Assembly (NCBI RefSeq): GCF_006519705.1
Contig: NZ_VFXM01000015.1
Coordinates: forward strand, 48,179-80,178
From: Ornithinimicrobium kibberense
Lineage (GTDB): Bacteria; Actinomycetota; Actinomycetes; Actinomycetales; Dermatophilaceae
Length of the DNA stretch: 32,000 nucleotides
Direction: 5' to 3'
Part shown: piece by piece, positions 1 through 32,000 of the stretch
Position numbering within the stretch: position 1 is the stretch's first letter
Layout: the number at the start of each line of letters is the position of its first letter
Made by a program: the position numbers and the translations under genes
Notes under the pieces: model-generated
What the model saw: the letters and a program-made list of their open reading frames with translations, nothing else
Database searches by the model: none
Told to the model about the DNA's origin: nothing

Positions 1-453
1 CGCGGCTACGTGGACCGCCTCGACCGGGCGCCGGACGGGCGGCTGCGCGTGGTGGACTACAAGACCGGCCGGGCACCGTCACCCGCCTTCGAGGTGCCCG
101 CCCTGTTCCAGCTGCGGTTCTACGCGCTGGCCCTGTGGCGCTCCACCGGGGTGCTCCCGTCCCGGCTGCAGCTGGTCTACCTGGGCGACGGGGTGCTGCT
201 GTGGACCGACCCGACCGAGCGCGAGGTGCTGGCCACCGAGCGGAAGGTCCGGGCGCTGTGGGCCGCGATCGACCTGGCCGGCCGGACGGGCGACTGGCGC
301 CCACGGCCGTCCCGGGCCTGCTCGTGGTGCGCCCACCGGGCGCTCTGCCCGGCGTGGGGCGGCACCCCGCCACCGGTGCCGTCAGCCGAGGGGCCCGCCG
401 TCGTCGCGCCGGCGCAGGTAGCGCTCGAACTCCCGGGCGATCGCGTCCCCTGA
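1..453 (+). CDS. PD-(D/E)XK / RecB-family nuclease, C-terminal fragment (5' end lies outside the window)
   Basis: The frame is open from base 1 (RGYVDRLDRAPDGRLRVVDYKTGRAP...). It shows a D...(D/E)xK-type core 'VVDYKTG' and a C-terminal Cys cluster CSWCAHRALC, as in Cas4/AddB-like Fe-S nucleases. GC3 is high. Confidence 0.75.
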   Translation, partial: RGYVDRLDRAPDGRLRVVDYKTGRAPSPAFEVPALFQLRFYALALWRSTGVLPSRLQLVYLGDGVLLWTDPTEREVLATERKVRALWAAIDLAGRTGDWRPRPSRACSWCAHRALCPAWGGTPPPVPSAEGPAVVAPAQVALELPGDRVP

Positions 454-1245
454 CGCCTCCGGCAGGTCGGCGGCGTCCTGCGACTCCTCGAGCTGGCGGA
501 CGTAGTCGCGCACCTCGTCGTCGGTCGCCGCGAGCTCGTCGACCCCCCGTTCCCACGCGCGCGCCGCGTCGGCCAGCCCGGAGTCGTCGATGACGCAGTC
601 GAGCAGCTCCTCGAGCTGGCCCAGCAGGGCCAGGGACGCCTTGGGCGACGGCGGGCCGCCGGCGTAGTGCGGGACCGCGGCCCAGCAGGACACGGTCGGC
701 AGGTCGGCCTGCCGCGCCTCGTCCGCGAGCACGCCCACGATGCCGGTCGGCCCCTCGTAGGTGCTCGGTTCGATGTCCTCGTGCGCGGACCGCAGGTCGC
801 GGTCCTCCGAGGACAGGCCCACCGGGATCGGCCGGGTGTGCGGCACGTCGGCCAGCATCGCCCCGAGCAGGACCAGCAGCTGGGCGCCCTCGTGCAGGGC
901 CAGGCCGAGGATGTCGGCGGTGAAGTGCCTCCACCGGATGGACGGCTCGATCCCGTGGACGAGGATGACGTCGCGTCCGGACGGGGTGTCCTTGGCGAGG
1001 AAGACCCGCGTCGTGGGCCACCGGACGACCCGCCCCTCGTCCGTCCCGAGCACCTGGGGGCGGTTGACCTGGAAGTCGTAGTAGTCCTCGGGGTCGACGG
1101 CGGCGACCAGCTCGGCCCCCCACACCTCGACGAGGTGCTCGATCACGCCGGAGGCGCTCTCGCCGGCGTCGTTCCACCCCTCGAAGGCCGCGATGACGAC
1201 GGGGTCGACGAGGTCGCCCGTCTCGCGCAGCTCGATCATCGACAT
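382..1245 (-). CDS. PAC2 (proteasome assembly chaperone 2-like) family protein
   Basis: ORF 382..1269. MSMIELRETGDLVDPVVIAAFEGWNDAGESAS... resembles actinobacterial PAC2-family N-termini. Start placed at ATG 1245, which is preceded by GAGGAGGAGC (SD). Confidence 0.8.
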   Translation of the reverse strand: MSMIELRETGDLVDPVVIAAFEGWNDAGESASGVIEHLVEVWGAELVAAVDPEDYYDFQVNRPQVLGTDEGRVVRWPTTRVFLAKDTPSGRDVILVHGIEPSIRWRHFTADILGLALHEGAQLLVLLGAMLADVPHTRPIPVGLSSEDRDLRSAHEDIEPSTYEGPTGIVGVLADEARQADLPTVSCWAAVPHYAGGPPSPKASLALLGQLEELLDCVIDDSGLADAARAWERGVDELAATDDEVRDYVRQLEESQDAADLPEASGDAIAREFERYLRRRDDGGPLG

Positions 1246-1298
1246 GCTCCTCCTCGGCTCCTGGCCCACCTTACGTCCACGGCCGCTACCGTGGGGGT

Positions 1299-2036
1299 GT
1301 GCCGAGCTCTCCCCTCCCCGCGACCCCGACGACCCCCGCGACCGGGCCCGTCCCGTCGTCGGACCCGGCCGGGCAGCCGGCGCTGCCGGCCGCGGTCCTG
1401 TGGGACATGGACGGCACGCTCGTGGACACCGAGCCCTACTGGATGGCGGAGGAGACGGCGCTGGTCGAGGCGGCCGGGGGCACCTGGAGCCACGAGGAGG
1501 CCCTGGGCCTGGTGGGCAACGACCTCATGGTCTCGGCCCAGGTCCTGCTGGAGCGCACGCCGGTGACCGGGACCCGCGAGCAGGTCGTCGACGCGCTCGT
1601 CTCCGGGGTCGCGGCGCGGATGCGGACCGGCCTGCCCTGGCGGCCCGGCGCCCCGGAGCTGCTGGCCGACCTGCGCCGCCAGGACGTCCCGTGCGCCCTG
1701 GTGACCATGTCCTGGACGGCGCTGGCGGACGTCCTGCTCGAGCACCTGCCGGCCGGCACGTTCGCCGCGGTGGTCACCGGCGACCAGGTCGAGCGGGGCA
1801 AGCCGCACCCCGACCCCTACCTCGAGGCGGCGCGTCGGCTGGCCGTGGAGCCGCAGGACTGCGTGGCGCTCGAGGACTCCCCCACCGGCGCGACCTCGGC
1901 GACCGCGGCCGGCGTCCCGACGCTCGTGGTCCCCAACGTCGTGGAGGTCCCCCGCCTGGCCGGGGCGGTGCGGCTCGGCAGCCTCGTCGACGTGACGGCC
2001 GAGGACCTGCTGCCGCTGCTGGCCGCCGGGACCTGA
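1299..2036 (+). CDS. HAD-IA family hydrolase (beta-phosphoglucomutase-like phosphatase)
   Basis: HAD motif I 'WDMDGTLVDTE'; motifs III/IV 'GKPHPDPYLEAARRL...ALEDSPTGATSATAAGVPTLVVP'. The start is uncertain because the N-terminal 30 aa are Pro/Thr-rich. Confidence 0.85.
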   Translation: MPSSPLPATPTTPATGPVPSSDPAGQPALPAAVLWDMDGTLVDTEPYWMAEETALVEAAGGTWSHEEALGLVGNDLMVSAQVLLERTPVTGTREQVVDALVSGVAARMRTGLPWRPGAPELLADLRRQDVPCALVTMSWTALADVLLEHLPAGTFAAVVTGDQVERGKPHPDPYLEAARRLAVEPQDCVALEDSPTGATSATAAGVPTLVVPNVVEVPRLAGAVRLGSLVDVTAEDLLPLLAAGT

Positions 2037-2047
2037 CCGGGGGTCAG
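2033..2047. terminator. Palindrome CTGACC-GGG-GGTCAG spanning two convergent stop codons
   Basis: The HAD stop TGA (2034-2036) and the ectC stop (2044-2046) lie inside 6-bp perfect arms. There is no U-tract. Confidence 0.35.
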
Positions 2048-2466
2048 CGCTCGCGGACGACCGACCCGTCGTCCTGCAGCCGCAGGAGCGGGTAGATCCC
2101 CTCCTCGTCGTGCACCTCGCGCCCGGTGACGGGCGGGGAGAAGACGCAGAGCATCCGCATCTGCTCCTCGCAGACCAGCTCGTGCCGCTCGTGGCCGTCG
2201 AGCAGGTACATGCTGCCCGGTCCGAGCTCGTGCTCGACGCCGTGGTCGAGGTCGCGCAGGACCCCCCTGCCCTCCACGAGCCAGACCGCCTCCACGTGGT
2301 GGGCGTAGTGGAAGACGTTGCGCGTACCTGCCGGGATGGTCGTCTCGTGGAACGAGAAGCCGGCCCGGTCCTCGGCCAGGACGATCCGCTTGGACCGCCA
2401 GGTCCCGGCCTCGTTGGTCACGTCCCGGTCGGTGCCGGTGATCCCGGCCGTGGTGCGGACGATCAT
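2044..2466 (-). CDS. ectC: Ectoine synthase (EctC)-type cupin, solitary
   Basis: [16 protein letters not shown]...[26 protein letters not shown]...[17 protein letters not shown]...[20 protein letters not shown] aligns along its full length with canonical EctC as I remember it (MIVR..., LAEDGxGFSFH, HxEAVYCIEGEG, CVFxPPLTGxEVHDEDGxYP). ATG 2466 overlaps the mshC stop (ATGA, 2463-2466). The 232-aa track ORF is an upstream extension into mshC. Confidence 0.85.
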
Positions 2467-3761
2467 GCGGCCTCCTCGGTCAGCAGGACGCCCAGCAGGG
2501 CGTCGACGGCGGTGGGCACCAGCAGGGAGCCGGTGCCGCGCTCGAGGACGGCGGCGGCCCAGCGGTCGACCGCCAGCAGGGCCGCCGGGCTGTCCAGGTC
2601 GTCCGCCAGGTGGCGGCGGACCTCGCGCACGACGTCGAGGTCCTGCGCGTCGGGCTCCGCGTCCGCCGCGCGGGCGACGGAGGCGGCCGCCCGCCACCGG
2701 GAGAGCCGTTCCTCGGCCCGGTGCAGGAGCTCGTCGGTCCACTCCCAGGACCGCCGGTAGTGCTGGCCGAGCAGGACCAGGCGCAGGGCCATGGGGTCGA
2801 CCCCCGCGGCCCGCTGGCGGGACACGAGGACCAGGTTGCCCTTGGACTTGCTCATCTTCTCGCCGTCCAGCCCGACCATCGCCTGGTGCACGTAGGCCTG
2901 GGCGAACGGGGCGCCGTCCTGCAGCGCGGTGCCCTCGACGGCGCTCATCTCATGGTGGGGGAAGACCAGGTCGTCGCCGCCGCCCTGCACGTCGAAGCCG
3001 GGGCCGAGGTAGCGCTGGGCGATGGTGGAGCACTCGATGTGCCAGCCGGGGCGTCCCTGCCCGAGAGGACCACCGTCCCAGTGGGGCTCGCCCACCCGGC
3101 CGGCGCGCCACAGCAACGGGTCGAAGGGGTCGCGCTTGCCCTGCCGGTCGGGGTCCCCGCCGCGGTCGGCGAACACGGCCATCATCTGCTCGCGGGTCCA
3201 GCCGGACACCGCGCCGAAGGTGGGCTGGGTGGACAGGTCCAGGTAGACGTCGGAGCGCTCCGCCCCCGGCACGGTCTGCTCCTCGTCCGGCACCGGCACG
3301 TGGTAGGCGACACCGTCGTCGAGCAGCTTGGTGACCGCGGTGACGTTGTCGGGGATGCCCTCGACGGCCCCCACGTAGTGGTCGGGCGGCAGCACGCGCA
3401 GCGCCTCCATGTCCTGGCGGAAGAGGTCGATCTCGCGGGCGGCCAGGTCCTCCCAGTGCACCCCGTCGCGGTCGGCCCGCTCCAGGAGGGGCTCGTCGAC
3501 GTCGGTGACGTTCTGGACGTAGAGGACCTCCAGGCCGGCGTCCCGCCAGACCCGGTTCACCAGGTCGAAGGTGACGTAGGTGGCGGCGTGTCCCATGTGG
3601 GTGGCGTCGTAGGGGGTGATCCCGCAGACGTACATCCGCGCACGTCCGTCCACCGGTTCCGGCGTCACCGGCCCGTGGGTGGCGGTGTCGTGGACGACGA
3701 GGGGTCCGCCGCGCTCGGCGGTCGGGACGGTCGGCACGGGGTCGGCGGTCCAGGTGTTCAC
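2463..3761 (-). CDS. mshC: L-cysteine:1D-myo-inositol 2-amino-2-deoxy-alpha-D-glucopyranoside ligase (mycothiol ligase)
   Basis: Class-I aaRS-like signatures '[20 protein letters not shown]' (HIGH-type) and 'EKMSKSKGN' (KMSKS). The N-terminus and length (432 aa) are typical of MshC rather than CysS. GTG start at 3761. Confidence 0.92.
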
Positions 3762-3812
3762 GACGGGCCAGCCTAGTCGTCGGCGGGACGGGCCCTCACC
3801 ACGGCGCCCGTC

Positions 3813-4685
3813 TCACCACAGCGGCCAGGGCAGCGGGTAGCGGGTGACCGGCGGCGCGGGCAGGTGCCCGGCCGCCAGCAGTGCGACGACCCGTGCCCGC
3901 AGGGCCCCCACCTCGTCCTCGGCGAGGAGCCGCTCCACACCGGTGCCTTCGTCCAGGGCCGCGACCAGCCGCTCGAGGTGGGCCCGGTCGGTCCCGTCGA
4001 GCGCCTGGCCGGCCCATCCCCACAGCACGGTGCGCAGCTTGTCGTCGGCGTGCAGCGTCAGGCCGTGGTCGAAGCCCCGGAGGCGGCCGTGCACGTCCAC
4101 GGTGAGGTGGGCGGCCTTGCGGTCGGCGTTGTTGAGGACCACGTCGAGCACGGCGACCGCGCGCAGGTCGGCCCGGTCGGCGTGCGCCACGACGACCGGC
4201 CGGCCCGTCTGGTCCTCCCCCTGGACGACGGGCATCCACGCGGGGTCGTCGACGTCGGCGGGCAGCACCTCGACGAGCCCTGCGCTGGGGTCGGCCCGCC
4301 GCCCGGCGTCCTGCTCGACCCACGCCTGGACCGAGCCGGGGCCGAGGGGCCCGTCGCGCAGCAGGGTGGGCGGCACGACGTCCCACCCGCCGGCGCGGGA
4401 GACCAGGTATGCCGCCACCTCCCGCCGTGCGAGCGTGCCGGGGGGGAAGTCGGCGAGGGGACGGGCCCCCCGGTCCGGCTTGTAGACGGCCTGATGACCC
4501 GTGGGGCGGCCGTCGTCGTCGCACAGGTCGACCAGCAGGGTGAGGTTGGAGGCCTCGACGAGGCGGCCGACGAGCTCGATCCTGCTGCGCGAGAGCAGGT
4601 CCAGGACCTGCGCGTCCTCGTCGTCCGGCGGGGCGGGGACCGGCTCGTCGCCGCCCCGTCCGCCGGGCCCGACCTGGGCGGTCAT
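3813..4685 (-). CDS. SCO1664-family protein (PI3/PI4-kinase-like fold, function unknown)
   Basis: 290 aa. 'LLVDLCDDDGRPTGHQAVYKPDRGARPLADFPPGTLARREVAAYLVS...NNADRKAAHL...DHGLT' resembles the actinobacterial SCO1664 family. It sits in the expected position next to DUF3090 and the phosphomutase. Confidence 0.8.
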   Translation of the reverse strand: MTAQVGPGGRGGDEPVPAPPDDEDAQVLDLLSRSRIELVGRLVEASNLTLLVDLCDDDGRPTGHQAVYKPDRGARPLADFPPGTLARREVAAYLVSRAGGWDVVPPTLLRDGPLGPGSVQAWVEQDAGRRADPSAGLVEVLPADVDDPAWMPVVQGEDQTGRPVVVAHADRADLRAVAVLDVVLNNADRKAAHLTVDVHGRLRGFDHGLTLHADDKLRTVLWGWAGQALDGTDRAHLERLVAALDEGTGVERLLAEDEVGALRARVVALLAAGHLPAPPVTRYPLPWPLW

Positions 4686-4701
4686 CCGGACGGTCCGGCC
4701 T

Positions 4702-5253
4702 TCAGCGCTTGTAGCCGTTGGCCCGCGGGCAGACGTGCCCGCCGGGGTCCAGCGGCTGCCCGCAGAACGGGCACGACGGTCGGCCGCCCTCCAGGGACGC
4801 GGTGCAGCGCAGCGCGAACGCCCTGGCCCGGGCGGGACCCAGGACGACGGTCAGCGACTGGGGGACCCGACCGGTCCACGGGTAGTCCTCCGTGGGGTCC
4901 AGCTCGAGGAGGTCCTCGGCCTCGGGGCGGTCGAACGCCTCCAGCACGACGCGCTCCCGGCCGGCGTCCCAGGCGACCGACAGACGCTGCATGCGGAAGT
5001 CGTCGTCGAAGGGCCCGTCCAGCGGGGCGTTGTCGACGAACGGGGCCGCCGCGTCCTCCGACCCCTCCTCGGGGGACACCTCGTCCAGCAGCTCGCCCAG
5101 GGAGACGCCCAGGAGGCGGACCTGCTCCTTCTCCAGGGACACCGTGGTCCGCCGGTCCCCGTCCCCGGCCTGGAGGAAGAACGTCCGCTGCCCCGGGGGG
5201 CCGACGCTGCCGGCGACGAACCGCTCGGGCGGGTCGTAGACGTGTTCGGGCAT
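4702..5253 (-). CDS. DUF3090 domain-containing protein
   Basis: MPEHVYDPPERFVAGSVGPPGQRTFFLQA... with a C-terminal Cys knuckle CPFCGQPLDPGGHVCPRANGYKR. Start placed at ATG 5253 (track ORF starts at 5286). Confidence 0.8.
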   Translation of the reverse strand: MPEHVYDPPERFVAGSVGPPGQRTFFLQAGDGDRRTTVSLEKEQVRLLGVSLGELLDEVSPEEGSEDAAAPFVDNAPLDGPFDDDFRMQRLSVAWDAGRERVVLEAFDRPEAEDLLELDPTEDYPWTGRVPQSLTVVLGPARARAFALRCTASLEGGRPSCPFCGQPLDPGGHVCPRANGYKR

Positions 5254-5263
5254 GGTCACAACC

Positions 5264-5992
5264 CTACGTCGCCCCCGCTCCCCCACCGACCGCCGCGTCG
5301 CCGGAGGCCCCCTGCGACTCCAGGGCCGCCCGGAGCGCCGACAGGTCGACCGGACCGGTCCCGGCGTCGTTGGTGCGCAGCACGAACGGGCGGCGGGGCG
5401 TGCGGTGGACGATGCTCACCGAGGCCGGGTCGACGACGATCCGCTGGAACTCGTCCAGCGGCGTGGCCAGGGCGTGCGCCAGCACCGCCTTGATGACGTC
5501 GCCGTGGCTGACCGCCACCCAGACCGCGCCCGCCCCGTGCTCGGCCTCGAGCCGCGCGTCCCACTCCTGCACCGCGGCGACCGCCCGCTCCTGCATCGCG
5601 GCCATCGACTCGTGCTCGTGCTCCGGGTGCGGGGGGAAGGTCACCGTGGACGGCCGGTCCTGCACCTGCCGCCACAGGTCCTCCCGGGCGAGGTCCTCGA
5701 GCCGGCGCCCCGTCCAGGCGCCGTACCTGGCCTCCGCGAGCCGCTCGTCGGTGTGGACCGGGGGGCGGGCATCCGCGGGTATGCCGTCCACGAGCACCTC
5801 GGCGGTCTCCTGGCACCGGTGCAGCGGGCTGGCGACGACGGCGACCACCCCGGTGGTGCGCAGCCGGGCGGCCACGGCGGCGGCCTGCTCCCGTCCGGTC
5901 GTGTCCAGCGCCAGGCCGGGGGTCCAGCCGGCGAGCACGCCGGAGGCGTTGGCCTCCGTCCGGCCGTGGCGCACGAGCAGGCAGACCGCCAC
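5264..5992 (-). CDS. Histidine-phosphatase superfamily protein, MSMEG_4193-type putative phosphomutase
   Basis: 'LLVRHGRTEANASGVLAGW' (RHG catalytic motif) and 'VSHGDVIKAVLA'. GTG 5992 lies 1 nt after the LLM gene stop (5994). The 508-aa track ORF is a composite. Confidence 0.85.
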   Translation of the reverse strand: MAVCLLVRHGRTEANASGVLAGWTPGLALDTTGREQAAAVAARLRTTGVVAVVASPLHRCQETAEVLVDGIPADARPPVHTDERLAEARYGAWTGRRLEDLAREDLWRQVQDRPSTVTFPPHPEHEHESMAAMQERAVAAVQEWDARLEAEHGAGAVWVAVSHGDVIKAVLAHALATPLDEFQRIVVDPASVSIVHRTPRRPFVLRTNDAGTGPVDLSALRAALESQGASGDAAVGGGAGAT

Positions 5993-5993
5993 C

Positions 5994-7046
5994 TCAGCCC
6001 GCCCGTCCGAGCCGTGCGTGGGCCTCGACGGCGACCTCCAGGGCCTCGCGGCGGGCCGTGGCGTCCTTGCCCCAGGGGGCCACGGTGAGCGTGGTGATGC
6101 CGGCGTCGGCGTAGCGCCGCATGCGCTCGGTGATCCGGTCCACGTCGCCGAGGAGGGAGGTGTCGTCGACGAACTGCGGGGGCAGCGCCGCGGCCGCCTC
6201 GCCCCAGCGACGGTCGAGGTAGAGCTCCTGCACCCGGTCGGCCTCCTTCTCGTAGCCCATCCGGCAGGCCAGCTGGTGGTAGAAGTTCTGCCGGCGGCTG
6301 CCCATGCCGCCGACGTAGAGCGCGGGGTAGGGGCTGACGGTGCGCACGCACTCCTCGAGGTCGTCCCCGGTGGCCAGGGCCACGGTCGCGCTCGTGTCGA
6401 AGCTTTCCGGTGGGCCGCCGCCCGGCCGTCGGGAGAACCCGGCCTCGAGGGAGGCGCGCTGCTCGACGAAGTGGTCGGGCGAGACGAACACCCCCAGCCA
6501 GCCGTCGGCGATCTCCCCGGCCAGCTCCATGTTGCGGGGGCCCACCGCGGCCAGGTAGAGCGGGATCTCCCGCCGGTGCGTGTGCGCCAGCCGCAGCGGC
6601 TTGCCGGGTCCGTCCGGCAGCGGCAGCTCGAAGTGCCGACCCTGGTGGCTGACGGGGCGGCGCGACAGCGCGAGCCGCACGATGTCGGCATACTCCCTGG
6701 TCCGCGCCAGCGGGGCGTCGAAGCGCACCCCGTGCCAGCCCTCGGAGACCTGGGGGCCGCTGACGCCCAGCCCGAGCCGGAACCGTCCACCGGAGAGGCT
6801 GTCCAGGCTCGCGGCGGTCATCGCCGTCGCGGCCGGGGCGCGGGCGGGGATCTGCATCACCCCCGCGCCCAGCCCGATCCGCCGGGTCCGGGCCCCGACC
6901 CAGGCCAGGACGCTGACGACGTCAGGGCCGTAGGCCTCCGCCGCCCAGAAGACGTCGACCCCCAGCTCGTCGGCCCGCTCGACGAGGGCGAGGTTCTCCT
7001 CGTCGCGGCCCTGCCCCCAGAATCCGCAGCTCAGGCCCAGCCGCAC
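5994..7046 (-). CDS. LLM-class F420-dependent oxidoreductase
   Basis: 350 aa of luciferase-like monooxygenase-family sequence (MRLGLSCGFWG...VDVFWAAEAYGPD...GRFRLGLGVSGPQVSEGWHG...). GTG start lies 3 nt after the upstream gene stop. Confidence 0.85.
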   Translation of the reverse strand: MRLGLSCGFWGQGRDEENLALVERADELGVDVFWAAEAYGPDVVSVLAWVGARTRRIGLGAGVMQIPARAPAATAMTAASLDSLSGGRFRLGLGVSGPQVSEGWHGVRFDAPLARTREYADIVRLALSRRPVSHQGRHFELPLPDGPGKPLRLAHTHRREIPLYLAAVGPRNMELAGEIADGWLGVFVSPDHFVEQRASLEAGFSRRPGGGPPESFDTSATVALATGDDLEECVRTVSPYPALYVGGMGSRRQNFYHQLACRMGYEKEADRVQELYLDRRWGEAAAALPPQFVDDTSLLGDVDRITERMRRYADAGITTLTVAPWGKDATARREALEVAVEAHARLGRAG

Positions 7047-7049
7047 CGC

Positions 7050-7370
7050 TCAGCCCCGCGGCGTGGGGTCGACGTCGTACTCCTCGTCGTCCAGGCCCAG
7101 GTAGGGCTCGCCGTCGTCCTCCTCGTCGTCGTCGTCCTCGTCGTCGTCGTCCTCGTCGTCGACGAGCTCCTCGTCGTAGACCTCCAGCGGGGTGACCTCC
7201 CCGTAGGCGTCCATCAGCGCGTCGTCGTAGGCGGCGAACGCCTCGGCCACCCGTTCGTAGGCCTCGACGACCGCGGGGTCGTCCTCCCCCCGGCTCACCG
7301 CGGCGGTCTCCAGGTGGGTCTCGAGGGCGGCGACGAAGGACGAGAGGGCGGCGCGCGGGTCGAGGGTCAT
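7050..7370 (-). CDS. Small acidic protein (hypothetical), poly-Asp/Glu C-terminal region
   Basis: 106 aa, MTLDPRAALSSFVAALETHLE...DDEDDDDEDDDDEEDDGEPYLGLDDEEYDVDPTPRG. GC3 is high. The stop is 3 nt from the LLM start, so it is the first gene of the long minus-strand operon. Confidence 0.65.
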   Translation of the reverse strand: MTLDPRAALSSFVAALETHLETAAVSRGEDDPAVVEAYERVAEAFAAYDDALMDAYGEVTPLEVYDEELVDDEDDDDEDDDDEEDDGEPYLGLDDEEYDVDPTPRG

Positions 7371-7436
7371 GGGACGACCGTAGCGCGAAACCCGCAGGCA
7401 CGGCAGGGTGCGGCGCGGACGCGGTCCGCCGTGCCT

Positions 7437-7637
7437 ATGCTGTCGCTCACCATGGTCGAGTACGAGTTCCGTGAGCTGACGTTCTACCGGGACAGCTCCC
7501 GCTCGGCGGTGCGGCAGACGCTGGCCGAGCACGCCGAGTACGGGCACTGGGAGCTGGTGCGGGTGCGGGTGTTCTGGGGCGGGGTGCGCAAGGTCGTCCT
7601 TCGCCGCAGGATCATCCGGGTCCGCCGCACCGCCTGA
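7437..7637 (+). CDS. DUF5703-like small protein
   Basis: MLSLTMVEYEFRELTFYRDSSRSAVRQTLAEHAEYGHWELVRVRVFWGGVRKVVLRRRIIRVRRTA. The 'AEYGHWEL...RK..LRRRI' signature is what I remember for DUF5703. This is the 3' tail of an otherwise spurious 1257-aa track ORF. Alternative ATG at 7452. Confidence 0.7.
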   Translation: MLSLTMVEYEFRELTFYRDSSRSAVRQTLAEHAEYGHWELVRVRVFWGGVRKVVLRRRIIRVRRTA

Positions 7638-7660
7638 GCGCCGGCCGGCTGCCGCGGCTC

Positions 7661-9004
7661 TCAGCAGTCGGCGACCAGCTGGCCCAGCACGCGCGTCCCG
7701 AAGCGGATGGAGTCGGTGGGCACCCGCTCGTCCACCCCGTGGAACATGCCGACGAAGTCGAGCTCCTCGGGCAGCCGCAGCGGCGCGAACCCGTAGCCGG
7801 TGATGCCCAGCCGCGACAGGTGCTTGTTGTCGGTGCCGCCGGAGAGGCAGTAGGGCAGCACGTGGGCGCCGGGGTCCTCCTTGAGCAGTGCCCGCTTCAT
7901 CGACTCCACGAGCTCCCCCGAGGAGGGGGACTCCAGGGCCACGTCCTTGACCACGACCTCGATCTCGACGTGCTCGCCGGCCAGCTCGGCGATGGTCGCC
8001 ATCAGCTCCTCCTCGTGACCGGGGAGGAACCGGCAGTCGAGCGAGGCGGAGGCCGTCTGGGGGATGACGTTGTGCTTGTAGCCGGAGGAGAGCATCGAGA
8101 AGTTGGCGGTGTCCCGCAGCGTGCCCTCGACGAACCGGCGGGCGCCGCCGAGTCGCTGGAGCACGTCCTCGACGCTCTCCTCCGACCAGGTGCCCCCGAC
8201 GATGTCGGCCACCCCGTCGAAGAGCTCGCGCACCGAGGCGATGAAGGTGCGGGGCCAGGGGTGGGCGTCGATCCGGGCGATGGCCTCGGCCAGCCGGACG
8301 ATGGCGTTCTCGTCGCTGGGCACCGACCCGTGCCCGGCCCTGCCGTGGGCGTGCAGGCGCAACCAGGCGATCCCCTTCTCCGCGGTCTGGAGCAGGTAGG
8401 CCCGGGTCGGGGCGCCGGTCGCGGCGTCCGGCAGCGTCACCGAGAAGCCGCCGACCTCGCTGATGGCCTCCGTGCAGCCCTCGAACCACTCGGGGTGCTG
8501 CTGCACGACATGCCCCGCGCCCTTCTCCCCGCCGTGCTCCTCGTCGGCGAAGAAGGCCCAGACGATGTCGCGCGGCGGCTTCTCCCCCGTGCGGGCCAGC
8601 TGGCGCAGGGTGGCCAGCAGCATGGCGTCCATGTCCTTCATGTCCACGGCCCCACGGCCCCAGATCATCCCGTCCTGCTCGACCGCCTCGAACGGGTCGA
8701 CCGACCAGTCCTTGGCCTCGGCCGGCACGACGTCCAGGTGCCCGTGCAGGACCAGGCCGCCGCGGCTGCTGTCGCGGCCCTCGGTGCGCACCACCACGCT
8801 GGCCCGGCCGGGGTCGGACTCGACCAGCTGCGGCTCGAGCCCGACCTCCTCGAGAAGGCCCACGACATACTCCGCCGCCGCCCGTTCCCCGGGACCGCTG
8901 CCGTCGCCGTAGTTGCTCGTGTCGATCCGGATCAGCTCTCGGCAGATCCGCACCGCCTCGTCCTCGACGGCGGTGGACGAAAAGGTCTCCGGGGTGCTCG
9001 TCAT
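7661..9004 (-). CDS. M20/M25/M40 family metallopeptidase
   Basis: 447 aa with 'LVLHGHLDVVPA', 'WGRGAVDMKD' and 'ADEEHGG', the M20 metal-binding motifs. Confidence 0.9.
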   Translation of the reverse strand: MTSTPETFSSTAVEDEAVRICRELIRIDTSNYGDGSGPGERAAAEYVVGLLEEVGLEPQLVESDPGRASVVVRTEGRDSSRGGLVLHGHLDVVPAEAKDWSVDPFEAVEQDGMIWGRGAVDMKDMDAMLLATLRQLARTGEKPPRDIVWAFFADEEHGGEKGAGHVVQQHPEWFEGCTEAISEVGGFSVTLPDAATGAPTRAYLLQTAEKGIAWLRLHAHGRAGHGSVPSDENAIVRLAEAIARIDAHPWPRTFIASVRELFDGVADIVGGTWSEESVEDVLQRLGGARRFVEGTLRDTANFSMLSSGYKHNVIPQTASASLDCRFLPGHEEELMATIAELAGEHVEIEVVVKDVALESPSSGELVESMKRALLKEDPGAHVLPYCLSGGTDNKHLSRLGITGYGFAPLRLPEELDFVGMFHGVDERVPTDSIRFGTRVLGQLVADC

Positions 9005-9013
9005 ACCGCCACC

Positions 9014-9472
9014 CTAACCAGCGTCGTCACCCAGCTTGGACTCCACGCAGGCCACGAACTGGCCCAGCAGCTTGTCCGACACCGACTGCATCACCCCGCG
9101 GCCGAACTGTGCGGGCTTGCCGGTGATGTGCAGCTCGGTGCCCACGTCGACCCGGGTGCCCCCGCCGTCCGGGGCCAGCTGCATCGTCACGGTGGCCGAG
9201 GCGTTGCCCAGGCCGCGCATGCCCTTCCCGGTGCCCTCGACGACCGCTCGACGGGCCTCGTCGTCGCGCTCGAGGAACCGGCCGGTGCCCTGGTAGGTGA
9301 CGGCGATCGGCCCCAGCTTGACCTTGACGTTGCCCGCGAAGGTCTCCTCGTCGGCCTCCGTCACCGTGGCTCCGGGGAAGCAACCACCTACGGTCTGCAG
9401 GTCGGTCATCAGGGCCCAGGTGCGCTCCGGCGGTGCCGGGACGGTGAACGAGTGCTCCAGCTCCATCGCCAC
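9014..9472 (-). CDS. coxG: CoxG / SRPBCC-family carbon monoxide dehydrogenase subunit G-like protein
   Basis: 152 aa. 'FTVPAPPERTWALMTDLQTVGGCFPGA...GNVKVKLGPIAVTYQGTGRF' is CoxG-like. It directly follows coxM (3-nt gap). Confidence 0.85.
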   Translation of the reverse strand: MAMELEHSFTVPAPPERTWALMTDLQTVGGCFPGATVTEADEETFAGNVKVKLGPIAVTYQGTGRFLERDDEARRAVVEGTGKGMRGLGNASATVTMQLAPDGGGTRVDVGTELHITGKPAQFGRGVMQSVSDKLLGQFVACVESKLGDDAG

Positions 9473-9475
9473 GGG

Positions 9476-10330
9476 TCAGGCCCCCGCCGCTGTCAGGACC
9501 GCCCGCCGGGTCAGCACCCCGGCGAGGTGCCGCCGGTAGTCGGCCTGCCCGTTGAGGTCCGAGGGCGGGTCGGTGCCCTCCCCCGCCCGGGCGCAGACCT
9601 GGGCCACCGCCTCCTCGGTCGCCGGCAGCCCCACGAGGGCCTGCTCGACCTCGCTCGCCCGCATCGGGGTGGCGCCCATGTTGGTCAGGCCGACCCGCGC
9701 CTCGGCGATGGTCCCGCCCTCGGCCCGGACGGTCGCGGCGACCCCGATGATGGCCCACTGGTGGGAGACCCGGACGAACTTCTCGTAGTGGCTGCCCCAG
9801 CCGGTGTGCTTGGGCAGGACGACCGCGGTGAGCAGCTCGCCCTCCCCCACGGCTGTCTCGAACAGGTCCACGAAGAACTCCGACGCGGGCACCTCCCGCT
9901 CCCCGTCCGGGCCCCGGACGACCATCCGTCCCTCGAGGGCCAGCACGGGGGCGCCGACGTCGCCGGCCGGGTCGGCGTGCACCAGGGCGCCGCAGACCGT
10001 GCCGCGGTGGCGGATCTGGGGGTCGGCGATCTCCTTGACGGCCGAGCGGAGGAGGCCGAGGTGCTCGGTGACGAGGTCGGAGTCGAGCACGTCCTGGTAG
10101 GTCGCGCCGGCACCGATCCTGATGCTGTCACCCTCGTCGGTGATCCCTCGGAGGCCCTCGATCCGGGAGATGTCCACGACCATCCCGGGGGCGTTCAGCC
10201 GCATCCGCAGGACGGGCAGCAGGGACTGCCCTCCGGCCAGCACCTTGGCCTCGTCGCCGTGCTCGGCGAGCAGGGCCAGGGCCTCCTCGACGGTGGCGGG
10301 GGCGGCGTAGTCGAACGGTGCGGGGATCAT
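9476..10330 (-). CDS. coxM: Molybdenum hydroxylase FAD-binding medium subunit (CoxM-like)
   Basis: [45 protein letters not shown]... is the FAD_binding_5 / CO dehydrogenase flavoprotein pattern. ATG 10330 overlaps the coxL stop (ATGA). Confidence 0.9.
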   Translation of the reverse strand: MIPAPFDYAAPATVEEALALLAEHGDEAKVLAGGQSLLPVLRMRLNAPGMVVDISRIEGLRGITDEGDSIRIGAGATYQDVLDSDLVTEHLGLLRSAVKEIADPQIRHRGTVCGALVHADPAGDVGAPVLALEGRMVVRGPDGEREVPASEFFVDLFETAVGEGELLTAVVLPKHTGWGSHYEKFVRVSHQWAIIGVAATVRAEGGTIAEARVGLTNMGATPMRASEVEQALVGLPATEEAVAQVCARAGEGTDPPSDLNGQADYRRHLAGVLTRRAVLTAAGA

Positions 10331-12852
10331 GCCCGACCACCTTCCTGGGGGTATGCGGTGCCGCCGGCAGGTCCGTCCGGCCCGGGGTCGTCCTGGTTGG
10401 GTGCGTCCTGCGTGAAGTGCGGCTGGGCGCTGTCCTCGGTGGGCGTGCTCCCGCCCTGCCGGTTGTCCTCGATCGCCCGCCAGACCCGTTCGGGGGTGCA
10501 GGGCATCTGGATGTCGTGGATGCCCATCGGCCGGACGGCGTCGACGACGGCGTTGACGACGGCCGGGGTGGAGGCGATGGCTCCCGCCTCGCCCACCCCC
10601 TTGGCGCCGAGGTCGTTGGTCGTGGCCGGGGAGACGGTCCGGTCGGTGACGAAGCTGATCGTGTCCGCCGAGGTGGGCAGGGTGTAGTCGACGAACGAGC
10701 CGGACACCAGCGTGCCCTGGTCGTCGTAGACGGCCTCCTCCCACAGCGCCTGGGCGATGCCCTGGACGAGGCCGCCGTGGATCTGCCCGTCGACGATGAG
10801 CGGGTTGACCACGTTGCCGACGTCGTCGACCGAGACGTAGGAACGCATCCGGCTCTGCCCGGTCTCGGTGTCGACCTCCATGGCGCACAGGTGGGTGCCG
10901 TGCGGGAAGGAGAAGTTCTCCGGGTCGAAGGTGGCGTCGGCGTCGAGGGTGGGCTCCATGCCGTCGGGCAGGTCGTGGGCGGTGAACACCTTGAGGGCGA
11001 GGTCGGTCAGGCCGATGCCCTCCTGGTCGTCGCCGGCCCCGCGGACCCGGAACCTGCCGGAGGAGAACTCCAGGTCGTCGACGTTGGCCTCCAGCAGGTG
11101 CGCCGCGAGGGGCTTGGCCTTCTCGACCACCCGCTGGGCCGCCTGGACGACGGCCTGGCCGCCGACGACCAGCGAGCGCGACCCGTAGGTGTCCAGCCCG
11201 CGGGGGCTGACCTGGGTGTCCCCGTGCAGGACCTCGACGTCCTCGAACGGCACGCCGAGCTGGTCGGCCACGATCTGGCTCCAGGCGGTCTCGTGCCCCT
11301 GGCCGTGGGCCGAGGCTCCGGTGACGACCTCGACCTTGCCGCTGGGCAGCATCCGCACCGAGGCGCTCTCCCAGCCCCCGGCGCCGTAGTCGAGGGAGCC
11401 CAGGACCCGGGAGGGTGCCAGGCCGCACATCTCGGTGAAGGTGGACACGCCGATGCCCAGCTGGACCCGGTCGCCGCTCTCCCGGCGACGGGCCTGCTCG
11501 GCCCGCAGCTCGTCATACCCGAAGAGCTCCTTGGCCCGGGTGGTGGCGGCCTCGTAGTTGCCGGAGTCGTACTCCAGCCCGCAGACGGAGGTGAACGGGA
11601 ACTCCTCGTGGGTGATCCAGTTCTGCTCGCGCACCTCGAGCGGGTCGCGTCCCAGCTCGGCGGCCAGCTCGTCCATGAGCCGCTCGATCGCGAAGGTCGC
11701 CTCGGGGCGGCCGGCACCGCGGTAGGCGTCGGTCCACGTCTTGTTGGTGAAGACGTTGGTGCAGGTGAAGTGGTAGGCGGGGAACTTGTAGATGGCGTTG
11801 TACATGAAGGCCCCGAGGATGGGCACGCCGGGCGTGACCAGGCCCAGGTAGGCGCCCATGTCGGCGAGCAGCTCGACCTTGAGGCCGGTGACCGTGCCGT
11901 CCTTGCGGGCCGCGAGGGTGAGCTTCTGCCACTGGTCACGGCCGTGGTGGCCGGACAGCAGCGACTCGCTGCGGGTCTCGGTCCACTTGCACGGGCGGCC
12001 GGTGCGGCGGGCCGCGAGGAAGGTGATGATCTCCTCGGGGGTGACCTGCAGCTTGCCGCCGAACCCGCCGCCGACGTCGGGCGCGATGACCCGGACCTTG
12101 GACTCCGGCACGCCGAGGGTGAGGGCGAGCATGAGGCGCAGGATGTGCGGCACCTGGGTGGCGGACCACATGACGAACTGCTCGCCGGTGGGGTCGACGA
12201 CGACCGAGCGGGGTTCCATGAACGCCGGGATGAGGCGCTGCTGGCGGTACTCCCGCTCGATGAGCACCTCGGCGTCGCGGATGGCGGCCTCCACGTCCTC
12301 GCCGGTCCCGGCCTCGGCCGAGTCGAAGGTCCAGGTGGCCGACCGGTTGGTGCCCAGGTCGGGGTGGGCCAGGACGTCGTCGCCGGCGGACTGCCGCAGG
12401 TCGAGGGCGGCGGGCAGCTCCTCGTAGTCCACGTCGACCAGCTCGGCGGCGTCCCGGGCTGCGGCCGCGGTGCGGGCCACGACGACCGCCACGATCTCGC
12501 CCGCGAAGGCGACGCGGTCGACGGCGATCGCCGGGTGCGGGGGGGCCTTCTGGTCGGGGGTGATCGGCCAGGCGGTGGGCAGGGATCCCTGGATCTCCTT
12601 GACGTCCTCGCCGGTGATCACGGCGACGACGTTGGGCGAGGACTCGGCGGCGCCGGCGTCGATGCCGGTGATCCGGGCGTGGGCGTAGGGGCTGCGCACC
12701 ATGGACAGGTGCAGCATCCCCTGCAGCTGCATGTTGTCGGTCCACCTGGTGCGGCCGGTGATGAGGCGCTGGTCCTCCTTGCGGCGGCGGTCCCGGCCTA
12801 CCTCCCCCTGGGGGGTGTCCTGCTCGGCGGTGCGGTCGTCGGTGACGGTCAT
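10327..12852 (-). CDS. coxL: Molybdopterin-dependent hydroxylase large subunit, form-II CoxL-like
   Basis: 841 aa of aldehyde oxidase/xanthine dehydrogenase a/b-hammerhead and Mo-binding sequence. The active-site loop reads AYRGAGR (11707-11727), the form-II signature rather than AYxCSFR. Confidence 0.92.
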
Positions 12853-13343
12853 GCCTGCTCACTCCCCTGGGTCGCGGTGGCGGATCCGGAGCCGGCGGCC
12901 TGCAGCACGGCCTTGACGATGTTGTGGTAGCCGGTGCAGCGGCACAGGTTGCCCTCCATGTGCTGGCGGACGTGCTCCTCGTCGGGGTTCGGGTTCTCGG
13001 CGAGGAGATCGGTCGCCTGCATGATCATCCCGGGGGTGCAGAAGCCGCACTGCAGGGCGTGGCAGTCGCGGAACGCCTCCTGTACGGGGCTGAGCTGCTC
13101 GCCGTCGGCCAGGCCCTCGATCGTGGTCACGGTCCGCCCGTCGGCCTGGACGGCGAGCACGTTGCAGGACTTCACGCTGCGGCCGTCGAGGTGCACGGTG
13201 CAGGCGCCGCAGCTGCTCGTGTCGCAGCCGACGACCGTGCCGGTCTTGCCGAGCTGTTCTCGCAGGTAGTGGACCAGGAGCGTTCGGGGCTCGACGTCGT
13301 CGGTGTACTTCATGCCGTCGACCGTCACGGAGATCTGGGTCAT
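12849..13343 (-). CDS. coxS: [2Fe-2S]-binding small subunit (CoxS-like)
   Basis: '[12 protein letters not shown]' and '[10 protein letters not shown]...CRCTGY' are the two 2Fe-2S motifs. Start placed at ATG 13343, preceded by CTGGAGGACGC (SD). The stop overlaps the coxL start (ATGA). Confidence 0.92.
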
Positions 13344-13440
13344 GCGTCCTCCAGGTGGGAACCGGACTTCGTTGTCCCGCCCGATCCTGCCCTGTCGCAC
13401 GTTCCGCCGCAATACCTCCGACGGTCCGGTGCCGGCGATG

Positions 13441-13614
13441 TCAGAAGAGGACGAAGCAACTGATCCCGAAGAGGATGAGGAAGGCGAAGAGCACGAAGCT
13501 CATGAAGTTGTTCTCCGCCGCGCTCGGCGCCCGGTCCTCCGGGACCCAGTCGTCGACCGCGGTGGCCGCAGGTCGCCGGGCGTGGGCGCTCCCCTGGTCG
13601 TGCGTGGTTCTCAC
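13441..13614 (-). CDS. Small tail-anchored membrane protein (57 aa), Phe-rich C-terminal TM helix
   Basis: [61 protein letters not shown] 13614 overlaps the upstream stop (GTGA, 13611-13614). GC3 is about 90% in this frame, whereas the antisense frame is rich in A/T-ending codons. Alternative internal start at ATG 13503 (20 aa) with GGAG about 9 nt upstream. Confidence 0.5.
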
Positions 13615-14066
13615 AGCACCGCTCCTATCCGGTCCAGCTCGGTCATGGTGGCGACGGCCAGGATCACGAGGACGACCGTGATGAAGGCCGTGTAGGTCCA
13701 GCGGTAGGCGTGGTCGGCCCGCCAGAAGCGTCGCAGGCTGAGCACGCCGGTGACGGCCGCGACGGCGCACAGGGCCAGTCCGATGGGTGCGGCCACCCAG
13801 CCGGCCAGGCTCAGGACCGGCAGCAGGACCGGCACGGCGACGTAGGTGACGACGCAGCGCACGGCGGAGACGACGACCGACACCCGGAAGGCGCGGTGCG
13901 CACCCTGGCCGGACCGGCGGTCGACCCCCTCGATGCCCAGGACCCGTCGCATCCACCGGTCCGCGGCACCGTCCGACCTGTGACCGGCGCCCTCGGGGGG
14001 CCGTCGTCCGGCGTCGGCGTCCGCCGGGGCGAGGGGGCTGGCCTGCGCCTGCGCCTGCGTGGTCAT
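13611..14066 (-). CDS. Hypothetical integral membrane protein (151 aa, about 3 TM)
   Basis: Low-complexity N-terminus, then hydrophobic segments VSVVVSAVRCVVTYVAVPVLLPVLSLAGWVAAPIGLALCAVAAVTGVL and WTYTAFITVVLVILAVA. GC3 is high. ATGA overlap with the upstream gene (14063-14066). Confidence 0.65.
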   Translation of the reverse strand: MTTQAQAQASPLAPADADAGRRPPEGAGHRSDGAADRWMRRVLGIEGVDRRSGQGAHRAFRVSVVVSAVRCVVTYVAVPVLLPVLSLAGWVAAPIGLALCAVAAVTGVLSLRRFWRADHAYRWTYTAFITVVLVILAVATMTELDRIGAVL

Positions 14067-14401
14067 CCTTCCTCCTCCTCGACCGGGCTCGTGCGCGGGT
14101 TGCGCATCAGCTGCCGGGCCCCGAGGCCCACGGACACCAGGCCCACGCCGCCGACGAGGATGCCGATGAAGAAGCCCCAGTAGAGGGGGTCCATCCTGGA
14201 GGCGGGGTCCTCGTTGCCCATCGTGCTGCCGATCAGGATGCCGAAGAAGGGGGCCAGCACGGCCAGGATGGCCCCACCGACCGCACGCCAGAATCCGGGT
14301 GGCGTGGGTTCGAGCCGCACCGGGCGTCCGGGAGGCGGAGGGGTGTCGTCCTCGACGACCTCCGCGTCGTCGCGCCGGGTGGTGGGGTGGGTGTCGGTCA
14401 T
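14063..14401 (-). CDS. Hypothetical membrane protein (112 aa, 2 TM)
   Basis: MTDTHPTTRRDDAEVVEDD...FWRAVGGAILAVLAPFFGILIGS...LYWGFFIGILVGGVGLVSVGLG...VEEEEG. ATG 14401 overlaps the SPFH stop (ATGA, 14398-14401). It is the C-terminal part of a composite track ORF. Confidence 0.65.
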   Translation of the reverse strand: MTDTHPTTRRDDAEVVEDDTPPPPGRPVRLEPTPPGFWRAVGGAILAVLAPFFGILIGSTMGNEDPASRMDPLYWGFFIGILVGGVGLVSVGLGARQLMRNPRTSPVEEEEG

Positions 14402-15276
14402 CGGGATCGCCCTTCTGCGCGGTCGTCGGCCACGGCCATGCCGTTCGTCGCCGAGGGGACGCGTGCTGCCGACGCCTCGCGTCCGTGGTCGGGGGTGCGG
14501 GTCTGCGCGGTGGGCGCGACCCTGTCCAGCGCGCCCAGCAGGGGCCCGACGATGTCCATCGGCAGCGGGAAGACCACCGTGGAGTTCTGGTCGGCGCCGA
14601 GCTCGAGCAGCGTCTGCAGGTAGCGCAGCTGCAGCGCCGCGGGCGCCTCGCTGAGGGTCCGCGCCGCGTCGCGCAGCTCCTCGGAGGCCTCGAGCTCGCC
14701 GTGCGCGCTGATGACCTTGGCCCGGCGCTCGCGCTCGGCCTCGGCCTGGCGGGCCATCGCCCGCTGCATCATCTCGGGGATCTCCACGTCCTTGATCTCG
14801 ACCACGTCGACGTCGACGCCCCACGGCACGGCCTGGTGGGCGATCGAGCGGTAGAGGTCCTCGTTGAGGTCGGCGCGGTGGGCCAGGAGGGTGTCCAGGT
14901 CCGCTCGCCCGACCACCGAGCGCAGGGTGGTCTGGGCGAACTGGGAGGTGGCGACCGCGTGGTTCTCCACCGCCATCACCGACCGCACCGGGTCGGACAC
15001 CTTGAACATCACCACGGCGTTGACCCGGGCGGTCACGTTGTCGCGGGTGATGACCTCCTGCGGCGGGATGGTCAGGGTCACCACCCGCTGGTCCACCCGC
15101 ACCGACCGGTCGAGGAACGGCAGCATGAGCACCAGGCCGGGCCCGAGCGCGCCGCGCAGCCGGCCGAGACGGAAGACGACCAGCCGCTCGTACTCGCGCA
15201 CCACCTTCAGCGAGGCGACGAGCAGCGCCAGCAGGACGCCGGCCACCACGAGGGCAGCCACCACCGAGCTAGGCAT
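14398..15276 (-). CDS. SPFH/Band-7 (prokaryotic stomatin / slipin) family protein
   Basis: N-terminal TM helix, then 'LKVVREYERLVVFRLGRL...PPQEVITRDNV...VEIKDVEIPEMMQRAMARQAEAERERRAKVISAHGELEAS...LQLRYLQTL', the classical p-stomatin sequence. Start placed at ATG 15276, preceded by GGAAGGAGG. The upstream extension to 15357 has poor GC3. Confidence 0.9.
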   Translation of the reverse strand: MPSSVVAALVVAGVLLALLVASLKVVREYERLVVFRLGRLRGALGPGLVLMLPFLDRSVRVDQRVVTLTIPPQEVITRDNVTARVNAVVMFKVSDPVRSVMAVENHAVATSQFAQTTLRSVVGRADLDTLLAHRADLNEDLYRSIAHQAVPWGVDVDVVEIKDVEIPEMMQRAMARQAEAERERRAKVISAHGELEASEELRDAARTLSEAPAALQLRYLQTLLELGADQNSTVVFPLPMDIVGPLLGALDRVAPTAQTRTPDHGREASAARVPSATNGMAVADDRAEGRSR

Positions 15277-15973
15277 TCTCCTGCGCCTCCTTCCGGTCCG
15301 AGGCGTACCGGGTGCGTCCGAGCACGACCGGCACGGGGTCCGTGTGCGGGTCGGCACGACGGTCGGAGGCGTAGGTCGTCCGCCGGCGACGGACCGCCTC
15401 GACCGCCTGCGCCCGCTCCTCGAGGTTCTCGTCCAAGGACCGGAAGAGCACCCCCTCGGGGTCCACCGGGCTGTTGCGCAGGTGCGACCACAGCGGTATG
15501 CCCCCGAGCGCGACGAGCAGGCCGGTGCCCAGGAGGAGGACCTGGCTCGTCCAGTGCTCGACGGTGAAGCTGGTGACCACGGGGAAGACGGCGGCCAGAA
15601 CGGCGACGGCGCAGGCGATGCCCCGGTGGAACCGGGCCGACTCCGAGGATGGCCAGGCGTCGACCGCCCGCCCCAGCTCCCGGCCGTCGTCCGTGGTCGT
15701 GCAGCTGTCCTTCACGGGGCAGGAGTTGCAGACGCTGGGACTGCCGCGGTAGCGCATGACCCGGTTCTCCGGGTCGAAGGACTGCGGCCACAGCCACTGG
15801 TCCTCGGGGCACAGCCACGCGTCGTGGTCCTCGTGGTAGGTGAACCCGCGCGTCTGGTGCTCGTCGTTGGCGGTGTGCACCCGCCGGGCGAGCAGGTCGA
15901 TCCCGTAGGCGACGAGCAGCAGCACGACGGCATACCCGGCGCCCAGCCACCCGGGCAGCTCGACCGCGGTCAC
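15269..15973 (-). CDS. Hypothetical 3-TM membrane protein with a cytoplasmic 4-Cys module (C-x26-C-x2-C-x5-C)
   Basis: 234 aa. TM1 is WLGAGYAVVLLLVAYGIDLLA. It is followed by FTYHEDHDAWLCPEDQW...RVMRYRGSPSVCNSCPVKDSCTTT, then two further TM helices and an Arg-rich tail with two YASDR[RK] motifs. The GTG start overlaps the qNOR stop (GTGA, 15970-15973). GC3 is high. Confidence 0.7.
   Translation of the reverse strand: MTAVELPGWLGAGYAVVLLLVAYGIDLLARRVHTANDEHQTRGFTYHEDHDAWLCPEDQWLWPQSFDPENRVMRYRGSPSVCNSCPVKDSCTTTDDGRELGRAVDAWPSSESARFHRGIACAVAVLAAVFPVVTSFTVEHWTSQVLLLGTGLLVALGGIPLWSHLRNSPVDPEGVLFRSLDENLEERAQAVEAVRRRRTTYASDRRADPHTDPVPVVLGRTRYASDRKEAQENA
15293..15311 (-). repeat. 19-nt repeat copy B (CCGGTCCGAGGCGTACCGG on the plus strand), encoding ...RYASDR...
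   Basis: 18/19 identical to 16003-16021. It lies in the 3' tail of the 4-Cys membrane protein gene. Confidence 0.8.
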
Positions 15974-18417
15974 GACGGCCTCCCCGGCCCCTCGTCACGG
16001 CGCCGGTCCGAGGCATACCGGCTCGGGGGCACCGACGTCGCGTCGTCGCCGGCGGCCGAGGGGGCGACCGGGCTGGCGACCACCGCCCCGCTCCGCCCCG
16101 TGCGGTCCTCGTGCGCCTCGGCGCTCTCCACGACGAAGAGGGTCTCCGGCTCCATCCGGGTGACCGTGGCCCGCACGCCGTGCCGGACGCCGAGCCAGGT
16201 GATCCAGATGAACGGCAGGATGCCACCGAGGAGGAAGATCACGTCGCCGGGCATCCGCATCCACTCCAGGGCCACGTTGCCGGGCTGGGTGATGTAGGCC
16301 AGGGTGCGGGCCTCGTAGTAGCCCTGGTTGACCGAGGCCCACAGCTGCATGGTGCCCAGCGGCAGGAGGGTGGCGAACATCATCCAGGCCAGACCGATGT
16401 TCAGCGACCAGAACGACAACCGGGCCAGCCGGTCGGGCCAGCGCTGCGGAGGGATGATGTAGCGCAGCGCGAACAGCGCCAGCCCGACGGCCATCATCCC
16501 GTAGACGCCCATCATGGCGCCGTGCGCATGGTTGGCGGTCAGGGCCGTGCCGATCTGGTAGTAGGACACGATCGGCAGGTTCACGAGGAAGCCGAAGACG
16601 CCGGCGCCCAGGAAGTTCCAGAAGCCCACGGCGACCAGGAACATGACCGCCCACCGGTGGGGGAAGGGCGCGCTGGAGCGCGACTCCTGCCGGGCGCCGA
16701 GCTGCAGGAACGTCCAGGCCTCGATGGTCAGGAAGGTGAGCGGGATGACCTCCAGGGCCGAGAAGACCGCACCGAGGGCCATGTGCTCGACCGGGGTGCC
16801 GGAGAAGTACAGGTGGTGCATGGTGCCGATGACGCCGCCGGCCGAGTAGAGGATCACGTCCAGGAAGATGATCTGGATCGCGATCTTGCGGCGCACCACG
16901 CCGAGCATGACGAACAGGTAGGCGACCATCACGGTGGTGAACAGCTCCAGGAAGTCCTCCACCCACAGGTGCACCACCCAGAAGCGCCAGAACTCGGCGA
17001 CGGTCAGGTGCACCGTGTTCATCGCCAGCAGGCCCACGGCGTAGAAGGCGGGGATCGCCAGCGCCGCGTAGGCGAACAGCCAGGGCATGTTGAACTTGGA
17101 CTCGGTCCGCAGCCGGGACCGGATCGCCCGCACGATGATGAGGAACCACAGGAACAGCCCGATCACCAGGAGGATCTGGAAGAACCTGGGCAGGTCCAGG
17201 TACTCCCACTGCTGGGAGAAGAAGATCGACCCCTCCGCCCAGCGGGGGCCGTAGATGCTGATGGCGGTGCCGCCGAACATCCCCACCACCACGAGCGCCA
17301 GGGCGCCCAGCAGCCCGTAGGACAGGTAGTGCTGGCCCTTGGGCTCGCGGCCCGAGATGATCGGGGCGAGGAAGATCGCCGCGGCCAGGAAGGCCGCGGC
17401 CGTCCACAGCAGGGACAGCTGCACGTGCCAGGTCCGGGCGAGGTTGAACGGGAAGATCTGGGCCAGGTCGAAGCCGAAGAAGCCTTCGAGCTCGACGCGG
17501 TAGTGCTCGACGGAGGCGCCGACGGTGGCCTGGATGAGGAACAGGATGGACACCACCAGGAAGAACCACGCCGTGGACTTCTGCGCCTTGGTGATCCCCA
17601 CCTCCCCGGGCTGCAGGAAGCGCAGGCTGGTGGTGTCGTTGCCCTTCCAGCCCAGCTTGGCGCTCCACCGGCCGTAGACGGCGAACAGGATGCCCAGGCC
17701 GGCCAGCAGCGCGACCAGGGAGATGCCCGACCAGACGAGGATGTCGGCGGTGGGTTGGTTGTTCACGCGGGGCTCGGGCGGCCAGTTGTTGGTGTAGGAG
17801 TAGTCCAGCCCTGGTCGTTCGGCGGCGCTCGCCCAGGCCGTCCACGCGTAGAACGCGGTGAGGTCGTGGATGTGCTCGGGGTCGGTGATCTTGTCCGGGA
17901 CCAGCCCGTGCCGGGTCGTCGGGTCGCCGAAGAAGTCGGCGTAGTGCTCGGTGATCGCGTCGAAGGCGGAGACCTGCTCGGGGGTGAGGACGAGGACGCC
18001 GCTGTCCTCGTCGTACCGGTTGGTCCGTTGCATCTCGGCCGTGGCGGCCTGCGGGTCCTGCACACCCGCCTGCTCGAGCCGCTCGAGGATGTGCTCGCTG
18101 CTGAGCCGAAGGTACTCGGCGGTGTAGTCCGGGCCGAGATAGGCACCGTGGCCGACGATCGAGCCGTACTGCTGCAGACCGCGGGTCAGGAAGATGTTCT
18201 GGCCGTTGGTGATCTCCTCGCCGGTGAAGACGACCTCGCCCTCCTGGCTGACCACCTCCTGGGGCAGCGGCATGGAGGCGGTGTAGGTCCGGTAGGCCAG
18301 CACCCCCATCACGAAGAAGCCGAAGATGAAGACCAGGGCGACCCCCTGCACCCATCCCTTCGAGATGGCCAGCTCGTTGCGTCCTCGCTGCCCGGCCTGC
18401 TGATCGATGGTCACCAT
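15970..18417 (-). CDS. norZ: Quinol-dependent nitric oxide reductase (qNOR, single-subunit NorB/NorZ type)
   Basis: 815 aa. The long N-terminal extension lacks a CxxCH heme-c motif ('GQNIFLTRGLQQYGSIVGHGAYLGPDYTAEYL'). The heme-copper-oxidase-like core has His ligand motifs 'WVVHLWVE', 'GTMHHLYFSG' and 'ANHAHGAMMGVYG'. Start placed at ATG 18417, because the upstream in-frame stretch has poor GC3. Confidence 0.9.
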   Translation of the reverse strand: MVTIDQQAGQRGRNELAISKGWVQGVALVFIFGFFVMGVLAYRTYTASMPLPQEVVSQEGEVVFTGEEITNGQNIFLTRGLQQYGSIVGHGAYLGPDYTAEYLRLSSEHILERLEQAGVQDPQAATAEMQRTNRYDEDSGVLVLTPEQVSAFDAITEHYADFFGDPTTRHGLVPDKITDPEHIHDLTAFYAWTAWASAAERPGLDYSYTNNWPPEPRVNNQPTADILVWSGISLVALLAGLGILFAVYGRWSAKLGWKGNDTTSLRFLQPGEVGITKAQKSTAWFFLVVSILFLIQATVGASVEHYRVELEGFFGFDLAQIFPFNLARTWHVQLSLLWTAAAFLAAAIFLAPIISGREPKGQHYLSYGLLGALALVVVGMFGGTAISIYGPRWAEGSIFFSQQWEYLDLPRFFQILLVIGLFLWFLIIVRAIRSRLRTESKFNMPWLFAYAALAIPAFYAVGLLAMNTVHLTVAEFWRFWVVHLWVEDFLELFTTVMVAYLFVMLGVVRRKIAIQIIFLDVILYSAGGVIGTMHHLYFSGTPVEHMALGAVFSALEVIPLTFLTIEAWTFLQLGARQESRSSAPFPHRWAVMFLVAVGFWNFLGAGVFGFLVNLPIVSYYQIGTALTANHAHGAMMGVYGMMAVGLALFALRYIIPPQRWPDRLARLSFWSLNIGLAWMMFATLLPLGTMQLWASVNQGYYEARTLAYITQPGNVALEWMRMPGDVIFLLGGILPFIWITWLGVRHGVRATVTRMEPETLFVVESAEAHEDRTGRSGAVVASPVAPSAAGDDATSVPPSRYASDRRRDEGPGRPS
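16003..16021 (-). repeat. 19-nt repeat copy A (CCGGTCCGAGGCATACCGG on the plus strand), encoding ...RYASDR...
   Basis: 18/19 identical to 15293-15311. It lies in the 3' tail of the qNOR gene. Confidence 0.8.
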
Positions 18418-18432
18418 GGTAGGAACCGCCCC

Positions 18433-18463
18433 GTCCTCACGTGGTCGAGGACAACCCGTCCTC
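18433..18463 (-). promoter_or_regulatory. Three-arm alternative hairpin in the qNOR leader (GAGGAC / GUCCUC / GAGGAC)
   Basis: mRNA sense: GAGGAC-GGGUU-GUCCUC-GACCACGU-GAGGAC, ending 15 nt before AUG 18417. The central arm can pair with either flank. Any function is inferred. Confidence 0.4.
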
Positions 18464-18473
18464 GTCGACATCA

Positions 18474-18538
18474 AAAGGTGCAATGACCCGGGACCATAGC
18501 CTCCGAGGGAGGTCCGTGGGGCGATTCCGGGCACCTTT
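18474..18538. promoter_or_regulatory. 8-bp inverted repeat AAAGGTGC / GCACCTTT (49-nt spacer) enclosing the CCTCC-GAG-GGAGG hairpin
   Basis: Arms at 18474-18481 and 18531-18538; inner hairpin at 18500-18512. It sits in the only sizeable low-GC intergenic gap of the locus (xdhC stop to qNOR start). Statistical significance is marginal. Confidence 0.3.
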
Positions 18539-18563
18539 CGGTCAAATAGCCGGAAACCCTTAC

Positions 18564-19718
18564 CTAGTCTTTACCTTCGGGACCTTCGTGGCCGGTGTGG
18601 ATCGGGCCCGTCGTCGTCGAGAGCGGCTCGCCGCCCCCGCCCCACCGGGTCGCGATGATCTCCGCCGCGATCGAGACGGCCGTCTCCTCGGGGGTGCGTG
18701 CGCCCAGGTCGAGGCCGACCGGGCTGCGCAGGCGCGCCAGCTGGTCCTCGGTGAGACCGGACTCGCGCAGGCGGGCCAGCCGGTCCTCGTGGGTGCGGCG
18801 GGACCCCATCGCGCCGACGTAGGCCAGCTCGGGGGCGTCGGGCCCGAGCAGGGCCTCCAGCAGGGGCACGTCGAACTTCGGGTCGTGGGTCAGCACGCAG
18901 GCCACCGTCCGGGGGTCGAGCGCGGCCTGGGCGACCTGCTCCTCCACGTACCGGTGGGGCCAGGAGACCACGACCTCGTCGGCCTCGGGGAACCGGCTGG
19001 CCGTGGCGAAGACCGGACGGGCGTCGCAGACCGTCACCCGGTAGCCCAGGAAGGTCCCCACCCGGGCGACGGCGGCCGCGAAGTCGATCGCGCCGAAGAC
19101 GAGCATCCGCGGCCGGGGCGCGTAGGAGCTGACGAAGACCCGCATACCCTCACCCCGCCGCTGCCCGTCCGGCCCGTAGCCGAGGGTGGCGGTGCGCCCC
19201 TGGGCGAGCATGCCGCGGGCGTCGTCGAGGACGGCGGCGTCGGCCCGTGCGGAGCCGAGGGTGCCGGAGGACTCCGCCCCCTCCGGGCGGACGACCAGGT
19301 GCCGGCCCAGCAGGCCGGGGTCCGGGTGCTCCACGACCGTGGCCACGGCCACGGGGACCTCCGCCGCGATGTCCGCGGCGACCTCGGCCAGCTCCGGGAA
19401 GTCCTCGCGGCCGACCCGCTCGACGAAGACGTCGAGGATGCCGCCGCACGTCAGGCCGACGCCCATCGCCTCGTCGTCGGACACGCCGTACCGCTGCAGG
19501 ACGGGGGTGCCGGAGGCGATGACCTGCTGGCCCAGCTCGTAGACCGCTCCCTCGACGCATCCCCCGGAGACGGACCCGACGGCCTCACCGTCGACTCCGA
19601 CGAGCATCGCGGCACCCGGTTGGCGCGGGGCCGACTTCCACGTGCCGACGACGGTGGCGAGGGCCACCTGGTGACCCTCCTGCCACCATCCCAGCAGCCG
19701 GTCCAGGACCTCACGCAC
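18564..19718 (-). CDS. xdhC: XdhC/CoxI-family molybdenum-cofactor insertion accessory protein
   Basis: VREVLDRLLGWWQEGHQVALATVVGTWKSAPRQPGAAMLV...GGCVEGAV (XdhC_CoxI N-domain) plus a Rossmann-like C-domain 'RMLVFGAIDFAAAVARVGTFLGYRVTVCDARP'. The GTG start overlaps the coxE end by 8 nt. Confidence 0.88.
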   Translation of the reverse strand: MREVLDRLLGWWQEGHQVALATVVGTWKSAPRQPGAAMLVGVDGEAVGSVSGGCVEGAVYELGQQVIASGTPVLQRYGVSDDEAMGVGLTCGGILDVFVERVGREDFPELAEVAADIAAEVPVAVATVVEHPDPGLLGRHLVVRPEGAESSGTLGSARADAAVLDDARGMLAQGRTATLGYGPDGQRRGEGMRVFVSSYAPRPRMLVFGAIDFAAAVARVGTFLGYRVTVCDARPVFATASRFPEADEVVVSWPHRYVEEQVAQAALDPRTVACVLTHDPKFDVPLLEALLGPDAPELAYVGAMGSRRTHEDRLARLRESGLTEDQLARLRSPVGLDLGARTPEETAVSIAAEIIATRWGGGGEPLSTTTGPIHTGHEGPEGKD

Positions 19719-20823
19719 GGGCGACCACCTCCAGCAGCTCCTCGAACGTCGCCAGCGTGTGGCCGGAGACGAAGTCGTCGACGTGCGGCAGCACCGCACG
19801 GATCCCCGACTGGACCGGGGCGTAGCCCTCCTTGCCGCGGTGGGGGTTGACCCAGACGACCCGGTGGGCCAGCGCCTGCAGCTGGCGCACCGCCTCGCCG
19901 AGCCGGGCCGGGTCCTGCCGCTCCCAGCCGTCGCTGACGATGACCACCACGGCGCCGCGGGCCGTCCCACGCCGGCCCCACCGGCGGACGAAGGCGTCGA
20001 GGGTCTCGCCCAGGCGGGTACCGCCGGACCAGTCGGGCACGGTCTCCCCGGCCGCCAGCAGCGCGCGGTCCGGGTCCCGCTCGCGCAGCGCCCGGGTGAC
20101 GTGGGTCAGCCGGGTGCCGAGGGTGAAGACCTCGGTGGTGCGGGGGGCCGCCTGCACCATGACGTGGGCCAGCCGCAGCAGGCTGTCCGCGTAGGGGGCC
20201 ATCGACCCGGAGACGTCCACCAGCACCACGACCGGCCGGGGGCGTGGTCGGCGCCGCCGGTGCCGGACCCGCACCGGCTCGCCCAGGTTGCGCAGCTGGG
20301 CGCGGACCGTCGCCCGGCCGTCGACCCCTCCGTGGTGGTGGGGGGTATGCCGTCGTCCCCGCCGCTGGGGCGACCGTGGCCGGAGCCGGGCGAACCGTCG
20401 GCGCAGGGCGGCCCGGTCGGTCGGCGAGAGCCCGGCGACGTCGCGGTGCCGTAGGACCTCCTCGGGGGAGGCAGCCACCCGCAGGACGGGCTGCTCCTGC
20501 CCGTCCACGCCTCCAAGCCCGGACTCGTCCAGCGGAGCCTGCACCGTCGTGACGGACGGCGTCTCCTGCCGGCTGATCGACCGCAGGGGGCGGCCGGCGA
20601 ACCAGGCGTTGAAGACGCGGTCGTAGGGCTCCACGTCCGCGTTGGAGGCCGTGAGCGTCCCGCGGCCGGCCCAGTAGACGGCATCCCGCCGGCCGAGGCC
20701 GACGGCGGCGCAGGCCTGGAGAAAGGTGCGCTCACGGTCGGCGGTCACGGGCAGGCCCGCTCCACGGCACGCCCGGGCGAAACCGAGCAGCACCTGGCCC
20801 ATGTCCCACCCGGTGTCGGTCAT
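19711..20823 (-). CDS. coxE: VWA domain-containing protein (CoxE-like)
   Basis: 'VVVLVDVSGSMAPY' is the MIDAS motif (DxSxS), with 'VVVIVSDGWERQD' also present, and the gene sits after the MoxR ATPase. ATG 20823 overlaps the coxD stop (ATGA). Confidence 0.85.
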   Translation of the reverse strand: MTDTGWDMGQVLLGFARACRGAGLPVTADRERTFLQACAAVGLGRRDAVYWAGRGTLTASNADVEPYDRVFNAWFAGRPLRSISRQETPSVTTVQAPLDESGLGGVDGQEQPVLRVAASPEEVLRHRDVAGLSPTDRAALRRRFARLRPRSPQRRGRRHTPHHHGGVDGRATVRAQLRNLGEPVRVRHRRRRPRPRPVVVLVDVSGSMAPYADSLLRLAHVMVQAAPRTTEVFTLGTRLTHVTRALRERDPDRALLAAGETVPDWSGGTRLGETLDAFVRRWGRRGTARGAVVVIVSDGWERQDPARLGEAVRQLQALAHRVVWVNPHRGKEGYAPVQSGIRAVLPHVDDFVSGHTLATFEELLEVVARA

Positions 20824-21725
20824 CCGGCCAGCATCCGGTCCAGCGAGGCGCGGATCCGGTCGGCGTCCTCGCGGTACTTGACCGCCGCGCCCAGCGTCGC
20901 GGCAGCCACCTGCGGGTCGAGCGTGCTGGCGCCCAGGGCGTGCAGCGCGCGCGCCCAGTCGAGGGTCTCGGCCACCCCCGGCGGCTTGACGAGGTCGGCC
21001 TCGGCCCGGAGTCGCTGGACGACCCCGACCACCTCGGCCGCGAGCCGCTCGTCCACCTCGGGCAGCCGGGTGCGCACGATGGCCAGCTCGCGGTCCATGC
21101 CAGGATGCTCGATCCAGTGGTAGAGGCAGCGACGCTTCAGCGCGTCGTGCAGCTCGCGCGTGCGGTTGGAGGTGAGCACGACCAGCGGTGGCTCCGTCGC
21201 CCGGATGGTCCCCAGCTCGGGGATGGACACCGACCACGACGAGAGCACCTCCAGGAGGAAGGCCTCGAACTCGTCGTCCGCCCGGTCGATCTCGTCGACG
21301 AGGAGCACGCACGGCGCTTCCTGCAGCGCACGCAGGACCGGCCGCGACTGGAGGAACCGCTCGTCGAAGAGCTCGTGCTCCAGCTCCGCCACGTCGCCGA
21401 CCTTCCGGTCGGGGTCGGCCATCGCCGCCGCCTCGACCACCCTCAGGTGCAGGATCTGACGTGGGAAGTCCCAGTCGTAGAGCGCCTGGCTGGCCTCGAT
21501 CCCCTCGTAGCACTGCAGCCGCACGAGGGGGATCCCCCGCAGCTGGGCCAACGCCTCGGCGAGGGCGGTCTTGCCGGTCCCGGGCTCCCCCTCCAGGAGC
21601 AGCGGCCGTTGGAGGGTGTGCGCCAGCCAGGTGATCGTCGCCAGGCCCTCGTCGCTGAGGTACCCGGTCGTGGCCAACCCCTCGGCGAGCACCTGCGGAT
21701 CGGCCATGACGTCGGACTGCTGCAT
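20820..21725 (-). CDS. coxD: MoxR-type AAA+ ATPase (CoxD-like)
   Basis: Walker A 'GEPGTGKT', Walker B 'LLVDEIDRA', 'LVVLTSNRTRELHDALKRRC'. 301 aa. Confidence 0.9.
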   Translation of the reverse strand: MQQSDVMADPQVLAEGLATTGYLSDEGLATITWLAHTLQRPLLLEGEPGTGKTALAEALAQLRGIPLVRLQCYEGIEASQALYDWDFPRQILHLRVVEAAAMADPDRKVGDVAELEHELFDERFLQSRPVLRALQEAPCVLLVDEIDRADDEFEAFLLEVLSSWSVSIPELGTIRATEPPLVVLTSNRTRELHDALKRRCLYHWIEHPGMDRELAIVRTRLPEVDERLAAEVVGVVQRLRAEADLVKPPGVAETLDWARALHALGASTLDPQVAAATLGAAVKYREDADRIRASLDRMLAG

Positions 21726-21872
21726 GAGGCGAGCATGACCGACGCGACGCGGCAGCGTCCACCCGGGTGGGGTCCTCGTGGCCCGACCGCGCGCCGGGTC
21801 TTCGGGGCCTCAGGTGCGCGAGGTCCTGGTGGGTGCCTGCCGGTGCCCGGTCAGGCGCTGCGTGGGAGGGGG

Positions 21873-23447
21873 TCATCCTGGTCGTGGTCGCTGTTGTCGG
21901 TGGGGTGGGTGGGGGGGTGGTGGTGCGGTGGTGGGTGGTCGGCCGTGGAAGGTGTCCAGGAGCGGTGGTGGGTCCTGGTAGGACTGTGGTGGTGGGTCGG
22001 CGTGGCGGGGGTGCTCGCGGGCCAGGTTGCAGCGGGCGCACAGGCCGCGGGCGTTGTCGGTGGTGGTGGTGCCGCCGTGGCGGTAGCGGGTGATGTGGTC
22101 CAGGTGGCGGATCGGGGCTCCGCACCAGGGGGTGGCGCAGTAGCGGCCGCGGGCGATGAGGGTGGCGCGCAGGTTGCCGGTGAAGGCCCGCCGGCGGGGG
22201 TCGCGCACGGTCAGGGTGCCGGTGACCGGGTCGGTGTAGAGCCGGCGCAGCCAGACCTGGGCCGCCCGGGCCAGGCCCGGGTCCGGGTCCGGGACGGACC
22301 GTTCCCCGGGGCCGGCGGTGCCGGTGGGCGGGGTCGAGCTGGCCGTACCGGCCGGCGGGGTCGGGAGGGGTGGTCCGGGGGGTGTGCCGCCGTGGACGGC
22401 GGTGCAGGCTGCGTCGGTGCACCGGCCTCCGGCCGGGCACGGCACGGGAGCCGTCCCGGTGCTCCTCTGCTCCTCGCCGGGGCCGTCCTGGGGGCCGGCG
22501 CCGGCCTCGTCGTCGACGTGGGGGTCGTCCTGGGGGTCGGTGGGGGTGAGCAGGTCGCGGGCCAGGTCGGCGGGCAGGGGCCCGTACCCGGTCAGGTCGG
22601 CCGCGGCCGGGTCGCCGGCGAGCAGGGTCGCGTCGGTGAGGACCAGGCCGACCTCGACGTCGATGCCGTCCACGACGCTGCGGCCGGTGACCCGGGCGAC
22701 CAGCTCGTCGGCCATCAGCTGGTTCAGGGTGCGCGGGTCACCGGCGGCGCGGGCGCCCTCGGCGTGGGCGCGCAGCACCTGGTGGGTCGCGATCGCCTGC
22801 GGCGCGGGCAGCCGGGCGCTGAGCAGGCCCATCACGTCCGGGGCCGGGCGCACGGACACGCCCCGCTCGGCCGCCGCCGCACGGGCACGGCCCACGAACC
22901 CGGCCGGGTCGACCTCGTAGGCCAACGCCCGGGCCGCGGCCACGATCTGCTTGGTAGAAGCCCCCTCCAGCGACCCGGCCAGCCGCGAGTCGACCTGCGC
23001 CCGGTCGCCGGGGTCCAGGCAGGTGGTGGCCTCGGTGACCAGGCGGGCCTGGGCCGGGCTGATCGTCCCGGCCGCCAGCGCGGCGAACGTGGCCGGCATC
23101 TCGGTGACCAGGGCCCTCGCTGCGGTCAGCTCCCGCCCGGCCCAGTACGGCGAGGTGCGCCGCGCGGTGGCCAGGTCGTCGGCCACCGCCCGGCCCCGCC
23201 GGGAGGCCGGGACCCCCTCCCGGGCCTGGGCGGCGACCTGGGAGGCGCCGAAGGTGACCTGCGCCCGGGCGCTGGCCGCGCCGGCTGCCCGGACCAGCAG
23301 CTCCAGCCCCTCCACCAGATCCAGCAGCCCCGCATCGTCGATCCCCGACACCCGCGCCCCCGCCAACGCCCGGGTCAGGGACCGCACCGCCTCGGCCAGC
23401 CCCGGCTCCCCCGGCCCGGTGCCGGTCCCCTCCGGTCCTGCGTCCAC
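21873..23447 (-). CDS. DUF222 / HNH endonuclease (REP13E12-like family)
   Basis: The C-terminal HNH motif is 'CATPWCGAPIRHLDHITRYRHGGTTTTDNARGLCARCNLAREH'. The N-terminal DUF222-like region is 'LAEAVRSLTRALAGARVSGIDDAGLLDLVEGLELLVRAAGAASARAQVTF'. The start is uncertain. GTG 23447 lies 11 nt after GGAGG. The in-frame stretch up to GTG 23546 has poor GC3 (TCT, AGT, GGT, GGA, GTT, CCA codons). Confidence 0.8.
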   Translation of the reverse strand: MDAGPEGTGTGPGEPGLAEAVRSLTRALAGARVSGIDDAGLLDLVEGLELLVRAAGAASARAQVTFGASQVAAQAREGVPASRRGRAVADDLATARRTSPYWAGRELTAARALVTEMPATFAALAAGTISPAQARLVTEATTCLDPGDRAQVDSRLAGSLEGASTKQIVAAARALAYEVDPAGFVGRARAAAAERGVSVRPAPDVMGLLSARLPAPQAIATHQVLRAHAEGARAAGDPRTLNQLMADELVARVTGRSVVDGIDVEVGLVLTDATLLAGDPAAADLTGYGPLPADLARDLLTPTDPQDDPHVDDEAGAGPQDGPGEEQRSTGTAPVPCPAGGRCTDAACTAVHGGTPPGPPLPTPPAGTASSTPPTGTAGPGERSVPDPDPGLARAAQVWLRRLYTDPVTGTLTVRDPRRRAFTGNLRATLIARGRYCATPWCGAPIRHLDHITRYRHGGTTTTDNARGLCARCNLAREHPRHADPPPQSYQDPPPLLDTFHGRPPTTAPPPPHPPHRQQRPRPG

Positions 23448-23557
23448 GTCCCCCACCCCCTCCGGTGGTCCAACGGCAGAACCCCTTCCCCGGCTCCACC
23501 TCGTACCCAACACACTAGAAGACCCCACCGACACACCCTCGAACACGCGTACGAGAT

Positions 23558-24178
23558 CTACGTGAGGGCGGCCGTTCCTGATCTCGGTTCGTCCACGTCC
23601 TCCCCCGTCGCCAGGTCGCCGCACTCCACGAGCAACGGCTCGACGCGTCTGAGGTAGCTCCGCGCCCCGGCGTCCCCGGCAGCTCCGCCCAGGACCCCCT
23701 CCCAGTGACGCTGGCCGAGCACCACCGGATGCCCCGGCCGGCCCTCGTAGGCGGCCCGGGCCACCTGCCCCGTCTGCTCGCCATGGGCGTCGGCCTCGCG
23801 CAGCAGGCGCTCCACGACGGGGGCACCCACGTCCGGGAGGTCGACGAGGTGGACCACCGCGCGGCGGGGCACCGTCCGCCCACGGGTCGCGAGCGAGGTG
23901 AGCCCCGATCGCAGGGAGGCGCCCATCCCACGCGCCCAGGTCCCGCACCGCACCGCCGCGACCTGCCCGGTCCCCCACTCCGGCATCTGCCCGAGCAGCT
24001 GCTCGACCTCTTCCGCGCGGGCCCCCGTGACGACGAGCACGTCCTGGCACCCGCCGTCGAGCAGGGCCCGGGCGGCACGGTGGACCCACGGTCCCTCGGA
24101 GTCGGCGACCAGCGCCTTGGGCATCCCGTAGCGTCGCCCCTCCCCCGCCGCCAGCAGCAGTCCTGTCGTCGGGCTCAT
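23558..24178 (-). CDS. mocA: MobA-like NTP transferase, probable molybdenum cofactor cytidylyltransferase (MocA-like)
   Basis: 'GLLLAAGEGRRYGMPKALV' is the glycine-rich nucleotide-binding N-terminus of the MobA/MocA family. 206 aa, in the context of a CODH-type locus. Confidence 0.75.
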   Translation of the reverse strand: MSPTTGLLLAAGEGRRYGMPKALVADSEGPWVHRAARALLDGGCQDVLVVTGARAEEVEQLLGQMPEWGTGQVAAVRCGTWARGMGASLRSGLTSLATRGRTVPRRAVVHLVDLPDVGAPVVERLLREADAHGEQTGQVARAAYEGRPGHPVVLGQRHWEGVLGGAAGDAGARSYLRRVEPLLVECGDLATGEDVDEPRSGTAALT

Positions 24179-24260
24179 CGGCCCAGTGTCCCTGACGGCC
24201 CGCACCGCACTCGCAGCCCCTCGGTCCGCACGCCTCGCTCCTCCGGTGCAGGATGGACCG

Positions 24261-24881
24261 ATGGACCCCGCCGGCCACACCCCCGCAGCAGAGGTCGGCT
24301 CCCGGGTGGTCGACGAGGACTGGTACGGCACCGAGCTCGCGGACCGCTCCTGGCAGGGATGCACCTTCGTGGACGTGGACCTCACCGAGGCTCTCGTCCG
24401 GAGCTGCCGTTTCCAGGAGTGCACGTTCGAACGGGTCCGCTTCAACGCCGCGACGGTCGAGCAGTCGTCGTTCGCGGCGTGCACGTTCACCGCCTGCTCC
24501 TTCTTCGACGCCACCCTCGACGGCTGCCGCTGGGACGGCGGCGTGTTCGTCGCCTGCTCGTGGAAGCCGGTCACGGTCCGTGGGGGTTCGTGGTGGGGCG
24601 TGTCGCTGGTGGACGCGGACCTGCGGGAGCAGACGCTGTCCGGACTCCGTCTCGTGGAGGCCGACCTCTCGGGAGCAGACCTGCGCGACGTGGACCTTCG
24701 TGGGGCCGACCTCACCGGAGCCGACCTGCGCCGCGCCCGGCTCGAGGGCGCCGACCTTCGCGGCTGCCGTCTCTCGGCCGCCGACCTGGAGGACGCCGGC
24801 GTCCGCGGGGTGCGCCTGGACGTCGTGGGGGCCGTCGCGCTGGCGGGGTCCCTCGGAGCCGTGGTGGACACGGACGCCTAG
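24261..24881 (+). CDS. Pentapeptide repeat protein (MfpA/Qnr-like fold)
   Basis: Runs of A(D/N)LxX pentapeptides: 'ADLSGADLRDVDLRGADLTGADLRRARLEGADLRGCRLSAADLEDA'. Start placed at ATG 24261; alternative at 24186. Confidence 0.85.
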   Translation: MDPAGHTPAAEVGSRVVDEDWYGTELADRSWQGCTFVDVDLTEALVRSCRFQECTFERVRFNAATVEQSSFAACTFTACSFFDATLDGCRWDGGVFVACSWKPVTVRGGSWWGVSLVDADLREQTLSGLRLVEADLSGADLRDVDLRGADLTGADLRRARLEGADLRGCRLSAADLEDAGVRGVRLDVVGAVALAGSLGAVVDTDA

Positions 24882-24902
24882 GAACCCCGCCAGGTATGCG
24901 GT

Positions 24903-24922
24903 CGCGCCCTCAGTCGGGCGCG
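24903..24922. terminator. GC-rich hairpin CGCGCCC-TCAGTC-GGGCGCG between convergent genes
   Basis: 7-bp perfect arms. The loop contains the stop of the acidic-protein gene. It lies 22 nt after the pentapeptide gene stop. Confidence 0.45.
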
Positions 24923-25170
24923 TCCACCTCCGGGGCGAGGTCGGGCACCCGCCGCTCCTCGTCCGGCAGCAGCCGCTCCTCCTCGGACTCGGCGTCGCCG
25001 ACCGGCCGTTCCTCGTCGGGCAGGACGCGGCTCGGGTCGTCGTCCTCGACGGCCTCGGGATCCTCCTCGGGTTCGAAGGTGGTGGGCTCGTCGTCCAGGC
25101 CCATGCCGGCACCCTGGCTGGACAGCTCCTCCCGGGCCTCACGCCGCTGGTGCTCGAGATCTCCGCTCAT
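24910..25170 (-). CDS. Small acidic protein (86 aa) with an internal LPDEER repeat
   Basis: ATG 25170 is preceded by GAGGAGGA. GC3 is high. It contains 'RVLPDEERPVGD' and 'RLLPDEERRVPD'. Confidence 0.6.
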   Translation of the reverse strand: MSGDLEHQRREAREELSSQGAGMGLDDEPTTFEPEEDPEAVEDDDPSRVLPDEERPVGDAESEEERLLPDEERRVPDLAPEVDAPD

Positions 25171-25299
25171 GGATCCTCCTCGGGTCGGGTTCTCCCAGTG
25201 TGGACCGGACCTCGGGCAGCGGCACCTCGGGACGTCGGGACGTCGAGGGTGGGGGTGACGGGGCCCGCAGGCATACTGGCCCCGGAGGAGGTGGTGGCC

Positions 25300-26040
25300 A
25301 TGTCGTCCGCACCCGGCACCGGCGTGGGGGTGCCCGCCGGACGGCGGCAGCTGCCTGTCCACCAGGACGACCTGTGCGTCGCACGCGTCCCGCTCTTCCA
25401 GGGACTGACCCGGGCCGAGCAGGAGCAGGTCGCCACCGTCGCCCGACCGACCAGGCTCGGACGGGACGAGATCGTCTACACGGCCGGGCAGGACGTCTCC
25501 CAGCTCATGGTGGTGCACACAGGGCGCGTCAAGATCTCCCGCGTCACCGCCGACGGCCACGAGCAGATCGTCCGCGTGCTGGGTCCGGGCGACTTCGTCG
25601 GCGAGGCGGCCTTCCTCGACGGCGGGCGTCCCGATCACACGGCGAGCGCCGTCGAGGCGACGAGTCTGTGCGTCTTCCGACACCAGGAGCTGCACGAGCT
25701 CGTCGGGCGTCATCCCAGCATCGGGCTGCGCATGCTGCAGACGCTCAGCCGTCGCCTGAGCCGCACCGAGGAGCGTCTCGGCGCGGCGATCTCCTCCGAC
25801 GTCTCCGCCCGGCTGGCGGACCACCTGCTCTCCCTGCCGGCGCGCCGCGCGGACGACCGGCTCGAGGTGGAGCTGCCCCTGGCGAAGAAGGACGTCGCCT
25901 CGCTGCTGGACACCACCCCCGAGTCCCTGAGCCGCCAGCTGCGTCGCCTCAGCGACTCGGGGGTGATCTCCCTGGGACCCGGCCGGCGCGTCACCCTCCT
26001 CGACGTCGACGCGCTGCTCGCGCTGGGAGGACAGGACTGA
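25300..26040 (+). CDS. Crp/Fnr family transcriptional regulator
   Basis: cNMP-binding-like beta-roll 'VPLFQGLTRAEQEQVA...RVLGPGDFVGEAAFL' and a C-terminal HTH 'KKDVASLLDTTPESLSRQLRRLSDSGVI'. ATG 25300 is preceded by GGAGGAGG. It has only two Cys and no FNR-type N-terminal Cys cluster. Confidence 0.88.
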   Translation: MSSAPGTGVGVPAGRRQLPVHQDDLCVARVPLFQGLTRAEQEQVATVARPTRLGRDEIVYTAGQDVSQLMVVHTGRVKISRVTADGHEQIVRVLGPGDFVGEAAFLDGGRPDHTASAVEATSLCVFRHQELHELVGRHPSIGLRMLQTLSRRLSRTEERLGAAISSDVSARLADHLLSLPARRADDRLEVELPLAKKDVASLLDTTPESLSRQLRRLSDSGVISLGPGRRVTLLDVDALLALGGQD

Positions 26041-26163
26041 GGCGCACGTCCGCCGTGGCGTGACGCACGACATACGCTGAACCCGAACACTCTCCGACCA
26101 ATCATAGTAATATCGTCCCAGGCCCGGCGGAAGCACCCGGGCACCACTTCTCGGGAGACCCTG

Positions 26164-26766
26164 ATGCGCATCCTCCGCCCCCTCGTCCCCCTCGGCCTGG
26201 CCGCTGCGACGGTCCTCGCCGGATGCTCCACCACCGACCCTGGCCCGGCACCCGCGGCCTCGTCCACCCAGGGGACGGACCAGGCATCGGCCGACGCCAT
26301 CCTCGAGCAGGTAGGGCTGGCGGGCGTGGACGGGCGCACCGTCGTCGACGAGCTCGACGCCAGCAGCCAGGCCCGACCTCTCCCGCTGACCGCCTCCGTC
26401 CGTGAGGACGTCCTGCTCCTCGGCGACGGCCAGCAGGAGGTGGCGATGCCCCTGCCGGAGGACGAGTTCTACGTCTCGGTCGCACCGTTCCGGGAGCAGA
26501 CCCACCAGTGCTTCTACCACTCGCTGGCCACCTGCCAGGGCGAGCTGGCCGGCGAGGAGGTCACCGTCCGCATCGTCGCCGACGACGGGACGGTCGTGGT
26601 CGACGAGACGACGACCACCTATGCCAACGGCTTCGTCGGGTTCTGGGTGCCGCGGGACCTGGTCGGCACGCTCGAGGTCGAGCACGACGGGGCCACCGGC
26701 ACCGTGCCCTTCGCCACAACCGAGGGCAGCCCCACCTGCATCACGACCCTCCAGCTGGAGGCGTGA
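26164..26766 (+). CDS. cueP: CueP-like metal-binding lipoprotein
   Basis: Signal peptide with lipobox 'VLAGC'. 'REQTHQCFYHSLATCQGEL' and 'SPTCITTLQL' resemble the Cys/His motifs I remember from the Salmonella CueP family. The SD sequence is GGGAGA. Confidence 0.7.
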   Translation: MRILRPLVPLGLAAATVLAGCSTTDPGPAPAASSTQGTDQASADAILEQVGLAGVDGRTVVDELDASSQARPLPLTASVREDVLLLGDGQQEVAMPLPEDEFYVSVAPFREQTHQCFYHSLATCQGELAGEEVTVRIVADDGTVVVDETTTTYANGFVGFWVPRDLVGTLEVEHDGATGTVPFATTEGSPTCITTLQLEA

Positions 26767-26826
26767 CGCCGAGCCACCCCGGCGCGCCCCCGGGATGAAG
26801 TCCGTGCACCGTGGCGTTGACCTGAC

Positions 26827-27036
26827 GTGAGCACCTCCGCCCGCCGCCGTCCCGTCCCCCGCTGCCCCATCCGCGTGGGCGAGCCGTGCACGCTCTGCTT
26901 CCCCGGCGCGACCGGTCCGCAGGACTGCGGCCTGGTCTACCTGGTGCAGGACGATCCCGAGATGGCCGCCGAGCTGGCCGGGCGCCGCACCGCCCACCGC
27001 GCCGCCGAGAGGGACGCCCGGGGCTCGCTCCGCTGA
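26827..27036 (+). CDS. Small Cys-rich protein (69 aa, C-x7-C-x2-C-x9-C), possibly DUF6767-like
   Basis: 'RCPIRVGEPCTLCFPGATGPQDCGLVYLV'. GC3 is very high. GTG start. The family assignment is from memory only. Confidence 0.55.
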   Translation: MSTSARRRPVPRCPIRVGEPCTLCFPGATGPQDCGLVYLVQDDPEMAAELAGRRTAHRAAERDARGSLR

Positions 27037-27046
27037 GGCTCAGCGG
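27030..27046. terminator. Palindrome CCGCTGAG-G-CTCAGCGG spanning two convergent stop codons
   Basis: 8-bp perfect arms containing TGA (27034-27036) and TCA (27040-27042) of the Cys-rich protein and ABC1 kinase genes. Confidence 0.4.
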
Positions 27047-28722
27047 TCCCGCCGAAGGGCGCTCAGCCCGACCCAGGCCAGCGGCAGCACGGACACCCCC
27101 ATGAGCAGCCGACCCGTCCCCGGGTCGGACCCGGTGAGCACCGCCCCTGCCACGAGCAGCGCCGCGAACACGAGCACCCCGTTGGTGCGGGCGACGGTCC
27201 GCTCGAGCCGGCGCACCTGCCTGGTGAGGGTGGGCGTCCTGACCTCCAGCTCCCCCCGCTCGGCCATCGTCAGGACGCGGTCGGCCCGCCGGGGCAGGAC
27301 GAGCAGGAGCCGGCCGAGGGCGAGGGCCTCGGTGACCACGGTCTGCGACAGGCCCTCCCGCTCGTCCTCCAGGAGCTGCGTGGCGTAGGGCGTGATGGTC
27401 CCCCAGACGTCGAACTCGGGGTCCAAGCCCGTGCAGATGCCCGACAGGATGCCCACCGACCGGCCCAGCAGCAGCAGGTTCTCGGGGACCTGGAACGGCA
27501 GCGCCAGCAGCAGCTCGCGGAACTGCATCCCGAAGCGGACCATCTCCTCGGGACTGATCTGCTGCAGCTCGTCCATCCGCAGCCCCCCGAAGCGCTCGAA
27601 CACCTGGCCGGCGGCCACCTCGATCGCCGCCAGGTCGGCGTCGGGCAGGAGCAGGTCCAGTCGGCGCAGACCCGCGACCAAGCGGCCGCCGTCCCGCAGC
27701 CCCGCCGCGACGACCAGGTCCCGCAGTCCGCCGCGCAGCTCCTCGGGCACGTGCCCCACCATGCCGAAGTCGATGAAGGTCAGCGTCCAGCCGGGCTCGC
27801 CGGGTCCGGCGTCCGGGCGCGGAGTGACGAAAAGGTTCCCCGGGTGCGGGTCGGCGTGGAAGAACCCGTCGGTGAAGATCTGCTGCAGGTAGGTGTCCGC
27901 CAGCACCTGCGCGACCTCCGCGCGGTCGATGCCGGCCGCGGTGATGGCCTCGTGGTCCCCCAGCTTGATCGCCGAGACGTCCTGCAGGGTGAGCACGCGG
28001 CGGCCGCTGAGCTCCCACACGACGGAGGGTATGGAGACGCGCGGGTCCTCGGCGAAGTTGGCGGCGAAGGTCTCGGCGCTGGCCCCCTCGGCCAGGTAGT
28101 CGACCTCCTGCAGCGTGGTGGTCGCGAACTCCTCCAGCAGGGCCGGCACGTCGGCCCGCTCCCGGATGGGCCGGTAGCGCTGCATCCAGCCCCCGACCCG
28201 CCGCAGCGCCGCGAGGTCGACCTCCACGACCTGCTGGATGTGCGGCCGCTGGACCTTGACGACGACGTCGGCGAAACCCTGCTCGGCGGCGTCGGCGGGG
28301 TGCAGCCGGGCGCGGTGGACCTGACCGAGGGAGGCCGCCGCCAGGGGGGTCTGGTCGAAGTGGGCGAAGTGCTGGGCCAGCGGGACGGCGAGCTCGGACT
28401 CGGCCACCTCGCGGACGGCGTCGAACGCGACGGGCGGCACCTCGTCCTGGAGGCCGGACAGCTCCTGGGTGATCTCGGGGGGCAGGACGTCGAGCCGGGC
28501 CGAGAGGAACTGGCCGACCTTGATCATCAGCCCGCCCATCGACACCGCGAGGGCACGGAAGCGGACGGCGGCGCGGCGGCCCCGCTCCGTCCGCGTGCGC
28601 ACCGCCAGGCGTCGCAGCCCCAGGCGCGGCAGCACGAGCTCCCACCAGATGAACCCGGCCGTGACCCGCGCGAAGAACAGCACGATCCGCCGGTAGCGGG
28701 CGCGCAGGTCCGAGCTCGTCAT
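27040..28722 (-). CDS. ABC1/UbiB/AarF atypical kinase family protein
   Basis: 'IKVGQFLSARLDVLPPEI', 'AAASLGQVHRARL', 'VVKVQRP' and 'FFHADPHPGNLFV' are ABC1 signatures. Two C-terminal TM helices. Confidence 0.9.
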   Translation of the reverse strand: MTSSDLRARYRRIVLFFARVTAGFIWWELVLPRLGLRRLAVRTRTERGRRAAVRFRALAVSMGGLMIKVGQFLSARLDVLPPEITQELSGLQDEVPPVAFDAVREVAESELAVPLAQHFAHFDQTPLAAASLGQVHRARLHPADAAEQGFADVVVKVQRPHIQQVVEVDLAALRRVGGWMQRYRPIRERADVPALLEEFATTTLQEVDYLAEGASAETFAANFAEDPRVSIPSVVWELSGRRVLTLQDVSAIKLGDHEAITAAGIDRAEVAQVLADTYLQQIFTDGFFHADPHPGNLFVTPRPDAGPGEPGWTLTFIDFGMVGHVPEELRGGLRDLVVAAGLRDGGRLVAGLRRLDLLLPDADLAAIEVAAGQVFERFGGLRMDELQQISPEEMVRFGMQFRELLLALPFQVPENLLLLGRSVGILSGICTGLDPEFDVWGTITPYATQLLEDEREGLSQTVVTEALALGRLLLVLPRRADRVLTMAERGELEVRTPTLTRQVRRLERTVARTNGVLVFAALLVAGAVLTGSDPGTGRLLMGVSVLPLAWVGLSALRRDR

Positions 28723-28765
28723 CGGTCCTCCGGACGCGGTCGCGGGCGGGTCGGGGTGCCCAGGT

Positions 28766-29311
28766 TCAGTCCTCGGCGAGGATGGCGTAGAGCCGTTTGC
28801 GGGCGTCCTTGAGCACGTCCACGGCCGCGGAGACCTGGTGCGGCGAACCGGTCCTGCCGACCTGGAGCACCGCCTGCATCAACCGGCCCACGGCCTGACG
28901 GTAGCCGGTGCCGTCCGCGACGGTGTCGGCCGCCTCGTCCCACGGGGCCCGGCCGGCGGCCAGCTGGGCGGCCGCGTCGGTGCCCGCCTCGGTGAGCCGG
29001 TGGACCTTCTTGCCCCCGACCGGCTCGGCGACGACCAGGCCCTCGTCGGCCAGCAGCTGCAGCGTCGGGTAGACCGAACCCGCCGAGGGGGTCCAGGCGC
29101 CGCCGCTGCGCTCCGCCAGCTCGCCGATGATCTGGTAGCCGTGCATCGGCTCCTCCGCCAGGAGCCGCAGGACGGCCGTGCGCACGTCGCCGCGACGGGC
29201 TCGCTGCGCCGACTGGCCGGCCAGCCCCTGGAACTGCTGGGCCATCGAGAGGAGGGACGGGAGTCCGTGCTGGCCCCAGCCGGTCTCGTCGAGAGGGTGG
29301 TGCCGGGTCAT
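28766..29311 (-). CDS. PadR family transcriptional regulator
   Basis: 'VLRLLAEEPMHGYQIIGELAERSGGAWTPSAGSVYPTLQLLADEGLV' is a PadR winged helix. ATG 29311 is preceded by CAGGAGG. Confidence 0.88.
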   Translation of the reverse strand: MTRHHPLDETGWGQHGLPSLLSMAQQFQGLAGQSAQRARRGDVRTAVLRLLAEEPMHGYQIIGELAERSGGAWTPSAGSVYPTLQLLADEGLVVAEPVGGKKVHRLTEAGTDAAAQLAAGRAPWDEAADTVADGTGYRQAVGRLMQAVLQVGRTGSPHQVSAAVDVLKDARKRLYAILAED

Positions 29312-29389
29312 GGGAGCCTCCTGGAGGATGAACGACATATCGCCATCTATCGTCAACCTACCACTGCGACGGCGGCGTAGGGTGCGCCG

Positions 29390-30037
29390 ATGACCGAGGA
29401 CCACTCCCCCGGACCGCCGACCGAGCCCACCATGGCCGGACCGGCCATCCCCTCCGGCCGGCTCGTGCTGGTCCGCCACGGCGAGACGGAGTGGTCACGC
29501 ACCGGCCAGCACACCGGCCTGACCGACCTCGAGCTCCTGCCCGAGGGCGAGGAGGCGGCCCGCGGCCTCGCCGACCTCCTGGGCGGGAGGAGCTTCGTGC
29601 ACGTGCGCTCCTCCCCGCTCCGGCGGGCGCGGACGACGGCCGAGCTCGCGGGCCTGACGGTCGACGAGCTGGACGAGGACCTCGTCGAGTGGGACTACGG
29701 CGCTTACGAGGGCCGCTCCACCCCCGACATCCGCGCGGAGCTCGACTACCACTGGACCGTCTTCGAGCACGGCGTCGTCCCCGGTGAGACCCCGGGCGAG
29801 ACGGTCGAGGAGGTCTCCGCCCGGGCCAGCCGCGTCCTGGACCGGATCTGGCCGCTGCTCTTCGAGGGCGACGTCTGCCTCGTGGGGCACGGGCACGCCC
29901 TGCGGGTGCTCACCGCCGTCTACCTGCGGCAGGCACCCCGGTTCGGTGCGCACCTGACGTTCGAGGTGGGCGCGGTCGGGATCCTGGGCCATCACCACGA
30001 GGACCCGGTGGTCGAGGCCTGGAACCGCCACCGGTGA
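29390..30037 (+). CDS. Histidine phosphatase family protein
   Basis: 'LVLVRHGETEWS' (RHG motif) and 'LVGHGHALRVL'. Alternative start at ATG 29432. Confidence 0.85.
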   Translation: MTEDHSPGPPTEPTMAGPAIPSGRLVLVRHGETEWSRTGQHTGLTDLELLPEGEEAARGLADLLGGRSFVHVRSSPLRRARTTAELAGLTVDELDEDLVEWDYGAYEGRSTPDIRAELDYHWTVFEHGVVPGETPGETVEEVSARASRVLDRIWPLLFEGDVCLVGHGHALRVLTAVYLRQAPRFGAHLTFEVGAVGILGHHHEDPVVEAWNRHR

Positions 30038-30058
30038 GACCCGCTCCCGTGGCGCGCC

Positions 30059-31363
30059 TCACGGGTCGGCCAGGAGCGTGGCGCGGGCCCTCCCCGGGCC
30101 CGGCTCGGCGGTCAGCTCCCCGGCCAGCCGCGCGAGCCGACCCGCCGCGTCGGACGGCAGGTCCAGCAGCCGGACCGCTGCGGAGCGGATCTGCTCCGGC
30201 GTCGCGGCGTTGGGGTCCAACGCCGCGCCCAGCCCGGCGTCCTCGAGGGCGGCCGCGCCGGAGAACTGGTCCGTGGACATCGGCAGCAGCAGGAGCGGGA
30301 CCCCCGCGGTCAGCGCCTCGGTGACGCTGTTGTTCCCCCCGTGCGTCACGGCCAGCGCGGCGTGCCCGAGCAGGCTGACCTGCGGCAGCTCGGCGCGGAC
30401 CAGCCACGACCCGGGCACCGGTCCGAGGTCCGACCTGCTCGTCGACCCGCTGGCCAGGGCCACGCGCACGTCCAGACCTCGCAGCGCCTCGGCGACACGG
30501 GCGAGCACGTCGGAGCGCACCGAGAGGAAGCTGCCCAGGCTCACGTAGACCACGGGAGGCCCCGTCCGCGCGAGCCAGGCGGCCACCTCGTCGTCGGGCC
30601 GCTCGGCGCGGACCGCCGAGCCGAGGAAGGCGTGCTCCCCGAGCAGTGCCGTGCGGGCCGGCGGGTGCAGCTCAGCGGGGTAGTTCAGCAGCAGCACGTC
30701 CCCGGACTCGGCGAACGCGTCGTCGCTCGCCGGGGCTGCGGGGTCGAGCTGCGCCAGGGCCGCGTTCCACCGCTCGGTGAACCCGTCGCGCACCCGCTCG
30801 CAACGTCGCCGCAGGTCGAGCAGCGCCTCCGGGTCCGGCTGCAGCACCTGCGGCCAGGCCGGCGGGAAGCCGTACACCTCGTCCCCGACCGTCAACGCCG
30901 TCGGGTGCCCGAGGACCACGTCCCCGTGCCGGACGCCGGAGGCCATGAGCGCCAGGCGTGCGCTGAACGCGAGGTGGTCGACGATCACCTCGTCGGGCCG
31001 CACCCGGTCGACCACGCGCTGCACCTCGCGGGCGACGGCGAGCGGCTCCCAGAGCAGGTCGTCCCCGCGCGCGTCGGCCTGGAAGGCCAGGGTCTGCACG
31101 GCTCCCCGTCGGGTCGCCTCGAAGAAGCCGCGCAGCGCGTCGTCCTCGCCCGGGGGCTGGTCCTCCGCCCGGATCACGCCCGGGTTGGACCCGCGGCCGA
31201 GCTGCAGGTGGGCGCGCTCGAAGCCGAACCGCCGCACGATCCCCTCCGTGCTCGGACCGGTGGCCACGACGACCTGTTCGCCCGCATCGGCCCACGCGGT
31301 CGCCAGGGTCGCGAGCGGCAGCAGGTGGGAGGCGTAGTCGGGACTGATGACGAGCAGCGTCAC
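30059..31363 (-). CDS. GT1-family (MGT/UDP-glycosyltransferase-like) glycosyltransferase
   Basis: C-terminal nucleotide-sugar motif 'THGGNNSVTEALTAGVPLLLLPMSTDQ'. 434 aa. The GTG start overlaps the upstream stop (GTGA). Confidence 0.85.
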   Translation of the reverse strand: MTLLVISPDYASHLLPLATLATAWADAGEQVVVATGPSTEGIVRRFGFERAHLQLGRGSNPGVIRAEDQPPGEDDALRGFFEATRRGAVQTLAFQADARGDDLLWEPLAVAREVQRVVDRVRPDEVIVDHLAFSARLALMASGVRHGDVVLGHPTALTVGDEVYGFPPAWPQVLQPDPEALLDLRRRCERVRDGFTERWNAALAQLDPAAPASDDAFAESGDVLLLNYPAELHPPARTALLGEHAFLGSAVRAERPDDEVAAWLARTGPPVVYVSLGSFLSVRSDVLARVAEALRGLDVRVALASGSTSRSDLGPVPGSWLVRAELPQVSLLGHAALAVTHGGNNSVTEALTAGVPLLLLPMSTDQFSGAAALEDAGLGAALDPNAATPEQIRSAAVRLLDLPSDAAGRLARLAGELTAEPGPGRARATLLADP

Positions 31364-32000
31364 GACGGGGCCTCCCGGTGGACACGGTCGTAGATGCCGG
31401 CCAGCGACGCGGCCATCGTGCCGATCCCGAACCGCTCGGCCACCATCGTGCGCGCGTGCTCGGCCCGAGCCGCCGCCCCGGGCGCGACGGCCAGGTCCAG
31501 GGCGGTGACCACGGCCTCGGCCAGGGCGTCCTGGGAGGTGGTGTCGACGAGCAGGCCGGTGACCCCGTGCTCGACGTAGGTGGCCGGTCCGCCCACCCGA
31601 GGAGCGACCACCACGAGGCCGGACGCCATCGCCTCGAGGATGGCGATGCCGAACTCCTCCTTGAGGCTGGCCGACACGTACACCCCGCCTGCGGCGGCGA
31701 GCCCCGGGCGGCCGTGCCGGACCGCGGCCAGCCAGGTCGCCACGGTCTCGTTGGGACGGTGTCCGGCGAGCAGCAGGCCCCGGCCGGCCTCCTCGCCCGG
31801 GGGGACGGTCTCGGCGACGAGGGAGAGCTGCTCCTCCTCGTCGTCGGTCGGGTCCGCCAGGTCACCGCCCACCAGCAGCAGGTTGCAGCGCCGCGCGCAC
31901 CGGGGGTCTCGGGCCCACGCCTCGACGAGGGTCGCCATCCCCTTGACCCGGTGCAGCCGTCCGACGGAGACGAGCAGGGGCAGGCCGCGCCGTGCGGGTG
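31360..32000 (-). CDS. GT4-family glycosyltransferase, C-terminal part (5' end outside the window)
   Basis: The frame stays open to base 32000 (...GLPLLVSVGRLHRVKGMATLVEAW...). 'EEFGIAILEAMASGLVVVA' is an E-x7-E motif. Confidence 0.8.
   Translation of the reverse strand, partial: PARRGLPLLVSVGRLHRVKGMATLVEAWARDPRCARRCNLLLVGGDLADPTDDEEEQLSLVAETVPPGEEAGRGLLLAGHRPNETVATWLAAVRHGRPGLAAAGGVYVSASLKEEFGIAILEAMASGLVVVAPRVGGPATYVEHGVTGLLVDTTSQDALAEAVVTALDLAVAPGAAARAEHARTMVAERFGIGTMAASLAGIYDRVHREAPS

Follow-up and report, generated by a model that had tools for sequence, protein, structure and literature searches.

Six consecutive minus-strand genes of Ornithinimicrobium kibberense, at positions 13441-18417 of the window (the whole 32,000-nucleotide stretch of DNA that was analysed), may form one operon for a multi-subunit, quinol-dependent NO reductase that was built in three evolutionary layers and is docked to a stomatin. 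We assign this explanation a probability of roughly 0.55. The original observation of the gene cluster is confirmed, and the interpretation given to it by an earlier sequence-only reading is partly supported.

Gene content and coupling of the module

The genes overlap at five of five junctions. GTGA joins qNOR to Cys4, an 8-nt overlap (ATGCCTAG) joins Cys4 to the SPFH gene, ATGA is found at both SPFH/p112 and p112/p151, and GTGA recurs at p151/p57 (Table 1). GC3 is 0.90-0.97 in each ORF (0.91 in p57), whereas GC at second positions stays at 0.44-0.56; the six frames are therefore all coding. They are also annotated O. kibberense proteins with identical boundaries and consecutive accessions (MFB9732712-17), p57 being annotated as WP_181409623. 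Pfam detects NorB_cytochrome_c-like (9.5e-54) and COX1 (3.8e-52) in the qNOR, named nitric-oxide reductase large subunit by PGAP, and Band_7 (4.1e-37) in the SPFH protein. Coordinates, junctions, GC3, public gene calls and domain matches thus bear out the six overlap-coupled genes and the qNOR and SPFH assignments of the sequence-only reading; the four proteins that it could not recognise (Cys4, p112, p151 and p57) produced neither an above-threshold family nor an NfeD hit in the profile search.

Table 1. Genes and sequence features of the module, in window coordinates
Feature	Position	Strand	Description
qNOR	15970..18417	(-)	815 aa; quinol-dependent nitric-oxide reductase; gene 1 of module
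qNOR C-terminal cytoplasmic extension	15973..16167	(-)	residues 751-815; past the aligned part of solved qNORs
LFxE box (MEPETLFVVE)	16126..16155	(-)	qNOR tail; candidate Cys4 contact
RYASDRR tail motif of qNOR	16000..16020	(-)	conserved in most orthologues
Cys4	15269..15973	(-)	234 aa; 3-TM; cytoplasmic 4-Cys ribbon; putative qNOR partner subunit
4-Cys ribbon	15659..15847	(-)	Cys4 residues 43-105; related to IS1182/DDE_Tnp_1_6 transposase segment
WPxSExxRFHRG juxtamembrane motif	15620..15655	(-)	precedes Cys4 TM2
YASDRR copy 1 in Cys4 tail	15356..15373	(-)	
YASDRK, second motif copy in Cys4	15290..15307	(-)	
Stomatin (slipin, SPFH1-type)	14398..15276	(-)	292 aa; N-terminal anchor; bulk predicted cytoplasmic
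p112	14063..14401	(-)	2-TM; fourth core gene
p151	13611..14066	(-)	3-TM; lineage-specific addition
p57	13441..13614	(-)	small tail-anchored protein

Conservation across Actinomycetota

Operons of high GC content often have four-base overlaps. The arrangement seen here goes beyond chance because both gene order and overlap classes recur in other species. The order qNOR, Cys4, stomatin, p112 is kept in 80/80 retrieved genome loci, which span Micrococcales, Propionibacteriales, Mycobacteriales and Micromonosporales; the qNOR-to-Cys4 junction is -4 or -1 in about 56-63 of 79 loci, Cys4 overlaps the SPFH gene in 70-75 of 79, and the SPFH gene overlaps p112 in about 52 of 76. The proposed translational coupling therefore holds far outside O. 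kibberense, as does the co-occurrence of qNOR and stomatin, and homologue searches together with the locus comparison confirm that the small ORFs have homologues. The idea that all the small membrane proteins are parts of the module stands for p112, which is present in 78/80 loci (the remaining two contigs stop short of its position) and is core. It does not stand for p151 (28/80 loci, all Micrococcales or Propionibacteriales) or p57 (14/80), which at these frequencies are lineage-specific. The module occupies varied genomic contexts, and no conserved flanking gene family was found around the loci. MoxR and VWA genes upstream in the window belong to a cox cluster seen only in Ornithinimicrobium-type loci.

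The qNOR and its C-terminal extension

The module qNOR aligns with solved qNORs at E-values of 1e-135 to 3e-149 and conserves the catalytic motifs HLWVE (16957-16971), HHLY (16807-16818) and HAHGA (16516-16530). It thus shares family and catalytic motifs with the single-subunit enzymes of known structure from Geobacillus, Neisseria and Alcaligenes; unlike these, its clade carries a C-terminal extension of ~65 residues, an LFxE box and a downstream partner gene. The PDB alignments stop at about residue 750, and the extension beyond this point contains the LFxE box, an EDRTG block and RYASDRR. Of the genome loci, 74/77 have the box, as do almost all metagenome qNORs linked to Cys4 and a Streptomyces plasmid qNOR; it was found in 0/6 control qNORs of other clades, which have no Cys4 neighbour. 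On the Streptomyces plasmid the gene has IS elements around it, as well as genes for an Rrf2 regulator and a truncated haemoglobin.

Cys4 as a proposed qNOR partner

Judged from the distribution of its homologues, Cys4 is a member of a large unnamed family and first of all a partner of qNOR. The family comprises 1007 homologues (62-96% identity in the best 120) and, clustered at 50%, 678 representatives; identity across orders is 50-90%. Y14, F44, C55, Y75, C82, C85 and C91 are invariant in 60 diverse members, while H47, H50 and D51 are invariant in the actinobacterial clade and not conserved in distant members. The WPxSExxRFHRG motif is invariant in the Cys4 alignment (A1) and common to Cys-less variants of 121-151 aa, which retain the 3-TM core, and to a Streptomyces plasmid ORF. 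The AlphaFold model has a pLDDT of 88.5, and a fold search against the PDB gave no match.

Residues 34-107 match the NCBIfam IS1182 transposase (model 348-420 of 488; 1.2e-9, far below cut-off), and Pfam DDE_Tnp_1_6 matches 49/60 family members (best 4.4e-7). The homologous segment, 50-70 residues of the C-terminal region in IS1182/IS5-type transposases, differs from the Cys4 ribbon in its setting: the ribbon is placed between transmembrane helices, with no DDE domain. We rejected Cys4 as a transposase, since it lacks the DDE catalytic domain, scores far below family cut-offs, is syntenic with qNOR and is not mobile. The public label 'Transposase' on the family is misleading.

In 68/74 metagenome loci a tail-less Cys4 homologue is the next gene after qNOR, and in 49/71 it overlaps the qNOR stop codon by 4 or 1 nt. 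An SPFH gene of any kind occurs nearby in 1/60 loci with room for one, qNOR and Cys4 being the sole conserved genes, and four further contigs share the arrangement. Named sources of the tail-less group are Solirubrobacterales and Bryobacteraceae, and the stomatin-free qNOR-Cys4 loci belong to Solirubrobacterales and Acidobacteriota; one orphan homologue (L088) has no qNOR within 6 kb. Because linkage to qNOR persists without stomatin, qNOR is the primary association of Cys4. The sequence-only reading had Cys4 filling the slot of an NfeD gene, which this distribution does not support. qNOR has long been regarded as a one-protein enzyme, and heterologously expressed qNORs of other clades are active alone; the generalisation that qNOR needs no dedicated partner fails for the present clade.

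Cys4 could instead be a transient, membrane-tethered chaperone that inserts metal or haem (e.g. FeB) in the manner of NorQ/NorD, with the stomatin as an assembly or quality-control compartment. We consider this unlikely. The invariant cysteines, joined in the actinobacterial clade by H47, H50 and D51, would suit such a role; PMC12067857 describes dedicated FeB-insertion chaperones as a requirement of cNOR, with no equivalent known for qNOR, and SPFH cages are implicated in membrane-protein quality control. Distant members, however, keep only the four cysteines of a classic ribbon, which suggests structural zinc; Cys-less variants retain the 3-TM core; and the conserved stop-start overlap favours, short of proof, a fixed stoichiometry. 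The norQ/norD/norE/norF genes of cNOR do offer, according to PMC12067857, a precedent for NO reductases relying on dedicated co-encoded accessory proteins, but no module protein has an AAA+, VWA or COX3-like domain.

Stomatin and small membrane proteins

The stomatin matches human stomatin (9oh9; E 9e-66), with an alignment running through the C-terminal strand STVVFPLPMD (14554-14583); PH1511 and QmcA are further matches. The human protein assembles into a 16-mer cage that measures about 11.8 nm across on the inside (PMC12344292). Because the alignment spans the cage-closing C-terminal β-strand, the module stomatin is expected, on sequence grounds, to be a cage-forming oligomer. It stays far below the HflK cut-off (72 bits; cut-off 159) and the HflC cut-off (44 bits; cut-off 134), and is predicted to face the cytoplasm. 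The positive-inside prediction puts the Cys4 ribbon, both tails, the stomatin body and the N-termini of p112, p151 and p57 on this same cytoplasmic side. p112 has a conserved-alignment (A5) N-terminal motif, PGRPVRLEPTPPGFW, at 14288-14332 and no Pfam family in 36 members; p151 is strongly conserved in its C-terminal 60 residues; and p57 carries W(V/T)PEDRxPSxAENNF at 13504-13548.

Profile searches found no NfeD in the module or in 28 scanned window ORFs, nor is NfeD a conserved flank, in agreement with the sequence-only reading. Stomatin genes that lack a recognisable NfeD gene next to them have already been recorded in 50 genomes (PMC2636767), so this absence alone is not the novelty. Cys4 as a divergent NfeD was rejected, its NfeD_membrane match (3e-4, in 1/60 members) being at noise level.

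A common tail motif in qNOR and Cys4

Among LFxE-box qNORs, the YASDRR tail is confined to the stomatin clade. In Cys4, 70/80 stomatin-bearing loci have the strict tail motif and nine have near-variants, the last being a frameshifted pseudogene locus (L053); in stomatin-free loci the count is 0/60. A six-frame translation of ~1.3 Mb (window plus 80 loci) contains strict Y[AGST]SDRR in the tails of qNOR and Cys4 and nowhere else. The 68 copies of the qNOR tail motif are encoded by 55 different DNA sequences, which points to selection at the protein level; for the Cys4 tail the number of versions is 46. The Cys4 motif is usually preceded by Thr or Ser; its second copy is common to Ornithinimicrobium, Brachybacterium and Brevibacterium orthologues, and some tails hold 2-5 copies. 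A contig of 53% GC with qNOR, Cys4 and Band_7 has variants in both proteins. Several observations weigh against docking to the stomatin. In ~9 Propionibacteriales-type loci with stomatin the qNOR lacks the motif and Cys4 alone retains a Y-R-S-D variant. Two loci (L089 and L090) have qNOR, Cys4 and p112, no stomatin between them and no motif, with a contig end that could hide a later stomatin. Stomatin-bearing loci probably form one clade, and the link between motif and stomatin may therefore be a single evolutionary event and not a repeated co-gain; moreover, since p112 co-occurs with stomatin, the motif receptor could be p112 or an unlinked cytosolic factor. The common motif, present only together with stomatin, lends indirect support to the suggested scaffolding of the NO reductase by the stomatin. 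Gene reality, order, coupling, conservation, family relationships and motif distribution are shown directly; every physical contact, like the functional outcome, is inferred.

Three other explanations were weighed. In one, that of the sequence-only reading, the stomatin is the organiser, Cys4 functionally replaces NfeD, the usual operon companion of stomatins, and qNOR is the client. Cys4 does lie directly upstream of the stomatin gene and overlaps it, in a module free of NfeD, and every intact stomatin locus has the Cys4 motif even where the qNOR has none, so that Cys4 could be an adaptor; one family member in 60 even gave the weak NfeD_membrane match. We nevertheless find this rather improbable, since Cys4 joins qNOR in stomatin-free loci, has no OB-fold or ClpP-like domain, differs from NfeD in architecture (TM, ribbon, two TM, tail), and a lone match to a transmembrane model is noise.

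Slightly more doubtful still is a degron or phospho-site, through which the stomatin would modulate access of a membrane protease such as FtsH to qNOR and Cys4, in the way known from HflK/C and FtsH substrates. The position of the motif at or near two cytoplasmic C-termini, its Tyr and Ser with the usual preceding Thr/Ser in Cys4, and the standing of HflK/C-FtsH as the best-understood bacterial SPFH system fit this idea, but neither the module nor its flanks have a conserved protease or kinase gene, the stomatin is a cytoplasm-facing slipin below the HflK/HflC cut-offs, and multiple motif copies fit avidity binding better.

Mere co-transcription, with stomatin and small proteins as a general membrane-stress cassette beside an NO-detoxification gene and no physical association, seems very improbable. 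Varied contexts, and the Streptomyces plasmid qNOR with its IS elements, Rrf2 regulator and truncated haemoglobin, are consistent with a mobile stress island; against it, order and overlapping junctions are kept across four actinobacterial orders, Cys4 is very strongly conserved, and it is only in loci with a stomatin that both tails gained this motif.

A layered model and its relation to known systems

We return to the stomatin-docked, multi-subunit reductase. In the first layer, found in several lineages, an LFxE-box qNOR would be joined by a 3-TM protein whose cytoplasmic loop holds a 4-Cys ribbon, presumably zinc-binding and derived from an IS1182-type transposase segment. Cys4 would act either as an accessory subunit in fixed stoichiometry or as a partner dedicated to assembly; within the membrane its three helices would pack against qNOR, and on the cytoplasmic face the ribbon would meet the C-terminal box of qNOR. 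In the second, a large Actinomycetota clade would have gained a cytoplasm-facing stomatin and p112, while qNOR and Cys4 both acquired a basic cytoplasmic tail ending (R)-x-Y-A-S-D-R-R. This motif may be a docking signal that holds the complex of qNOR and its partner at, or within, the oligomeric stomatin cage, and the resulting dedicated membrane patch could stabilise, concentrate or gate the enzyme. In the third, p151 and p57 would join as further membrane subunits in Micrococcales and Propionibacteriales.

Stomatin-NfeD (STOPP) operons, such as Pyrococcus PH1511/PH1510 and E. coli QmcA-YbbJ, likewise combine a slipin with small membrane proteins in a tight operon. QmcA is said, by Chiba et al. 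in 2006, to face the cytoplasm, as the module stomatin is predicted to do. Unlike STOPP operons, the module has no NfeD, OB-fold or ClpP-like protease; around the stomatin there are instead a respiratory enzyme, a membrane protein with a presumed zinc ribbon and unrelated proteins of 1-3 TM helices, and a short linear motif in the tails, in place of a folded domain, is the candidate docking element. HflK/C-FtsH, an SPFH cage enclosing or regulating a specific membrane enzyme, is a conceptual precedent for a defined client, although HflK/C is a periplasm-facing hetero-oligomer with a protease client, whereas the module has a single cytoplasm-facing stomatin and, presumably, an NO reductase client.

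The sequence-only reading did not recognise a described system, and the searchable literature agrees, with no paper connecting SPFH/stomatin with norB/qNOR and no description of a multi-subunit qNOR recruited by tails to a stomatin cage. An enzyme treated as a single protein has its gene here, as in at least 80 other species, in one tightly coupled operon with those of a putative zinc-ribbon partner and a stomatin.

Module organization and genomic setting

The sequence-only reading had described six overlapping minus-strand genes, and their coordinates hold, as do the junctions, which are, in gene order, GTGA, ATGCCTAG (8 nt), ATGA, ATGA, and GTGA. The public O. kibberense annotation agrees, listing all six proteins with identical ends and consecutive accessions. 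GC3 is 0.90–0.97 in all six ORFs versus 0.44–0.56 at second positions, which is the signature of genuine coding frames in a high-GC genome (window GC 68–79%).

Features of the module and of the surrounding cox-type cluster in the window
Feature	Position	Strand	Annotation or remark
coxD	20820-21725	minus	MoxR-type AAA ATPase
coxE	~19711-20910	minus	VWA_CoxE
XdhC/CoxI	18564-19970	minus	
qNOR	15970-18417	minus	annotated 'nitric-oxide reductase large subunit'
Cys4	15269-15973	minus	234 aa; annotated 'hypothetical protein', UniRef 'Transposase'
SPFH protein	14398-15276	minus	annotated 'slipin family protein'
p112	14063-14401	minus	annotated hypothetical
p151	13611-14066	minus	annotated hypothetical
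p57	13441-13614	minus	annotated hypothetical
coxS	12849-13412	minus	probable start 13343
coxL	10327-12852	minus	
coxM	9476-10330	minus	
coxG	9014-9472	minus	

The cassette splits a molybdenum hydroxylase cluster of the cox type, in the order coxD, coxE, xdhC, module, coxS, coxL, coxM, coxG. This arrangement is confined to Ornithinimicrobium-type loci (besides the window, only L002, L008, L009, and L021 of the retrieved set), and the cox genes were rejected as module members because they flank it solely there. The MoxR and VWA proteins of the cox cluster resemble in type the cNOR chaperones NorQ and NorD, coincidentally or not.

A 146-nt gap lies upstream of the module and a 97-nt gap downstream, and a scan of positions 12800–19000 for consensus promoters and terminators found none; with gaps of this size and no predicted terminator, read-through transcription is possible. 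No universal operator was found upstream of qNOR by 8-mer enrichment in 71 inspected upstream regions, which carry only clade-specific -10-like hexamers (TAGTGT, TATGGT, TACGTT). In the window, TATGGT sits ~80 nt upstream of the qNOR start (~18493–18499, minus strand); TAGTGT or TACGTT occurs at a similar distance in related loci, with no common operator found. An inverted repeat, GTCGACGAGGAC-GGGTT-GTCCTCGAC, lies closer to the start, ~25–50 nt upstream (18443–18469, minus strand). Rfam and tRNA scans of the window returned no matches. The region 21800–24100 (GC 0.77–0.79) holds many long ORFs that overlap on both strands; the two that were scanned (22738–23499, minus; 22318–22920, plus) have no Pfam match.

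Conservation across Actinomycetota

Scanning one genome for each GTDB species gave 180 confirmed loci, 80 of which were retrieved. The order qNOR, Cys4 (a three-helix membrane protein with a four-cysteine ribbon), stomatin, and p112 on one strand recurs in every retrieved locus with a long enough contig, and the stop-start overlaps are conserved too, so the qNOR–stomatin linkage is not specific to this genome. The loci include Brachybacterium, Brevibacterium, Georgenia, Tessaracoccus, Propioniciclava, Mycolicibacterium/Mycobacterium, Rhodococcus, Nocardioides, Arthrobacter, Cryobacterium, Actinoplanes, and Pilimelia. The small proteins p151 (28/80 loci) and p57 (14/80) are found exclusively in Micrococcales or Propionibacteriales. 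Beyond these genes, the 10-kb flanks of the 80 loci share no conserved family, which marks the cassette as autonomous. Mere co-transcription of the module genes is an unlikely rival reading, against which the constant order speaks.

The whole module is apparently pseudogenised in Tessaracoccus coleopterorum (L053, 7604–12171), where qNOR, Cys4, stomatin, p112, and p151 each appear as several frame-shifted tblastn pieces. Two further loci, L039 and L042, have a single frameshift in qNOR.

A canonical qNOR and a stomatin without NfeD

Membership in the qNOR family was defined by a NorC-like N-terminal domain joined to the 12-TM core of a haem-copper-oxidase subunit I with conserved ligand motifs. 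The window protein has both Pfam domains far above cut-off (NorB_cytochrome_c-like, residues 52–214; COX1, residues 282–727), and it aligns with solved qNORs across the whole catalytic part (E 1e-135 to 3e-149). Its HLWVE, HHLY, and HAHGA motifs are identical in the alignment with the Alcaligenes qNOR; in the known structures, the active-site ligand motifs comprise an FeB His with its neighbouring Glu, a His-His pair, and an axial haem His. The protein is a canonical qNOR, and a comparison of its catalytic motifs, which are those of bona fide qNOR, tends to argue against NO-dismutase-like relatives, in which active-site and quinol-site residues are substituted. Residues 751–815 extend past the region that aligns with solved enzymes, and the C-terminus is cytoplasmic in the 14-helix qNOR topology. 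This tail carries a conserved EDRTG block (16096–16110) just after the C-terminal LFxE box, and p57 has a conserved PEDRxPS segment (13504–13548); the acidic-Arg element common to the two may be a second contact or a coincidence.

The SPFH protein has a Band_7 domain (4.1e-37, residues 24–194) preceded by a single hydrophobic segment (residues 5–23). It matches human stomatin at E 9e-66 over residues 22–249, an alignment that takes in the C-terminal strand STVVFPLPMD; PH1511 and QmcA are further matches. With the coiled-coil wall/cap helices and the C-terminal motif ST(I/V)VFPLP(I/M)D both present, it is, on domain and motif evidence, a genuine stomatin. It is not of the HflK/HflC type: there is one SPFH gene, and its scores are 72 versus 159.4 bits for TIGR01933 and 44 versus 134.4 bits for TIGR01932.

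The proposed absence of an NfeD gene is borne out. NfeD was found neither in Cys4 (scan at E up to 0.1) nor in p112, p151, and p57 (also at E up to 10), nor among 28 scanned window ORFs or 36 p112 orthologues, and neither an NfeD-type gene nor any other family is conserved in the flanks of the 80 loci. One of 60 Cys4 homologues matches NfeD_membrane at 3e-4, which we judge to be transmembrane-helix noise. The adjacent NfeD gene of a stomatin-NfeD operon (STOPP), whose product has a C-terminal OB-fold and in some cases a ClpP-like protease domain, is accordingly not found here. Stomatins with no recognisable NfeD neighbour are on record for 50 genomes and were considered single-gene cistrons (PMC2636767), so a missing NfeD is not new in itself.

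The small proteins p112, p151, and p57 had been called unrecognisable, and Pfam and NCBIfam profiles indeed match them to no family. The UniRef name of p112, 'F0F1-ATPase subunit (Ca2+/Mg2+ transporter)', was rejected, having no Pfam support in the window protein or its 36 orthologues. PADLOC gave no match for the five non-qNOR module proteins, and an anti-phage defence reading was rejected on that ground.

Cys4 defines a candidate membrane protein family

The sequence-only reading had also counted the Cys-rich protein as unknown, which is right in that no family scores above threshold, but a sub-threshold segment of the IS1182 transposase type is seen. Residues 34–107 match positions 348–420 of the 488-position NCBIfam IS1182 model (1.2e-9; 37.6 bits, cut-off 270), and Pfam DDE_Tnp_1_6 scores 17.3 bits (cut-off 25.1), with matches in 49/60 family members. 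The similarity is limited to a Cys-rich segment of 50–70 residues; the rest of the protein is three TM helices and a tail, and a full-length DDE transposase is not present. The TM architecture, the invariant residues, the GC3 (0.96), and the constant synteny with qNOR led us to reject a transposase remnant. UniRef and JGI name members 'Transposase', 'Transposase DDE domain', or 'DDE family transposase', and this naming rests on a sub-threshold PF13751 match in membrane proteins that have no DDE domain; the finding corrects a recurring database misannotation.

An AlphaFold model built from a diverse 60-sequence alignment is confident (pLDDT 88.5) and consists of a long TM1, a beta-rich ribbon, two more TM helices, and a helical tail; Foldseek found nothing similar to it in the PDB. 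By the positive-inside rule, the ribbon and tail of Cys4, the N-termini of p112, p151, and p57, and the stomatin body are all cytoplasmic.

Homologues are abundant. In a 90%-clustered protein collection there are 1007, the best 120 of which are 62–96% identical and come from several actinobacterial families. A profile search of 1.84 billion representatives gave 678 members, many of them 165–200 aa long and devoid of the C-terminal tail, and a tail-less query alone gave 2187 homologous clusters. The ribbon could mark Cys4 as a transient metal chaperone, a reading that has to accommodate Cys-less variants of 121–151 aa, which retain TM1, the WPxSExxRFH motif, and TM2-3. Three Cys-less variants (P0201, P0239, P0258) resemble a Streptomyces plasmid ORF. 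An orphan tail-less homologue of 179 aa occurs in L088 (GCA_040681285.1, 6001–6540). Its neighbours are DUF8020 and a ROK-family gene, there is no qNOR in a 6-kb range, and cytochrome b is encoded 3.7 kb downstream.

We propose a new family with the layout TM1, ribbon CP..G ... C..C ... C, W.xSE..RFH, TM2, TM3, encoded directly downstream of LFxE-box qNOR and predicted to be its partner. Three features characterize it: the invariant residues; adjacency to qNOR in 80/80 genome and 68/74 metagenome loci; and the LFxE box.

The constant pair is qNOR and the three-helix protein

Four tail-less Cys4 homologues, on contigs of 47–66% GC, lie directly after qNOR and are not followed by a stomatin. Scanning metagenomes with tail-less members as seeds gave 80 loci, in which qNOR and Cys4 are the sole conserved genes. 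Tail-less Cys4 has qNOR immediately upstream in 68 of the 74 loci with room, the qNOR stop overlaps the partner start by 4 or 1 nt in 49/71, and an SPFH gene of any kind occurs in 1/60 with room, as an unrelated 35%-identity match. Named tail-less relatives come from Solirubrobacterales and from Bryobacteraceae (phylum Acidobacteriota). Nearly all qNORs paired with tail-less Cys4 end in an acidic box, EEP(E/D)x(I/V/L)LFTE (MEPETLFVVE in the window), and the LFxE box is present in 74/77 genome loci. It is absent from six qNORs with no Cys4-type neighbour (Sphingobium, Shewanella, Acaryochloris, Ralstonia, Desulfosarcina, Methylosinus).

On Streptomyces sp. NBC_00271 plasmid NZ_CP108071 (L081, 7019–9732), a qNOR of 59% identity with an LFTE box and no stomatin is overlapped at its stop by a 129-aa Cys-less 3-TM ORF, which has WPxSExxRFH in common with Cys4 (BLASTP E 4e-5; hhalign probability 66%). 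IS elements surround this locus, and genes for an Rrf2 regulator and a truncated haemoglobin are close by.

The adjacency in stomatin-free loci, the LFxE box, and the Cys-less 3-TM variants together point to qNOR and the 3-TM protein as the constant pair. The sequence-only reading had placed the Cys-rich protein in an NfeD slot, and its position beside the stomatin would suit an NfeD analogue; the stomatin-free adjacency to qNOR in 68/74 loci points instead to Cys4 as a probable qNOR partner. The view of qNOR as a stand-alone enzyme is likewise revised: the window enzyme is a true qNOR that probably does not stand alone.

A tail motif that co-occurs with the stomatin

Where a stomatin is present, the Cys4 C-terminus carries one to five copies of RRR(T/S)xYASDRR, and most qNORs have ...SRYASDRR... 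at the end, beyond a linker that varies. Within six-frame translations of the window and the 80 loci (~1.3 Mb), strict Y[AGST]SDRR occurs only at the qNOR and Cys4 tails. There are 55 and 46 DNA versions at the two sites, drawn from every Arg and Ser codon family. Selection thus operates at the peptide level, and this extensive synonymous variation led us to reject a DNA- or RNA-level cause of the repetition.

The motif was counted in the 140 loci whose Cys4 gene is complete and whose sequence continues for at least 700 nt downstream. With a stomatin present, there are 70 strict motifs, 9 near-variants (YRSDR, YGSD, YQSD, YAST, and similar), and 1 frameshifted apparent pseudogene locus (L053); with the stomatin absent, the motif occurs in 0/60. 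A degron or phospho-site is a less likely reading of the motif. In about nine loci the motif is on Cys4 alone. A contig of 53% GC with qNOR, Cys4, and Band_7 has YSSDNR on qNOR and KYRS, KYGSERIR, and YYGSDKR on the partner. The co-occurrence is tempered by the probable monophyly of the loci with a stomatin. The motif receptor could equally be p112, which co-occurs with the stomatin.

Tails with three to five tandem copies are seen in L009 (~10600–10756; for example, YASDRYASERFASDRYPSDQR) and L024 (~1596–1760; three RR.xY[AS]SDRR repeats), which suggests selection for multivalency. In L089 and L090 (GC 69–70%), a qNOR tail with no YASDRR and a Cys4 with no motif are followed directly by a p112 homologue; both contigs stop immediately behind p112, and a stomatin could still lie further downstream.

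A tentative model and its implications

Human stomatin assembles into a cytoplasmic cage of 16 subunits, ~11.8 nm in inner diameter, with a flat membrane patch beneath (PMC12344292), and E. coli QmcA is a 26-mer whose structure was solved in complex with its NfeD partner YbbJ. By analogy, the actinobacterial stomatin would form a cage on the cytoplasmic membrane face, and a qNOR–Cys4 complex with p112 (and p151 and p57 in some lineages) would be tethered to or enclosed by it via the YASDRR tails. The outcome might be enzyme stabilisation, dimer promotion, or gating; qNOR is reported to be active as a dimer. We infer all physical contacts in this model, and expression, interaction, and function are predicted. 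HflK/C–FtsH and stomatin–NfeD are alike in pairing an SPFH scaffold with a dedicated client, as proposed here from sequence; the module lacks the defining features of both.

Full-text searches found no literature linking stomatin, SPFH, or slipin with norB or qNOR, in keeping with the suggestion that this is not a described system. A survey of NOR diversity uses none of the terms 'accessory', 'additional subunit', 'neighbor', 'gene cluster', 'C-terminal', and 'Actinobacteria'. What appears to be new is one protein family and two linear motifs. The most far-reaching reading, to which we give about one chance in three, is that qNOR of Actinomycetota and Acidobacteriota is a multi-subunit enzyme with an obligatory small subunit built around a domesticated transposase zinc ribbon, and that the YASDRR tail acts as a portable recognition code for clients, through which a bacterial stomatin cage captures one particular respiratory enzyme.

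To our knowledge, the clients of nearly all prokaryotic stomatins are unknown. If the reading is true, a prokaryotic stomatin would for the first time have a defined client and docking signal. The targets and recognition of these proteins would become directly testable, with qNOR as the candidate client, Cys4 as the candidate adaptor, and a six-residue candidate docking motif open to mutation, transplantation, or use as bait. A second question made testable is whether qNOR, which has been studied structurally and biochemically as a single polypeptide, truly stands alone. A partner gene conserved in soil Actinomycetota and Acidobacteriota, where it has thousands of sequence clusters, and a co-occurring C-terminal box on the enzyme would imply an overlooked accessory subunit or assembly factor in lineages that are major soil N2O producers.

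Follow-up and report, generated by a model that had tools for sequence, protein, structure and literature searches.

A conserved six-residue motif shared by the tails of a quinol-dependent nitric oxide reductase and its operon neighbour in Actinomycetes: a candidate docking signal

What is the role of a short peptide that recurs in the tails of two different membrane proteins encoded side by side? The question is raised by a 32,000-nucleotide stretch of the Ornithinimicrobium kibberense genome (hereafter the window), in which the minus strand encodes the hexapeptide YASDR[RK] three times, once at the end of a quinol-dependent nitric oxide reductase (qNOR) and twice at the end of its neighbour, here called protein X. 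NO is detoxified by qNOR in many bacteria, among them Corynebacterium, Mycobacterium, Rothia and other commensal or opportunistic Actinomycetes, and the enzyme is usually regarded as a single subunit that needs no partner. For bacteria, sequence-defined docking motifs have been catalogued much less than for eukaryotes, and no paper describing this motif was found in the literature.

The analysis indicates that the peptide is very probably a functional motif. The reading best matched by the comparative data, with a probability of roughly one half, is that of a short linear motif docking the tails of qNOR and X on a common receptor, for which the best candidate is the SPFH/stomatin-type protein encoded next in the operon.

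Three copies in one operon

The original prediction had placed the hexapeptide three times in the tails of two consecutive operon products, and rereading of the sequence found it at all three positions (Table 1). The copies lie in real coding frames of the same strand, within a span of 730 nt and 12-34 residues before the stop codon. Examples of motif-bearing peptides are RRRTTYASDRRADP and PPSRYASDRRRDEG.

Table 1. Features of the qNOR operon in the window
Feature	Position	Strand	Description
qNOR (quinol-dependent nitric oxide reductase)	15970..18417	-	815 aa from ATG 18417; Pfam PF22085 (E 1e-53), PF00115 (E 4e-52)
qNOR C-terminal extension with motif	15973..16167	-	residues 751-815; beyond alignments; pLDDT below 50 at 776-815
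Motif copy, qNOR tail	16000..16017	-	PPSR-YASDRR-RDEGPGRPS-stop; motif residues 801-806 (numbering from ATG 18417)
Protein X	15269..15973	-	234 aa; NCBIfam NF033551 positions 348-420, E 1.2e-9
Motif copy 1, X tail	15356..15373	-	RRRRTT-YASDRR-ADP; family-wide copy
Motif copy 2, X tail	15290..15307	-	GRTR-YASDRK-EAQENA-stop; lineage-specific tandem duplication
SPFH/stomatin-type protein	14398..15276	-	PF01145, E 4e-37
P4	14063..14401	-	112-aa 2-TM protein; conserved cytoplasmic N-terminal PPGRPVRLxPTPPGFW; alternative candidate partner

The first carrier has the architecture of a qNOR, with a fused NorC-like N-terminal domain devoid of haem c, a NorB haem-copper core and 14 TM helices in the model. 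It matches the qNORs of solved structure in the PDB with E values of 1e-145 to 3e-149. These alignments reach only to residue ~750 of the query, upstream of the motif-bearing tail, which no alignment covers; a search with the tail against solved structures gave nothing meaningful (best E 0.78). The extension itself begins with a conserved proximal segment, MEPETLFV..EDRTG, and continues as a variable disordered linker.

The second carrier, X, has more than 1000 homologues. An N-terminal TM helix is followed by a Cys/His-rich loop, two more TM helices and a disordered tail, the helices and the disorder being those of the AF2 model. Its cytoplasmic loop resembles the Cys module of IS1182-family transposases, but the DDE catalytic region is missing from X, a membrane protein with three TM helices whose gene is fixed beside qNOR, and the tail motif falls outside the transposase-like part. 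Where the upstream sequence is present (207 loci), the X gene almost invariably comes immediately after qNOR. The two genes are translationally coupled: in the window, the stop of qNOR and the GTG start of X overlap (GTGA), and the stop of X overlaps the SPFH start at 15276 (ATGCCTAG). Both genes occur in the same eight of 25 congeneric genomes; the qNOR-X module is, judging from such sequence comparisons, accessory and mobile.

The triple occurrence is far beyond chance. In a six-frame scan of the whole assembly (3,334,283 bp), YASDR was found at these three places only, where composition predicts 0.35 matches, and the looser pattern Y.SDR[RK] returned the same three places against 2.9 predicted. 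In five further genomes (26 Mb), all eight matches to the back-translated motif fell inside qNOR-X loci. The motif is thus confined to the qNOR-X locus in the genomes scanned, which disposes of the concern, raised with the original prediction, that a regular-expression search might find it throughout the proteome.

The tails had also been described as Arg-rich and probably cytoplasmic, bearing a short linear motif. The location of the motif in an intrinsically disordered segment is borne out at the level of prediction, as AF2 pLDDT values fall below 50 at residues 201-207 and 215-234 of X and at residues 776-815 of qNOR, segments that include the motif in both proteins. Both tails are probably cytoplasmic, as had been proposed.

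Conservation of the peptide and variation of its codons

Among related modules, the motif takes the general form Y-x-S-D-R-[RK], in most cases after R-[ST]-[RST], and is referred to here as motif A. In Mycobacterium, Tessaracoccus, Brachybacterium, Actinoplanes and other Actinomycetes, its Y.SD core is preserved by 69 of the 78 qNOR tails and by 74 of the 79 X tails compared. Nine qNOR tails are devoid of motif A while the corresponding X retains it, so the qNOR copy appears dispensable in some lineages. The fixed positions are Y, S, D and R, position 2 being A, G, S, T, R or W. Over 59 qNORs, conservation reaches 90% or more at Y801, S803, D804 and R806, and the flanking columns are unconserved. 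In X, Y201, S203 and D204 do not vary among 22 diverse homologues and reach the same 90% level in a set of 121. Motif A therefore forms a short conserved island between variable flanks, as is typical of a short linear motif (3-10 residues with a few fixed positions). Its preservation over several orders rules out a recent local duplication devoid of function, the outcome that absence from orthologous tails would have suggested.

The second copy in X is confined to forms of ~233 aa (Ornithinimicrobium, Brachybacterium, Brevibacterium), the forms of ~211 aa having a single copy. Independent tandem duplications are seen with lineage-specific variants, namely YWSD, YSSDRR and YRSD, each present twice.

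A repeated nucleotide string could in principle account for the repeated peptide. Two of the copies lie in a 19-nt string, CCGGTCCGAGGC[G/A]TACCGG (15293-15311 and 16003-16021), identical at 18 of 19 positions, matched twice in none of 100 shuffles and having inverted ends (CCGGT...ACCGG). The string might thus be a regulator site, a hairpin or the trace of a recent local duplication, the peptide being a by-product. The codons argue otherwise. The third copy differs in its codons (TCC, CGT and CGT), as originally reported and now confirmed, and when it is taken together with 140 orthologous copies every synonymous codon is used while the peptide stays fixed, with Ser always encoded by TCN. The two motifs of one locus share 2.23 of five codons, compared with 2.07 of five for shuffled partners (p about 0.11), and four identical codons out of five are reached in 7 of 48 loci from codon bias alone. 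Motif A is moreover conserved over orders that share no nucleotide similarity. A DNA or RNA element, which would show nucleotide conservation beyond the needs of the peptide, is refuted by the codon data and its probability is negligible.

The claim that selection acts on the peptide consequently stands, since synonymous codons vary freely. The 18/19-nt identity is itself uninformative, because codon identity within a locus equals that of shuffled partners. Purifying selection on motif A at the level of the peptide is strongly supported by these sequence comparisons.

Two further constraints linked to the overlapping genes were considered. A ribosome-arrest or termination-stalling peptide at the stop/start junctions is ruled out, as the motif stands anywhere from 10 to 38 codons before the stop in qNOR, and from 8 to 38 in X. 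A constraint from the downstream Shine-Dalgarno sequence and start codon accounts only for the very end of X (..ENA-stop, overlapping ATG 15276); the motifs sit 18-100 nt upstream of this junction and cannot be explained by it.

Docking, modification or degradation

Three functions had been envisaged for the motif, namely docking, a degron and a modification site. The comparative data favour docking, and the other two are weakened.

A regulatory modification, for instance phosphorylation of Ser or Tyr by an actinobacterial kinase, would switch both proteins at once, in their activity or their assembly. Motif A varies least at Ser and Tyr, and the basic residues upstream, with the Asp that follows Ser, resemble kinase consensus contexts. 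However, Ser is never replaced by Thr in 366 motif-like sequence segments, which weakens the phosphosite reading; actinobacterial Ser/Thr kinases mostly target Thr. In the same set, Tyr is replaced by Phe three times, and the conserved module contains no kinase or phosphatase gene. A second tail motif described below has the same distribution with no requirement for Ser or Tyr. A modification site is therefore quite improbable.

Coordinated turnover of qNOR and X, through a degron or an adaptor-binding tag read for example by FtsH, is very improbable. Membrane AAA+ proteases need unstructured tails to start degradation, and the long cytoplasmic tails would suit them. FtsH is modulated by HflK/C-type SPFH proteins, and the SPFH protein of the operon is weakly similar to HflK/HflC profiles. 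Yet tags of the ssrA/ClpX and LpxC types are terminal, and motif A is not, which weakens the degron reading: its Tyr stands 8-38 residues before the stop, at no fixed distance, the sequence after it is variable, acidic and rich in Pro, and the peptide is charged rather than hydrophobic. These features exclude a terminal degron of the ssrA/ClpX type. Neither a protease nor an FtsH gene is present in the conserved module, and tandem duplication and motif shuffling are better explained by avidity for a scaffold.

Evidence for docking comes in part from a second tail motif, [FY]xT[RK]WG[GS] (motif B), seen in other lineages. Each of the two Corynebacterium tails has motif B followed by motif A; in Rothia and Arthrobacter the two motifs are divided, A being on the qNOR tail and B on that of X. 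The presence of the same peptide on two proteins of one operon, its tandem duplication and its exchange with motif B make docking to a common receptor the most likely function, and docking as such is more likely than not. The mechanism would involve a receptor, probably oligomeric, located at the cytoplasmic face of the membrane and binding the tails of both qNOR and X. If the SPFH/stomatin scaffold, whose gene comes directly after that of X, is this receptor, it would gather the two proteins into one assembly. The sequence data show directly that the motif is real, conserved, confined to the locus and selected as a peptide, in tails of predicted disorder and within a syntenic module; that the tails are cytoplasmic, that they dock and that SPFH is what they dock on are inferences.

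The choice of SPFH as candidate follows from its distribution. The SPFH gene is present in 80 of 80 loci of the motif-A type. Of the 200 loci that could be evaluated, SPFH and a motif occur together in 124 and are both missing from 61; SPFH stands alone in 14 and a motif in one. Most of the 14 carry variants of motif B missed by the regular expression. About six SPFH loci have no recognisable motif (L160, L164, L176, L184, L244 and the frameshifted L058). Neither tail motif occurs in qNOR-X modules devoid of SPFH, as in Rubrobacteria and most Thermoleophilia (including Solirubrobacterales), and for this reason the comparative data favour SPFH-linked docking. The state of SPFH changes only about four times on the X tree, which provides 2-4 independent contrasts; with so few, the association of SPFH with the motif was not significant after phylogenetic correction, and a sign test cannot reach significance. 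Corrected in the same way, the association between the motifs of X and qNOR likewise had too few independent contrasts and was not significant. SPFH is a tentative partner, at somewhat less than even odds.

Docking to a partner other than SPFH is rather unlikely. Within the module, the tails might instead be bound by P4, by the Cys-rich X loop or by qNOR itself, on the cytoplasmic side of a dimer; a host factor conserved across Actinomycetes is a further candidate. Among these, P4 has a distribution of interest: of 80 loci of the motif-A type 77 encode it, and none of 80 distant-clade loci does, even where SPFH is present. Within the main clade, P4 is about as good a correlate of motif A as SPFH. 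The accessory and mobile nature of the module also makes a self-contained receptor plausible. However, P4 was not detected in the Corynebacterium modules, which have motif A on both tails together with SPFH, and it is retained in Arthrobacter and Georgenia, where X has lost motif A; P4 is thus not a perfect correlate of the motif. The N-terminus of P4 is acidic. As for the other candidates, the AF2 model of X does not show the tail docked on its own loop, but the loop is poorly modelled (pLDDT 32-45) and the result carries no weight. The pairing of qNOR with X persists in Rubrobacteria with no motif, so that contact between the two proteins does not in itself require it.

Comparison with known systems and implications

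Docking to SPFH would have parallels among bacterial hub-docking motifs, such as the beta-clamp-binding QL[SD]LF, the C-terminal tip DDDIPF of SSB and the C-terminal peptide of FtsZ. Like them, motif A is a short conserved peptide near the end of a disordered tail, flanked by variable linkers, tolerant of duplication and carried by different proteins that are here proposed to meet one partner. The known motifs occur genome-wide on many proteins and their receptors are known, whereas motif A is restricted to two operon proteins, is swapped with a second motif between both carriers, and has a receptor that is only a candidate.

Flotillin systems offer a second comparison. In the FloA-NfeD system, flotillin is reported to keep client proteins in membrane microdomains, and the flotillin clients reported are unfolded proteins recognised with no defined sequence (Ukleja et al. 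2024, PMC11222466). As in HflK/C-FtsH and FloA-NfeD, an SPFH-family oligomer is encoded here with membrane proteins that it may confine. The present module differs in having no NfeD or FtsH gene (no NfeD match in Pfam or NCBIfam for X, P4, P5 or a 57-aa ORF) and in the defined motif proposed on two dedicated clients. No defined client motif for a bacterial SPFH protein is described in the literature searched, and no paper was found linking qNOR with SPFH or stomatin. Among haem-copper NO reductases, cNOR has the accessory proteins NorQ/NorD and NorE. As in cNOR, dedicated partner genes adjoin that of the catalytic subunit, but they have no sequence relationship with these accessories.

The bolder form of the proposal, speculative and on balance doubtful, is that motifs A and B are an interchangeable address code by which a dedicated bacterial SPFH/stomatin cage recognises and encloses qNOR and its Cys-rich neighbour. 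If true, it would be the first sequence-defined code for client recognition by a prokaryotic SPFH scaffold, and the qNOR of Actinomycetes would work within a scaffolded multi-protein assembly. Client choice by SPFH proteins is a question for the whole protein family, and six residues provide a very small experimental handle on it. The confinement of the motif to qNOR and its obligatory neighbour, and its SPFH-linked distribution, point to an undescribed step in the assembly or localisation of the enzyme.

Motif copies and their carriers

The original prediction placed a Y-A-S-D-R-[RK] hexapeptide once in the C-terminal tail of the quinol-dependent nitric oxide reductase (qNOR) and twice in that of the membrane protein encoded next (X), and reading of the minus strand confirmed all three copies of this motif A (in general form Y-x-S-D-R-[RK]). 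When all six frames of the complete 3.33-Mb assembly (73% G+C) were scanned, YASDR, and also the looser Y.SDR[RK], occurred at these three sites only, with 0.35 and 2.9 occurrences, respectively, expected genome-wide from composition. The back-translated pattern was also searched in five other genomes (26 Mb in total, the largest a 9.5-Mb Actinoplanes), where all eight matches fall in qNOR-X loci and none elsewhere; the motif is thus not common proteome-wide. The observation is confirmed and chance is ruled out.

Features of the qNOR module and its flanks (window coordinates)
Feature	Position	Strand	Detail
xdhC	18564-19970		flank
qNOR module	13400-18560		
qNOR	18417-15970	-	
Proximal qNOR tail	16090-16160	-	residues ~753-775; MEPETLFVVESAEAHEDRTG
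Motif A in qNOR tail	16000-16017	-	PPSR-YASDRR-RDEGPGRPS-stop
19-nt string, occurrence 1	16003-16021		
X	15973-15269	-	234-aa membrane protein; GTG start overlaps qNOR stop (GTGA)
Motif A, copy 1 in X tail	15356-15373	-	RRRRTT-YASDRR-ADP
19-nt string, occurrence 2	15293-15311		
Motif A, copy 2 in X tail	15290-15307	-	GRTR-YASDRK-EAQENA-stop
SPFH/stomatin protein	starts ATG 15276	-	ATG overlaps X stop as ATGCCTAG
P4	14401-14063	-	112-aa 2-TM protein
coxS	12849-13412		flank

The carriers lie in a series of overlapping genes on the minus strand; X bears an IS1182-like Cys module (NCBIfam match), and P4, encoded after the SPFH protein, has no family in Pfam or NCBIfam. Solved qNOR structures align as far as residue ~750 of 815, and the last 65 residues form an extension beyond them. 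The AF2 model of qNOR has 14 transmembrane helices which, with a cytoplasmic N-terminus, would place the C-terminus in the cytoplasm according to the known fold. That of X has three, with the Cys/His-rich loop and tail predicted on the positive-inside, cytoplasmic side. Motif regions have pLDDT <50 in both models (overall quality moderate; mean pLDDT 65 and 70) and are therefore predicted to be disordered.

Conservation and exchange of tail motifs

Far from being absent from orthologues, the motif is widespread among relatives. X has more than 1000 homologues; its C-terminal RRRT[ST]-YASDRR is nearly invariant in the best 120, and Y201, S203 and D204 are invariant in a diverse set (n=22). The gene order qNOR-X-SPFH occurs in 80/80 loci from named genomes, including Mycobacterium, Mycolicibacterium, Tessaracoccus, Brachybacterium, Brevibacterium, Georgenia, Actinoplanes, Micromonospora, Nocardioides, Arthrobacter and Rhodococcus. 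Of 78 qNOR tails that could be read, 69 contain the core Y.SD, as do 74 of 79 X tails; the strict hexapeptide is found in 58 and 48, respectively. These counts come from heuristic tail extraction and from loci of related, non-independent genomes. In the qNOR tail alignment (n=59), Y801, S803, D804 and R806 are each at least 90% conserved, and the rest of the tail is variable except for a proximal segment, MEPETLFV..EDRTG. This segment, modelled as a short strand and helix, has E758, L760 and V762 as invariant residues and at least 90% conservation at D771-G774; clades without the YxSDRR motif also possess a related form, EEPEDILFTE.

The qNOR motif is lost in nine loci (L021, L054, L055, L057, L065, L066, L074, L075, L088), seven of which have an X with Arg at position 2 (YRSD); three YRSD lineages retain it on qNOR. 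A congeneric locus (L093, G024:C1:3486236-3488665) combines a motif-less qNOR tail with YWSDRK on X; the two TGA codons flagged inside its qNOR match, apparently at the extreme end, may reflect read-through beyond the true stop.

The second X copy in this genome stems from a tandem duplication common to Brachybacterium and Brevibacterium (~233-aa forms); most genera have a single copy (~211 aa). Independent duplications occurred in other lineages, both copies bearing the variant of that lineage: YWSD twice in a congeneric genome with a motif-less qNOR tail, and elsewhere YSSDRR twice or YRSD twice.

X tails also carry a second motif, B ([FY]-x-[TS]-[RK]-W-G-[GS], e.g. DRFATRWGSF, DRYSTRWGGF), in Mycolicibacter (L211-L224), Arthrobacter (L084/L085), Rothia (L231/L236), one Georgenia and one congeneric genome, as well as in Thermoleophilaceae, Frankiaceae and Cellulomonas modules. 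In Corynebacterium (L200-L210), each of the two tails has motif B directly before Y-x-S-D-[RK]-[RK]: qNOR as TRTKWGGTYRSDRRNEEE, ending at the stop, and X as DRYGSKYGKARYASDRRTAN. Rothia has A on qNOR (SPYRSDRRKE-stop) and B on X, and Arthrobacter likewise has the Y-x-S-D motif on qNOR and B on X. Joined in Corynebacterium and split in Rothia, the motifs therefore behave like movable modules that can occupy either tail. Peptides docking to a single shared receptor, perhaps a multivalent one, would be expected to show such movement.

Selection on the peptide

Selection at the peptide level, as first proposed, is borne out by 140 motif copies in which the amino acids are fixed while every synonymous codon appears (TAC/TAT; GCC/GCG/GCA; TCC/TCG/TCA/TCT; GAC/GAT; all six Arg codons). 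AGY encodes the motif Ser in 2% of cases, vs 27% in the remainder of the same genes, as would be expected had this Ser never been free to change. A nucleic-acid element is refuted by this variation and by same-locus codon identity between qNOR and X motifs, which is near the shuffled level (2.23/5 vs 2.07 with shuffled partners, p ~0.11). Given this similarity, and since 7/48 loci attain 4/5 identical codons, the 18/19-nt identity in the window is the product of codon bias and gives no evidence of a nucleic-acid element or gene conversion. Codon comparisons thus point to selection on the peptide, not on DNA. Rare codons are enriched in the motif relative to the rest of the genes (L009-L088: TAT 29% vs 10%, GAT 26% vs 15%, CGA 16% vs 6%, AGG 10% vs 4%), possible reasons being a relaxation of codon bias in tails or repeated counting of related genomes.

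The extended consensus reads R-[ST]-[RST]-Y-[A>G,S,R,T,W]-S-D-R-[RK]; the sequence after it is variable, acidic and rich in Pro, with the stop codon 8-38 residues away. A terminal degron, one form of the degron originally suggested, does not match a charged motif that is internal and variably placed, and an arrest peptide does not match the variable distance to the stop. A phosphosite is possible but made less likely by several observations: in 366 motif-like windows Ser never becomes Thr (Ala once) and Tyr is replaced by Phe in three, and motif B is distributed likewise; Asp becomes Glu in 22.

Candidate partners

The module sits between coxS and xdhC, within a CoxSLM/XdhC-type molybdoenzyme cluster, and within the genus qNOR and X occur in the same 8/25 genomes sampled, so that the module looks like an accessory block inserted there. 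The shared distribution implies that the module moves as a unit, and this favours a receptor encoded within it. Brevibacterium daeguense has two module copies on two contigs (L013, L015), and genome G295 has two tandem qNOR-X pairs ~1.7 kb apart (L102, L110). One contig, labelled as an 'Acidobacteria bacterium' MAG, has a module 90% identical to that of the window (L010); mis-binning from an Ornithinimicrobium-like actinobacterium is the probable explanation.

The X family extends well beyond the clade with the motif: of its 1632 representative clusters (E <= 1e-3), no more than a handful have motif A. qNOR and X form a fixed pair in Rubrobacteria and most Thermoleophilia too, without an SPFH gene or either motif, and tail ends there are lineage-specific (e.g. 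GYRKxK, GERSGPAP); the motifs are therefore dispensable for qNOR-X pairing. The proposal of SPFH as the partner gains from co-distribution across 200 evaluable loci: SPFH and motif A or B are both present in 124 and both absent in 61, vs 14 with SPFH only (most being B variants overlooked by the regex) and one with a motif only. However, SPFH state changes ~4 times on the X-core tree, leaving 2-4 independent contrasts, with which no significance is attainable for the association. A second SPFH gene elsewhere in the genome has no motif-bearing neighbour. The other candidate is P4: 77/80 motif-A-type loci contain it, with its cytoplasmic N-terminal segment (PPGRPVRLxPTPPGFW) strongly conserved, against 0/80 distant loci, but it is undetectable in Corynebacterium modules with motif A and is kept where X has lost motif A.

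In kind, the motif is comparable to docking peptides for bacterial hub proteins (clamp-binding motif, SSB tip and FtsZ C-terminal peptide) and to scaffold-client systems built on SPFH proteins, among them HflK/C-FtsH and FloA-NfeD (PMC11222466). What sets it apart lies in its restriction to two proteins of one operon, in the exchange of motifs between two carriers and in a module without an NfeD or FtsH partner gene. Full-text literature searches found no papers linking qNOR with SPFH or stomatin proteins. Motif A is a real, deeply conserved and locus-exclusive short linear motif on two tails predicted to be disordered and cytoplasmic. As for function, for which all statements derive from comparative data, the motif most likely serves to dock both tails to a common partner, with SPFH as the leading, though unproven, candidate.
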